A DNA stretch of 64,000 nt from Eutreptiella sp. 'Long Island Sound 2002' (lineage: Eukaryota > Protista > Euglenida). Each line of letters begins with the position of its first letter. Position 1 is the stretch's first letter. Under the pieces are notes generated by a model that worked only from the letters and a program-made list of their open reading frames with translations, had not been told where the DNA came from and did not search any database. Position numbers and translations under genes: made by a program. This document shows positions 1 to 64,000 of the stretch, one piece after another. The stretch is taken from NCBI GenBank assembly GCA_964036045.1, contig OZ038378.1, positions 185,504,001-185,568,000 on the forward strand, written 5' to 3'.

Positions 1-1682
1 AGCAATATCGTATGGTCGGTTCTCATTCACTGAATGCCCCTGTCATAGGCAATTTCAGCCCTTAGTCCTTGGGTTTGTATTGCCGGTAATTCAGGCTGAC
101 CGCTGGTGCCTTAGACAGTTTGAAGGACATGGTGAGATATAACAGCATTGAACCACATCCAAAACTGAGCTGTTGTACCACACGGAAATCCAATTTGGTC
201 ATAGCACGTTATATGCCACATTAGACAGCCATGTGACACATTGAAATAAATCTGGCTAATCAGGGACATCTATATCCCAAAAATGCTCCCGCAAGCACAC
301 AAATAAAGGGGTGGGGATAAATCAACCTAGCATGGAGTGGATGTGGTGGAAATGAGCAACAAATGGATGAAAAAAGATAAAAATGGGTGAAATTGGGTGA
401 AATGCAAATACACCATATCCCCAATGCGAAAGAAGCATCAGAATACCCGTTTTCAAACAACGATGATGCCCCTAGTATCACGAAGTATGGGTTTCTAGCA
501 CAGCCACATGCCCCAAAATAGCCTCTTTCTCGCACAGCGCACAGTACGCCCCCAATGGGGCTCAATGGTAGGTCAGGACTAGTCCCTGCACTTTTCGAAT
601 GGATCGAGGTTGAGAAGAACATGCGGCAGCAAATAGACTGCAAAGAGAGTGAGGGGGGGGGGTACCCTCACCTCTCAGTCAACTCTCCTCGCCCCTGAAT
701 CAATTCTCACCTCACACAAAGTTCCTCACTCCTTCAACAATCCCCCCCCCCAAAAAGACCACCGAGACATCCCCATACCTTCTTTCACCACTAGTAGGCA
801 ACAATTGGAAGGCTTGTACTGATGGCTTTTGTTGAACTTAACCATACACGATCATGAACACCTTTTGAGAATTTTTAGGTACCAGGAAAAAAAAACCATT
901 CGCGCCCCTGCCCTACCCTTCCCGATGGTGCAATATGCCATCGCGCACCAAAGCATGCACCGTTATTAAACCGTCACAGGAGATGCGGGGCAAAATACCC
1001 AAATCTCTAGACACTGCATAAAAGAAATCTCATGGGGCCTAAATATCCCATAAAAGCTCAGAGATGGGGAATATGACCCACCCTTCCAATACGAATCCGA
1101 TCAGGAGTTTCAAAGGGGAGGTGGGGTCGTGCAGCACACAGGCCTAGACTTCCTTCCCCAAGCCATCCAAAGCCCCCAAAATTCACTTGTCAAAATGGTG
1201 GATGGATTCCAGGGTGGTCATGGGAAAAAAGCATAACTATTGGGTGTTGTGTGCGCCATGCTGCATACTCACTGCGATGAGCCTTAAGAGTGGTTCGAGA
1301 GGGACTCCAAGTGATTACCATCCACGAAATCCATCCAACAGCCTTCATGGAACCAAACGGCTTACACAAGCACAATGGCACTGGTTTTGCTCATGGCAAA
1401 ATGTGTGTACTGCCAAGGTCAGGGAAAACCACGGCAGCCTGTGGATCCGTACCCAGTAGGAGGCGGAGTTGGGATATGTTGGCGAGAGGAGTTGCAATAT
1501 GCCTTATTCTGGCGCTCTCTGTGTTCTTTTCTGTGTGAAACAGGATGTAGCGAGTTGTTTCTGCCCATAGCAACATTCTGCTTGAGAATCCAACCCTCTT
1601 TAACTTGGTTTAACGTGATTTTCAGCCTGCAGTGGGGGTTTGGACCTCTCAAAGGGATGGCGTTGTGCATAGTGCAAAGTTT

Positions 1683-2296
1683 TTACAATACGAGATTGGG
1701 GAGAGGATAGGTATCAAGAATTTTACTTTGCCTGAGCCAACATGAACTTGCATGTCGCACCTTTGACTCTCCCTTGCCTTTTGTTTCTTGGTTCGGCCAT
1801 GAATTGGTCGTCAAAGAAACACGGATTTGTGGTCCAGGTGAGATGTCTTTTGCTGCATTTGGTGCTCCTGGGAGGTCGTAGTTTTCATCGGTATATGGTA
1901 CTGGTTCTACCAACCACGGTGCACGCAGTGAACACGTGGCAAACACACAGTGAGCACGCAGTTTGCACACAGTGCAAAGTCTTCCCCCAAGAACTGCTCG
2001 GGGAGCCAAACAATCTCTTTTGACTACTGATGGCCCCAGCACAATCAAGCAAATCGCACAAACAACAAACCCGCTGGTGCACGTTTGAGCATACCCAACT
2101 GCCAAGAAGTCATCAATGTAATGCAAAACCAGCACAGAAACAAGTCCCAGGAGCTTCAGTAAGCCAACAGACTTTCGCAGACCACTAGGGAGTAGTGCCA
2201 GCCAAAGGAGAGTTCAGAGCAAATATCTCCCTGTCTATACAGACCCTAAACGCCCTTCACATGCTCTGGTAGAGACCAAAAAGCGTTTGTTAAGTC
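1683..2296 (-). mobile_element. Degenerate reverse transcriptase remnant, DIRS/Ngaro- or LTR-like retrotransposon
   Basis: Minus-strand translation gives ordered RT motifs: DLTNAFWSL (starting 2296), LSFGWHYS (2212-2189) and HYIDDFL (YIDD 2120-2109). Stops and a frameshift lie between them. A downstream YTDE could be a decayed RNase H start. Confidence 0.7.
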
Positions 2297-2733
2297 AACG
2301 TGCAATGCCAGCAACTCATCATGGCCCACCGGACAACACAGGTCTTCAACATTACGAAGGTTTAAGAATCAAATTCTTTGGCCACTTTGGTGACCACATG
2401 CACATCTTACAACAACACTGGGAGGGCTATCTGAATGTAAAATGTTGGACCTGTTGTGATGTTGTTCTTTTTGCATTTCACAATACTCATGATGTCCCAT
2501 ACTGCTGGCCTTGTGCAATACATATACTCCATGGCTTGAGATGGTAGTCGCTCACGTAGTTGGCCCCTCCCCTGCACACATGCTTTCCGCACAATCAGTT
2601 ACCCCTGGCATGATCAGGATGCCACTCAGGACGAGCCCCATGGTGCGCCGCTGATATTTGATGTTGGTGTTCATATGTCCGCGTTGTAGGGATGGTTTTT
2701 GGGTTTTTTTTAGCTGGTAGGGTGCCATTCCCA

Positions 2734-2751
2734 AGTGTCTACCTCTTTCAG
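2734..2751 (+). other. Degenerate spliced-leader relic and/or trans-splice acceptor
   Basis: AGTGTCTACCTCTTTCAG resembles the 3' part of the euglenid SL as recalled (AGTGTCTATTTTTTTTCG). It ends 8 nt before the ATG at 2760. Confidence 0.55.
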
Positions 2752-2759
2752 CCCTTGGA

Positions 2760-3575
2760 ATGCCAGCATTGGGTCGTGCCTGGGGGTACCGCCCACTTCG
2801 CTCCGTTGCATGCACACGGGCTTGCGTGTTGCGCAATGTGCACACTGTTAATGAACAGAAACTTGCCACGTTGGAGGAGATTGCTGCAGAGCGCAGAGCC
2901 AACCGCCGATTTTTGCCGGATCCCATTCCTGACGGTCTTCTAAAGCGGTTGCTGAAGGTGGCGCAGCGTGCACCCAGTGGCTACAACCTACAACCATGGG
3001 TTGCTGTTGTGGTCTCTGCTGCGGAGCAGCGTGCAGAACTCCTTCCTGCAGCACTTGGCCAGAAACAGGTGGAGGAGGCCCCTGCCGTGGTGGTCTTTGC
3101 TGGCAACACCCGCCCAACAGAAAACATCCATAAGGCTTGGCTGCTTGGGCTGCACGCGGGTTGCTACCCCCGCTCATATGAACCCATATACTACCGCAAC
3201 ATCCGATTCATGCTGGAGACAGGGTCATGTGGAGCACTGCAGGTGTTCAAGTATGGACTGACACAAGGAATCGGGAGCATGAAACCTGCCCCCAGTGTGC
3301 CTCTGAGTATGCAAGGCTATGCCTGGAAGCAGACAATGCCGGCAGTCATGAATTTCATGAATGCTGCGACAGCTGCGGGGCTGGCCACATCTCCAATGGA
3401 GGGTATCGATGAAAATGCAGTCAAAAAGGTGGTGGGCCTGCCGGACCACTACACCGTCCCCTGTATTGTTGCTGTGGGCTATCCTCAGCCCAGCCAACGA
3501 GAGACCCCTGCTATGCCTCGGTTCCCCACTGAAGACGTTATTTTTGATGGCAAGTTTGGGGATCCGCTGCAGTAA
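2760..3575 (+). CDS. Nitroreductase family flavoprotein, intronless, 271 aa
   Basis: Family motifs RRANRRF, APSGYNLQPW and GLATSPMEGID. The Arg-rich, acid-free N-terminus resembles an organellar presequence. Confidence 0.92.
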   Translation: MPALGRAWGYRPLRSVACTRACVLRNVHTVNEQKLATLEEIAAERRANRRFLPDPIPDGLLKRLLKVAQRAPSGYNLQPWVAVVVSAAEQRAELLPAALGQKQVEEAPAVVVFAGNTRPTENIHKAWLLGLHAGCYPRSYEPIYYRNIRFMLETGSCGALQVFKYGLTQGIGSMKPAPSVPLSMQGYAWKQTMPAVMNFMNAATAAGLATSPMEGIDENAVKKVVGLPDHYTVPCIVAVGYPQPSQRETPAMPRFPTEDVIFDGKFGDPLQ

Positions 3576-4020
3576 CCCTTTTCGTGCCTGTTGGTGGTGT
3601 CGGTCTGATCGCTGATGCGGTGAGGTGTGCGCGGGACCTTCTCAGTGCCTCAGAGTGGCGATTCAAGCTTCAATGAACAGCACGGACCGAGTGGAATGGG
3701 GCATGCCGAGTTGTCATAGAAGGACGGCACAGGGTGGGGGTCGCCTTGTTCAGACACCAATGGTTTGCACCCTCTTTGACTCTGGTTGATTTCGTAGGAT
3801 CGCAACCAAGGTGCAAATGGTTATTCAGCCACTCCACCTGCCTCTTATTTTGTCGCCAGCCATCAGCTTCGCAATGCGTGTCAATGCTTCATGAGATTTG
3901 ATCCTTCCCGTTGGGCAACTGTCTACAGCCCCCAAAAGCCCCTCGCAACCTTGTTTGACACCGACAGCCCAACTTTTCATCATGTTGAAGCTCACTGTCG
4001 GCTTCAACAATGTTTGACAC

Positions 4021-4052
4021 CTCTCTCTCTCTCTCTCTCTCCGCAACTCTCT
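4021..4052. repeat. (CT)n microsatellite
   Basis: Visible ctctctct run. Confidence 0.9.
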
Positions 4053-6193
4053 CAAGTCCATTCTGGCCCTCACAACCATATCTACCCTTCAAAAGGCCTC
4101 GAAAACTATGTCCAACCCAACTCTTGGAGCCCTCTTGCCACCATACCACACTCTTTGCCCTCAATAGCCCTCTGTAGCCATCTCTAGCCGTCGCTAATTA
4201 TGCATCACAACGTCCAACCCTCCCCTTTCTAGCCCTCTTCGCATTAGCAAATCATTGCCTTGGAGGCAAACTCTCCTCGCAGCAGCCATTTTTGATGCAG
4301 GAATCTGAACAAGGGAGACCTCACTCGGCTGAACTCTTCTTGGTGAAATCTGCAATTTTTCCCTACCGGTAGCTGATTTCTTTGGCTTGGCATCCTTCTT
4401 CAGGAAATCATACAAAATATCCTGCGATAAAAAAAAGGCGCAGCCCCTTTCCTGCTCTACAGTGCAAAGCCACGGTAGAGTATGAATTTCTAGTCATAGG
4501 GGATTGTCGTGGTACCAATGCAATCCAGCAGGTCTAACCCATTAACTTCACCACATGGTTGAGCTAGGCTAAGGCCCCTTCCATACTGACTACCACATCT
4601 ATGCAGCTTCCCAGCCCAGCGTTGGAGGGGGAGGCACATCACACAACCCCTCCAGATTCTCCATTCTCCCTGCCTTCAGCACTAGACATACTGGGTAGCC
4701 AGGCTTTTAGGGGTTTATGGGGACCGTTTGTTGGGCTTTTTTTTACAGTTGGGTACCACGGAAACTTGCATTTCTAAAGAGGTCGGTGGACAATAGGAGA
4801 GAGGAACAAGGTGTTTGACATGCAAAGGAGACCCAAGCCACACATGCATCGTATTTGCAACCGCATTGATCAATTTTCCAGCCTCCATAGTATTTGTGAC
4901 ACCAGACATTGCGTGTCAAACCTATCAACTATTGCATCAGAAAATGCTGCAGGTTTGATGGTGTTTAGTGCAAGTACCGTGCAAGCATAATTTCTGAAGG
5001 TTCTGGATGGCTGCTGCTAAGGTCAAGAAATATTTGGTCAAACACATGGAACTTGCCAAACAATCTCAAGTTCCTGATCCTGCACAACTTGGGTCATTGA
5101 GTCAAGGCATCAAATTGTATCCCTTGATTGTTCCATTTGTGATGTGCACTCTACTATTGAAGAAAGCGGTGAGTCGAGGTTGTATTCTGAAAATGTGCAG
5201 TCCAATTAGCAAGCAATTTGGTATCTTGGGTAGGTGGGACAGTGCATGTAGCTGTTTGCCTTTGTTGTACAAGTGTGCCCACTGTGACTTGGCAATCCCA
5301 TACACATCCTGTGACGTGCAACATTCCTCTTAAATTTGGAAGTGGGAACACTCTGAAAAACAGCACAACAAGCAGCTCACAAAGCATATTTGTCTTTTCA
5401 CTTCAATGGAGCCGTGGCCCCACCATTATTGACTTTGCAATATTCCATCTGAAGGATTACAATTTTCGCATGTATGCCAAAACAAGTGGTTTTAGCGTGG
5501 TTTGAGCCCACAGTTTTGACCCTCCAAAAATCCGAAAAATGCCTTGAAAATGGGTTGTTTTGGGACCAAAACTGGGTCAAAAATGCGTCAAAAACTCGTT
5601 TTCCCAAAATTGATCCTGGAGCATTTGGGATGCACAAACAAGTGAAAAGAGCCCATTTTGGGCTCGTTTTGACCCTTTTTCTCTCATCAGAAGTCCACAA
5701 AAGCCTTGAGAATGGGCCATTTTGATTTGGGAGGGCACATCCTGACTTGGCGTTTGCGCCGTGGGCTGCCACTGGTGGGGTCGGGGCTCGAACTCCGGAT
5801 TTGGGAAGGCCGTGTGTCAATGCAGAAAAACGCCGGAGTAGAGTAGAGCCCGAAGCGTTGGGACAAAGTAAGGGCCAAAACGGGAGGAGAAGTGCTTGCT
5901 TGCTTGCTTTCTTGTTACCCAGATTTAAGGGGACAGGGGTGTAGTAATATATATGCAATGATTGTTGGTTTTTATGGTTTAGTGAAATGTGCATGGGGCT
6001 TGGAGCATTTTCTCGGGAGGTAACCATCCTCCATTTATTGGAGCCAACCATTGTCTGGACCCAAGTGCATTAAGTGACCATATTCAGTTGGCATGCAATC
6101 AAATGTGCTACTGTTTGGGATAATACTCTGGAAGTCTGAAATTTTGAGTACACTGTGATTTTTCTGATCTGGGACACATTCATGTAAATCCAA

Positions 6194-6250
6194 AGGGGGC
6201 GCCTTGAGCGCACTGCACGCACTGTGCAACTATTTGGCCATCTGGCGCAA
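6194..6250 (+). repeat. Dispersed repeat with GCACTGCACGCACTG core; homologous copy at about 14652-14710
   Basis: GGGGGCGCCT..AGCGCA.TGC.CGC.C.GTGCAACTATTTGG.C.TCTGGC is shared by both sites. Inverted core at 6686-6700; related core at 15670-15692. Confidence 0.75.
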
Positions 6251-7034
6251 CCAAGGATGTATAGCTTGCGCCACAAGTGGTAAAGTAGTAATGTGGTCGC
6301 CCACTGCCATTCAAACATGGGTTCACATGTGAAATTTTCTGGGTTTGCCCTCTTGTATCCACAGTTCAGCTATGTCGCCCTTTTTGAATGTTCACCACTT
6401 TGGTTCTGATTGTATTGATACACACATGTGTGTCGCATGGTCGCAGTGGTTGAATAATTGGTAAGCCATTCTTCGTTTGCAAACATTCGAGCTTTTATGC
6501 GCACTTGAGGATAAGTGATGCACAAATTGCTTCTTATGTTGTCTGTGTTGCGTGTTCTTTTGACCTCAGGGAAGGTAGGGAACAACAGGACACAGCTAGG
6601 TTCCACAGAGGCTTGCTTGGTGGGGTTGTTTGGCTGAGGGTTAACTTGGAGGCTTTCTCAGACAGTGTGTCTTAACAGTAGTGTGCAGTGCGTGCAGTGC
6701 AAGGATTCCCTCAAAGCCCTCCATTCGAGGGTTTTGCGGTCCCCATCACCAACAGGCATTACGCGACCATCCGTCAAGAACCATTCACTCCTCCCTGTGC
6801 AGCAGTTAAGCCCAACTTTTTGTCCAAGCCCAACTGTCATGCAGCAGTTACTTTGGTACTTGGCCTGCATTTCGAAGGGTGGGAGGGTACTCAGGCAGCA
6901 GGCCTTCAGACGACGCTCCCCTCCCCAAGAACTCGGTCAGTCTTGTATGGTATGTTTTGGTCTGTGCCAAACTTGGTTTTAAGCCCAAGATCTTCCTTTT
7001 TCAGAGTGCTGTTCTGCGGCCTGTTTGCGGCCCC

Positions 7035-10000
7035 ATGCGGCGTAAGGCCGGGGTGGCTGGCATTCAAGCCAATGCCACCATGCGGCAGCAGATGAAGGAA
7101 CATGGCCAAGCCCTGAGTGAGGCCTCCAACAAGTCGTTGATGCAGCAGATGGAGGTGTTCCGGGAAAAACTCGAGGCGTTTGCCGTGAAGCACAAACACG
7201 AGATCAACCGCAACCCTGAGTTTCGACACCACTTCCACAAAATGTGCGTCACAATGGGGGTGGACCCGCTGGCCTCCAAGAAGGGCTTCTGGTCCGAGCT
7301 GCTGGGCTATGGGGACTTCTACTATGAGCTGGCGGTGCAGGCCATTGAAGTGTGCCTCAGCACCCGGAAGCAGAATGGTGGTCTAATGCCTCTGAAGGAC
7401 GTCACGCTGGCAGTGATGAAGCGGCGTCCAGGGACAGCGCAGGTGTCCAGAATGGCACTGAGCCCACTGGGGGGCTTATGGGGGTGATTCGCTATCAAGG
7501 CTCAGTCAGTGTGCTGGTTGGCAGTGGTAGGGCGGTGGGGTCCGAGGGGAAAGAGCTTGCCTAGCGTGCGTCTGGTGCGTCCAGACATGCAGTTATCCGC
7601 CAAAGGTCCCAAGCATCAGCCCCCCACATGTCAATCCCCGGGAAAAGTGTATGAAGTGTTGGTAGGTAGCGACTACATCATCACCCACTTGTAGTGGGCC
7701 GCTGATGGGTAGGCTGGTACCCTCCTATGCCAATGGACCGCCCTTTGGAACACACACCACGGACTCAAGGCGGGGATGGAGGGGTGGGGAGGCACTCGCC
7801 ACAAGGAGGACTGGGGAGTGGGCAGCCTGAAGGCTGTTGTGCGCCCCCATTGGGGAAGTGACCCCACAAGTGGACTTCCTGGGGCCCAAAAGCCGCCGTT
7901 GGGGAGGGGTCCCCCACCGCCGGTATGGGACGCACCTGGCCAACGGCGAGGGCGGTTGCCCTCCTCTGTGTTCACCCGACACAGAGCAGTGAAAAGGGAC
8001 AGTCAGGGGGCTCCGTTGGCACAACCTCCCAAGGGAAAGGAAGGGTGAGTAGGGAGGCAAGGGTAGGCCAGGCAGGGAGAGGGAGGGCACAAGGTGGTGA
8101 GAGGCCGATGGGTGCTGCTGCACATGGAGGGAAAGGGTTCAAGGAAAGGAAGCAAAGGGCAAGGGTAAATGGTGAGAGGCTAATAGGCGCCGCCAGCTGC
8201 AGACAGCAATACAACCAGGCGTCATGCCCCCCCCGCCCCCCCCGCACCCCAGCCACACTCACTCAGCTTTTATGGCACACCCCCAATGATCCCAATGATG
8301 ACTGCAGCAGTGGCTCTGATATGTCGTCTATGAGTCTGTCGAGTGGAGGTTGCAGCCGCAGCTGTACACACTTGGCATGGGGGAAAGCAAAACCGTGTAT
8401 GTGCAGGGCAGGAATGATAGACAGGTCTGGCTGGCAGACCACCAACGTGGATGGAGTGGCGTAATTACCCGGTTCAACAGAACCTGCCACCAAATGTTGA
8501 CTAAATCCATGCATGGCCACTTCTTTTGTGTTCATAGAGCTTTGAAGTAATCTGTGAAAGCGTTCATTGTGGGACTGGACGGCTCTGAACCTTGATCCCG
8601 AGAAGTTATCTCGGGTACCATGCAGTGAGCAGGCTACGCCTCATCTAGCTCATCTTGGTCTGGCCCCAGCAAAAGTAGCCGAATTCGGGTGCAGGACCAG
8701 CAGTCCTGTACCAAATGCCCCTGAAATGGATGTTCAAAACGTGGGCACAGCCCACATGATGCAAAACATGAACGCTTTTGTGAGCCCCCCCCCCCTGCCA
8801 ATGACCCTCCCTTTGCAAGGAAGAAACCCGGCCCCGTTTGTTAATGGAAGCCCCTCCTGGAAAGAAGAATCATGTCCCAGGCCATCAGCATGGGGCGGGG
8901 TGTAGTCTGGAATGCGGCAGTGGGGGGGGGTGTCTGGAAACACGTGACAGAGGGACCGGTGCCCTCAGGTACCTTGCGTCCAATGCGTCAGAGCCCGTCA
9001 AACCCCCAGGCCTTCTGAGGAGCTCCGAGTAGCATCCAGGTAGACCAGGGCACTTTGAAAAGTGGTCCAAAGGCCTGTTGCCCCTGTCCCTCTCCCTATC
9101 TCCACACTGCAACCCCGTTATTTGAGAATGGATCAACTTGCACTCATGACAGGTACGACAGGTATTGGTATGACATATGTTGGTGCGATAAACATTACCT
9201 TGCACCCCAGGTGGAAGCGGTGAATCAAATCACCGTCTGAGTGCTTGGATCTCGGTCATGTGCTGCCCCTCCCTGCTGAACTGACCCACGATTTCACTTG
9301 TGTTCTTGAACCCTCCAAACAGCAGGAGCTGAGGGTACGGGGCAGAGGGAGTATTGTATGCGGTGTTGGCGCAGTGCACGGATTGGAGTTGTTCTACAGA
9401 GTCAGCCAAAGGTAAAAAGAGCAAGGCCCCTGTAAGATCCGTACCCCCTTCGCAGGCCCGGCTTGCAGCATCCGAAGAGGCCTGCCAACAGCAAACCATT
9501 TGCCCAGGGGTTTTTCCCAAACCGCACGCGGTGTGCGCGCGGTGCAGGTTTGCCCTCGGAGCATAAAAAGGGGCCAAAAGTTTACGGGCTCCGAGACCCC
9601 GAACCCCGTGCCCCCAGGGTTTGCATTGGCCTTGGTGCCTTCTACACCGCCCCATTTGCATCCGCAGGTTATCTCAGAGCGGGACGTGGAGGAGGCCATT
9701 GCGAAGGTCTCCATTTTGGGATCGGGTTTCAAGATTTTCGCGCTGGACAACACGACAAACGGACTGAAACTTGTGCAGTCGGTTCCCATGGAGCTCACGG
9801 TGGACAACACTGCCATCCTGGCCCTTGCGCAGGGGGCGGTGGAGCGGAAAGTGCTGCAGTTCCAGGGAAGTGAACTGGTCGTGTTCCACTGCTTTTTGAC
9901 GGTGGAGGCCGTGCAGGAGGCGCTGGCCTGGCCTGCGGAGCGATGTGTGGCGGCGCTGGACCATTTGATGCAGACGGGCATGGCCTGGGCCGACGTGGAC

Positions 10001-10036
10001 AAGACGTATTGGTTCCCCACGTTTTGCTGTTTGTGA
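7035..10036 (+). CDS. SNF8: ESCRT-II subunit SNF8/Vps22/EAP30; exons 7035-7442 and 9668-10036
   Basis: [10 protein letters not shown]...[38 protein letters not shown] and VQSVPMEL...W.D..YWFP match SNF8. The GT-AG intron 7443-9667 is phase 0 and keeps the frame. A pyrimidine-tract AG at 7003-7004 is a plausible trans-splice acceptor. Confidence 0.93.
8336..8511 (-). repeat. Dispersed repeat copy inside the SNF8 intron, homologous to 11256-11431
   Basis: The reverse complement aligns end to end with 11256-11431. Both translate as [14 protein letters not shown]...[17 protein letters not shown]. Confidence 0.9.
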
Positions 10037-11039
10037 CGAATGGTCGGGGCGCTCCACAGAGGGTGCGCCTGCCCTGCGCACGGGCGACGGCAGTTGTGCT
10101 CTCCCCCCCCCTTTTCTTCTCCGTGTCGGAGTTGGAGGTTTGATCTGCATCATTTGTGCGCGTCACGTTCGAGAGTTTGAGGGAAGAGCTGCGCCCTCTG
10201 GCCAGGGGCCCCGCCGAAAGTGTGTTTGGGTCTTGGCGAACCGTGTGGACGGCCCCTCTGGAAGACCGATCCTGTTCAGCAAAGCCGCCCCCCAAGAGTT
10301 CCCGGACCTGCTTCCCTCCGGCACGTGACTGTGGCACATTGTGTCGGGCACCCATGAGAGGATGCCTTCGCTCAAGGTGAGGGAGACCCCCCCGCCCCCC
10401 GCGCAGACGGGCGGGCGTCCTCACGATGGGAGGGGGTGCCAGCATGGCCGGTGGGGGGCTGGGGCTCTGCAGCGTCCCGTGGCAGAGAAGTGGGGTTTGC
10501 AGCGCATGGATCCGTACCGCACCCCCCTCCAAGGCATTGTGGGCTGTTCTGGGCAGGGCCCGGGCCGAAGATGACGTTGTGCTGCGGAGGCCGAAGATGG
10601 GGTGTGGTGCCGGGATGAGCCGACCACAGTTTTGTGCGAAAGTGCAGCATGGCATGCAAGTGTTCTGCAGCGCGGGGAATCTCTGTCGCACGATGTGCAG
10701 CATTGAATGACCATTGCAATCATGATGCCCTGCCATGCGCTGACTCGTCACTGCGCATGGCAGGGACGGCAGGTTTGGTGGCATGCCGGGCCATTCTGCC
10801 CTCCGGATGTCATGAGCATGGGTTGAAGCGTCGGATTCACATCTCAGGGACACTTTAGTGGATTGAGGGGCTCTGGGAGTTGTCAAAGTACCGAGATGTG
10901 GCGCATTCTGCCGGTTGTCCTGAAATCCACTAATGAGCCATTCGCATGCCCTGTGATGTGCAGACTGGAGAGATACGTGGGAGCAGGCATTTCAGTGCAT
11001 TTCGCCCCCTGGCAGGGCGGGCACCCGCCAAACTTCACC

Positions 11040-11431
11040 GTCGTGGGAACACCCCGTGTCAAGCGTGCCGGCACAGGAGGGACGCCAATGGGCACCAGCA
11101 GCGGGGCAACTGTCCCATTCTGGACAACCGAAAATGCCACCGGCGGCTGAGGACACACAATGTACGCAATTTCCTCCTGAAAACCCAGACCAGTGCGTAC
11201 ACCCGGAAGTACCGACTGGCAGACTTACTCAGCCTTTATGGCAACCCCCCCTCTGCATGGATTTAGTCAACATTTGTTGGCAGGCTTTGTTGAACAGGGT
11301 AAGTACACCGCTCCATCCACGTTGGTGGTCTGCCAGCCAGACCTGTCGATCATTCTTCCCCTGCACACAAACGTTTTTGGTTTCCCCCATGCCAAGTGTG
11401 TACAGCTGCGGCTGCAACCTCCACTCGACAG
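11040..11431 (+). mobile_element. Dispersed repeat, possibly the 3' zinc-knuckle/RLE end of a non-LTR retrotransposon
   Basis: Homologous segments at about 22370-22555, about 27195-27375 and 8336-8511 (-). Conceptual peptides CQAC..H..CP, RLRTHNVRNFL and QPDLSII resemble CCHC + RHN + PD-(D/E)xK. The repeat is seen directly; the RLE identity is inference. Confidence 0.55.
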
Positions 11432-12594
11432 TATTTACTGTACATATGACAACTGTGCCGAGTTGCCCACATCGGCTTTGCTATTTCGCCTTCATTGCAT
11501 TACCCCAGCAGAGGCCTGTGCGCCATATGCAAACCCAAAATTTGGTGTGGCCCTGGCACTCCAAAATGGTGAACACACTGTCGATGACCCAATTCAGCTC
11601 CTCTGACACATGCATCATGCCGCCATAGCTGTATGATCAACCGCCGGCTGGATCAGAGGCCCCACAACAGCCCCGTGCACCTGAGATAGTCCTCCTCGGT
11701 CGACTGTTGGCCAGGGCCCGATACTTAAATGGGGTATGGGCGTAAAAGCCCCATACCCCCTGCCCCCCCCCCCCCCCCGCCTGGGCCTCACGGACCTGTG
11801 GCTTGCGCTGGATACACATCGTGTAAGGAAGCGGTTGGTTGTCCTTGCTCGGGCCCCGGAGAATGGCCTGGGCCTTAGGTATGCGAGAGCGGCTGGGTAT
11901 TGGCTTAAACGAAATGGCATCTCTGGGCGTTTGAAGTGTTGGCTCGGGGTGTGATGACACGGGGAGTGCCCACTGCCGTGCCCAATACCAACTGCAGTAC
12001 TACCCACCTGATGAACCCACAGGGGACGGTTACACGTAGCCCCCCCCCCCCCCGTCGCCAGACCCAGGGATGCATGGGAACGGGGGGAGGTACCCCACTC
12101 CCGCCCAGGGCGCCCAGCCCATGCCCAGCCACTGTCTCCCTAAGCCCAAGTGCCAGCTTCAATGGCATTTGTAACCGACAGTAACCACGTACAACCGCTT
12201 GGACAACCTCCTCCAACCGCCGCCTGTCTAACCGCTTCTGGGGCCGCCTCTGAGGTCCCTTCCCTTTTAATGCATCCCCCCTCCACAACCCCAAAATTAC
12301 GCCATCTAACCCCCGATTTGTGCTCTCCCGGCTTCTGTGCAGCCAACATGCTCTGAATGAAGCGAGAGATTCAAGATTCAAAACATTGTTGACCCCCCCC
12401 CTGCTCACGCCGCGGGCGTTGGGATCTGGGCCTGAACTGAAGCCCCCGGCCGAAACCGAACTGAACACCCCTGCGTGGGCGTCCTCATTGCAGCCGTGCG
12501 TGTCCTCAAAGGCGTCTACAGCCCCCCCCCCCGCCTTTTTTTTTGTTGCAAGAACCCCAGACTGCTCTAGTTAGCGTCAAACTGCCGTTGGTTT

Positions 12595-13138
12595 CAAGGG
12601 GGGCGCTGTTCCAATTCCAGCCCCCCCCCCCCCCTCCAGACCCCCAAAAGTTTTCGAACTCGTCTTTCTCCAATTTGAGATTTTGGGGGGAAGGGTCGGT
12701 GCCGAAGGCGCGGAAATTTTTTTTTTGCCTTCCTGAGGGGGTTTTTTTTCACCCTATGTGTCTATACTCAAAATTCTCAGAATTTTGTGGAGAATTCAAA
12801 AATGGTTGAAAAACACAGGAAAAATTTGACCCCTGACCTGACCTCCGGGTGGGACCTTGGCTGATGGGAGCCTGAGCCAATGGGCAAATTTTTTCTGAAA
12901 TTTTTTTTTACCCCAGTTGTGTGCGTTCAAAATGATCAGCGTCATGGGGATCATTTTGAGGTATGTATGTTGGGGTACCCACTAACCCCCCCTTTAGGGG
13001 TACCCACTGACCCTACTTTAGGGCCCCTGACCGCTGACCCGCCGACCCACCTAAAACCCCCCCCCCCCCCCACCTCCAGACCCCCAAAAGTTTTCGCACC
13101 CGTTTGGGGTCTAGAATTTGAACAGGCCGCCCCCCTTG
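12595..13138. repeat. MITE-like non-coding element with imperfect terminal inverted repeats and an internal direct repeat
   Basis: CAAGGGGGGCGCTGTTCCAATTCCAG (12595-12620) is an imperfect inverted copy of 13111-13138. CCTCCAGACCCCCAAAAGTTTTCG is repeated at 12633-12656 and 13073-13096. Confidence 0.6.
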
Positions 13139-13914
13139 GTTGGTTTCAACCGCTGTCGGTTGCCCTCCAACTGTTGAGTTGGGTTTGACGGATGCCAGCA
13201 GTGTTTTTTCTCTCTCAGGAATTGCTTTGAACCAAAACCGAACTTCTAGCCAAACATGTCAGACTTCATCACAACCTCCAACCACCAGGCTTTCTCTGGA
13301 TCAGCCTGTCTGAGACCCCACTACTTGTCTGTTGCTTTTGGTGACAGTGACGATGCATTGCTGCTTCATGGTGGGGTCCTGGGGTTTGTGGTTAGCCCTT
13401 GGGCAATGTGGCGGGTCTTTGGGTTTTGTGGCTCGCGCGTGGTGTCCCATGCACTGCAGCTGAACAGCCGCAGCTGGATGATACGGGAGGATGGAAGGCT
13501 GTAGCGCTTTATCGTGCGGATTCTGGGATACCCGTCTTTGCATGTGGTCGCGCAAATGAGGCCAAGAGTGTGGTTGATTGTTCGTGAAACACTCGTTGCC
13601 ATGCATCTGACGGGGGCCTTGTGCTCCGGGGTCTAGGTTAGTGTTAGTATGTTTGGCGCCTTCCCACAGAAACATTTGGAGCAGGCACAGAACACATGTC
13701 CACAATATAGTCTGCTTTACATGTTTGAAGGGATTTGATAGTCTTACTCACTGCGCAATGGAGGAAAGCCCTATGCAACTGTGTGGTATGGGTAGACAGG
13801 CTTTTACGTACTACAAATCTCCAGGGTGACTTCCCAATACCCATGACCCAACGCCCATCATTGGCACATTTGTACCACAGCATTGACCACTCAACCACCT
13901 CCCACATCTGACAT

Positions 13915-14152
13915 GCACCCCCCCCCCCCCCGTTGCAATCCCCCCCCCCCTGGGGGGAATTGTCACTCGGCCCAAAGAGCATAGAAAATACTAGGCGCCA
14001 AAGGCGCCAAAGAAAATTTTTACAAGGCGCCAAAGGCGCTGACGCTGATTTACACTGTGATACTATGGTACAGATTTGTGGTGCAATCCCCCCCCCCCCC
14101 TGGGGGGGGAACCGGCCTGACAAAAGGGGGGAGATTGCAGGGGGGGGGGTAT
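13915..14152. repeat. Short element with GCAATCCCCC/GGGGG modules and a GGCGCCAAAGGCGCC/AAAATTTT core
   Basis: GCAATC(C)nT(G)n occurs twice, with an inverted GATTGC near 14134. Related GGCGCC/AAATTT cores occur near 12700, 20235, 51705 and 56560. Confidence 0.55.
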
Positions 14153-14431
14153 CAAAAGCATGGACCTTTGGCGGGTCAGTTTGATGTGTGCTACAATCGA
14201 TCAGTTAACCACTGCACATACTGGAAATCATATTGGATATGTGGAGGGGAAACAATGGATGCACAAAATGAACAGTGGGTCCTTTCAGTCATGCACCGCT
14301 GTCCAACAGGAACGAATGCACTGTTGCATGCTTTTCAGGCACTCCCCCGGCCGTCCTCGAGAACATAGTCTCAATTTCAGATTCTCGAAATACTGCAGCT
14401 TGAATGATGATTGTGCCCCTGCGACCACATC

Positions 14432-14643
14432 TCCCTTGTCAGAACAACATGGGGTGTTCTTTCCACACATTTTGGAACCACGGGATTTGGCGGTACCATT
14501 CTCTGGTGGTCCTTGAAGACCAAGTTTCTTCTCTGTGATTTGGGGCTGGGGATGGTATTTTGGGTATGCTGATTACTGCCGGGCTACTTGTTGCACGCCC
14601 CCTGGACATTCACAGACATGGTTGTGTGGACCTGAATGATGCT
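14432..14643 (+). repeat. Diverged coding-like repeat; second copy at about 16262-16485, partial third at about 16527-16563
   Basis: Both full copies read LSEQH..FP..LEP..L.VPF...F.VI.GWGWYFG.AD.CRA; this copy has an in-frame stop. Confidence 0.75.
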
Positions 14644-14746
14644 TTGCCTTATGGGGGCGCCTCAAGCGCAGTGCGCGCGCAGTGCAACTATTTGGGCGTC
14701 TGGCCGTACTAGAGACCCATACTTTGAGATACTAGGGGCCCCTAGG

Positions 14747-15020
14747 GGCATCATGGTGACCTCTAGCGGAGGTTTTGACTTCTGATTTTGTCCCCTTTTG
14801 TTTGGAGACCCCCGAGAATGCAGGGGTGACGTAGCATTTCCGCCCTCTTTTGGGCCCCAACCTTCCGGTGCTATTGAGGAAACCGGGACAATCTTTGAAT
14901 CCACACTTTGATACCAGGAGCATCATGGTGACCCCTAGCGTACGTTTTGACTTCTGATTTTGTCCCCCGTTGTTTGGGGACCCCGAGAATGCAGGGTTGA
15001 CGTAGCATTTCCGCCCTCAT
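14747..15020 (+). repeat. Direct repeat of about 100 bp (about 14747-14850 and about 14920-15020)
   Basis: GCATCATGGTGACC.CTAGCG...GTTTTGACTTCTGATTTTGTCCCC...CCCCGAGAATGCAGGG.TGACGTAGCATTTCCGCCCTC is present twice. Confidence 0.9.
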
Positions 15021-15149
15021 GGTTTCTATAGGGCACACATTGAGCACTTGTTTGCACGCATGTGGCATTGGGGCATCGTAAGGAACATATGGAGGGGATC
15101 CGGTACGGAGTTGCATGAGTACGTGCGTGTACTCTTGCATTTGCAGCAA

Positions 15150-15410
15150 TTTTTGATTCGAAGACAGGTACAGTACCCTCCATATGGTCCGTGGGAACAC
15201 GTACCTGCACATGTATGGACTGCACCTACACAGGAGGACAATGATGATGAGGATGTTGTGGGTGATGATGGGGATGTTTGTGCCCTTTGTTGCACCAAGT
15301 CTGACCCTGAAAAGATGTCCATGTGTGACAAGTGTGAACTGCAATATTGTACGGATTGCATTGACACACACACACACATGTGACAATGTGTCTTTTCTTT
15401 GATTCTGCAA
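15150..15410 (+). pseudogene. Truncated PHD-finger-like remnant, possibly transposon-derived
   Basis: CALCCTKSDPEKMSMCDKCELQYCTDC has PHD-like Cys spacing and is cut by an (AC)n run and a stop. Confidence 0.4.
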
Positions 15411-17635
15411 CTGTGTGATGTTGTGCACACAAGTTGCGTATTCTCAATGTGTACTTAGTTGACAATGGAACAGAGCGACAGTTGTGTGTTCTTGAGGGTG
15501 GCGACCAATGCGCTGTTCATGGCTTTTCCAGTTGTGCATGATGTGTGTTATGTGAAGGGAAGGTAGTTTGCAACTTTCTTGAGCTGGGGCAGTTTGGATC
15601 ACTTAATTCTAAGGGTGTTTCCAAGGGGTGTGCTTGGGGGCTCTTCGGGGGGAACATAGTCTAAAAGTAGCGCGCAGTGCGCGCGCAGTGCAAAGATTCC
15701 CCCTTTGTCTCCCAGGATGCCCGTACAACGCCTTTGTCGGAACAATAGGAGGCATTGTTTCCATCATTTTCATTATTTTTAAAGTTGTTCTTGCAGAAGG
15801 GTTTGTGTGCAGGTGTGGTGTGATACGCATGAATGCTGATGTGGTATGAGTAATCTTTGTCCCCTTTGTCATCCTCCCCGTTCCATGTCGTGCCCCCCCA
15901 TCCCCCCAAGGGGTTGAGGTTGGAGGGGGTGTGACGTTGGTGACCCCTAAAATTTAGTCACAGGGCAAGCCTCCAAGGTAGACGTATTGTGGTCTCATGC
16001 TGGTTGTGCCTCCCTTTCCATGCAGACCAAGTGTGGTGTACAGTGACGGTACCATTCCCTCGGGGCTGCTGGGGGGATCGTTACGAAATGGTGGGGGGGA
16101 TGACAAGGGGTGGGGGATGACAAGCAGTGGGGTTATTTCCCACAGACTGTTATGGACCATCACTGTGGTAGATGTATGCTACCTGTTTGATGTAAGCTTT
16201 GCCATTATCCCTGCCATTTATCTGGTACGCCCTTCCCCCCGTCCCCCTTGGGAGAACAGCGCCCTTGTCAGAACAGCACGAGATGTTGTTTCCGCAATTT
16301 TTAGAACCATCGACTTTGCCGGTTCCTTTTCTGATTGTTTGTGAGGATCAATTTTTTCCTGTGATTCGGGGCTGGGGATGGTATTTCGGCGATGCTGATG
16401 ACTGTCGTGCGCTTTTTGCCCCTCCCTTCAGGATGTTAGTCTGATTCAGCTCCATAGACATGGCTGCCTGGGCCTTGATGATGCATTGCTGTGCTGCTTG
16501 TGTCTCTTGATGGTGCACACAAATTTTGCTCTTGTCAGAACAGCAGGAAGTGTTGTTCCCATCGTTTTCAGTGCCCCTCCCTCCCCCCCTTGTCCTTCCC
16601 CACCTTGTCCTTCCCCAGGGGGGGTTGGGGGACCGTCACTTGCTCAACCCAAAATTTTTCGTTGTAGCTCACTGTGTTGTTGTGGCAAAACCACCACCCA
16701 AGAGTGCTGCCCAAAGCATTCCAGTGGAAAGTGGAGAGCATGTGCAAGAGTTCAAGGTCAAGTGGAGCAGGACCAAGAAAATTAACACCGAGCTGGTCAA
16801 GGAGTAGGTCTCCGTACATTGACAGCCCTTCGAACTTATCTTATGCTGAATTCTTTCGTTTTATGCTGCAATTTCTGTGCCTGCAAATGTGCGTGTACGG
16901 TGGTAGTGCGGTTCCCCAGGGGGGGCTGGGGGACTGTCACTTGGTGACCGTCCCCTAGGGGGTGGTGGGGGACCGTCTTCCCTGGGGTGGGGAAGGACAA
17001 GGGGGGGGAGGAACAGGGCACCTGGGCCTCACGCACACGGAAACACAGCGAGGCAGGCTATAGACGGCCTGTGGACAGAGGCGCGTGGACAGCAAAAACA
17101 GTCAAATGACCCCGGCAACAACCAGCACATCCTCAATACGCCAACTATTGGGCGCTGCTGATGCGCAAACGGCACACCATGCCACATTCAGCACAGCCCC
17201 AACACACCAACTACTGGGCTCTGCGAATGCGGAAACGACACCAGCAAGAGCAAGAGCACCGGCCGCAGCGGCCGACAGAAAGCAGCGACCCGACGCAACA
17301 TGCGAAGGGAAGAAAGTATGACTGTCCAGGGCCCCGTAACGGGATGTCACACAGAGGGGTGCTTTTACCATTGTTCTCGCGGGGGGGGAAGGGGGATATG
17401 TGCTTGCTTGCTGTATGTGTCATAGCATGCGTCCGGAGTAGGTTTGTCGCAGATGCACCGCAGGGATCAAATCTGTCGACGGCCACACAAACTGCTTTGT
17501 GCACGCCCAGCGAACACTTGGTGGAACATCGATTTGGCGTGAAAAAAAAACCAGACACCAAATCATTGCTCACAGGCCACACGACGCATCTGGGCTCTGG
17601 CATTCGGGGCTGTCAAAGAGGCCAGCACCCACACG

Positions 17636-19528
17636 ATGGAGTATGATGTGCTGCATGCAACAGTTATTCTGCAGATAAGTGCAGGGAGTCCTGCAAGGCA
17701 GAGTCCCATGTGCAGCACTTGCCCCTCAGGAGTTGATGAATCCCAACGTTACCCGTCTTTGTCGCAGTATGGATATCTGATGCCAGAGCATGTCTGGCAA
17801 AGCATCAACCCTGTGCCGAAATGGCGGTTGCGGAACCCCCTTCCCGTGGAATTTTGGCGACAGGCGCAGAACCTTGTGATGCCACCGTGGGTTTGCGAGC
17901 CCTGTGACAGTGCAGGTCTGGACTCTGTGTGCGCTACGGAGCCTCAGAGCATGGAGTCTGTTGAGAATGCTGCGGTGACTGTGTTTGGCACCAAGCGGAA
18001 GAGTGCATACAGTACTTTGATGTTGGCTGAAGGCTGTCAGCCTGAGGCAAAGCGTGCCCGACTCGAGAACAGGATGGAAGCGGGATCCGATCCGGAGGAC
18101 TCCGACAGTACTTTGGAGTCTGAGCTGGAAGGGGTTCAAGCCAAGGCAAAGCGAGCCCGCCCCGTGCACAAGACGGGCTGGATGGCGTGCTCGGACAGCG
18201 ACAGCGATGTGGTCAGAGCGGGTGCACAACGGTCGAAAGATGCAGCCAGCGATGTGAATGAGGAGGGCGATGAGGACGCGGCTGAGGAGGAGGAGGAGGA
18301 GGAGGGGGGGGGGGTGGAGGAAAATATGTACAGTGTGGCGAGGATCGTTGATGATGATGAGCATCCGGCTAGTGGTGATGATGAGGAGGAGGATGAGGAG
18401 GAGGAGGAGGAGGAGGAGCAGGACGTGGAGGACGTGGTCAGAGGGGCGGCATCAGCGTCAAAAGATATGGTCGCTGTAGGGGATGTTGAGGAGGAGGAGG
18501 AGGAGGAGGGGGAGGAGGAGGAGGAGGAGGAGGAGGAGGAGGAGCAGGACGTGGAGGACGTGGTCAGAGGGGCGGCATCAGCGTCAAAAGATATGGTCGC
18601 TGTAGGGGATGTTGAGGAGGAGGAGGAGGAGGAGGAGGAGGAGGACAAGGTCAGAGGGGCGGCATCAGCATCGAAAGATGTGGTCGCCGTAGGGGATGTT
18701 GAGGAGGAAGAGGAGGAGGAGGAGGAGGAGGAGGAGGAGGAGGAGGAGGAGAAGGAGGAGGTAAGGCGACCGGCGGCCGCCGCCGCACCGAAGCCTGCGG
18801 CCTCCGATGACACGCCGGTAATCAGACTCTCCGATTCAGAGGATGATACGGATGACAGGCGACCGAGGGCGGCTGCCGCGCCGAAGCCCGCGGCCTCCAG
18901 GGAGACGCCGCTGCTCCCATTCACTGGCACCTCCGCGGGATTGAAATCCTCTGCAAGTCCTGACCCTGCAAGCCCAATGGAGGGCCTCAGTGATGCGGGG
19001 GACGGGATGCTCGGCCCCGCGGCAACAGACACCTCGGAAGCGAGCCCGACCGGGAGTGCCACGTGGCCCTGGCCGGGAGAAACCGGGGCGGGAGGCAAGC
19101 AGCTGTGCGATCGGGTGCTCTACATCGGCGGGCTGAATGAGGATGTAAAGTGTGCGCAGTTCACCCGCTTCATGAGCATGTTCGGGTTCGATTCCCGGGT
19201 CCTGGAGGACGTCGTCATGCTGCCCAAGCCCAAAGGCCGCAGGCACCAGACCTCCACCCGGGCCGTGGTTGTGGTGTGCCGGCACTCCGAGACCACCGAC
19301 CGCATCATCAGGATCCTTCAAGGGGGCAGGGGCAGGTACTCTGGTCGCCTTTTGTGTGCTCGGACCCTGACCAAGACCCAGGCACCGCGACACTGTGTGA
19401 TGAGTGTGATGAGTATGAAATGCTGTTATCCCGTTACCTCAGTTCAGGGTCCGACGAGGAGGGAGGGTGACAGCGACCGAGGCGCCGCAAGTGAGCGCCA
19501 GAGAAAAAAAAGGCAGCCTGTTGTATGA
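17636..19528 (+). CDS. Uncharacterised 630-aa protein with Glu-rich tandem repeats and a C-terminal RRM-like domain
   Basis: Long uninterrupted ORF with an RNP2-like VLYIGGL, basic NLS-like clusters (KRK, RQRKKR) and poly-E blocks. Start codon uncertain. Confidence 0.6.
   Translation: MEYDVLHATVILQISAGSPARQSPMCSTCPSGVDESQRYPSLSQYGYLMPEHVWQSINPVPKWRLRNPLPVEFWRQAQNLVMPPWVCEPCDSAGLDSVCATEPQSMESVENAAVTVFGTKRKSAYSTLMLAEGCQPEAKRARLENRMEAGSDPEDSDSTLESELEGVQAKAKRARPVHKTGWMACSDSDSDVVRAGAQRSKDAASDVNEEGDEDAAEEEEEEEGGGVEENMYSVARIVDDDEHPASGDDEEEDEEEEEEEEQDVEDVVRGAASASKDMVAVGDVEEEEEEEGEEEEEEEEEEEQDVEDVVRGAASASKDMVAVGDVEEEEEEEEEEDKVRGAASASKDVVAVGDVEEEEEEEEEEEEEEEEEKEEVRRPAAAAAPKPAASDDTPVIRLSDSEDDTDDRRPRAAAAPKPAASRETPLLPFTGTSAGLKSSASPDPASPMEGLSDAGDGMLGPAATDTSEASPTGSATWPWPGETGAGGKQLCDRVLYIGGLNEDVKCAQFTRFMSMFGFDSRVLEDVVMLPKPKGRRHQTSTRAVVVVCRHSETTDRIIRILQGGRGRYSGRLLCARTLTKTQAPRHCVMSVMSMKCCYPVTSVQGPTRREGDSDRGAASERQRKKRQPVV
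18419..18760 (+). repeat. In-frame tandem repeat (spacings 126 and 87 bp) with (GAG)n tracts
   Basis: GTCAGAGGGGCGGCATCAGC.TC.AAAGAT.TGGTCGC.GTAGGGGATGTT occurs at 18437, 18563 and 18650. Confidence 0.95.
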
Positions 19529-20567
19529 TAAATCAAAGTAGCGTGGGAGCGCGCGGTCACACGTTAGTGAGTGTACATAGAGGACAGGCGCAAGTGGGCA
19601 ACACCATGGACATAAAGTGCGCAGCCGAAGCCTGTGAGCTGGGGCAATCGGTTAGCCAATTATCTGTCGCTATGTCCTGCCGCGCAACGCGAGACGGCCA
19701 GCTGCGTGGGGGATGTCGCGCCTGGCGCGCCGGGCAGAGTCCCGCTTGGCAAGGCTGCACGCGGGCCTGCGTGTGTGCGGAAGTGCCTCGCGCTCTCCGC
19801 GTGTTCTTGGTCTGTGCTCGCTGCGTGACACATGTGACCATTGGGGGTGCGGTATGGGTAGGGCCAGACCAGACACGCATTAGAACAAAAAAAATGGAAG
19901 GAGGAGGTCCCCCCCCCCCCCCGGGTCCAAACCCCCCTCCCCCGCCCCTCCTCAGAGCCCCCCCCCTCTCCCCCTCTTCCAATGCAGGTGGAAGCCTGAG
20001 TCGGGGTCCTAGAAAATTTTTAGGTTAACAGTTTTAGGTGCAACTTGAGGGTGAATAAGTGCCTTGTGGTAGCATCTCTCAATGCTGAAGCTTCTTGGGG
20101 GCACAACTTTGCGAGGCAGTCAAGAGTCTGAGGGATCTGTAGAGTGCTTTGTGTCATGTTGCCCAGTGTTCTCTATGCCGCAGAAACACCAGGAATCAAC
20201 AGCAACCATCCACAGCCCACCAGCAAATAGGCCAAAAAAATTTTCCGGTGCCGAAACCCAGGTTTCCCCAGAAACCCCAGTTTGGCTCCACTGCCTCTCT
20301 TGTTCACAGTTTACAGTTTAAGGGCCGCGCGCTCCCGCCCGTCAGATGGATGTTCGACTTTTACTGTGCTGTGTCAGGAGGGCAACGGAATCAGGGCAAC
20401 CAGCCAAACCTTTCAAGGAGCAGTTGTCAAGGAGGAGGGTCAACCCCCCCCCCCCCCCCCCTCAGACCCGCCCCCCGGGTCCAAACCCACCCCCCCCCCT
20501 TCCTCCGCTCCAATGCCTGTCTGGGCCAGACCCCCTCCCCCCCCTTCAGACCTCCAAACCTACGCCA

Positions 20568-21585
20568 ATGGAGAACAGCAGTCTCGCCAATGCAGGGACA
20601 CGCGCCAGGCATCTCACAGCCCGCATGGTTGTTGCAAAGGCCTGTGAGGCAATCGAGCTGGTGAAGGCGCATGGTACCATGCAGGATTTTGATGAACCAA
20701 AAGCTAATTTTGATGATGTTTTGATGCACTTGTAATGCGAGCTCAAAAACTCGGCGCTGGTCACTCAGGACCGGGAAATCGGTGTGGATGGTGAATGGTA
20801 CATGGGGTTTCAGCCCCCGACGTGACTGAAGTGAACTCCCCTGCCAGGGAGTGTAACGCCCACTGTTACGCGTCTGGGGGTTGGGGGTAGTTGAGAACTC
20901 GAGTGCTCAAGTAACCCTGTACTCGAGGCGCGCCGTGTGCGACCTGGGGTAAGCCCCTCCCTCACTCTCGTCCCAACGACCGGTGTGGGTGAGAACCAGC
21001 TCCCGGATCGAATGGCGTGCTGTTGCCCGCCCCCATGGTTAAACTTGCCGTGGGTTGTTCACCAATCACCCGCTTCTTGCTGTCCGGTGGGCGAGAGAGG
21101 GGTGGGGGTCAGGTACTACCAAGGTTCGCAATTTCGTAATTCATTTCAATGGCTGAAACCAGCCCAACGTGCAAGTTCTGCCATCATCGCTGCGCCTGTT
21201 TGTTGGGTATTTGAGCACGATGGAATGGATTGCCCCTCAGGTATTCGTGGGTGGGACTTCAGATCAAGCGGGTCCAAGCCATTGAGAGTGTGAAGGCCTT
21301 GGAGGAGCTGGTGCAGTCGCAGGCTGAGGTGAAGCAGCAGTCGCAGGCAGCCCAGCAGGCCGCCAAACAGGCAAAAGCCAAGCCGAAGCCTGCGGCGGCT
21401 CAGAAGAGAGAGCCAGAGGAAGACGCAGCGGTGGACTCCGCCTCATCCTCCTCCTCCTCCAACGAGGTGCCCCCGCTTGCAGCAGCGGAGGGCGTGGCGA
21501 CACTGCCAGCTGCAGCCGCACGCCCGAAAGGGCGTGAATGGCCTGGCGCACAGAGGAACCGCCCGCCTCCACTCAGGAAGGATGG

Positions 21586-21632
<47 letters not shown>

Positions 21633-24354
21633 GGCACCAGCAGCGCGAAGATGGTGATGACCAGGGTCAACGTTCACACCGTACATCGCAGCACCAACAC
21701 CAACACCATCACCGTTTGCCCCCCGGAGGGTTCCACCACCACCACCACCACCACTACCATTACCACATGCCCCCAGATTCGACTCTCCAACACCACCATC
21801 ACCACCAGCAATATCACCACCACCACCACCAGCACCAGCACCAGCACCAGCACCAGCACCAGCACCAGCACCAGCACCAGCACCATATGTTTCCACAGTG
21901 GTATCACCACCACCACCATCTACTGGGGTCCTACATGCCCTACATGTACCCGTATGCGTACGCCCCAGCATGCTTGGTGCCCATTTTACCGCCCTACCCT
22001 TTCTATCCCGCCCCCTACCCGACATCTTCCCCGTCAATGCCTCAGTACGATGCCGCCCCATCCCCCAATGCCAGCCCCCCCGTCCCATCGTACGAGTACG
22101 GCAGCATAATCCCCGCGGAGGAGAACAACACAACCGAGTTCAAGAAATCGCTTGTGGCCGAGCACTTGCATCGGTATCTCAATGCCTTCCTCAATTCCAA
22201 CGGCGGGCGATTATATGTTGGGGTGACGGACGACCGTAAGGTTTTGGGCTTCAGGTTGACCCCTACCCTTAAGCTCTGATGGAGGCTCAACCTGCAACAA
22301 GCCCTCACCCCTCCGCGCGCAATTAGTGGTGAGCATCCTCCAAACTTCATGGTCTTGGAAAGACTCCGTGTGTAGGGTGCCCGTGCCGGCATGCGAGGGA
22401 TGCCAAGGGGCAGAAGCAGCACCTGTGAGCAGAGGGACGACTGTCCCGCTGTCACCCACCAAAAATACTTTTCCCCGGCGTCTGTGGATAAGCAATGCAC
22501 ACAATTTCCTCCTGAAAACCCAAACCGATGCGTACATCCGAAAGTACCAACGGCAGCCTCTTCTGCGCCTTATAGCAACCCCCCAGCCCCCCCCCGCGCA
22601 ATGAGGGGGTGTCACTGCAGGGCGTGCACAAGGCAACTGTTGGGCAATTTTATGAAGTCTTTACGTGAAATACGTTTGAGCACTCAGCCCGCGCTCCGGA
22701 GGACCTGCCACCACTTTGAGCCTCTGCTTGCGGCAGGCCCACCGTAGTGATTTTTTTTATGAGCCATGGGGATGGCCCATATCTTATGGGGCCACCATCG
22801 CCTTATGTGCGCACAAGGCACGCACAGGGCAACCGCTCGTTCAATGCCCATGTTTGTAGAACACGCTTCGCCTGTTGCCAAGTTCGGTCTGTCTTAGTTG
22901 CAAGTTTGCAGTCTTGGTTTCGCTGGGATTGCCGCAGGCAAGCCACGTGCGCTTGGCAGAAAGTTTCTTGGGGCGTCTGAGTTCTGGATTTCAAGTATTG
23001 GCACTGGGTGGTGAGGGACTTGGCCGCAGAGGAAGAGGTTTCGGTCGCCTGGTGGTGCCGAGATGCGGTCTGGCGGCGTCCGCAGTGCCCAGGCCCGATT
23101 TCTGCTCTGCGGTGTATGTGAAGTCGAAGGTTGCGGTTCTGTGGCACATACTGACGTGTGAGGAGCACCTCAGAGGGAGGATTAGGGTGGTGGCTGCCGA
23201 AGAAGGGCCTTGGGGATTTGGGAATGCCCCCACAGTGGCAAGCGCTGCGCAGGGAGCCGGATGGACAGGACAGGGGGGCGCACCCATCTCACGGCCTAGG
23301 CCAGTGCAAAACATGGTCAGACGCTCTCCACCTGCCCACACCTTTGGAGGGTGGCACAGTGGTTAGGTTGAGCCAGTTTTCTTGCTGATGTGCTTGAAAG
23401 GTGTCTGCTTGAGTGTGGGGGTAGGGCATGGTATTTGAGCTCACACCGATGATAGGGCACGCGCCTTACAGCCCAACGGTCCCGGTTTCGATTTCCACGA
23501 TGGGCACTGGGCCAGTGGGGCTCAAATGGCGAACCTGAAACACGCCTGCTTGCTTGTTCGTGTGTCTGTCTGCCTGCTCGCCTGCCTGCCTGCTTCTCTG
23601 ACTGCGTGTGTGTGTGTGTGTGTACTTGGGTGAACCCAAGTCGCAGTGGGCCCAGAGCACCCATCGCTCATTGTGAGCTTTGTGGATTTAGCTTCCCGCA
23701 AGCTGTAGGTATGTGTTTGGCAGGGCTGCCCTTTACCCCGTTCTGCTTGTGTACTGCCAGCTGCTGACTACATCTCCTGTACTCTAGAGCATCTGTTCTG
23801 GAGGGAGAGTTTTTCTCAGTTTCTCTCCTCGCACTTTTGTCTGGGTCATGACAAAGTGTGTGTGTGTGTGTGTGTGGGTAGGTGGCTGTGTAACTGTCTG
23901 TCGGTCGGTCGGTCGGTTGGTCGGTCGGTCCGTCCGTCCGTCCGCCTGCATGCGTGCACACGTGTATGTGCGTTCCGGATTCAGGGTTGACGCGACGCGC
24001 CGCGATGAGATCCGCCTGAGCGTTGACAACAGCCTGTCCCGGTTCTCGCCGCAAGTGGACACCACGTTGGTGGAAATCGCATTCGCCCCCGTTGTCGATA
24101 AGTACGGGGTGCACATGGACTCGCGGTACATACTGATCATCACCGTGCACAAGGACGACCACATGGACCAGTTCTGCGGCCTCTACTTTACGGACACCAC
24201 CCGCACGACCGCATGGCAGCGCGCGGGCGCCAGCATCCGGAAGATGGAGCGGGCGCTGATGGCGCGGCGCATCGCCATTGCGAATGAGTCGCGAAGGGCG
24301 AAGGGCATGTCCGCTCTCAATTCACTTCCCAGTCAAACGAGGGAGTGGCGCTGA
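20568..24354 (+). CDS. Schlafen/AlbA_2-domain protein with Q/H/P/Y-rich low-complexity region; exons 20568-20731, 21241-22254, 23985-24354 (515 aa)
   Basis: ENNTTEFK...YLNAFLNSNGGRLYVGVTDD is the AlbA_2 signature. Both GT-AG introns are phase 2 and join the frames (HL|YSW and GFR|VDATRRD). The exons sum to 1548 nt. Confidence 0.88.
21588..21883 (+). repeat. Coding microsatellites (CAG)n, (CAC)n and (CACCAG)n
   Basis: Encode polyQ, polyH and (HQ)n in the Schlafen exon. Confidence 0.95.
23850..23945. repeat. (TG)n and (GGTC/CGTC)n microsatellites in Schlafen intron 2
   Basis: Visible runs just before the acceptor at 23984. Confidence 0.85.
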
Positions 24355-24950
24355 GGGGCCCGGCGCGTCGCCGCTGCGGATCGGTTCCGGTGACTGCACG
24401 GCGCGATGGCCTGCCACAGTGGGTGCCTGCTGCACGGTCTGCCCCTCAGCCTCAGCTGAGGCGTGCCGGCGAGACCAAGGCGATGCCATCGTGCATCGTG
24501 CAGCGTGTGGTGATGCAGTGACCACCAGGCGCCCGGAGGTAAGCCAGAGGGCAAGCAGACACCCGCTGTCGTTAACTGCCCCCTCTAAGCCATCGTAGTC
24601 TGTTGGGGTGGTGTGGAGTGGACGCCTGCGGGGGCAGAACAGTCGGGGATTCTCTGCTGCTCGCAGCAGAAAGCCCCCACACACAAACATACACACGCAC
24701 ATGCACATGCACATTCTTTTGCTGTGAGCGCTCGGAGCAATGCGGAGACTTGCTGCAGATCAAACGACCCATGTCCGCCGTTTTGGCCAGTGTCCTGCTG
24801 CAGAAAAATGGGTGCCACTCAGTTTTAGGGTGCCAAAGAGGACGCCTTTCCGTGATGCCTGTGGCACCTGCAGCGCGCAGTTCTCGGAGGAGGCAACTGT
24901 GACGACTCTTTTCCTGAATTAAAATCCTACCCCCCCCCCCCTTGCGCATG

Positions 24951-25265
24951 CACGGCCTTGTCTAAGCACGGGGTAGGCGTTGAACCGCCGTTTTGAGGAA
25001 AGTTTGGGACCGCTGTTTTTGTGGTCCAGAATGGAGGATTGGGTGTTTGTAGAGCGTTTGTACAGGGAAAGAGGGGCTCATTCATGTTTGTGATGGTGCA
25101 TTCTGTTCATAACAACATTGTACTACACATTGCAACCCCATGCTGCTTGTTCTGATGTGATTTTCAGCCATGGCTAACAATGTTATTCCCGGTCTGGCTG
25201 TCACATGTGTCACGCGCATCCACGGCCTTGTCTAAGCACGGGGTGGGCGTTGAACCGCCGTTTTG
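24951..25265 (+). repeat. 45-bp direct repeat pair (24951-24995 and 25221-25265)
   Basis: CACGGCCTTGTCTAAGCACGGGGTRGGCGTTGAACCGCCGTTTTG, one mismatch between copies. Confidence 0.95.
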
Positions 25266-26647
25266 GTCTGACTTCTGGGACCGCGGCCGTGCTTGCGCAA
25301 GGGGGGGGGGGGGTACATCTTCCCGGGAAGCCCTGACTTGCCGCAGCAGCAGCAAACCATGCACTGAGGTGTGCGTACAATGTTTTCGGGCTGCCGTTTG
25401 CAGTTGCAGTGAAGCCCTGGTGGTCCGCCTTTTGAGCGTGAGCCGAAGCGCAAAGTACGGGTCAAGCTCCGAGCAGCGCCTCCAGGTCAAGGTCAAAAGG
25501 AGAGGGGAGACTTGAAGAGGGGGAGGGATGTGGGTTCCGTGTTGGTGTCGACGTGTGTCTCTGGCCCGAAGGGAAAGGAAGTGAATGGCCATATCCACAG
25601 CCTCGTTGAAGGCACAAGGGGAAGCGCACGGAGCCCCCCCCCCTGAAGAAAGTAGGGATTCTCGTGTCGAAGGTGGATGATTGTAGTGGCTCACGGCGGA
25701 TATTTGGTCGATCGAGGGTGCTCCCTGGGTCTGGCTTTTCCTGCGATTGTGGAAGGGGCGGATGGGAGCGTATGATTTCCCTCTCCTGCTGCACGGGATC
25801 GAAGGGCTCAACTCGGCTCAGCCCCCCACCCCCCAGGTCTTATCCCTGACATAAGAATCTAAGCACTGGACAGCAGTTGCATCACACGGTGCCCAACGAG
25901 CCTTTATTATGGAACACCCCCAGGGCTAGACCATGGGCTCGGGTTTCGTTGGAACCGCCGCCTGGCACCTGGCACCACTGCGTGGACACCAGGGAAGCAC
26001 GTGGCCATGGGTTCCTTTCTCTGGCAATGCTAACCCTCACCCTGACCTATCAGGGGTTTCAGTCATTATATACCAGCAGCAGATCAGTGCCCCAATATCA
26101 GTACCCCGACATCAGTGCCCCTGCATCAGTTCCAGTGTAGACAACGGCTTCTTTTCCAACAATTTTTGGAATAATGGGTTTTATTCGGAATAGAAGTGGA
26201 TGTCAGCTGTCTTGCTAGCGCTGTTCCTCATGTAGCTCTGCACTGTTCCTAAGCTATTCCTAAAAATCCTTACACTGTTCCTACACTGTTTCTATGTACA
26301 TTTTGGTGTACCCGTCATGCTGACCTTGTGTGCATTGTGATACAGGGGGGCACAGTGCATTTGAATCATAGTGCTCTGTGTCATCTGTGGGTCCAGGATG
26401 CATTCTCTACCATGACATGTCTCATCATGCGTGTACCAAGTGTAAAGAAATCTTTGCACTGTTCCTACGATGGTTGAAACAGCGCTAACAAGACAGCTGA
26501 CGCATGTATTAATTGTGGTGTGGCATAAGTTGGTGGTTCAGAAAGGTATTTTTTCTATTCTGCATGTCCGGGCTGTTTGAACAGGTGCGTGCACCAGCCC
26601 CCAAGCGGTCTTTTTTCGCGTACAGTTTGATGATTTGGGTGTTCACC

Positions 26648-26721
26648 TTATTGGAATCCAGGACCAGGGTCTCGAGCTGGGGGGGGGCACTTTATTGGAA
26701 TCCAGGACCAGGGTCTCGAGC
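26648..26721 (+). repeat. 30-bp direct repeat, each copy followed by a G-tract
   Basis: TTATTGGAATCCAGGACCAGGGTCTCGAGC at 26648 and 26692. Confidence 0.95.
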
Positions 26722-29700
26722 GGGGGGGGGGGGGTTACATTTTCATTTCTGAAGGGGTATTTGCACTGCCCGTTACATGACATCTGGAGTACACACTGCT
26801 GGTGGCAAAGGGTCCAGATTCCAGCCTCGGTTGAAGGGATGCTATCCACAACAACTGTCATGATGGATGGGTTGCTAGCTTCATGGAAGCGTCCACGGGA
26901 TCACTCCAGTCATCGCTGCACCCATGATCAGCACATCATCATGAGCAGCACAGAACTGCGCAGCTGAACGTTGCCTTGAAATGGGGTACAAAAGAAAGTC
27001 AGCCCTGCAGGGAGCAAGCAAAGTATACCATCCCATGGGAAGCAGAAGGACAAGCCCGAGTATTATGGTAGCCAAGGTTCGGCGGTTTGTGGACCTGATT
27101 CCCCCCTTCTCCCATCCCTCTGGCCCTGTGCTACATTTCCTGCGTCAGTGCTAGTGAACACCCTCCAGACTTGACTGTCACGGGAATGGCTGAATGTGAA
27201 GCATGCCGGCGGCGGCATGGGATGGACACCAACGGGCAGAAGCAGCCTTTGTGAGCAGAGGGACAACTGTCCCGTTCTCACCGAAAAAAAATTCCCCACT
27301 GGTGGCTGCGGACAAGCAAAGTAGACAATTCCTGAAAACCCCAAACCAGTGTGTATACCCGTTGGTACCAACCGGCATGTCTTCTCATTTTTGCATGCCC
27401 ATCTGCAGAGCACGCCCCCCCCGCCCCCGCCCCCACCCTTCAATCTCTGCCCTCACCCTCACTGCTGTTCCGAGTGGCTTGCGGAGCTCGATTGGATAGA
27501 AGCGTCTCTGGCGGAGACGTGGGTTCTGAAGGGGTACACGCAAGTCTCTCGTGGAGCTTGCACTGACCTTCAAAGGCTTTGCTGGGCGCCCCCTGCCACA
27601 AGCCCTGCAAGCCAAGTATACGGGAACCGGCATGTTCCTTCAGAAAAGGTATGCTTGTTGAGGCTCGCCTCTCAATAACCACTGGCACCAACCTGAGGAC
27701 CAAGAGGGCACGACTGAGGGGAAAGTGCGTGGGGTGTCGATCATAGGCTGCAGGCAGGAACTGGGCTCCGGCATCCTCTGTTCCAAATTTTGATTCCGCC
27801 CCCCCCTCCCCCCAGGTCCCCTCTACTACTGCCTTCCCGGCACCCCGTGGCGGGCAAAGAGGGGTGTGCAGGGGTTGCATCGAGCGCCTCCCATGTGCTG
27901 TGGGCATTTGAGAAGGAAGAGGTATTGCATCGACGATTGGAGGTATTGGTCGGGGTGGTGGTGAGATCTGCAAGAAGTGTTGGTTCAGGACCTTATGACG
28001 TACAATTTGACCAAGCTGGCTTGCCTTCTGCTGTGGACTCCTGTTCCCAGTTCTGTTTGAGAGGGTGGTTGACAGACAGACGGGGATGGGGGCATCTGAG
28101 TGGCAGAATAGATGTCGCTGACTTCCATGTTAAAACCGTTGAGATCCTGATTTGTGGCCCCCCTTGCCCTTGCGTAAGTACGGCTACTTACCCCGTCTGA
28201 CTGTTTTCTTTCTGGCCGCAACTTTTGTGGTCCACATGGCGCATAACATTATTCTGCCTGAGATTGCAACCTACTTCTCTTTGTTCCGACGTGACCGTCA
28301 GCAAATGGTGTTGCAATCGCTTTGAATCCCCCCAAGCACCGCTTGCCTGCGGATCGTGCATAAGCACGGCGTTGTCCAAGCCTGACACCCCTGTCTGACC
28401 ATCAGTTTCCCTAACTTCGGCCATGCTTTCACATTGCTAGACATTGCTTTTGGTTCGTTCTATTTGACAGAGGGAGAAGAGAGAGGGTGGGAAAGGGATG
28501 ATGGAGGGATGGCGGGTGGGGCAGAGGTCCGCAGCTTCCTTTCTGCCACTATTTTGTCCACGCCACGTCAGAATCTAAGACCCCCTTGGGGTCGGAGGTT
28601 CATGTCCAGATTTTATGACAGCACTGCAGCAGGCGAAACATGCTGGTTTGGCTGGCGGCCATTGTACTCCTTTCTCTTGCACCGACGCACATCCCCTTTT
28701 GGTTGGGCACAGGATGGCCTGAAAACTCATGGAAAATGTGTACCGCAGTGACGTGTGTGCCTTCTGTTCAAGCATAAAGCAAGGAGTCTGGGATCGGTTC
28801 ATGCCATTTTGTTAATATTGTTCACTGGTAGCTCTTGGCCTGTGCATATTTTGGGCTGGTTGGTGGTTTCGAGGTTGGTTATGGAAGGAAAGCATATCGA
28901 GGAGCGTAGCCCATGGGCCAGGTGGCACATGTCCTCCCCAAGGCTTTCCACATGGATGACGAGCGCAGAAGGACTGCCATCCAGCCAGTAGAGCAAGAGG
29001 CTCCCCCTGATACTGCTAAGGCGTGCTCACCGGCCGCTTGCCCACGGCTGTTTTCCGGGCATGCTATTCGTGCTCTAGTTCCAGCTGTGCCGGAATCTTA
29101 TAGGATTTCACGCCCACATCCAAACACGCATGGCGCTTCAGCTCGGTGGTTCAGGAACCAACGGAACTACATACAACTCCTCTTCTGGAGGATCTGATTG
29201 CTGTTTTTCAAACAAAGAGTCCATTTTCAGGGGATGTCAAGACACAAACACATCCTCCCCCCTAGATGTGGCCAACAACGGCTCCGATGATGGGGCCTTG
29301 CTGTGCCAGCTGGAGGTGACCGCCAGGGACCAGGGCATAGCCATTGTCTCTGTCCCCTCCAAGGGGGGCTGCAAACATGGGGTTAGCGTCATATCCACAA
29401 CTAGGTCAGACCTCGGGGGTGGAGGTGGTTGTTTGGTCCAACCTGGCGGTGGAGGTTGTGGGTGCAACAGTAGAGGGGTGGGTAACGCCCCCCCCTTTGC
29501 ATGCGGTGTGTGAATCTGCTGTAGCAACTGCACTACACCAGGTAGCACCACCATTTGTGCTGGGGCCAGGATGGGGGGGAGGGGCTGCTGGCGATGAAGT
29601 CTGCTTGGCCTACGGCGTGTGCAGCACTGGACTCTTGTTGTGCCGTTGGGCGTGACCAACCCAAACTTTTGGAGATACAACAGCGCGCTGTTGGTCATCA

Positions 29701-31309
29701 GCATGCACTGCTGCCATGCTAGGAGGGAGTACTATACGCACTGCGTGCACGGGGTGCGCGCAGTGCAGGTGATCCCCCTAGGTGTGGGCTGGAGCTCTAC
29801 TGTGCTTTGTGGGCTGGACCCTGCAGGGTGTGCTTTGCCCTTTGGCCCTTGGAGAATGATGCTCTGCTTCTTTCCTTGTACGTTTTGAGGGTGCTTCCAA
29901 TAAAATTACCATGACAACTAGTGCTGTGTGCCACAATCCCCCATGGGCACTGTGTGCCCTAGTGGCATCCAATACCCCGTGCCCCTCCATCTGAAGGCAA
30001 GACTGGCAGTGAGGCAGCACACTCCATGGAGTACCAAGGGGACATGATGGCTACAAAGGAAACTGCACCTACACCTGGCCAACTTATACCATCACCCCCG
30101 CCGAAAATGCTTCAAAATGGTCTTGTCGCTGTCCGCGTGGTTCACTGGTGGACCTGTCCATGAGCTCCCACAACGTCGAGGTCCTTCCCTGCTGCCTGGC
30201 TTTCGACAACTCCCGCAACGCCACAGACTGCAGCCAAAGGTATTGCACTGCAGCATGGGTACTCTGATGTTGGTGTAAGGATGGGAATTGAGTATGAAGT
30301 CCTCAGTGCGCACTGCATAGCATGAAAAATTGGGGGGTCCAAAAAGGCTGAATTTGTGCACATTGCAGACAACAAGCCCCACGAAGTGCTGCTATCCACA
30401 TATGTTCCCTAAGGGGTTGTGTTGAGAGTGTATATGTAATGTATATGTACACACAGGACAATCAACACTCAATCAACAAGCAAGGAGTGTGCAGCATGGA
30501 GAGGTCCTCCGCACCATGCACCAGAGCGACACTACCATTGTCGTGTTGCGGCTTTCGGCAGTCTGTGTTGTGCTTGGAGATGAGCGTTGAGATCTTTTGC
30601 CACATTGGGTGGTGGTGCACAATAATGCAGCTCAAAGCTCACAAAGGCTCACGAAATTAATTATGAGAAGTGGATGTAGGTGCAGACCTTTGCTTAAGGG
30701 TAGTCCTACCCCACGGGGAGGGGGGGGGGTGGGTGGGTGGGTCTGTGGCCTGTGGGTGGGTGGGTTATTTTGGTTTCGGGCAATTTGGCCCAGGGGGGGG
30801 GGGGGGTAGGGTCTGGGTGGGTGGGTGGGTGGGTGGGTGGGTGGTTACTGAGAGAATGGTCCGACAGCCTTTGTTTGTGCAGGAGAATACAATTTTCACT
30901 GAGAGAACAGTGGTAACAAGTGGCAAAATTATCCAGTTTGATGCCAGTGGGTTTTGAACTGATGCTGCGCCATGTTGAAAGCGAAGCGATCTACCACTAG
31001 GGTATTTGCCCATCTGCCGAACAACGGTTCAACGATGGCATAGTGACTGAATGACACAATTTTTTTTGGGTAAATACACAGGGTTTTTGTGTTACCAGCT
31101 GATTCTTACAGCACAGGACCCCCCCCCCCCCTATGGGGGGGGTAGGGGGGGGTCTGGGTGGGTGGGTGGGCTGCCTGGTCCTGAGGCAGCCCCACAGGGA
31201 CCCCCCGCCCCGCCCCCCCCCGTTGCTAAGCAAAGGTCTGTGTAGGTGTCGATGGGATCACAATGTCTGCCTGCTCACTTAGCACACCATGGTGTTGTGC
31301 GATGTAGGT

Positions 31310-31450
31310 GGTGTGGTGTGGTGTGGTGTGGTGTGGTGTGGTGTGGTGTGGTGTGGTGTGGTGTGGTGTGGTGTGGGGTGGTGTGGTGTGGGGTGGGGTG
31401 GGGTGGGCGCGCTGGTGCCGGGTGGTGTGGGGTGTGGGGTGTGGGGTGTG
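31310..31450. repeat. (GGTGT)n pentamer satellite decaying into (GGGGT)n
   Basis: Visible array. Confidence 0.95.
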
Positions 31451-32621
31451 GGGTTCATTAGGATTGTGTCTTGGGAAAGGCACAGCCTGCGGACATGCCC
31501 GGAGAAGAGCAGACAAGCAAAGGTGCAGTATCAGGGTAACAACATGTGGACTGGGATCCAAAGCCATGCCCAGGGAGAGGACAGGCAAGCTGCCTGCGAA
31601 TCAACCTTCTCCACTAATCCACCAATCCACCACACCACACCATACCACCCCACGTGCTTGCTTGTAGGCTACAAGACCGGAGCCAGCGCATGCAAACATA
31701 GCCTACACCGAGCCACACTCCTGGCGAGTGCATGTGTGTAGGCTCCGGGGCTGACGCAGGTGTGAACTGTCATGAGCCGCACCGCTGTTCAGTGCTTGCC
31801 TACAGGCTGCACAACCTAGGCCACACTGCGAGCAAGTGCTTCTCGGGAGGCGACAGGGCTGATGGTGGCCAGGAGCGTTGTGAAGCCGTTTGCTGGGTGC
31901 TTGCAAACCATAGTTGCTGTTACCAACTGCCCTGTCTACCATCTCAATGCTGCTGTTGCTGGCCTCCGCTGTTGTGGTCGACCTCACAGTGGCTATGTTC
32001 TGCACAAAACTCCTGCTGCGCTCGAACCCTTTGAACCCATGCGGTGACAGTACCTATCTATCCCCCACTGCCGGGGTGCACTCCCCCAATTGGCCATCAC
32101 CAACAGCTGCTGGCACCTTTTCATTCAGGATTAGCAGTTCAGAGTGCCCTTCCAGGTGCAGGCGTGTAAGCACTGCTCCATCTAACTGTACCACCTGTAC
32201 ACAGAGTACAGTACTGGCACTGTCAGCATGGACTGTCGTCTCGATGAATACTTGCGGCTCATCCTCCAGGCTACAGGCCAGCACCCGCAATGCTCGCCCA
32301 TTCTGCAATGGCCCATGATCTTCACCGTGCATTTCCACCCCTGCAATTTCACCCCTCTCCCACACCCGCACATTGTTGTTGGGCCGGTTTCAGTGAATGA
32401 ATGTTGGTCCCACACGCGCTAGACACCCACACCACTCCTGCAGTACTGATTGGTAGAACCCCCCTGCCCTGCCATTGATCCCGGGAGCTACGGTGCATGC
32501 ATTCATGCACTGGGGTCTGCGAATATTATGTGAAGTGTAGTTTCTGTACGCGCTTGTGCCTCAGTCTGTATGGCGAGGATGCCTGCCCCCGGTCTTTTTA
32601 TGATTTTCGCCTTTTTTGTTC

Positions 32622-32646
32622 GCTTCCTTAGTGTCTATTTTTTTCG
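32622..32646 (+). other. Near-complete spliced-leader relic
   Basis: GCTTCCTTAGTGTCTATTTTTTTCG versus the recalled euglenid SL ACTTTCTGAGTGTCTATTTTTTTTCG. It ends 30 nt before the ATG at 32677 and follows a pyrimidine tract. Confidence 0.85.
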
Positions 32647-32676
32647 CTATCCCGCATTGGGGTCAAGCCATTTGAC

Positions 32677-35600
32677 ATGGGGCTGCCACTGCGGAGGGTG
32701 TGGTGGCTATGTATGGCAGTTTTGCTTTCTACATGCCAAAGTCAAGTATCGGATATCTCTTCATATGTAGTGGCTCACAACAAGAGACGGTGCCTTCATG
32801 ATGTCCGCGGCCTAATATGGTCAAGTGGGGTCGCAACATCGGCACAACGGCATGCAAGCAAGTGCCTATTCCAGCACACAGCCAACCCCGTCTATGGCGA
32901 GAACCTTTGGGCTGGGTGGTATGATCCCTCTGCAGAAGAGGTGCTGAAAGGGTGGTATGACAATGAAATTGGCCTATACTCGTACAGCAGCCCTGGCTTC
33001 AGCAGCGCAACGGGGCATTTCACGCAAGTAGTTTGGAAATCAACAAGCGAATTAGGTTGTGGCATATGTGACGGTGGAGGCCTTACTTACCCCTATGTGG
33101 TGACATGTCAATACAACGGCTTTGGGAATGTTGGCGGACAGTTTGCCAGCAACGTCCTGCCAGTCAGCAGAACCCCTTCGCAGTGCACCAATATCAATTG
33201 TGGCACCCCAAGCCAAACGGGCTTCGACTTCACCGGCTGTACCAACACATTCCCTGGGGTTTGCAATCCAACGTGTCGACCGGGTTACTGGAGCTATCCC
33301 TACGTGTCTGCCACATGTCTGCCTTCCGGAGAATGGGCGTATCAGGGCACTTGCACGGCCTTCACTTGTGGAAGTCCCAACCACCCCGACCCAAACGTGG
33401 ATTTGAGCACTTGTATGGACACCTCTGGTATGGCCTACGAGGGCACATGCCGCCCCACGTGCAAGCCCGGGTTTAGTGGGAGCCCCACCGCCGTGTGCGG
33501 TGTAGATGCCCAGTGGACGTATGGTGGTTCTTGTAGTGGAGGGGGGCCCACCCCATCCCCAAGCCCAAGCGCAGCCTCTGAATCCCCGAGCCCTAGCCCG
33601 TCTGCCAGCCCGGCCAGCCCGTCTGCCAGCCCATCCCCCAGCCCAAGCCCAGCCACCCCTTCTCCCAGCCCACCGTCAAGCCCTTCCCCAAGCCCTTCCC
33701 CAAGCTACCCTCCATCGCCGAAGGCCAGCCCCAGCCCCAGCCCCAGCCCTGCCAGCCCCAGCCCCAGCCCCAGCCCCAGCCCCCTCGTCAGCCCCAGCCC
33801 CAGCCCCATCCCAAGCCCCAGCGCAAGCCCCAGTCCCAGCCCAGTGGGCCCCCAACTCCCGTACACCGCTATCCCCGCGGTGGACGCGCCGCAGCTCAAC
33901 AACCCACTTGGCAAAATCGTCTACGGTCCCAAGACTATCGACCCCGACTGCCAGGGGGCATTTGGGGACATGGTGCCAGTGAAGTGCTGCACGCAGATGC
34001 CGCACACGGCAGCGGACTTCCGCGACCGAGGGCAGTGCACCGCGTACGATGCGAACTACGAGTTCTCCGGGTTCCTCATGAACTGTTCCGGCGGCAACTT
34101 CACGTGGGGCAACTGCGATGGCAACTGCGACTGCAATGTCACGAAGGTGGCCCCTGCGCGGTCGTGCATGCTGCTGGAGCACACGTACTTCACCTCCGCA
34201 TTCGTGCGGTTCTCAACGTGCGACGGGCAGTTCGCCCCCGCCCCAGGCCCCCAGGCCAGCAACCCCCAGGGCAGCATCATCGCGACCCCCGTGGGTGTCA
34301 ACCAGACCCTCGACCCGGACTGCGCGGCGGCTCCCGGGGCCACAGTCCCGGCGAAGTGCTGCCTGGTCACTGCCGGGGAAACGTGGCTCGATTTGAACGG
34401 TGTCGGGACCTGCGTCACGCCAGACCCCACCCTCCCGGGGCTGAATCTGGGCCTCACCTGCGCCAATGACGTGTTCCTGTTGGGCGACATGTGCAGCGAC
34501 GCCACCTGCGGCGCCTGCGCTGGCGTGCACCGCGTGCCCGGCCCCGCCTGCGTGGCCCTCACCGGCGTGACTGGCTACGCCCTCTTCGCGAAGCTCGAGT
34601 CGTGCCCCGGCACCTGCAGCCCCTTCGCCCCCACGTCTGCCGCGTGCCAACTGCTGACCGCCAACTCGCTCGCCAACCCCCAGTCGTTCTTTACGGAGCA
34701 GTTCACGGGGGCTGGCAGTGTCCCGGACGCCGTCCTGCAGTCGGTCCTGGCAAGCGTCAACACGACGATGGTGTACAGGGACCCGCTGACGGAGTCCGTG
34801 ATGGCGGTGCTTTCGGCGCAGGACCCGAGCACGACGCCGCTGCAGCGCAGCAACACGAGCACGTTCACGGCGGTGGTCCGGCCGCAGTCCGAGACGGAGG
34901 TCGTGGGCGTGTTCGCCAAGACCGACGCGCGCATCGGGGTCCCGATGCCGCAGCTGCTGATGACGGACGTGCTCCGCGTGGACCGCTTCGACGCCAGCCA
35001 GGCCTCGGTGACCGACCAGCCCTACACGTTCTCCGTGTACGTCCCCGACGTGCTCCACCTGGACGTCATGCGGTACCCCACCCGCGGCAGTGGCGGGCGG
35101 CGCAGCGTGGTCGCCGAGGGCGGCTCCGTCCTGCCGTGGGGCTCGGGCTGGTGGAACGTCACGGCCGTCGGGACGTCCCTGTTCGCCGGCGTCAACGCCG
35201 CCACCAACTTCTCCGTGGCGCTGTTCCCGGTCACGCGTGGGAGTGTGGCACGCGTGACCATCACCTTCCAGACCTCCGCCCCGGAGTTCATGGGCAACCA
35301 GATCGCCGTGGAGCTGCCGGACGGGTTTACGCCGCACCGCTGCGGCCAGGGCTTCACGGCGTGCGCCACGCAGAGCACCATCCTCCTGGTCGATACCAAT
35401 ACGACGGTGTCCCATCGGCTCGTCACCGATGGCCATGAGCTGTCGCTGCAGCTCGACGCCAACTTGACCATCAACGGCTCCGTCCAGTTCACCTTCACGA
35501 ACGTCCTCCTGCCGAACCACTGCGACGAGGCCGAGTACTCGCTGCGGGGCCAGTCCTGCTCCTTCGACGCGTGGGGGGCGAAGTCCTGCGAGGCACGGCC

Positions 35601-35784
35601 CATGGTGCGGCGGGTGAGCTACAAGCCTCCGTTGCCCACGGACGCCGTGTTCAACGACGGCGTGCCCCAAGGCTGCGACGTCTGCAGCGCGTGCAAGGCC
35701 CACCCGGCGGGCCACTGGGAATGCGAGCACGATGGCCTCCGGTTCTTGTCTCCCAATCCTGGCAATGGCGTCTGCATGGCTTAG
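32677..35784 (+). CDS. Secreted CAP/SCP (PR-1-like) protein with two Sushi-like modules, a Ser-Pro repeat linker and two Cys-rich repeats; intronless, 1035 aa
   Basis: Hydrophobic signal-like N-terminus; CAP motifs HNKRR, YGENL, TGHFTQVVW and CQY..FGN. Two C..P...C...C.P.C.PG....C...W...C modules, (SP)n, and duplicated T.DPDC......VP.KCC units. No obvious C-terminal TM. Confidence 0.93.
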   Translation: MGLPLRRVWWLCMAVLLSTCQSQVSDISSYVVAHNKRRCLHDVRGLIWSSGVATSAQRHASKCLFQHTANPVYGENLWAGWYDPSAEEVLKGWYDNEIGLYSYSSPGFSSATGHFTQVVWKSTSELGCGICDGGGLTYPYVVTCQYNGFGNVGGQFASNVLPVSRTPSQCTNINCGTPSQTGFDFTGCTNTFPGVCNPTCRPGYWSYPYVSATCLPSGEWAYQGTCTAFTCGSPNHPDPNVDLSTCMDTSGMAYEGTCRPTCKPGFSGSPTAVCGVDAQWTYGGSCSGGGPTPSPSPSAASESPSPSPSASPASPSASPSPSPSPATPSPSPPSSPSPSPSPSYPPSPKASPSPSPSPASPSPSPSPSPLVSPSPSPIPSPSASPSPSPVGPQLPYTAIPAVDAPQLNNPLGKIVYGPKTIDPDCQGAFGDMVPVKCCTQMPHTAADFRDRGQCTAYDANYEFSGFLMNCSGGNFTWGNCDGNCDCNVTKVAPARSCMLLEHTYFTSAFVRFSTCDGQFAPAPGPQASNPQGSIIATPVGVNQTLDPDCAAAPGATVPAKCCLVTAGETWLDLNGVGTCVTPDPTLPGLNLGLTCANDVFLLGDMCSDATCGACAGVHRVPGPACVALTGVTGYALFAKLESCPGTCSPFAPTSAACQLLTANSLANPQSFFTEQFTGAGSVPDAVLQSVLASVNTTMVYRDPLTESVMAVLSAQDPSTTPLQRSNTSTFTAVVRPQSETEVVGVFAKTDARIGVPMPQLLMTDVLRVDRFDASQASVTDQPYTFSVYVPDVLHLDVMRYPTRGSGGRRSVVAEGGSVLPWGSGWWNVTAVGTSLFAGVNAATNFSVALFPVTRGSVARVTITFQTSAPEFMGNQIAVELPDGFTPHRCGQGFTACATQSTILLVDTNTTVSHRLVTDGHELSLQLDANLTINGSVQFTFTNVLLPNHCDEAEYSLRGQSCSFDAWGAKSCEARPMVRRVSYKPPLPTDAVFNDGVPQGCDVCSACKAHPAGHWECEHDGLRFLSPNPGNGVCMA

Positions 35785-37568
35785 GCCTTGGATTATGCGT
35801 GGAGGCTGTCACAGCAGCAGACGAGGGTGCGGATAAGGGGCTATGACTAGTATGCGGGCCTTTGTATTCTATGTATTGCCCCCACCGACACCCCAGCCTG
35901 CGCCCTGGGTTGTCCCATTAAAAACACTTTTGCCTGGTGAAACGCGGGTTTTTTTGTGCATACCACCCGCGCTTCCCCAAGAATATCGCCTTTATCCTTT
36001 TCCAGCTCATTCATGACCAATACTATTTAACACCCAGAGGGTAAAAATATATGTGCTGTGTCGACTTGCACTTGTGCAATGGGGCCATTAGAGTGCACTG
36101 AAGGCCAGCACGGGATGTTTGAAGGCCAGCTCAATGTGTGTTTCTGTTTCCTCTTCTGCGAGGTCACCCCCTGTCAGGGGTTGCCCCTCGCTAGGGCACA
36201 CTGCTGTGCATTCCTCGCACCTCTGCGGTGCGAGTGGCAAATGATGTGCGGTAGGCCTCATCACACTGTGTACTGCCGTGCTCCTGCTCGGAACGCCTTT
36301 GTTACAGATTGCAGGCTGCCCCATGCAACAGCTCTTGTTCAAAAAGAATTTTAAGGGGGCCCAGTCTTGAGCTGACGCCCGTCTGCATACCTGGGATCGA
36401 GATCAACGTCACATCTCTTCCGGAAGCATTTGTACTTACTTCCATGTCGCGTTGCATGGTTGAGCAGGATCGAGGCCAGAACTATGAGTGCCCTGTTTCA
36501 TCAAAATGGTTTTTTCGACTTTTTTCGTGAGAGTTACGCTGAGTCTGTATACGTGAATCCGCATTTTGCTGTGATGATTGGATTGATGAGATTGATTATT
36601 GAATTGCCTGAATAGACCAACTCTGGCTCTGTGGAGAGCAAACACGTAAAACAGGTGGTTGGGGCAACACAGGCTTCACCCATGGTAGTTGCACACTATA
36701 TGTGTATCTAATGTCCTGTGATCTTTGACTTACCCACACAAGCATGTTGCAGACTCTCACCCTATGTGTATGTGATGTCTCATGACCTTTTATTTAACCT
36801 CTGATATTTGCTGTGTGTTGGGCTTGAGCTGGTTACTACTGAGACCTCTATTGGACTGGAATGCATTGATGCTTGTGTTGTGAGCTGTTCACCATTCTAC
36901 CTGAACCTCTGTACCTTTTTACGGGGTGGGATGGTTGCTGTTCAGTGGCAGGGAGTGGTGCGGTGTAGTGTAGTGTTATGTTATGTAGTGTTGTGTATTT
37001 TCATGTACTGTGTTGTACTGTTTTGTAGTGCCTTGCAGTGCAGTGCAGTGTGGTGATCTCCATCATGTCCTCCTGTCCCGGAATGGCCCACTGAATGACC
37101 ATCTGTGCTGCCTGCGCAGGGCTCAATCCTCTTCCACGGGTGATTTGCAGCATTCCTAATCTGCCCACATGTGCGGCCCCTCCCTCTCCATGTTCTCAAA
37201 GAAAGGGCTCCAGAACCTCCACCCCGTGAGCACCACTTACCATGTATTAAATAAAATTCACATATCATACCCACATACCCAGAAGGTGCGCCCTAGTCGA
37301 GAAGCCCTTGCAAGCCCACGACTAAGCACGGTGGTAGACCACCTGCAGGGGGTCACCCGTGAGGCAGGTTGAGGCAGGAGGGGGGGGGGGGCTGGAAAAA
37401 AATTTGCGTGTTTTTTTTGTCCCCCCCCCCCTCCGGGGGTACCCCCCGAAAAAAAAGCTGTACGCCGGTACCAGGAATTTTTTCTACCCCCCCCCCCTAG
37501 GTTGAGGTAGCGGTGTGCCTTAGGCTAATCACAAAACCCGCCATGCCTGTAACACCCCTTGCCTGGTC

Positions 37569-37612
37569 AACTACATGTTCCCCACAAGCAAACTACATGT
37601 TCCCCACAAGCA
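37569..37612 (+). repeat. Perfect 22-bp tandem duplication
   Basis: AACTACATGTTCCCCACAAGCA twice. Confidence 0.95.
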
Positions 37613-40600
37613 GTATATCAAGATGTGCGAAGAACGACACCATGTCCGACCACAAGCCCTATCAATGAGGGAAAGGACCAACCTCTGGCACGAAAAGTAA
37701 AAAAAAAAGTGGGAGTATTTCCAACCGTTTGGCCGTGAGCTTTGAAAATAATGCTCTCCACAACCACAATGAACATCCCAAGGGGATTCTTGGTTCAAAC
37801 CAGCCAATGCTTCCAGGCAGGCCTACATCTCTGCCGATGCCTCCGCCCTACTTGTAGCCACCATACACAACCGCAACATTAATACCCGACCATAGCATTC
37901 TCCCAATGTGGGACCTAGTAAAATACTCTGGAAGACTCCGCAAAGTACCTGACCTGTATTTGTGTCCCCGCGGTTTCCAACGTCTCATTGGACATACACC
38001 CATGCTGGTACTTTGGTTTACGCCATCTCAAGAAACTATTAATGCTTACCAGGGTTCCTTTTCGGCTTACTTACTTACTTCGGCTAACCCAGAACTTAAC
38101 AAGAATGGGAAACCCAAAAGGGCACGGGGGTTGTCCATCAGGTCCGTATTGCTGTCTCTCCCAAACTTGGACACGATGTCAGCCTCATCACCAGGTGTGC
38201 GCAATCCTATTGACCTTGGGCCGGCATCATCACTAGCTGCACACCAAGTATGCGTGTACCGTGCATACTCATGCTCTTCGAGGACCTGCTGCCCATATTT
38301 ATGGTTAACGGCATATAGTCCCCACACCGTTGACCATGCATAGGTCACACCTCGAGTGGTACCCATTGCATTCGCATTCGGATCATCGCTCGAGGGCGAG
38401 CACCGACGCGGCGCGTGCGCGGCACGGAGATTTAGCCGCCTGGCCCAACCAAGCAGCTATGGATTAACTCGTGGCTATGCCGGGAGAGCTATAATTTCCC
38501 TCCACGAAGGACAAGGGGAGGAAAAATCAACAACCGAGTAGGGAGACCCCAAACTAGGGTGGGGCGATCTTATGTAAATTCACCCTAGGAGGCGCTTGAT
38601 AGGGCAAGACGGAGGGATGTTTACGGAGGTCTTGTACCCAAGGGCTTGCTCTTCTCAGGGGGCACTTTGTGAGGGGGTTAAAAGCCAACCCATTCTGGGT
38701 AAACCCGCTGTAAAAGTAGCACGTGGCGCAGACACCCCCCAAAAATCAGATGTTGTGTCAACATCATCGTCCTGCCCGTTTTTGCGTCATGCCCTACTTC
38801 TAGCTACATGCACACATAGAGGACTAGACAAAGACCATCACACCTGGGACCAATAGCAATTTTAGAGTCGTAGTACACCTATTAATGCGAGCCGTGTAAC
38901 TGTTCTTCACATTGGCATTGGTGAGGTGCGTATGTCGCTTGTCCTTGAGATTTTGGGCCCCCCTCCCCCATACCCTAAAAACAACACGGGGTACTTATGT
39001 GCCCAAAAGGCTAGGACCAAGGGTGGCAGCAGGTCCGGCGGTGGCAGCGGTGGCAACCAGTCCAAGCAGACGGGCTTCATGCGGTTGTTCCATATGTCCA
39101 CCAGGTTGTGTTGCAAACGTTGTGCCCGTACAGCAGCTCATCATGCGCATTGGATGCTACAACTTGAAACAATTCCTCAACAGTGGGTGTGTGGGGGTAG
39201 TAGTCATTGTGTGGTTGCTGGGGCTTGCCACAATTTGTGCTCAGAAGGATTGGTGTTCACATATTTCACGGTCAGCAACTCCCAATCATTAGTGCATATG
39301 TTGCATGATTCCACAATGGGTTCATGGAAGTGTATTCTTCTCAACATAATATCCACCAGCATGCCAATCTTTTGGGTTCAGTGATGAGTGCACATGTAAG
39401 CACATGTGTAGAGCACCGATCATGACTCATGCATGTTAGGGTTTTATCCCCAGGAATTGCTACACAACAGCCCCCTATGGCCTACCTTGGTCACAATGTG
39501 ATCATTGAGTTGGAGCCTTTCAGCACATGCGAAAAGATCGCCTCATAGTGCCCTAGGCAGTACACTACATCCCTGTCACCTGCGCATGCCAAGAAGCTTG
39601 GTGTGGAATAGTGTTGGGGGTTCCGAAGGCCATTTTAATGTGCACTAAGAAGCGCACAAGGTTGTTGCTAGATCTGAAAGTCTTGATTGGCCAAAATACA
39701 AAAATGCCCATGCTGTGTGTGATATTCTGCAATGTGTAAACAAAATACTCCCCATTAGCACCCAGCAAATGCCTTAGTTAATAGAAACTGGGCGAACATT
39801 GGACATCTCACTTTTGTGATACCCACCCACTTGGTTCAGCCAAAATGGTTGTGCTCCTGGCATGACAAGGCGTTATACCAAACCTTGTGTACCCATCCTG
39901 CAGAACCTATTCCAAATAATACCATTTGATGTGGTAGTATTTGGAAATTTTTTTTTGTTTTGGTTTCCGCGAAGCATTGCACAATGTGAAAATGTGTGCC
40001 TAATTTTCCGCATGCCAACAAAGCACTTTGTTCTTGAAGCAATTTATGCCCCTTCCATTGCACCGTCAAGGTTGTTACATTCCATCAACCTTCCGAAACA
40101 ATGGAATCTTATGGCACATCGCACCATATTCACCATGTGGGTTGTTGCGGATCATGCCCGTTGTCATATGGTTTCATTCTCCAAAATGTTATGCCGCTTC
40201 CAATCCACTGGCCATCCCCACCACCAAGGCCTGCACACCCTCCTCCATCTGCAGCAGACCGTTCCACTAGCTGCACCACCCAGGAGATCGACTCCTTCAA
40301 CTGAAGGTCGAGCTTCTCACTCAATGAAGTCATTTTCTCCTTCCATAGCATCCTCACCCACTGTCGACGGTTGGAGTTGGAGCTGCTTGCACAACTTGAC
40401 GTTATAGGTAAGATTATGAATATGCAAGAAAGAACCATGAGCAACCAGCGGAGATTGGCAAAGGGGATGTTGTCTTTGTGGATCATGTTTGTTTTGGGAC
40501 TGGAGAGGAAAGGCAAGGAAAGATGATTGGGGTGCATGGAGTGGGCATTGCGTCCAGGCTGAATTTTGAATGTGTTTCAAGCAGGTGTGTATAGGTGGGT

Positions 40601-41489
40601 CTTCTCAGAGTGTAAAAAGGTCACAAAACGGCTGTTGCCACCATTGTTGACATGTTTTTTGCATTTGTTCCTCGGTCGTTTTGTGCTGGTGGGTTGGCCA
40701 TGAATTCGCCACCCAGTGATTGGTGGCAATTCATTACTTTTTCTGATGCTGCACCTCAGAATAACCAGGGGTTTGGAGCAGATTTCTCCCTGCCCAAAGG
40801 TGGCTATTTTGTCTGTCCGCCTTGGGTTGGTTTGCTGCAGCAGGGGCTGAGTTGTGGAGTTTTGTGTTAAGCTTGCAATGTATGTGAGGTCGGTAGTGAT
40901 AATTTTGTAGCCTGTTACCAAGTGCAGGGACTCTGATGATCTGTCTCTCGTCATCAGGAACAATGAATCCTAAGGTCTGTGTTTTGTGTCCAATATTCAG
41001 ATATTCATGTAAGTTTTGTTATTCTATACCAATTGACAAAGAGGCACCGGAGAAGGAGGGCGGGGTAGGCTTCCCTGTGGGGGTGCATGGTCGGTCCTAA
41101 GACATCTGGGTGGAGCTTGAGTCAGAAGAGTAAGTTAGCCTGTCAGGAACTCAATGTTGACAGTGCAGGGGGGAATGGGTTGGATGCGGAAATGGGTGGT
41201 GGATCTGAGGGCAGCGACAGTCATGGGGACAGTGGCATGGGGCCAAGTGTGAGCAAGTGAGATGGAGAAGGTAAGGGGCACCAGGTAAGCAAGCCAAGAA
41301 CCAGAACGCGCATGCACACACTGTTAGCATTGAATAATTGACACAACGCATTGAGATGTGCACATACGTGATGCATTTCCAATGGCAATGTACGGTGCCC
41401 ACTCACATGCGCAGTAAGTCGACATCAGTGATCCAAACTTGTGGTGGGTTTTGGTGTTGTCTTGTTGCTGATGTTGTCTGGGTGTTGTT

Positions 41490-41575
41490 GTTGTTGATGA
41501 TGATGATGATGATGATGATGTTGTTGCCGCCGCTGCTGCTACTGCTGCTGCTGCTGCTGCTGTTGCCCTTGTTGT
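41490..41575. repeat. (GTT)n/(GAT)n/(CTG)n trinucleotide runs upstream of the ArsM gene
   Basis: Visible runs. Confidence 0.9.
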
Positions 41576-41654
41576 TGGAACTTATGAAGTGGCACGTGCC
41601 ATGCCATGTTGATGTGCACACACCACATTTTCTTGTCCCATTTTAGCTAGGATC

Positions 41655-44600
41655 ATGTCTTGTTGTGGACCCAAAGTTGAGCAGGAAACGACTTGTTGTG
41701 CACCCAAAGTTGAGCAGTCTTGTTGTGCAAGCCAGCCGGAGGTCTCAAAGAGTGACACATTGGAGTTGGTGAAGGATTACTATGGCAAGGTGCTGAACAC
41801 AACGAAAGACCTGAAAACGTCAGGTGTGCTGATGCGAAGCTATGGCGTGCTGAAGTCAGATGGGGAGGTTATCGGGACTTGTCCATTGTGATGTCACGTT
41901 ATCGTGAATATCGTCCCTCTGAACTAATTGGAACTTTGTGCAGCCCATGCCGATTTTCCATGGGTGCCTGGGGGTGTTGTGGAAGCGCGGGTGGACGTAC
42001 TCTACTTATCAGTCCACTCATCACCAGCGCATTGGCCCCCTGTAAGCGAGGTCACAGTGCTCCCATTGTGTTCTGGGACTGGGGCTGTGCTTGGGCAAGG
42101 AGGCGGGGGAGGGGCTGAGATCAAGGCCTGCAGTCTCAGTTCAAAGGTCCAAAGTACACCAGTGGATCAGCCACTGGAGAGGACGCGAGGGGGCGGGCAA
42201 ACCGAGAGGCTGTTCGCACAACTGTGCAAAGGCAAGTGTAGGTCTAGTGCAATATTTGTGCGGCATCAATACAGTAACACCAACGCATCCTGAGTACAAC
42301 ATCCGGTGTTTTGGTTGGTTGCATGAACTGCGGCAGAGGCAGAGACAGCGGCGGAGAGGCAGGCAGAGAGACAGGCAGAGAGGTACAGACAGAGGCAGAG
42401 AGGCAGAGAGGCCAAGAGGCAGAGCTTCGCCCCCATCGTTCCGCAGCCTGTTGCGCTGCTGACCGGCCTCCGAGGTACATCATGGATGCCTTGAAGAAAG
42501 TACCGCAGGAGATCCAAGATAAATTCTACGGGTGCGGCAGTCCTATACCCGCGGAGTTGACCGGACTGACCGTACTGGATCTGGGTTGCGGCGCCGGCAG
42601 GGACTGCTACATCGCTGCAAGTTTGGTGGGGCCCACTGGAAAGGTGATCGGTGTTGACATGACGGATGAGCAGTTGGATGTGGCGAAGAAGCATGCGGTG
42701 TGCAGTGTCCCGGCACAGGCTTCAGGGAACTCTTGGGAGCTGGCTCGCACACACTCTCTCACTCGATCCCCCTCTTCTCTCAACCCTCCCCCCACCTCTC
42801 TCTCCCCCATGCACCAAAAGTGGGAGCGGGGAACGGCCCACATGGGCAACATACGGCAAGAAGGGGCCGCGGCTCCTGCGGAGCGAGGACCCGGGTGGGC
42901 CCAAGGAGCGACCAACGGCGACCCCGGCGACGAGCAGGCGACCGAGCGGCGCGCGTCACGCTCGAAACACAGACGTGGTTCTTGCGATCTACAGCGTGTG
43001 ACGTTAGTCCTGCCGCCCGTGGCCTACAGCCTAAGGGCTTCCAGGCCTAGCGCTTGGGTATCACGGCAGCCACTCCACTCCAACCCCCTTCGCTTTCTCT
43101 GTCACTCTGGCCCAAGTCTCTCCCCTCTCTCTCATTCTCTCCCGCTGCCTCCCACTCTCTCCCAATCCTCTTCTCAGTCTTACTCAGCCAGCCCCACTCT
43201 TGTATGCGGACAAATAGTGACGGACGCACATGACATCTCGCAAGTCCCCCAAATGTTGTCCTCGTGCATTCCCTCCAACGCCCACCAGCAGTGGATGCAT
43301 GTTCATGCATATTCTCAGCTACCCTGAAAGGGTTGATGCATTATCACAAATTCTCCTCATTACCGACCAATGCTGCACAGATCCTCAGGCATACTCTGAA
43401 TTGCACAGTTCCAGTGGATGCATACACATGCATCCTCTCAGATACCACACACGTTGTCATATCACAAACGGTTGATGCCTCGACCTGCAGCGTGGCCCTG
43501 CAACGAACAGGGGCTCAATGTGCGGTACTGATCGGCTGAATGTCCCCCCGAAAGACAAGTCCAGCCATTCGTTCTTGATTGTGACTTGCTACCAAATACC
43601 CAAAGCACTTTGATTGCACCCGCTGCTTCAGCGTAATGCATAGACCTCGAGTTTTGTCACGGCGGTGGGTCTGGGCCACCGGCGGGAGGTCCGGTGACGG
43701 ATGGTGGGGGGTCTGCACAGTCAGCACAGCCGACCCCTCCCCCTCTGGGCACGAACCCCCCCCCCCCCCCCGCCTCTGGGTTGGCAGGGGGTGCATGCCC
43801 TCGTCAGTACCTACAACTCCTGCATGCGTTGCCACGTCTTCCACAGGCTGAGTTCTGCACCAAAACCTTGGCCTACCCTTCGTCTGTGTTCGATTTCAAG
43901 AAAGGATACATTGAGGCTGTGCAGGATACCGGGATCCCCCAAAACAGTGTGGACCTCATCATGAGCAACTGTGTGATCAACCTGTCACCAGACAAAGAGG
44001 CAGTGATCAATGGTTTGTGTAAGCCATGGCGGGGGAGGCTCGCATTGCAAAGTGTTGATGATTGCCAAACCCGTCTGTTAATCGTGGCGTGTCTTGGCAT
44101 TGGGACACTCCGTGTCATGCTGCACGATGGGGCACTGCATGTGCGGCGGCATGATGGCGTGTGAGGGCGCACGACGGGGCACTGTGTGTGAGGCGGCATG
44201 ACGGGGCACGGCATGTGATCGCACTGCATGCAACACTACACGCCGCGGCTGCCTCATGCTCGTCCTCTCTTTACCGCAGCTACGCTTCTGCTCTTTCAAA
44301 CGCTGTTTCGCTTTGCAGGTGCTGCGGCCGTTCTGAAACAGGGTGGCGAAATGTATTTCAGTGATGTGTATGCGGACCGGCGGTTGCCAGAGGATGTTCG
44401 AAAGCATGAAGTGCTGTGGGGCGAGTGCATCTCTGGTGCACTGTACACCGAGGTATGCACCAGACTTTGTTTTTAAGGAATTAATACAAAGCGGGGGGGG
44501 TGTCTGGGTGGGTCCCACAAAGGGCCGCTTATTCAAATTTGATTTTTCCTCAGCCAAATTTCGGGTCAAGATTTTTTTTTTTGGGTGGGTGGGTGAGCCA

Positions 44601-47600
44601 AAAGACCCCCCCCCCCTCTTATAAACGAAGTCTGGTATGCACACACCAGGGGCGTCCCCTTAGGACCCCTGGGCGTGATGTTCTCTTGTTTTCTCTGGGA
44701 TCCCCCCCGCCCCCGCCCGCACTTTGTGCTCCGTCGGGTTTACCTGCGGTTGGTTAATCGCTAACAGCCAGGGGGACCTTCCATAGCACAGGGGTCACAG
44801 CTCTCGACTCCAGGCAGGACGTCCTTCGTCCGAATTTGGCCAGACACACTGCGTTGCACGACAGTAGGTCTGAAGGTGGTACTTTAACCTGGAAAGACCG
44901 CCCCACCCTGCTGCATGAACCAAGACTACTCAGTGGTCATAGGTCTGACGCCAGGCACGATGCCCTACGTTTGACTCCGACTCAACACGACTGACCGACC
45001 GACTGACTACCAATGTGTGCTACTTGGGGATACCTTTGTACTACTTGGAAATACATGGAGTTATTTACAGCCCTCCTCCGCTTGCAAGCGTGCCACGAGG
45101 GAGGTAAGCTCAAGGATTGCCCCACCAGGGTCCGCTGCTCGTTTACAATCGCCAACCATCGTCGGTTGAAGGCCAACCGCCAATCGCCGTCGATTCGCAG
45201 CCGGTCTACAGGCCTCAAATGTTGGAGGCGGTGGTTTACGTTTTTTCCTGCGGGCCATTCGTGGAAAGTGAACATCCCATGAGTTATTGCGTGTGCAGTG
45301 CAGGACAGGGGCACTCGGAACACCTCCTGCCTACACATGGCCGCAGGCGCCCCCCTGTTGCTCCAAGCAGTTTGGGGTGACCGCCGCTCTCCCCTCGTCT
45401 GGGAATGACTGAATGTGGAGCCTCTGCCGTCGCCACCAGGGGAATGGACGCCACGGAGGCAGCAGGCTGCAATCTAGCAGTGGGACAAGCATTCCACAGC
45501 TTGCCTACAAGACTGCACTCCCCATTAACCTCCCACACGCCCTTCATCCTTGCAGCCCCCCCCCCCCCTCCAAATGACCTGGAGCCCATTGTGCTGCAGG
45601 GTCGCCAACCAGCCTTTATGGAAAGCCACCCCCTCCATTTTGTGGATTCTCTGAAACAGGGACTCCCTTGCAGAAGTTTTCCCAAACAGCCATAGTTGTG
45701 GCTTCAGAGTGCCAGTATCGAGTGTCCCCAGTATCCGGTACTTACCACTCGGATAGCGGGCCCAGCCAAGCAAGGCAAAAATATACCAACTGTAGTGGCC
45801 ATGGCTTTGGACCTCCAGAGTTCTCGACGCCCACGAGCAGGCACCTCGTTCGTCAATGTCCAGGTAGCCACGTCGGGTGTGGCACTTACCTCCCGCACCA
45901 GAGTTGATCCTGTCCCTGGGGGTATAGGCTGTTGGACTTTCACCTTTGTGCCCTGTCTGGTACAGAGAGTACCATACAAATTGTAGGAATCTTAAGGCGA
46001 ATTAATTAATTTAAAGGGTGACGCACATCAAAATTTTGGAACGGCAACAATAAAATACATCCAAATTTTAATTAATTATAGCCTGATGATCGTACAATGA
46101 GGCAAAAGGTTATTTAATCACAAAAAATAAGTTAATTCTGGGTAGTATGTTTGAACCGTCAAATAGAGAAGTCACAGCAATCATAGTCCACTTTGTTCCT
46201 ACAGTGCTTTCTTCGGTTTGTTCACCATGCAATATGTCTTCCCCGTTACCATTATTCCCCACGATGATGCATCATTTCAGTCAGCACAATGACACATGTC
46301 AACTGTTGAGTAACAATGCTGTGTATTCTAATCATGCCAAGGCTTCCTAATGCTGTTGCTACTGCTCTGGTGCTGTGTTAGTACCATGCACAAGTCACCC
46401 AGCAACCCCCAGAAGGAAGTAACGACAATCATCCAGAAGGCACCATGCATTAATTGCAACCACTCAGAATGCAAAACGAATGAACAGCAACCATCTAGGA
46501 TGTCCACTTACCCAAAAGTCAAGACAGTCGCAAGAAAATTATTCTTGGGCCTGCTAGTGTCGTTTTTCAGGTCCATTCAGGTCCAGGGGGCTCAGGCTGC
46601 CCAGGGCTCTCGCATGAACCAGCTGTATAGCCATTTGATTTTGTTGGGCCGTGTTTGGATTTGCTGAGTATTGGCACAAAGGGGTGAGGATCTGTTGGAG
46701 AATCCCATTTTGATGGAGCTTAATGCTCTGCAAAGTGGCGACCAGTGACAGATCACCATTTTTCCACGCAGGATTTCAAGCGCCTCGCACGCAAGGCAGG
46801 GTTCACAGATCCCCGTGTCCTGACTCAAACGGAAATCCAAATTCATGACCCAGAGCTCCAGCAGGTGCGCTGTTGTGCAACGATGTGTGGAAGGGCCGTA
46901 GGGTGTGAGGAGAAGTCTATTCGGTGACTTGTGCTGGATGGAAGGGACGAAGGGCGCGGGTGTTCCATAAAGTGGGTGCCATGGACGTATGGAACGTACG
47001 CAGAGGGTGGCTGCTCCGAAGCGAGAGGAGGCAGAGTCCAGGAGAAACTGGGCAGCAGCAGGAGCGAAAGGACGGATGTCTTTCAGCCGTGGACGTAGGA
47101 GACGTCTTGTGGTACAGGGGGCTGTAGTCCGAGAGGGGGTGGGGGATAGTGTCGCCGCTCAGGAATTTGACGGCAGTGGTCCCTGGCAGGTTTGGTCCTG
47201 TACCCGTCATCGTCAGGCATTCCAAAGCATCCTCAGCATTGGGAGTCCCGGCGGTGGCGACCTGTTACTGGTGGTAATTGTCCCCAGCGAAATCCCTCCC
47301 CCTCAGGTGCATTGTGTGCCATGGATGGGACCCGAGGAGTAGGGGCACTAGTGGGACCACAAACGAAACTGTACTGCAATCCACCGAGTCACACCGGTAT
47401 ACTCCCCAAGGCCATCATCCATGATCCATTCCCTTCCTTCGGCCCTCCCTCCTACCCTTCCACCCACCCTCCCTCCCTCCATCCCTCCCTCAATTCCCGC
47501 ATTCTCAGGTGGTTGGTGAAGCCCGCTTCTACAGCATTCTGTACCGGTGCTTCAAGATCGATGATCTTGAGGATGGCCCTGAAGACTACGGTCAGGTGTC

Positions 47601-49701
47601 AGCCTTTTTGTCAATTTAGTGGGCAATCACTGTGTGTGTGTGTGACTGTGTGGGATCCTGTTGTGAACCCTGTCCGTCACCCAGCGGACTGCAGGTGCCC
47701 TTGCATACCCTTTCAACTCTTTGACAGATTGAAAGACGTCTCGGGCTGCCCTGCAGCTTCTGAGGAGCTTTCCTGCCTCTGTTCTTGTGCTCTTGTTGCC
47801 CCCGTCGTGCGGAGGGGATTTGTTCAGGGTCCTGTCAACGAGGCGGGATGTCACTCATGATGTCTCAGGGTTGTGAGGATGCTGGTCGTTGTCATGCCCA
47901 TGCCAAGCCTGGATCAGGCGCGTTTTCTTTTCCTCTTTTTCCTTTCCCTGCTTCATTGGGTGGCGTCCACGACCTTGGGTCCTCTTCATGTCTTCGTTAC
48001 TGTGTCCGTCAATTCGACCCCCCTCGTTGCCGTGCTATTTCTTCTTTCAACGGATTGGTGCCCACAGGTCGCCACGTACAACGGCGGGATTCCAGGATCA
48101 TTCCATGGCTACACTTTGGATGCGTCCCACCATTTCAGTAAGGGCAAACCAATGCTGGTGTGCTTGTCTCACATCTCTCTCTCTCTCTCCCTCTCTCTCT
48201 CCATACAGCCCCATACTACAACGCCTCATCCCCAAGATTGTGCCTGCTGGGGGGTTGGGTACCTTCAGCTGCCCCTGTCTACACACACTAAAGGGTCCCA
48301 CCAGAGAGGGATGGAAGGGAGGTTTCAGGGTTTTGGTTTGCAGTTCCCCTTTGGAGGTTTTGTTTTTACGGTTTTCCTTTGGCGGGTTTCGTTTTGCGGT
48401 CTCCCTTTGGGGGTTTTCGTTTTGCGGTTTCCCTTTGCATGTTTTCGTTTCCTGGTTTCCCTTTGGAGGAGGGAAGGGAGGGGAGGTAGGAAGGGGAGGG
48501 AGGGAGAGAGCGAGGGGGCGAGACCAGGGGCTGTGTACTTGGACCAATTAGGCACAGACACATGCGACTACGCACCCCTAGCAAGCCCCACCCTCACCAG
48601 CAGGCGGCCCCAAACCCCGCGGCTGGCGGCACCATGAGCACATGGTGGGTAAATAGCTGCCCAAGGAGTGCTGTGTAGACAGTGTTGCGCCCACGCATTG
48701 ATCAAGGTGTAGTTCCTGTTCCTCGATCGACGAACGACGAGGGTCAACGAATGTGTCCACCCAGAGCGAGCAGCGTAACACAACCGATAAAAACACGGGC
48801 GCGCAGACCACGCGAGACAAGAGCAAGGAGCGCCACAAGAAACAGACGGAACACAACGCACACACCCACCTGGCACTGGAGAACCCGATAGCTGCTGGAT
48901 TGGTGATGCGGCTGGGGCCCCTGTAGCCGCTAGATTGGCGGTCAGGGCCTGCACGACGGTGTAGGACGGTAGGAATGTTGAACCTCGCCGTTTGAGCATG
49001 ATTGGAATGGCGGCCTTGGCACACACACCTAAACGCACACACGCTGTCTCTCCTATGGACAACAGTCCATATTGCCGGCAAAATCCCATGCTTTTGTAAA
49101 ATTGTCGTTGTTCTCGAGGTACTCGAACCTGCTAACATCATGCTTTTTGGGGGCCAGCCACGCATGTGCCAACTTTGCCTTCCCCACGTGCACAGATCTC
49201 AGACTAACTCTTCTGTGCGGGCACAGATCTTGAGTCGTACCACCACACCAAAGGGCCGCCAGGCCCCCCCCCATCGCCGTGTGCGTGCAGGGGCATGTGT
49301 GTGTCTGTGTGCATGCTGTGGTCTGATCTGGGCTGGGCTGGGATGATAGACACACGCCCCCTCACTCCATCCGGCACAGTCATTGAGGCCTGTCTCCGAC
49401 CTGCACTGCATCGTACTTCCACCTTGTTGCATACGCCCCTTGCACTGCGGCTGGCAACCCATACCAAGCCATGGCTTCTCTCTGTGCAATCTGACCCCCG
49501 TGTGTGTCCCCTAACTGCCCCTCTGATATCGCTCAGGTGAGTGGCAACACTGCCGCTACGCTGCAGTGCTCGAGGCTGGCGAGGTATTTTACTGTTCAGG
49601 GGGACCGTACAGTCCATTTTGGCCGCTTTGATGAGGGCCGTTCGTCGGCACCCCCAGCTCCTTCGTCAGCGCCTTCGTCAGCGCCTCCCGCATGCTGCTG
49701 A
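41655..49701 (+). CDS. AS3MT: Arsenite S-adenosylmethionine methyltransferase (AS3MT/ArsM); exons 41655-41823, 42447-42697, 43847-44012, 44319-44452, 46772-46864, 47509-47595, 48068-48157, 49537-49701 (384 aa)
   Basis: Motifs YYGKVL, KTSACC, FYGCGSP, VLDLGCGAGRD, GVDMT, SNCVINL, GGEMYFSDVY, WGECISGA, EDYGQVATY and GNTA. Seven GT-AG introns with matching phases; exons sum to 1155 nt. Confidence 0.96.
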
Positions 49702-52700
49702 CCAGACCAGTCTCAACGGACAGAGTCACGCTACACTAACTACACTAACTACACTAACTCATGGGGCGACCCACTGGGGCCACCACATTCCACTTGTCCA
49801 GGCCACTGCCTTCAGCCGAGGATTGCCCTGAATCGCCCGAATGTACCCGAATGTGGAACGACTCGCATCTATCCCGCCGGGGGAGGGAGGGGGAAGGAGA
49901 CACGGGGCAGGTTGCGGCATCCCGCCGCAGCTGCAAGAGCAGCACGACGCAAGCAGTACGATGAGGTGGCATGGCCTAGGTCAGCACAGGATCTGGCCTG
50001 TGTAGACCGACCTGGAGCACCACACACTTGAGTCTCATGAGGAGTGCCGCTTGGCCGCTTCGCCGCTTGGCAGGGCAGAGGAATCGGTTCCTCCAGCAAA
50101 CACAGGATCTTGGGATTTGGGGGAGACGGGGCTCGCTCTCAACACAACTGGTGGTGACGAAGCCGATTTGGCTAGAGACCTTGACCAGTCGCCTTGACAG
50201 AGTACAGATGTGAGACCTCGGCTCCGCCAAACGCAAGTTCTGTAGAGACGCTGGCTGTCATCAGCAGGCATTCGCTGTGCGGTGTTGAAAGGTGTTGTGC
50301 GGTAATTGGCACTTGAGGAGTTTGTCGGTGAGAGTCTCATGTCGATGTACCTGCAGTCGCATTCGCAGCACATTGCATGGCATTGCAATGCAAGGCTGTT
50401 GCACAGTATCTCACTGTATCTGTACTGGTGTACCACCATGTTCCACCGGATAGCCGATACGCCGGCACAGGACTGAAAACTGGCCCCAAGTGACCTCAAC
50501 TTCATGTTTTTTCTGAATCTTCTCATTTCAAAGTTTCCGTGGGATGGTTGACAGTGCCCTTGATTACGACGTGCTCATTCCGACCTGAGTGAGCTGGGAT
50601 GGGATGCGGGGGACGAACATGGGTCACGTATGCGACATCCCACGCAAGCCCAATCCCACTACATCAGCCCCCGAAAGGCCGATTCTCGGTAACATTCTTG
50701 TGTGTGTTGCAGCGGTGCATACATAACGGCGGTCTGGGAACAACACCGGAGGCCGTTTCGGGGACGGTGCAGTCGGTAGCGCAAGGGTGGAGCGGGGGTT
50801 GCACTGCCTGTGCACATCGCCCGGAAGTTGGCAGACGCCTGTTTGAAAAACATGCGGTGGCTGCCGGCTGTAGCCGCAGCCGTGGCGGTACATGTAGCAG
50901 GAAAAATGCCGCGGGCGGAATGTTGGACACTTTCTGTGCAAAAGTGTACACAATTGGTCCATTTTTGTTTTAAGGATTTGTGCGGCATACTGTGCTGTCC
51001 CCAAGAACCCCCCCCCCCCCCCCATCCATACGGCTGCCATGTTCCAGGAATGCGCACGTTGGCTCGGTGGCAGAGGTATAGGTACAACCCATTGGCACCC
51101 CTTCCTCAACAGCAAGCCCAAACAGCACTACGGTTGATGTTTGGTGTCCAAGTGCAGTCCTCTGACTGCAGCTGTATGGCAACACCTTTGCTGCAGTGGA
51201 CGCGGGATTGAAAGGGAATCCAAGTGACACCTCTGGTGTTTCACTGGAAGCGCACACCTCATTTGACAAGGCACAGACCAACCCCTCGTTCACCCTCGCG
51301 AACGTTCTGCACTTTCTCAGGTCCCCCTCTAAAACCCTTTTTGTATTGGGTGTTGTGGCTCTGAACCGGGAATGTCTCAGGCTGGTGTTGAGCTGAAAAG
51401 GAGACCAAAAACCAGACGATGCCATGGGCCAAAACGCAATGCAATACGTGATTCCACGTGTGTGCAAGATTCAGTCAAGCCTCTTCACGACGGTCTGGCA
51501 ACACCGGGGGTCTAGTAACCATTCAAACACCCTCTTGTTTGTCATGGTGGGTCCCAGCAGCTAAGGGGGGGTTGGGTGGGGTTCAAGTTTTTTTTTTTTG
51601 CAGTGTTTTGCCATCATTTTTGAATTCTCCATTGAATTCTGAGCATTTTGAGTATACACACAGAGAGCGGAAAAAACTTGTAGATCTGAAATTCGACAAA
51701 AAAATTTCCGGCGCTTTTGGCGCCGAGATTCTGGCCAACAATGGTCAGGACCGATGTGGTGGACATTTTGGCCACCGAATTTGCTTCTTTTGTTGTTTTC
51801 AGAATTCTTCCCCCCCCCCCCCCCCACAGGTTTGTGAACACACTTCTGTGGAACAGATCAAAGGGGGGGGGGGGCGCCTGCACGGATGCTTGCAACAGTT
51901 CCCATTGGCAAACTAACCCAGAGTCCGACTCCAAAGTGGCGAATCTGAGCGCCAAAAGACAAGCGCCTGAATTGTAGTGGGATATGTGTCACTGGTGCTG
52001 CGCAATGCGCTCCGCCACCTGAACTTGTAGTGTCCATCAGCACCTCATGTGCTTGGAACACATGGTCCGGATGGGAGACAGAGGGATTGGGGGCCAGGAC
52101 TAGAAAGGGGGGGTCCACAGTTTGCACCCTGCGGGAGTGTGCGTCTTGTGTAGGGCAACAGTGTGGAGGTCGCTCTGGTGCGGCCCGATGCAGGACTGTG
52201 GACTGTGAGCAGTTCTGTTCCCCTATTGAACAGAACCTCTTCCACGGTCGCCATTCTGGCGCACTCGAAGACATCTCCTGATGTTTGTTTAAGTAAGAAC
52301 TAGTGCACACGTCTTGGGGCAGGACTGCCCGCTGTTCAGTCATGTCCATTTCACTCTGCACCTGTCATTGCCACGACCAGGCACCCTCGACGACCTCTGG
52401 TAACATTCGCTGGGACAAGATGGAGCAGTTGTGGAATATTCTTTGTGCCTCTCTTAGATGCAGGCAGCATGTGCATGGGAGTCCTTGTAGTTCCATTCGC
52501 CTTGCACTTTGAGGTTGGGATGAAGGCGGTGTAGGCATCATTGGGCATTTTGTTTGCTTTGTTTGGTTTGCCTCGTATTTGACATCTGTGACCTGAGGGG
52601 GGTTCCAGTGCCAATTCTTGAGGTGGAGGCCCCCTGAGGGCAGGTGTGCAGGGTTGTGCACAGTGCGGGTGAGAGTAGTACTCGTGGTTGATAAGGAACC

Positions 52701-53745
52701 ATACAATGTTTAGGGACATAGGTTGTGAATGCACATTGATGGCCTAAGAGATCCACCTCAACAGCAGTAGGGAATTGTCATCCATTCTGTGGTTCCAAAA
52801 TGGGACCCAACCAAACATAACCGTTTGGTCAGTAACCAGCCACTAACAATCAACCTATCTCCTGCCCCCCCTGCAAGATACAGTAAAGTGCCAAATCGCA
52901 CCTCATGCAGTTTGCACAAGCTGTGGGTTGCATGCACCACTAGAGCACCAGAGGAGCAACACCTCAGCAATAGCTGCTGCACTCACTGCTGACACCCCCT
53001 GCTCTGAGGGATGTTCAAGGGTGATTTGGCTGCCTACAGAGAGAACATTTGGGCACAGGGTGCACACAGGGCAAACTTTTTGCTATATGGTAGTTTTTTG
53101 TGCTTCATGTTCTTCCTGCTGGCAGAGGGAGACTAGCACAGGAGACTAGCACTAGAGGAATTAGCACAGGTTGAGAGTGGTATACAGTGCTAGAGGAAGA
53201 GGAGGGAGAGCTGCTCCGACCCTCTTCAGTGACACCTAGGGGCAGGGAGAGGTGGAAGTGGCCTCAGCTTTAGCTTTGGAGAAGGCGTTTCCTGTGGCAC
53301 CTGCTGTGCATCATTTGGGTAATTATCCCAAAACAAAAAAATTGTGGTTGTTCAAACGTATATGGGATTCTCATGTAAACTGTACCCTGCTCATCTTAAG
53401 TTGGCGTGTCATCCCCTTTTGGCCGCTTCTCACCACAAATAGTGTACATGGTGCCTAGAAAAGTGCATTCAGCCTGCAGTGTACGAAAAGCATTCTCTTG
53501 TGCTACTTCCTTTGCTTCCATGTGGATGTATGTATGTTTGCAATCCAATGCGCCAGTAGTATGTGGGGGAGCGGGACGCACCGTGCGCGCACCGTGCATC
53601 TTTTTTATTTGGATAATTTACTTGACACCATTGTTTTGCTTTGTTCTTGCCCTGTGAGGTGCTGTGTTGCTGAGCTGGTACCCCATTTCACCCTACATGC
53701 CCTGAGGACTGCGTTGCACATGCTATTTCTTGGTCTATAGCTCAG

Positions 53746-53851
53746 CAACACAATGTCATTGTTTTGGGTTTGCACGAGTACCCCTGTCTTTTACGACCCA
53801 ACACAATGTCATTGTCTTGGGTTTGCACCGGTACCCCTATCTTCTACGACC
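53746..53851 (+). repeat. 53-bp imperfect tandem duplication
   Basis: CAACACAATGTCATTG..TTGGGTTTGCAC..GTACCCCT.TCTT.TACGACC twice. Confidence 0.9.
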
Positions 53852-54337
53852 GCAACAGTGCAAATGAGCGGGCTCCTGCTACTATTCTGGGCCCCTTGCA
53901 ATGCCCTGGTGATTCCCTGCACATACAGTATGAGGTGAACGGGAAGGCAGAAATATCAGCGCCGCCCATGCAGGACCCATCAGGAAATAACAGCAACCAT
54001 GCAGAGCCCATCAGGAAATGTGGTGTGTGGTGGTCGGCCCGTCCCCAAAAGGGGAGGGCTTTCTTGACAGATTGTGAACCGTGCATGCCTATTTCAGGAA
54101 GCAACATTGCATGGGCCTCCACAGACATGAATGTCTTTACGTCAATCTCGTACCCTTTCCTTTCACTGCTTGTGTCTTCCGATGGTGCGCATAGACAATG
54201 CCTTTTGTCCAAATAACGCAAGGTCTTGTTTCCGCGAGTTTTTGGAACTTTACCGTTGTTTGGGTAAGGGGGGGAGGTAGTGTTGTGTTACCCTGTGTCT
54301 CCTGATAAAGGGCTGATGAAAGCATACGAGCTTGCCA

Positions 54338-54450
54338 CTTCAGCTGTTCTTAGCAGTGCCACTCCAGCCATTTTCCGAAATTCTGCTCCAGCTATTTTCA
54401 GCGCTGCCACCCCAGCTGATCTTCGAACTGCCACTCCAGCTATTTTCAGA
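54338..54450 (+). repeat. Degenerate minisatellite (reads ATPAIF-like units)
   Basis: GCCACTCCAGC.ATTTTC-like units recur several times. Confidence 0.75.
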
Positions 54451-54768
54451 CAAGCTTGCAACTATACCATCTTTTGGATTTTGGCATCTTGCAGCCTCAT
54501 GCGACGTGCACTGCAGTGAACAGAATGCACGCGTGAGTTCAACGGTTGATGGAGCATGTGTGTTTGTGCACCCTCTGCCCTTCCCCCTTCCCATACCTTG
54601 CAGCCAGGTGCCAAAGTGCCTTTCCTCCCTGCACAATGTCGTGATGTGGTGAACTCTGCGGCAGGCCCCCAATGAGCGGGACGGAGGCCGCCTTCTCCGC
54701 CCCGCACACGTTCCAATGCGCCGACCCTTCCATCCCCTTCATCGTGTCACGTCACTCCGTCCCTGCAG

Positions 54769-55073
54769 ACATCGCCGATGCCTACATCCCCCTCTCTGAC
54801 TCTGAGAAGGAGCTGGTTGTGTTGAAGGACACGCTGCACAAGCGCCTGTCCGTCCTCAACGGATGGCTGCAGAAGATCAACGAGGGCGACATGGAGGAGC
54901 TTCTGCAGCAGCTGGAAGCGAAGCTGCAGCCTGGGCTTAAGCGGGGGCATTTGACGCGCATGAACGCGCTGGAACTGGAGGCGCTGTTGAACAAGCACCT
55001 TGGTCTGGAGACCTCGGAGTGCTTGAGAGTGCAGCAGTGGGTGCAGGAGCATCAGGAGGCACCTGAGCCGCAG
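54769..55073 (+). CDS. Orphan internal exon encoding a helical, Leu/Glu/Gln-rich peptide; rest of gene not located
   Basis: Host-like GC3-rich codons; pyrimidine tract + CAG acceptor at 54768 and CAG|GTGTCC donor at 55074; open frame DIADAYIPLSD...EAPEPQ. Confidence 0.55.
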
Positions 55074-57758
55074 GTGTCCTGTGTGTCCTCAGGGCAGGCA
55101 GGGACAAGATTGGAGGTGAAGGTATGAACTAGGTATTGGTTAGTGCTTCCTCACCCCCGGATGTAAACAGCAGGACAGTGCCTTGTGCTCCTGGGATGTC
55201 CAGTATGTGATCTGCAGGATGCATGACTTCCGAGGACACCTTGTACTTGGTAGCTGTCCAGACCCAGTCAGCCCCCCCAACAACGGGCACACTTACTCAG
55301 CGTTTAAGGCAGGCCGGCAGACGTCTGGGTGCAGGTGACGGTGATGCCGAGGGCGAGGGCGCGGGTGACGACGAGAGTTATGGCGATAATTCTGCTAAGG
55401 GTTGGATACCGGTTTCATGATGGATGATGTCAAAAGTTTGGGGCATAAGAAGAGCTGTGGTAATCCTCCCCTTTCCATTCTGGTTGAAATTGACTGGTCC
55501 GAAATTGTATTGTACCTTGCATAGTGCATTGAGGAAACCGTCACTTGCACATTTTTCTCGGATGGTGCAACAGTACACACTGTGCCATCTTCGTCACATA
55601 TCTCCTGTTCCTTCCCGTCAGTGATTGCGTCATCAATGCATGCATGTGGCCTGTCCAGTATGCAGGCACAGCGATGCACCTATTCTGTGTCCCCTTGTGC
55701 ATTTTCCCCTTGTGCATACACACCGTGTGCTCTGAGACTCTGGATTCGATGTCAAGGTTTCTTTTCTGACAGACTGTCGAGTAGATTGCAGTCCTTGGCT
55801 TTATCTCCTTGCCCTTATGAGACTGCACTCCTGTCTGGCGGTCGTAATGCAACTGCATGACACTCATCCGCCTTTGAGCCAATCGACTCCAGAGTCAGCA
55901 TCTGCAAGACGCTCTTACAAACAGGGTCATCCTGCTGGAGGCTCCTCCATCTGGCGGTCCGTTTGTCAGTTTGAGCCATTTGGCTTGATCTCCAAAAGTG
56001 CTTGTATCTGTACTCTGCCTTCCGGCTTTCCCGTGCTGTGCGCAAATTCAGCCGTTTTGGACCCTCCGATCTCCCGCACTACAGGGCACTGCTGGCGGTC
56101 ATGGGTCCTCCTGTGTGCCGTTTTGTATCGTTCATTGGCAGCGTTTGGCCCGTGCCTGTGGGGGTTTGGGGGGGTTGGGGGTTTTGAGGTTGGTTCCGGT
56201 AACGTCACCCCGATAAAGGGCGTGGTGTGTGCGGCTGTGTGCCCAAACATCCTCCAGGAAAACCACAGTGCACTACATCATCCCGTCGGGCAGTAACGGC
56301 GGTCTCCAGAGGCCTCCAAGGGACAGCATATTGAGAGGCTCAGTGGGGAGACCATTGGTTTTTGGTCTGCAATGCACGCGCGGTGGGGATACTCCCTCTT
56401 GGGCCCTGGAGCCCCCCCCCCACATCTCCTGTCTTTCAAGTATATGTCTGCCCTTCACCCAGTTGAATGGGTTGCCCCAGGGCTTTTAACAACTCCGCAT
56501 TACTGGGGAGCCCCCCCCCCCCCCCCCCTTGAACCCCCCCCCCCTCTTTAAAAGATTGGCCCAAAATTTCCTGTGTGCCTTCGGCCGATTAAAAACTTTT
56601 TCTCTGGTGCCTTTGGCACCAATTAGTTTAGACCAAAAATTTTCTTCGGTGCCTCTCAACACTCAGCACCACTTAGGGGAGGTGGGGTGGGGGTGGGGGG
56701 CTGGACCCACCCCCCCGAGCCCCCCTGGATCCCCCCCCCCCCCCCCACTAATAAAAGCAGCCCTGGGGTGCACCCCATCGTGTGTTGGGGGGCGGGGGGG
56801 CTTCACTTGTTACATTCTTAGACGAACCAGGTGTCCACCCAAAATGGGCCCCTGTCACCGGAAAGTGGACCAAAAAAGGGACGTGTCACACGGTGCGAAA
56901 AACACGGTTAAAGAACATGAAGCCAATCCCGGGAAAGAAGAAATGTCCTAAAAAGACAGTGGTTGTGCAAGTACATGAGCAGTTGTGTACCACCGTGTTA
57001 CCACGCGCATGCATATATGCACTTCAGTGTGTTTCATTTGAATTGCTGCATGTTGTTTGTTGTTCGATCAGCAAAGAGACGCAGGGAAGTTCACAATGTA
57101 GGCAGGAAGTCTCATGTATCGAAACTTCGGTTGCACGATTAGCTACATCAAACTGTTTGTCCACCCGACTCCTGATAGTCTGTGTATGTGAAAATTAGAA
57201 TGAAAAACCAATGATGCTATCGAAATTTCGATTGTCGAAGCTACGTGACAATTTGCCTTGCATGGATCAATCGAAATTTCGATTGGAAGTCTTTAACGAC
57301 ATTCAGAGAGCAAACCATGAAAATCCTTCACGAAGGTTTACCGGAACATAGTTGTACTACAGTAGTATATGAATTTTAAATTACAACTTTGTAGAAAAAT
57401 AAAGGTAAAAGAAATAAGAGGTAAAATAAATCAAACACATATGAATGTTTTATCCGATGGAGATGTCTACACAATCGATTTATTTCTAAAACCAATCGAA
57501 ATTTCGATAGGAGCATCTCGAATCAAAATTTTGATAGGAGCATTCGACAGAAAAGGAATTCAATTCCTATCGAAATTTCGATAGGAATGTCCAATCGAAA
57601 TTTAGATAGCCGCTAAAGGAATAACTACCCTGTAAAGCATAGGCTGTTTAAACTGCAATCGAATTTTCGATAGTGACAGTCTGACAGATTTCAAAGATTT
57701 TAAATGCTAGACTATTTGTTGTCTTCTACTTCATGTACGAGTTTCATGTACGCCAAAG

Positions 57759-59852
57759 ATGGATGGCCATGTCATTGCCTACGTGCGAGGATTCCTCGCT
57801 TCGCACTCTTGGGAGAATGGACGCCAAATTATTGAAGATGCTTGTGAAGGCGGTACGTCAAGGCGATTTGTTGAATTTGTCCTTGGAATAAGGATAACCA
57901 AACACCGCCGCCAGACATTTGAGCAGGTGGTTGCAAACAGAAACTGTAACCTTTGCCCAGATGGCTCAGCGTACTCCAGCAGGAGCTCTTCAACATCTGG
58001 CGTGTGCTGCACCTGCGTGCGGCACCCCTCGCTTTTCGCCCGGCTCTGGATATTACTGTTTCGCAGCGCGAACGGAAGTTACTCGCAAGGTTTGGCATAG
58101 TTCCACCTCGAATACCGACTCTGCAGGAATCTGGTGTTGCAGCAGCGATGGACCTCTGGAATGCAATGAGCATTGCTTCGGTTGGCATTTGGATGGACAA
58201 TTTTTTCAGAAAACGATTCCTCCAGAACCCCGATGGACCGCCCGGACATCTTGACTATTCTGCCGTAGCCGTGCTCTTTACAATCTTGCTGCCCCGATTT
58301 CCTGGACATCTCACATTGCGCCGCATAGTTTTCAGACTGCCAGGTGTCATGAGATGCATTCGGACCTCCATCAGGGGTCTACTGAACACTATTGCAGCTG
58401 TTACGGATGGGACGTTACAGGCACATTTCATCCGTGCGCCACTCGACATCGCCAGAGGTATCGTGCATCCACAAATTTGGAACCCTATGCTGCTGGACGA
58501 GTGTCGAACAAGCACAAACACTGAGCTGCTGCAGTTAATTGAGATGATGCGTCGCATACAGATTCATACGGGCCGGGATTTGCCTTTGCTGGTCGACATG
58601 AAAATACATGCATCGGTGTTGCGTTTCATTTACGGTGCGAAGCTCAGAAGTCTTGACTACCGGTCACATTTGGAACGCATTCCACTGCTTTATGGCATTT
58701 GGCATCCGTACAAATACTGTGTACACATTACTTTCAGGCGTTTCTTTCCCGTTATTTCTTGGCTGCTGAAACCGTTTATCACGGTGCGGACTAGCAATCT
58801 CTTGTCATCGGAAGCTCATATACATGGAAAAGGTTTTTGCCGGTCTTTTGTTAGCGGGCAACGTGTTGAAAGGTCTTATCACCGAAGCTACAGATAGATT
58901 GTCGACCCTCAGACGACCAATGAATCTTGAAAACACTGTGGCATATCAAAAGATTCAGTCCCTGTACAGTCTGTTGTATGTTTTCACACCTGCACTCTGG
59001 GCCATTGGGTATGGGGTTCGAGAATGTACCTGGGCCGGGGCTGCTCTGGATTCTGGGAAGACCGCACGCACTGTTCTTGAACATTGTCTGCTTTTACTGG
59101 TCTCCCTTACACAAAAGCATGCTCCCAAGATAGAGTATGTTCGGACCTTATGCACTGCACCCGGTACATGGCAGTTATGGTATGACATGGTTCCTGGTTG
59201 TCTGTTCGTTGAGGAAAGTTGTGAAGCCTCTTTGTCACGTTTGGGACATGCTCTCACCCTGCTGCCACACGTCACAGATCTTTCTCGCGCAAGTGATGTT
59301 TACTGCACCCTTCCCCCCTTGCAGAAAGAACGGGTTCTCAGATCTTCGGTCCAGCCACATCTGGTTACACATTTTGTTATTACGATACGTTCATTTGTTC
59401 AACGGGCTGCGGATATCAACACGCCGTTCACACGGTTCCAGACCAAACACAGGACAGTTACACCTGATCCTGTATGGGATCCCAGTTACCTTCCTCCACT
59501 TGACTTAACTGTTGATTCACCCTTACTTGATATGTGCATGATTCGGGCTCTCAAGTTAATGTGCAAACACAGAGATGTCACAGAGGGAATCCATCAATAT
59601 ATGACCCACATTCCTAGAACACCTCTTGCTGATCGTGTTTCCTATGTGAAAGCTTGGAAAAAACTACAGACAACACGGTCGCTTGAAGCACATCCCCCTC
59701 CGGACAGATACCAGGGACGCCTTCGTAGACAGCCACGAGGCCCGCCTCCTGCCCTCTTTGACCCGCCATCCAGCGAGAGCGAACCTGATGAGGACGACGA
59801 ACATATAGTTGATGAGGCCAAAGGTCCGCGGCTTCTTGCCGCTGAACATTGA
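57759..59852 (+). pseudogene. DDE-type transposase-like gene (Academ/DUF6589-like) broken by two frameshifts (about 57950 and about 58800)
   Basis: Three overlapping ORFs (57759, 57953, 58824) join into one product. Ordered motifs: WMDNF (D 58196), PLLVD (D 58595), YGIWH (58694-58705) and EESCE (59211-59225). Family call is by recalled motif pattern only. Confidence 0.55.
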
Positions 59853-60319
59853 GATTTGAGTCGCTTATCGAAATTTCGATTGCGCGTTTGTTTGTTGCAA
59901 TTTCAGTGCGTAAGTACTTGATCGAATCCTTTCATCATGTAATACCCACTCTTTGCTTGGTCCAATGCTCCTTCGATCTATTTTATGCATATCGGATCTA
60001 TTTCATCTCCTTCGAAGTCTATGTAAACCTGATCAGACAACGTTTCTCGGTACCTCGTCTGCGGTCTATCGAAATTTCGATAGACCACTTCCGCAATCGA
60101 AATTTCGATTGCATTTACGAGATTTGGACTCTAAGTTGGACGTAACCGATGAATCTGAGCTTATCGCTTCACATTTAGAGGTACTGAAAAACCTTCACAG
60201 AAATATTCGGTCTCACAAGCAAAGTAGCACTTTCGTCGCCCCAATCGTCCATTTGCAAGTTCCTCAGCTCGTTTGCGCACAGGTTTTACCTCGTTAATCA
60301 CCCTCAGTACATTTACCCA

Positions 60320-63251
60320 ATGTCCGGTGAGTCCCATTTGTCACCGAAGAAGCGGATCAAGAAGAAGAAGCGGTCGCAGCCGGCAGGGGACTCTGATGAG
60401 CCTCCATCTCAAACGTATTCGCAGTCAACGGACACTGCAAGCCCCCGAACGGATACTTCCGAGGCTGCGCTTTTCTCTCAGTCCCCTCCACCGAAGAAGA
60501 AGAAGAAGATCGTTGCAGAGCAGAGCAGACCAGCGACATCCGCAGAGGTTGAGGAATGGCACGATACTTCTCAGGTCTATCTCGACGAATGGGTTGAGTC
60601 CCGAGAACTTGTTCATTACTCGAAGATCGAACTGGACCGCGACATGAGCTTCGGTCAAACAAGAACGGTTACTACCAAGAAGAAAGCGTTGGTTGGTGAT
60701 GACATCCTTGCTGCTCCACCACCGAAGGACAAATACATCGAATGTTTACTCTTTCCAACAGGTGTACCTTGCTATCGAAATTTCGATTGATTGCCGTGCT
60801 GCGTTACGGACGATTACATCGTACCTTCTATCGAAATTTCGATTGTACGATTCCTCGTCAGGCGCTACATTGAAGTGTCTCGGTGGACAACATGCTTTCG
60901 AATGGACCCAGGATGTACGAAAGAAGTACGAAGAAGAAGGCAAGACACCGCCTCATTGGACAAGGATGTACGACGGGTTGATTTTGAGTGCGGACACACC
61001 CTTTTGGATTCGACAAACCCTCGCTGGGCATCACAACCGGGCATCCCATGGCGGATCTGAGCATACGTTTGAGCAACGACTCCATCGCCTGTTCACCGAG
61101 TGTCACCTCAAAGGTCTTTATCGAAATTTCGATAGCGGGTCCACTTCGGGTAACATTACGTCACCAATTCTTTCCTTATTATCTATGCAGGAGTACCTAC
61201 CCCAAAGGCCGCAACGCTGACAATGATGCACAAGACCGGATACACTGCCGTGCACGGCACAGACGAAGAAGTTGCAAAGCGATGGACGGTTCTTGCAAGT
61301 TTCGTTTCCCAAGTTGAGGACAAAGCGATCATTCCGAAACTCGTCGAGCTTCAGGGGAAGGACGAGTTGAACCCGGTGTTCAACAACTACAAGCCGCTTG
61401 AGGGATTGTATCCGCCGGAGATTGCGCAGGTAGTTACTTTCTTTGCATCATTCTTATTTAAAACAACACAGTCATCTTCGGACATATCTTCACAGGTCTG
61501 TGAAAGGCTGCTGGAAGGAGGTCTGACGCCACCATTGCTTAAGACCTTCGTTCGGAGACTTCGGGAGCAGCGAACTTGTTCTTGGCATTTGGAACATCCG
61601 GACAACCCCTTCGTGCACGAGTCTCGGAAAAACTTTGCGGAGTGGAAGAGAATAACGTCATCACTGTCACCCCAGGATTTCAAGGTGCATATCCCGCGCT
61701 GGAAGTGGACCGAACAGCATCCTTTGCCGCCTTGGACGACCATCAGCAAGGCCCCCATCTGGTCTGATGAGGATTTCAAGACCCTCCGCGAATCCCTCAG
61801 TCAACCGAAGGTGAAGCCTGTGATCAAAAGTACGTCGGCAGAATGTCTGACAGTAACGCTTGGTGAAACCAAACCCGGAGAGGCAGTCTGTGAAGTCCGC
61901 ACCGGGCCAGCTGTCGGTGCAACCCCTGCTGCAATCTCTGGACTGAAACCGAGGATTCTCGTCTATCAGATTCCGAAGGGTACCGCTGCGGGACGCCCCC
62001 TGTGTCCAATGATGTTGTCTTACGTCCTTGATGAGGAGTTGATGCCCGTTCTGCTGTTGGTTGGAGATCGTCCTGACGTCCGCGTTGTTCTGAACGCCAT
62101 CTCTGCGTCAACGGATGATGAGTTCTATACCAGGGACATCGCGTTGTACAATAAAGGGATTTTGACCAGCAATTACACCATGGCAACTTCCCAGCTCGTT
62201 GTCTTGACATTGCGCCATATCAAAGAATGGAAGGTGTGTTCTATCGAAATTTCGATAGCGTCGCTTTGCGTACTTCCTCCTATCGAAATTTCAATTGTTT
62301 TTCTTTTAGCCCCCGAGGTACATTACCTTCGAAGACGAGCGGTACAACAATCCGGCCGAAGATGACAATCGACTCCCTCCAGAGATTCTCGGCTGCATCA
62401 TGCATCAACTCAAATTGGATGTTATCGAAGAAAGCGTCAACGAGATCTGGGTTGCGGTTCAGACTACATCTCCCGTTCTGGTGAGCAACATCCGGCTTCG
62501 TCTCCGTTCTCACGTTAACGTTGCCGTTCTTCTTGGTTTGTCAACGGCTCCAAGCAAAGAACAATTGACGAAGTTTGCTGATGATGGTATGTTGCAAGGC
62601 CTCCCTTCCTGCGCTAGTACAATCAACTCCTCCACTCATTTTTTCCGCTTTTTCTTACAGTTTCAGCTGGCCTTCAAAGGGTACAGGCCCTACCACCGAT
62701 CCAATGGGATCTTGTTCTCGACAGAATGAAGCGGGGTTATCCCCTTGAGGCTCCTGACACTGACGAAGGTATGCATTGAAAGACACCTCATCAAATTTGT
62801 CTTGTTCCTCTCCTTCACTATTTGTTCTGCCACAGATTCTTCGGACGATGACGAAGACAAGGACACAGTCAAGGGTCAAGCGAAGGCAGCGAAGGACGCT
62901 GAGAAAAAAGTCAGCAAGGCCTTGACGAAAGAAGAGAAAAAAGCGGCTGCTCAGGAGAAAGTATGTCTGTTTATATCTACATATCTGCCTCGATGTTTTA
63001 TTTTCTTTAATCATTCTTTCACCCTTCCTCTGCAGAAGGAATCCGAAAAGGCGGCGAAGGAAGCAGCAAAGCAGGCGGCAAAAGAATCGGCGAAAGGTAA
63101 GAAAGAAGGAGCACAGAAGGAAAAAGAGAAGAAGAAGTCTGCTTTTGCTGATTTTCAGGCCAAGTTGTCGAAGGCTGCTACGGATCAGCCCAAGAAGAAG
63201 GGCTCGCCCCACAAGGATTCTCATCCGAGTCGGGCTACCACCAAGAAGTAA
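60320..63251 (+). CDS. Uncharacterised nuclear-like protein of the palindrome element; exons 60320-60761, 60862-61113, 61191-62233 (probable extra in-frame intron 61430-61495), 62310-62586, 62661-62768, 62836-62960, 63036-63251 (820 or 798 aa)
   Basis: Six GT-AG introns of 67-100 nt with pyrimidine tracts and matching phases link the separate ORFs into one frame (2463 nt). NLS-like KKRIKKKKR and PKKKKK; K/E/A-rich tail. Confidence 0.8.
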
Positions 63252-64000
63252 TCGAGCATATGTCATATTTCTAGTCTCCGTTTTTTATTTCTCCTGGTGA
63301 TATGTTGTTGCTTTCTCTATCGAAATTTCGATAGAAACCTTGTTTCGATGACCACCGATGCTGTGTTTTCGTCAATCGAAATTTCGATTGGCCCCCGCCC
63401 GTCAGATTTTTATGTTTTAATCCTATCGAGATTTCGATAGGCATCGACGACAGATTCCTTTCTATATTATGCTATCGAAATTTCGATAGCATCTTGCCCG
63501 GAGTAATATGTCTTTCACTGCTGAAAGGCTCATCGTTACTTGAAGTGAGCACTCCTTGAGCTGCTCGGCACAATCACCGAGTACACAGATGGCATCATTT
63601 GAAAGAGATCATCAGAAATTGTCCTTATTCGTTTTGGCCCTATGCTCTGCGTGCCTGTTTTGCGTGTGACGTTTATGCGTTGTCAATAACTGTCAGGTTT
63701 CTACGAGGTTTTTAAAATGTTTTCAATTGTCCATCTCAATTTTCCCCTCTACCCTACCCCCTACAAATCAGCTATGTCCCCTACCCCCGATTTCGAGGTT
63801 CTCCCACCACATTTCTTCCCTTCCCATAGTAAATACCCCACTTTTGACTATTGTTTTTCGGCTACGTTTTTCCTCAGTTTGTGTCTCACGGACCGGAAAT
63901 CGAGGTAAAATTTTTTGTTACTTCAAATTTCGGTGCTGTAGCTCGACTTTTTTCGGTTCGCCTGTCACGATTTAGATAGCCGGAGGCAGGTTTTCCGGGT

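Follow-up and report, generated by a model that had tools for sequence, protein, structure and literature searches.

The 64,000-nt stretch of Eutreptiella DNA analyzed here (the window) contains an expressed, intron-free gene that carries a copy of the trans-spliced leader (SL) in its DNA, directly ahead of a short 5' untranslated region (UTR). The copy, or relic, ends at the SL boundary, the transcript receives a fresh SL at an AG inside it, and RNA and DNA are collinear throughout the transcription unit. From these observations we infer, with a probability of roughly 0.85, that the gene arose by reverse transcription of a mature SL-capped mRNA; this applies to its 5' end at least and most likely to the entire intron-free unit. 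A preliminary description, made from the sequence alone, had already read the gene as probably mRNA derived. That reading is strengthened, by inference, by the exact SL boundary followed by a short 5' UTR, by the long collinear transcript, by an intron-rich relative, and by paralogues without a relic. The coordinates of all features are collected in Table 1.

The 28-nt Eutreptiella SL is given in a passage of PMC3621762 as ACACUUUCUGAGUGUCUAUUUUUUUUCG. The ENA assembly containing the gene includes a contig whose exons are 100% identical to a Eutreptiella transcript (L001), indicating that the genome is that of Eutreptiella and that the published SL is the right reference. On the forward strand, positions 32620 to 32646 of the window read TCGCTTCCTTAGTGTCTATTTTTTTCG, within which 32622 to 32646 read GCTTCCTTAGTGTCTATTTTTTTCG; the identity to the SL is 23/27, counted without gaps and with the T run set to 7. 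The preliminary description had noted an SL match at 32630 to 32646 with one T fewer, and this 17-mer, AGTGTCTA followed by T7 and CG, is exact as reported. It occurs once in the window with up to three mismatches permitted (0.08 expected). When the window was block shuffled 100 times, the highest identity to the SL was 0.78, compared with 0.85 for the relic. The local alignment score of the relic was 36, and none of 500 shuffles of the same 61 nt reached this value (16.9 ± 2.9). The 3' end of the relic is exactly the last base of the SL, its orientation is sense, and 30 nt separate it from the ATG of a 1035-amino-acid (aa) open reading frame (ORF).

The relic passes from TTTTTTTCG directly into CTATCCCGC and on to the ATG, with CTATCC at the junction and no GT donor, and Rfam returned no match to an SL-RNA-like gene or RNA family at this position. 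The lack of a donor and of an RNA family match behind the SL copy indicates that the relic is not an SL RNA gene. In SLACS-type elements the SL is split near nucleotide 11, whereas the relic breaks off at the 3' end of the SL. The locus resembles SL RNA genes and SLACS-type SL-associated retroelements (named in PMC10161547) in holding the SL as DNA. Unlike in SL RNA genes, however, the relic is followed by a 5' UTR and an ORF and not by a GT donor and an SL-RNA body.

All four substitutions in the relic fall within the first 10 of its 27 positions, which belong to the part removed with the outron (hypergeometric p of ~0.012; 0.08 with the first three positions counted as flank). They include G to T at -3, which turns GAG into TAG, and T to C in the pyrimidine tract. 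The 15 relic nt retained in the mRNA are intact except for one T of the homopolymer. Both named changes would fit current use of the acceptor, judged from a single relic (n = 1). The intact state of the part kept in the mRNA, together with drift of the discarded part toward improved acceptor function through GAG to TAG, is a hint that both halves may have been under selection. Euglena gracilis outrons favor C-rich tracts, and their consensus is CAG (PMC11170887). Stacked older relics were sought on both sides of the relic, and none was found: the upstream tract scored 18 (reached by 121/500 shuffles) and the downstream sequence 12 (274/500), and a second, older relic was rejected since both scores are at shuffle level. 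An SL-like stretch at 2734 to 2762, before an intact 271-aa nitroreductase ORF, contains AGTGTCTA exactly, but it was not accepted as a relic, since its score of 18 (64/500 shuffles) is not significant alone.

RNA and DNA were compared in four sequencing runs, all as contigs, of which X4, X7, and X12 are RNA type and X1 is DNA-like. Record 10 of X4 (2015 study) is a 1148-nt contig that matches 32631 to 33715 with 0 differences and carries ten unaligned letters, ATTTTTTTTC, before 32631. Record 9 of X12 (2013 study, under another organism label) is a 471-nt contig that matches from 32631, likewise with 0 differences, and is preceded by CTATTTCTTTTC. At the positions of these loose letters the genome reads CGCTTCCTTA, which differs from the RNA. 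The letters are absent from the genomic DNA upstream and therefore come from elsewhere, namely, the SL 3' end. Read as ATTTTTTTTC(G) and CTATTTCTTTTC(G), they correspond to the last 10 to 12 nt of the SL and agree with the conserved SL 3' end of E. gracilis, TATTTTTTTTCG (PMC4778363). G 32631 can serve as the final G of the SL, which makes AG 32630-31 the acceptor and places the splice of a fresh SL inside the relic. The use of this AG, giving transcripts with SL plus relic, had been anticipated in the preliminary description and is confirmed by these contigs from two independent studies, both of which begin at 32631 after SL 3' letters. They also bear on its question of whether the SL of the species fits: the SL 3' end is confirmed and matches the relic, the last 10 to 12 nt being the part seen directly.

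In the RNA runs X4, X7, and X12, depth was zero upstream of 32631. The mRNA thus consists of the SL, TGTCTATTTTTTTCG, and the 30-nt UTR, with the truncated relic in the 5' UTR. The 7-T run of the relic is present in the transcript, demonstrating that the relic is transcribed from this DNA. The exact 25-mer across the junction of SL and relic had 0 matches in metagenome scans. RNA contigs without joints cover 32631 to 33715 and 33845 to 36500, and their unaligned tails (53 + 66 nt) supply 119 of the 129 nt of the Pro/Ser repeat skipped between them. A JGI metatranscriptome contig (L002) corresponds to 35284 to 36866 with 100% identity and ends there, and the lengths of the RNA contigs place the transcript ends at about 36869 to 36875. 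The transcription unit is therefore ~4.2 kb long and intron-free, and RNA and DNA are collinear to about 36870. The gene was also present in four estuary metatranscriptomes, so that expression is seen in several data sets.

At the DNA level, an X1 contig is continuous from 31700 through the relic to 33715. The k-mer depths of the X1 contigs at 31700 to 33715 and 33845 to 36406 were 12.9 and 24.2, a twofold step that could reflect GC bias, a heterozygous 5' half, or duplication of the 3' half; only one copy is present in the ENA assembly.

Table 1. Features of the SL relic locus (window positions)
Feature	Position	Strand	Remarks
T/C-rich tract, part of outron	32585..32619	+	Upstream of relic; absent from RNA contigs; SL similarity not above shuffles (121/500)
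SL relic, 27 nt	32620..32646	+	23/27 identical to 28-nt Eutreptiella SL; one T missing from T run
Trans-splice acceptor AG (internal AG of SL, SL nt 11-12)	32630..32631	+	X4 and X12 contig starts; G at -3 now T
Genome-encoded 5' UTR	32632..32676	+	15 nt truncated relic (32632-32646) + 30-nt original 5' UTR (32647-32676); no upstream ATG
Intronless ORF, 1035 aa (3108 nt)	32677..35784	+	RNA contigs collinear, no joints
Internally repetitive Pro/Ser-coding stretch	33545..33843	+	Short-read contigs break; 33716-33844 skipped as repeat
3' UTR, ~1.09 kb	35785..36870	+	Three RNA assemblies end at 36866-36875; no A-run there
Short dispersed-repeat pieces in 3' UTR	36353..36500 (36353-36406, 36416-36448, 36464-36500+)	.	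Unique DNA contig ends here

The ORF encodes, in order, a signal peptide, a CAP/SCP domain, Cys-rich sushi-like modules, a Pro/Ser-rich linker, two DPDC...KCC Cys modules, and an orphan C-terminal domain. The CAP domain (PF00188, aa 33 to 146) scored 57.9 bits against a gathering cutoff of 21.1, which places the protein in the CAP/SCP (PR-1, CRISP) superfamily, and the Cys-rich modules gave a weak Sushi match. The C-terminal 636 aa matched no Pfam or Atlas family, and the C-terminal 627 aa, used as a protein query in metagenome scans, retrieved no relative. The protein is probably a secreted or surface glycoprotein. A search with the full-length protein was swamped by Pro/Ser words and missed the true relatives, which were found by searching in parts. 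The same architecture recurs, at 35 to 41% identity, in E. gracilis EG_transcript_843, the only such protein found, which indicates that this type of gene is old. A Eutreptiella-labeled sequence (P0039, MMETSP0810, taxid 73025) is identical to residues 68 to 278 at 211 of 211 positions. It was rejected as an orthologue at 91% identity, being the same gene with divergent ends that stem from a frame-shifted ORF call.

In the 3' UTR, other DNA and RNA contigs match 33- to 54-nt pieces of 36353 to 36500 with 1 to 3 differences and at depths of up to 92; no repeats of the 3' region were found elsewhere within the window. Rfam and tRNA scans around the gene gave nothing but a G10/C10 hairpin at 37377 to 37434, an imperfect palindrome on G10/C10 runs with spurious miRNA-family Rfam matches. 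Upstream of the gene, a 5-nt-period tandem repeat and its inverted partner ~300 nt away occupy 31308 to 31373 and 31628 to 31653.

Relatives of the gene in the same genome served as controls. A distant paralogue, P0017, combines Spond_N with the common C-terminal domain, and its mRNA consists of SL 3' letters plus TAAGCCATG. Its gene (L004) has at least four GT-AG introns of 1.4 to 2.0 kb, plus one of >2.5 kb, and a plain ...tcatgCAG acceptor with no relic. Five N-terminal paralogues (L005 to L009) are 50 to 57% identical over a region of 290 aa in ORFs of 305 to 463 aa. Upstream of them, C-rich tracts are present, SL scores are at shuffle level, and there is no relic. The absence of a relic from these five genes and from the P0017 gene indicates that the relic is specific to the 1035-aa gene and is not a family motif. 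The five paralogues are also uninterrupted across the common 290 aa, which makes intronlessness less telling for the N-terminal third of the gene. Elsewhere in the window, Pfam domains of other genes are truncated at ORF ends, as expected of split genes. The L005 to L009 loci (ENA ERZ25074135) show that the genome encodes at least five shorter secreted CAP and Cys-rich proteins without the C-terminal domains, two of them on one 199-kb contig.

In the origin proposed here, reverse transcription of an SL-mRNA would have produced a genomic SL copy fused to the 30-nt 5' UTR. The euglenid SL has a small acceptor cassette of its own, CUUUCU followed by AG at nt 11-12. Trans-splicing at AG 32630-31 strips off the upstream sequence together with the first 12 nt of the relic and adds a fresh SL, so that the mature mRNA consists of SL, UGUCUAUUUUUUUCG, old 5' UTR, and ORF. 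In its leading form, which carries about half of the total weight, the cDNA was inserted at a new locus, and the parent gene was later lost or diverged.

A second form of cDNA origin is that the cDNA replaced the ancestral gene in place, erasing its introns and carrying in the SL at the 5' end, so that the gene neither moved nor had a parent of its own. As one version of the reverse-transcription reading, it competes with the new-locus retrogene alone; it is possible, though somewhat less probable than insertion elsewhere. The preliminary description had suggested a search for an intron-containing parent, and that search came back empty: protein look-ups at the ORF level, this assembly's ORFs included, gave no parent or close full-length paralogue, and the relative shown to have introns (at least four) is the distant paralogue. 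The lack of a parent copy, although ORFs of the same assembly are in the protein collection, favors replacement in place. So does the lack of a poly(A) remnant and of a target site duplication (TSD), both of which the preliminary description had correctly reported as not visible. Across the 3' UTR, A5 runs occur only at 35918, 36044, and 36342, none near the mRNA end at 36870. No TSD of at least 10 nt was found; the longest words common to 32560 to 32632 and 35785 to 37100 are 8 to 9 nt, T-rich, and not at plausible ends. The 8-nt word TTTTTTGT (at 32612 and 35950) was rejected as a TSD because no A-run precedes its 3' copy.

The surroundings of the gene are also in keeping with replacement in place. 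The 1.09-kb 3' UTR continues into ordinary genomic sequence with repeats, a long outron-type pyrimidine tract lies directly upstream of the relic, and the ancient architecture common to EG_transcript_843 suggests the lineage's only copy. In addition, reverse transcriptase-mediated intron loss has been argued for kinetoplastids (PMC11613528), and it would account for a single-copy gene that lacks introns, poly(A), and a TSD at an otherwise ordinary locus. That model, however, normally leaves no SL in the DNA, whereas the SL copy is the main evidence here; homologous recombination is not expected to bring in the nonhomologous SL, so that end joining would be needed at the 5' end. The case for replacement is, moreover, one from absence of evidence, with the parent search made by ORF-level protein look-ups. 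With no parent, poly(A), or TSD found, the weight is divided between the new-locus retrogene and replacement in place.

SL-like sequence is not confined to this gene but is abundant in this genome, which counts toward the mRNA origin. Other loci, 94 kb in total, contained five further SL-like copies (three or fewer mismatches in the 3' 16- to 19-mer; ~0.1 expected), none of which precedes a long ORF. A near-perfect copy on L009 at 2582 to 2612 (+; match at 2594) reads TTTCTGAGTGTCTA followed by 9 T and G and does not lead into an ORF. A diverged SL-like copy ~450 nt from it, at 3043 to 3060 (-), is followed by GTATATCC (GTAT) and a hairpin; this copy is possibly an SL-RNA pseudogene, for which Rfam gives no support. 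Both L009 copies adjoin a hAT-dimerization ORF. A decayed full-length copy on L005 at 1012 to 1040 (+; match at 1024) starts with ACAC and thus supports the 28-nt form of the SL. Decayed copies also lie on L004 at 3455 to 3478 (+) and near 6996 (-). The former has 7 T and then CTAT, as in the window relic, but homology to the relic locus beyond the SL was rejected, as nothing matches past CGCTAT.

These copies bear on a further explanation, in which an unrelated SL-bearing fragment (an SL-RNA pseudogene, the 5' end of a dead retrocopy, or a mobile element) was inserted before an anciently intronless gene and adopted as the acceptor. SL-like copies are frequent, mostly without an ORF behind them and in one case with GTAT, and family members are intronless in the N-terminal part without having relics. 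At a density of ~2e-5 per nt per strand, an unrelated copy would fall within 100 nt of an ATG in ~0.2% of genes by coincidence, and for this rate the explanation, though improbable, retains a small weight. It would require, in addition, an exact SL boundary, sense orientation, and a 30-nt spacer like that of the short 5' UTRs normal in euglenids (PMC3621762). No foreign sequence lies between relic and ATG, there is no second acceptor, and the part of the gene homologous to the intron-rich region of its relative is intron-free here.

It is very improbable that a pyrimidine tract, an AG, and a T run merely resemble the SL by chance or convergence. The region is T-rich, and T-rich sequence scores moderately against the SL, as in the upstream tract with its shuffle-level score of 18, but the relic has an exact 17-mer (0.08 expected with 3 mismatches), a score attained in 0/500 shuffles, and the right position and strand. 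Least credible of all is an artifact, in which the assembly was contaminated with cDNA or joined chimerically: although the DNA contigs X1 and ENA ctg10220 (L003, 99.99% identical) are probably from the same project as the window and so not independent (for which reason P0030/L003 was discarded as independent DNA support), a cDNA would carry a perfect SL and not four substitutions and a missing T, the mutated relic in the mRNA behind a true SL must be in transcribed DNA, and the short-read contig reaches 930 nt beyond the relic on its upstream side, where RNA is absent. The two findings that the preliminary description named as fatal to its reading, a different species SL and a cDNA artifact, thus did not materialize, since the relic agrees with the species SL and is itself present, in mutated form, behind the true SL of the mRNA.

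With an origin by reverse transcription of an SL-mRNA as the preferred reading, the closest known parallel is in dinoflagellates, where retrogenes are marked by relict DinoSL sequences, a "recycling of processed cDNAs" (Slamovits and Keeling 2008, as cited in a passage of PMC5585692; Song et al. 2017, PMC5585692; PMC6050394; PMC12014239). As in relict-DinoSL genes, a DNA-encoded SL stands before the coding region, its internal AG is reused, and the transcript carries a fresh SL ahead of a truncated relic; in both cases the tag marks mRNA-derived copies. Unlike in dinoflagellates, the lineage here is Euglenozoa, and the SL is unrelated, 28 nt long, and has its AG at nt 11-12 behind CUUUCU; the relic is single, with no stack, and no promoter role is suggested. 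The preliminary description had considered such recycling established for dinoflagellates but not known to be so for euglenids, and the publications found concern dinoflagellates only: a literature search that took in a minority of subscription journals found no reports of SL relics in euglenids or diplonemids. The gene represents a known mechanism in a new lineage. Like the LINE-mediated processed retrogenes of mammals and Drosophila, it is a probable mRNA copy that is intron-free and expressed and has an intact ORF, but it differs from them in the absence of a poly(A) tract, a target site duplication, and an identified parent, and its 5' tag comes from trans-splicing, which is absent from mammals and Drosophila.

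What this locus contributes, and what such cases often lack, is direct RNA evidence that the AG of the old leader itself works as the acceptor. A working relic AG explains how such copies can be expressed without new processing signals. The SL may be a portable acceptor cassette, such that a cDNA of an SL-mRNA landing in transcribed DNA would be processed at once into a normal capped mRNA. We rate as evenly balanced the reading that this recycling has served Eutreptiella and other euglenids as a major route to new genes and to the loss of introns, one not yet published and of independent origin from that in dinoflagellates. If mRNA-derived genes are tagged by SL relics in euglenids, as in dinoflagellates, one route of gene duplication and intron loss would be common to two unrelated lineages with SL trans-splicing and very large genomes, and the SL would be a ready-made tag with which to date and count such events in euglenid genomes. 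For annotation, 5' UTRs that start with a truncated SL are real and not assembly errors.

Follow-up and report, generated by a model that had tools for sequence, protein, structure and literature searches.

Lineage-specific palindromes in a two-gene DNA transposon of Eutreptiella and in related elements: candidate binding sites for an element-encoded protein

The window analyzed here, i.e., the whole 64,000-nucleotide stretch of DNA from Eutreptiella sp. 'Long Island Sound 2002', holds near its end one copy (copy A) of a cut-and-paste DNA transposon of about 7.2 kb. The element occupies positions 56817 to 64020, with its ends set by comparison with a second copy (copy B), and thus runs slightly past the window; sequence beyond the window was taken from L006, which corresponds to window positions 51223 to 72365. 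The following features were assigned.

56812-56816, no strand: left target site duplication (TSD), 5 bp, ACATT, from the comparison of two copies and unrelated flanks; the right TSD lies at 64021-64025, past the window end
56817-56840, plus strand: left terminal inverted repeat (TIR), 24 bp, CTTAGACGAACCAGGTGTCCACCC; homology to copy B starts here
57116-57673, no strand: upstream cluster of 8 palindromes (4 perfect, 4 variant), the last site ending 85 bp 5' of the gene 1 ATG
57759-59852, plus strand: gene 1, coding for a DDE transposase whose family has no name, modeled from ORFs in three frames aligned to the uninterrupted ORFs found in L008 and copy B
59865-60111, no strand: three perfect palindromes clustered between the genes, the first beginning 12 bp past the gene 1 stop codon
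60320-63251, plus strand: gene 2, spliced model of 8 exons and 798 amino acids, all introns GT-AG, no internal stop
60320-60761, 60862-61113, 61191-61429 and 61496-62233, plus strand: exons 1 to 4 of the spliced gene 2 model
62310-62586, 62661-62768, 62836-62960 and 63036-63251, plus strand: exons 5 to 8 of the spliced gene 2 model
60762-60861, plus strand: 100-nt intron 1 of gene 2, holding perfect palindromes at 60772-60789 and 60828-60845
61114-61190, plus strand: 77-nt intron 2 of gene 2, holding a single perfect palindrome (61118-61135), 4 nt past the 5' splice site
62234-62309, plus strand: 76-nt intron 4 of gene 2, holding a perfect palindrome (62241-62258) and another with a single CpG-to-CpA change (62280-62297)
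63317-63489, no strand: 4 palindromes clustered downstream of gene 2, 3 of them perfect, beginning 66 bp past its stop codon, with a spacing of 49 to 56 bp
63997-64000, minus strand: first 4 bases of the right TIR, which continues beyond the window by 20 bases, to 64020 (read from L006, 12775-12798)

Copy B, which is 97 to 98% identical to copy A, was located elsewhere in the same assembly, on another contig and in unrelated flanks, and sits inside a further element of the same genome, element C. The 5-bp TSDs of these three insertions (ACATT for copy A, AATTT for copy B and TTGTG for element C) are each found in unrelated flanks, and the left TIR of the window copy and its reverse-complemented right end agree at 22 of 24 positions. 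All three elements have the termini 5'-CTTAG...CTAAG-3', and element L016 ends in CTCGGG...CCCGAG, with perfect 24-bp TIRs and without a clean target duplication; across lineages, the TIRs are similar (CT..G.CG...CA...TG.CCACC). The longest gene 2 ORF was found in 37 variants at at least 90% identity, on many contigs of 0.5 to 2.1 Mb. TIRs, a TSD with differing flanks and a DDE/D transposase with an RNase-H-like fold place the element among the class II TIR transposons. A preliminary description, made from the window sequence alone, had proposed a mobile two-gene element marked by a cluster of palindromes; alignment of the copies bore out its mobility, and the palindromes do lie inside it, but the element is wider than the cluster, its boundaries at 56817 and 64020 lying beyond the outermost sites. 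An origin from a giant virus or episome was rejected on the basis of the spliceosomal introns, the TIRs with target duplications and the many dispersed copies.

Gene 1, described earlier as transposase-like, is a DDE transposase with a predicted RNase-H-like fold, its modeled fold class being the one with a large helical insertion; family profile, fold model and D/D/E residues all agree with that first impression. It contains no intron and no palindrome. In the window copy, 1-bp indels relative to copy B, near 57948 and 58795, shift its reading frame twice, and this copy is probably non-autonomous. A profile search returned 810 representative clusters (155 with an E value of ≤1e-30), making up a large unnamed family whose members are known from metagenomes only. 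In the AlphaFold2 (AF2) model (pLDDT 78.9), considered together with a 30-sequence alignment, the invariant acidic residues are D164 on strand 1, D309 just past strand 4 and E516/E517/E520 at a helix start, a layout compatible with an RNase-H-fold triad; conserved between D309 and E516 are Y321, P338, G342, W344, H345, Y347, K348, E387, L434, P440, G446, V449, R450, W454, Y491, R493, L499 and W502. The top Foldseek matches in the PDB, all weak, were Hermes (hAT), followed by the P-element transposase and RAG1 (best E value, 2.8e-3; TM score, 0.2 to 0.3; none at an E value of ≤0.001), and a search of the model against viral structures gave no meaningful match. Sequence and profile searches against PDB sequences returned nothing significant, and Pfam at an E value of ≤0.1 gave only noise in the window ORFs and 10 full-length family members.

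Gene 2, whose GT-AG introns are 66 to 100 nt long, encodes a protein with basic, nuclear-localization-like runs at the N terminus, a core (approximately residues 130 to 660) that is conserved among related elements, and a tail rich in K, E and A. Homologues were found downstream of the transposase gene in five other elements, and the gene pair is kept in all six elements having downstream sequence. Pieces of the gene 2 ORF had no match in Pfam, and no DNA-binding domain was recognized with confidence in either protein. In three relatives (L008, L015 and L016), gene 2 carries a motif of about 20 amino acids, (Y/F)xxxSGQHRxxAA, that weakly matches three PHROG families annotated as ParB-like partition proteins (E values of 0.0025 to 0.12) and, well below the cut-off, Pfam ParB_N (E value, 0.32; score, 11.5 bits, the cut-off being 26.3). 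In the window copy, gene 2 reads GGQHAFEW at this position and has no ParB match, and nothing ParB-like emerged from NCBIfam, a PDB-sequence profile search, tblastn against phages or a bacterial genome scan. An AF2 model of a partial gene 2 domain reached a pLDDT of only 60.7, with nothing but noise among the Foldseek matches to it. We describe gene 2 as a conserved partner with a weak ParB-like motif in relatives, and keep a ParB relationship as a tentative lead.

CACTA/En-Spm elements and the CMCT clade (including Transib) have 5'-CA...TG-3' termini and 2- to 5-bp TSDs (PMC12730594). Elements A, B, C and L016 end differently, the 5-bp TSD alone being compatible, and the 30-sequence alignment contains no invariant or near-invariant Cys, H345 being the sole His in such columns. 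The termini read CTTAG rather than CACTA, the TSD measures 5 bp rather than the 3 bp of En/Spm or the 8 bp of Ac, and neither Pfam Transposase_21/24 nor the hAT dimerization domain was matched by the transposase. The 8-bp TSD typical of hAT elements does not fit the three insertions; 5-bp TSDs do occur in hAT5 families (PMC12730594, citing Repbase Reports 2007), to which the present elements can be likened by TSD length and by Hermes as best structural match (below significance), and Pfam detected neither the C-terminal dimerization domain PF05699 nor a BED finger in 10 full-length members and the window ORFs. For PIF/Harbinger, a partner protein is described as supplying DNA recognition (10.64898/2026.05.26.728016). 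As here, that family keeps a DDE transposase together with a conserved second protein, but Pfam detected neither its DDE_Tnp_4 domain nor its Myb/SANT/MADF domains in the present elements, and their 5-bp TSD differs from its 3-bp TWA duplication; what they have in common is the two-gene layout alone. The superfamilies without Pfam models (Kolobok, Sola, Zator, Novosib, Dada and Academ) may be set apart by their TSDs of 3, 4 or 6 to 8 bp, which we take as a lead.

The palindrome that drew attention to the locus, the 14-bp sequence ATCGAAATTTCGAT, occurs in the whole window 14 times by exact search and 20 times when up to two mismatches are allowed, always within 57118 to 63487, just as first reported; dinucleotide shuffles gave expectations of 0.00 and 0.10 matches, respectively. 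Its absence from the remaining 57 kb of the window held in both searches, and none was found in the 8.3 kb beyond the window end (searched on L006), supporting the view that the palindromes belong to the element and not to the genome at large; a genome-wide palindromic microelement was rejected for the same lack of copies in 65 kb of flanking DNA. Half-site strings are likewise restricted to the region, CGAAATTTCG, for example, occurring 14 times after 57 kb and not before. While the 14-bp motif is real, the full conserved unit proved longer, namely, an 18-bp palindrome, CWATCGAAATTTCGATWG (C-W-ATCGAAATTTCGAT-W-G). Eight copies lie upstream of gene 1, including a 27-bp tandem duplication at 57494 to 57547, three between the genes, five in gene 2 introns (introns 1, 2 and 4) and four after gene 2. 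Coding sequence makes up 70% of the 6,370-bp span of the cluster, and with gene 1 and the eight-exon gene 2 model none of the 20 palindromes falls in it (P ~2.5e-11 under random site placement), as the preliminary description had maintained. Between copies A and B, changes affect 2 of 270 palindrome positions and 48 of 1876 positions of other noncoding DNA, a weak difference (P = 0.08). A motif-pair scan of a viral DNA collection gave no match; in a metagenome collection it gave four contigs, of which L002 was rejected as a carrier, being AT-rich and of low complexity and lacking an array, after which L001, L003 and L004 were taken as chance matches, too. Rfam, with rRNA and tRNA families included, had no match in the whole window. 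Proteins of the window were found in one ENA assembly alone, ERZ25074135.

The preliminary description had proposed testing whether the motif accompanies homologues of both ORFs. Homologous elements lack the motif itself, but each of them has a comparable palindrome of its own: among the eight lineages inspected, i.e., the related elements with enough flanking sequence, eight of eight carry one, 16 to 22 bp long, in 8 to 35 copies per element, placed on either side of the gene pair, in the spacer between the genes and in introns.

Lineage A: CTATCGAAATTTCGATAG
Lineage C: CTGGCCGAAATTTCGGCCAG
Lineages L008 and L015: TTGCGTA-NN-TACGCAA
Lineage L009: TTCGCTCCATGGAGCGAA
Lineage L010: CCGCGAA-NN-TTCGCGG
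Lineage L011: TTTGTTCGCGATCGCGAACAAA
Lineage L016: TTATGCGCA-NN-TGCGCATAA

These eight lineages thus use seven different arm sequences in a single common design, the arms being separated by a free 2-nt center in L008 and L016, and host DNA chunks and shuffles contained at most one copy of any lineage palindrome. Transposases that are 75% identical go with the same arms and those about 50% identical with different ones, the design itself persisting over transposases 27 to 75% identical while the sequence changes. Elements A/B and C carry different palindromes within one genome, B being nested in C. In each of the eight lineages, a group of sites immediately precedes the transposase ATG, the last of them lying 70 to 110 bp from it in six lineages. 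Several relatives have one palindrome copy within the transposase coding sequence, so that exon avoidance is not absolute. Short contigs with 220 to 350 nt upstream of the transposase gene had no copies (L012 and L014) or two only (L013).

A further difference concerns introns: where the coding sequence of L015 is uninterrupted, that of L008, whose transposase is 75% identical, is split by an intron of roughly 600 nt containing five palindromes. This recalls introner elements, the DNA transposons that generate introns in protists, in that palindrome-bearing introns differ between close relatives, but the introns seen here have only palindromes in common, with no shared element body, and in the DNA examined the palindromes stay within their parent element and are not scattered over host genes.

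We infer that the palindromes are lineage-specific, cis-acting sites for a dimeric DNA-binding protein encoded by the element, a reading to which we assign a probability of roughly 60%. A two-fold-symmetric, sequence-specific protein from the element family would bind the approximately 20 palindromes, and every lineage would evolve a private palindrome that marks the element as "self"; the survey suggests that each lineage may have its own recognition code, matched to a protein that it encodes. Bound sites might assemble or condense the element for transposition, similarly to the subterminal repeats of En/Spm (CACTA, bound by TnpA) and Ac (hAT, hexamers), and might alternatively or additionally control the element's own promoters. 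Their restriction to intergenic DNA and introns could be explained by sites being tolerated only where coding is undisturbed. In En/Spm and Ac, too, a TIR transposon harbors numerous copies of a short motif. These subterminal motifs carry CpG, are found in either orientation and overlap the promoter, and an element-encoded protein reads them in a role distinct from the catalytic step; the present palindromes likewise carry CpG and are found in either orientation, and they would overlap the element's promoter and be read by such a protein. The En/Spm and Ac motifs are, however, asymmetric, measure 6 to 12 bp rather than forming a full palindrome of 18 to 22 bp, and lie within about 200 to 300 bp of the ends, whereas here the outermost sites are set inward from the ends by about 300 and 530 bp, and further sites occupy central introns. 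Such a spread into central introns, foreign to known transposons with end-recognition sites, counts against this reading. The palindromes, being perfect, could also be hairpins, which was likewise counted against it.

In that structural alternative, the palindromes would act as RNA hairpins or DNA cruciforms that tune splicing, 3'-end formation or a small-RNA pathway. All 20 lie in noncoding segments of or adjoining both genes, which may be transcribed, the first copy in each of three introns follows the 5' splice site by 4 to 10 nt, the variable center in L008 and L016 resembles a loop, and the perfect inverted repeats are predicted to fold as RNA into 7- to 8-bp stems with 4-nt loops (-6.6 to -13.9 kcal/mol). 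The variant at 57522 has changed on both arms and is still a palindrome, but both of its CpGs have become CpA and TpG, a decay that keeps symmetry by chance half the time, and the variants at 57594 and 62282 have one arm altered and pairing broken, with no compensation. The two W positions of the 18-mer, always A or T, are complementary in 10 of 19 cases (9.9 expected); this lack of complementarity beyond chance, i.e., of covariation, argues against the structural hairpins that the preliminary description had offered as an alternative. Selection on structure only would not keep some 20 copies, or each lineage, at one sequence. We consider the hairpin explanation unlikely.

Binding by a host transcription factor, at promoter or enhancer sites that the element has gathered for its own expression, would account for the clusters just 5' of both genes, with the last copy ending 70 to 110 bp before the transposase ATG in six of eight lineages, and enhancers do occur in eukaryotic introns. 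Surrounding host DNA, however, is devoid of copies over 57 kb plus 8 kb, and the presence of different palindromes in two lineages of one genome argues against a host factor and in favor of the element-encoded dimeric protein put forward at the outset, the binding itself being our inference; seven arm sequences with a single design are a better fit to one fast-evolving, element-borne reader. We regard a host factor as very unlikely. Equally improbable, in our view, is a functionless origin, in which slippage, tandem duplication or hairpin-mediated repair would have spread palindromes that survive outside exons. Simple purifying selection alone predicts exon avoidance, and tandem repetition at a fixed period is seen in several arrays (27 bp in A, 28 bp in L015 and 69 to 71 bp in C and L009). 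Tandem duplication contributes to the arrays at periods of 27, 49 to 56 and 69 to 71 bp, and neutral expansion may accordingly explain some of the copies, a point against the binding-site reading. Yet isolated copies in separate introns and spacers belong to no tandem array, within arrays the palindrome is kept while the spacer drifts, and length, symmetry, copy number and placement persist across the whole range of transposase divergence.

As for the identity of an element-encoded reader, bacterial ParB-parS offers a parallel, in that several palindromes of about 16 bp mark one DNA molecule for a dimeric reader. Similar palindromes are present here, with a putative reader, but there is no ParA partner, the carrier is a eukaryotic transposon, and the likeness of gene 2 to ParB consists of one short motif (E values of 0.0025 to 0.3). 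One could speculate that, in an undescribed, superfamily-level transposon group, a ParB-like partner loads on 10 to 35 lineage-private, parS-like palindromes over the whole element, giving a code for self-recognition and condensation, and that palindrome segments can enter coding sequence as new introns; we deem this combined scenario improbable. The layout had been put forward at the outset as a candidate for an undescribed system, and literature searches on the topic gave no published description of it.

With hundreds of sequence clusters, the transposase family escapes Pfam and named databases and has therefore probably been overlooked in routine repeat annotation of protists. The presence or absence of palindrome-bearing introns among close relatives bears on intron gain. 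If the palindromes are private binding sites, the family would provide a natural series of matched, fast-diverged protein-DNA specificities, two of which coexist in one genome, and the question of how related transposons in the same genome avoid cross-mobilizing or cross-regulating each other would become testable.

A search of the window recovered ATCGAAATTTCGAT in 14 exact copies, and in 20 copies at ≤2 mismatches, all of them inside 57118-63487; shuffled sequence gave expectations of 0.00 and 0.10 matches, respectively. Shorter cores of the motif were likewise restricted to this region, and no further copy was found beyond the window end in L006, a contig stretch equal to window 51223-72365. 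The conserved unit is an 18-bp palindrome, C-W-ATCGAAATTTCGAT-W-G. Under a model combining gene 1 with an eight-exon gene 2, all 20 copies lie outside coding sequence, although the latter makes up 70% of the cluster span (P about 2.5e-11). In view of these counts, the confinement, and the absence from coding sequence, the preliminary description, which had listed 14 perfect and 6 variant copies in the same interval and had noted their avoidance of exons, is accurate. Of the eight substitutions seen among the variant palindromes, three (window 57522-57535 and 62282-62295) are CpG to TpG or CpG to CpA transitions, a hint of methylation at CpGs within the palindromes.

The window lies on an 818-kb contig of ENA metagenome assembly ERZ25074135, and its spliceosomal introns mark the DNA as eukaryotic. 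The element carrying this array (element A, with gene 1 encoding a transposase, and gene 2) could be delimited with a near-identical copy, copy B, which a protein search seeded with the C-terminal ORF of gene 1 located on another contig (1.85 Mb) of that assembly. In a locus alignment, A and copy B are 97-98% identical over window 56815 to 64025, and outside this interval their sequences are unrelated. Since the alignment edges carry 24-bp inverted repeats and 5-bp duplications that differ between the copies, the element corresponds to window 56817-64020; the comparison of copies that the preliminary description had proposed thus yielded both terminal inverted repeats (TIRs) and target duplications. 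At 7,204 bp, A exceeds the palindrome cluster by about 300 bp on the left and 530 bp on the right. The 90%-identity cluster that contains the longest gene 2 ORF comprises 37 sequence variants, spread over many 0.5-2.1-Mb contigs, and A is therefore a dispersed multicopy repeat. Both copies that we read are defective: relative to copy B, A has 1-bp indels at 57948 and 58795, precisely at its transposase frame breaks, and an 1,800-bp deletion (59103-60902) in copy B joins gene 1 and gene 2 into one.

Element A and ORFs around it in the window
2760-3575: nitroreductase ORF
21230-22279: Schlafen AlbA_2 ORF
32677-35784: ORF with a CAP domain, then a proline-rich repeat region
42311-43327: class I methyltransferase ORF
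56817-64020: element A; inverted repeats of 24 bp (left, CTTAGACGAACCAGGTGTCCACCC; 22/24 positions match the right end); 5-bp direct target duplication, ACATT here and AATTT in copy B

On the basis of the host-gene domains in these four ORFs, the surroundings of A are ordinary gene-bearing DNA. The window also contains a 630-aa ORF (17636-19528) with long stretches of GAG (glutamate) and tandem repeats of 87-126 bp, without a Pfam match. Directly left of A, at 56385-56764, several long tracts of 10-20 C and G-rich blocks follow a repeated GGAGCCCC... pattern; comparable G or C tracts are present in other parts of the window, e.g., at 26644-26731.

Gene 1 itself has no Pfam match. A search of 1.84 billion representative proteins with a profile built from its conserved core retrieved 810 clusters (E ≤ 1e-3), of which 155 also passed E ≤ 1e-30, with full-length members of 650-840 aa. 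Where a source was visible, all members came from metagenome collections or from Logan assemblies of public sequencing runs, none came from NCBI or UniRef, and all were unnamed or called "hypothetical protein." Residues invariant across 30 aligned full-length members include D164-N165, D309, G342-W344-H345, and E516/E517/E520. In an AlphaFold model (pLDDT, 78.9; pTM, 0.75), D164 lies on the first strand, D309 lies just past the fourth, and the glutamates, preceded by a large helical insertion, open a helix, which is the arrangement of acidic residues in RNase-H-fold transposases. A Foldseek comparison of the model with the PDB gave no match at E ≤ 0.001; Hermes (hAT) chains ranked highest (E, 2.8e-3 to 3.4e-2; probability up to 0.97), with P-element transposase (TM, 0.40 on target) and RAG1 further down, amid unrelated low-probability matches, and Transib at rank 39 (probability, 0.07). 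Judging from the invariant residues, the modeled fold, and this ranking, we conclude that the gene, earlier described as transposase-like, encodes a DDE transposase belonging to the insertion-domain structural class. We cannot place it in any named superfamily, because it lacks the hAT dimerization domain, which Pfam did not find in 10 full-length members either, as well as the hallmarks of the CACTA-Transib clade, and because a 5-bp duplication fits few groups (only Transib and the hAT5 group). That clade is defined by CA...TG termini and conserved C(2)C / H(3-4)H motifs (PMC12730594); A does not have such termini, and the motifs are missing from the gene 1 alignment.

The gene 2 model, with eight exons and canonical GT-AG introns, gives a single open frame of 798 aa. 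Iterative local searches placed homologues of its core (about residues 130 to 660) downstream of the transposase gene in the related elements C, L008, L009, L015, and L016, so that the two-gene layout is kept in all six elements with enough downstream sequence. A short motif, (Y/F)xxxSGQHRxxAA, is conserved in gene 2, its counterpart in A and C reading LGGQH; in all elements an intron interrupts the domain. This motif resembles the GxxR box of ParB/Srx-fold proteins, and the three SGQHR lineages weakly match Pfam ParB_N (E, 0.32) and, with a best E of 0.0025, three PHROG families labeled "ParB-like partition protein." Searches for ParB with a profile against PDB sequences, in NCBIfam, by tblastn against phages, and in a bacterial-genome scan were empty, and a structure model of part of the domain was uninformative. 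We treat the putative link to ParB as a lead.

When the DNA around ten members of the transposase family was compared, every element with enough flanking sequence proved to have its own palindrome in many copies.

Palindromes of related elements
L008: TTTGCGTA-NN-TACGCAAA, about 20 copies
L009: TTCGCTCCATGGAGCGAA, 11 copies
L010: TGTCCGCGAA-NN-TTCGCGGACA, at least 9 copies
L011: TTTGTTCGCGATCGCGAACAAA, 8 copies
L015: TTTGCGTAATTACGCAAA, 17 perfect copies, 35 with mismatches
L016: TTATGCGCA-NN-TGCGCATAA, 23 perfect copies, 24 with mismatches

In eight 7-kb chunks of host DNA from the window and in shuffled loci, no such palindrome exceeded a single copy. Three short contigs, in which 220-350 nt precede the transposase gene, contained no copy (L012 and L014) or two (L013). 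The co-occurrence with homologues of both ORFs that the preliminary description had suggested examining thus holds for palindrome arrays as such but not for the palindrome of A, each homologue being accompanied by its own. Copies cluster upstream of the transposase gene, the final one 70-110 bp from the ATG in six of eight lineages, and in all lineages the others lie between the genes, in the inter-exon gaps of gene 2, and downstream of it. The avoidance of exons is strong but has exceptions, a single copy lying within the transposase coding sequence in several relatives. We regard the structure of the element and the family-wide palindrome pattern as secure.

In L008, about 600 nt with five palindromes (3009-3623) splits the transposase gene; the ends of this insert, a possible GT...AG intron, have in common an 11-bp inverted repeat, TAGGCTTCT.C. 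In L015 (2815-2830), whose transposase is 75% identical, the coding sequence is unbroken at the equivalent place, and in L016 another intron, about 250 nt long and with three palindromes, lies at a different position. As read from these loci, palindrome-bearing introns are gained or lost among close relatives.

A further lineage was found around copy B, which is enclosed by an outer element, C (L007 5235-17176), and is inserted between the transposase gene of C and the conserved part of its second gene. C ends in a perfect 25-bp TIR (CTTAGGCGTCACAAGTTGCCCACCC) with a TTGTG duplication and carries its own transposase gene, with an ORF that is fragmented too, its own gene 2 homologue, and 12 to 14 copies of a palindrome, CTGGCCGAAATTTCGGCCAG. 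By their sequences, then, two related elements in the same nucleus have different palindromes (CWATCGAAATTTCGATWG in A), which is hard to reconcile with recognition by a host factor; a private, element-encoded reader predicts such a difference. A third, fragmentary homologue of the gene 1 family lies about 2.3 kb from C (L007:19500-20368, minus strand). Outside the elements, a repeat that is 79-95% identical between L006:20394-20958 (window equivalent, 71616-72180) and L007:3377-4305 is probably a different dispersed repeat of the same genome.

The transposases of L008 and L015, 75% identical, go with common palindrome arms; those of L010, L015, and L016, about 50% identical, go with arms that differ. 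Palindrome specificity, as far as these comparisons reach, tracks element divergence. Since the TIRs of A, C, and L016 are still recognizably alike while the arms differ, we infer that separate readers may be involved, a conserved transposase reading the ends and a faster-evolving factor reading the palindromes. In the distant lineage L013, the palindrome (191-207 and 2860-2876), TTCTTACGAAC-CCA-GTTCGTAAGAA, is similar to the A TIR at its outermost bases (CTTAGACGAACC); this tip may correspond to one half-site of an ancestral palindrome, or the likeness could be due to chance.

The palindromes could instead act as hairpins, as they are able to fold into stems of 7-8 bp, and the free 2-nt center in L008 and L016 is as compatible with a loop as with a spacer between half-sites. 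However, the W positions flanking the 14-mer are A or T only, without excess complementarity (10/19 versus 9.9 expected), single-arm variants are uncompensated, and the sole "compensated" variant (57522, ATCAAAATTTTGAT) represents decay of both CpGs. Because of these three observations, recognition by a symmetric dimer is, on balance, favored.

We propose, with a probability of roughly 0.6, that the element encodes a dimeric protein that binds the palindromes as its lineage-private sites; candidates for this protein are the gene 2 product or a variable part of the transposase. The predicted binding would probably aid assembly or compaction of the element for transposition, promoter control, or both, with sites building up wherever coding is undisturbed, partly through tandem duplication. 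The preliminary description knew of no element with this layout, and our topical literature searches likewise returned no published description. A TIR transposon with a DDE transposase is of a known kind; what is unusual is the large, unnamed transposase family without a Pfam model, the conserved partner gene, and, above all, palindromes that are element-wide and lineage specific, introns included.
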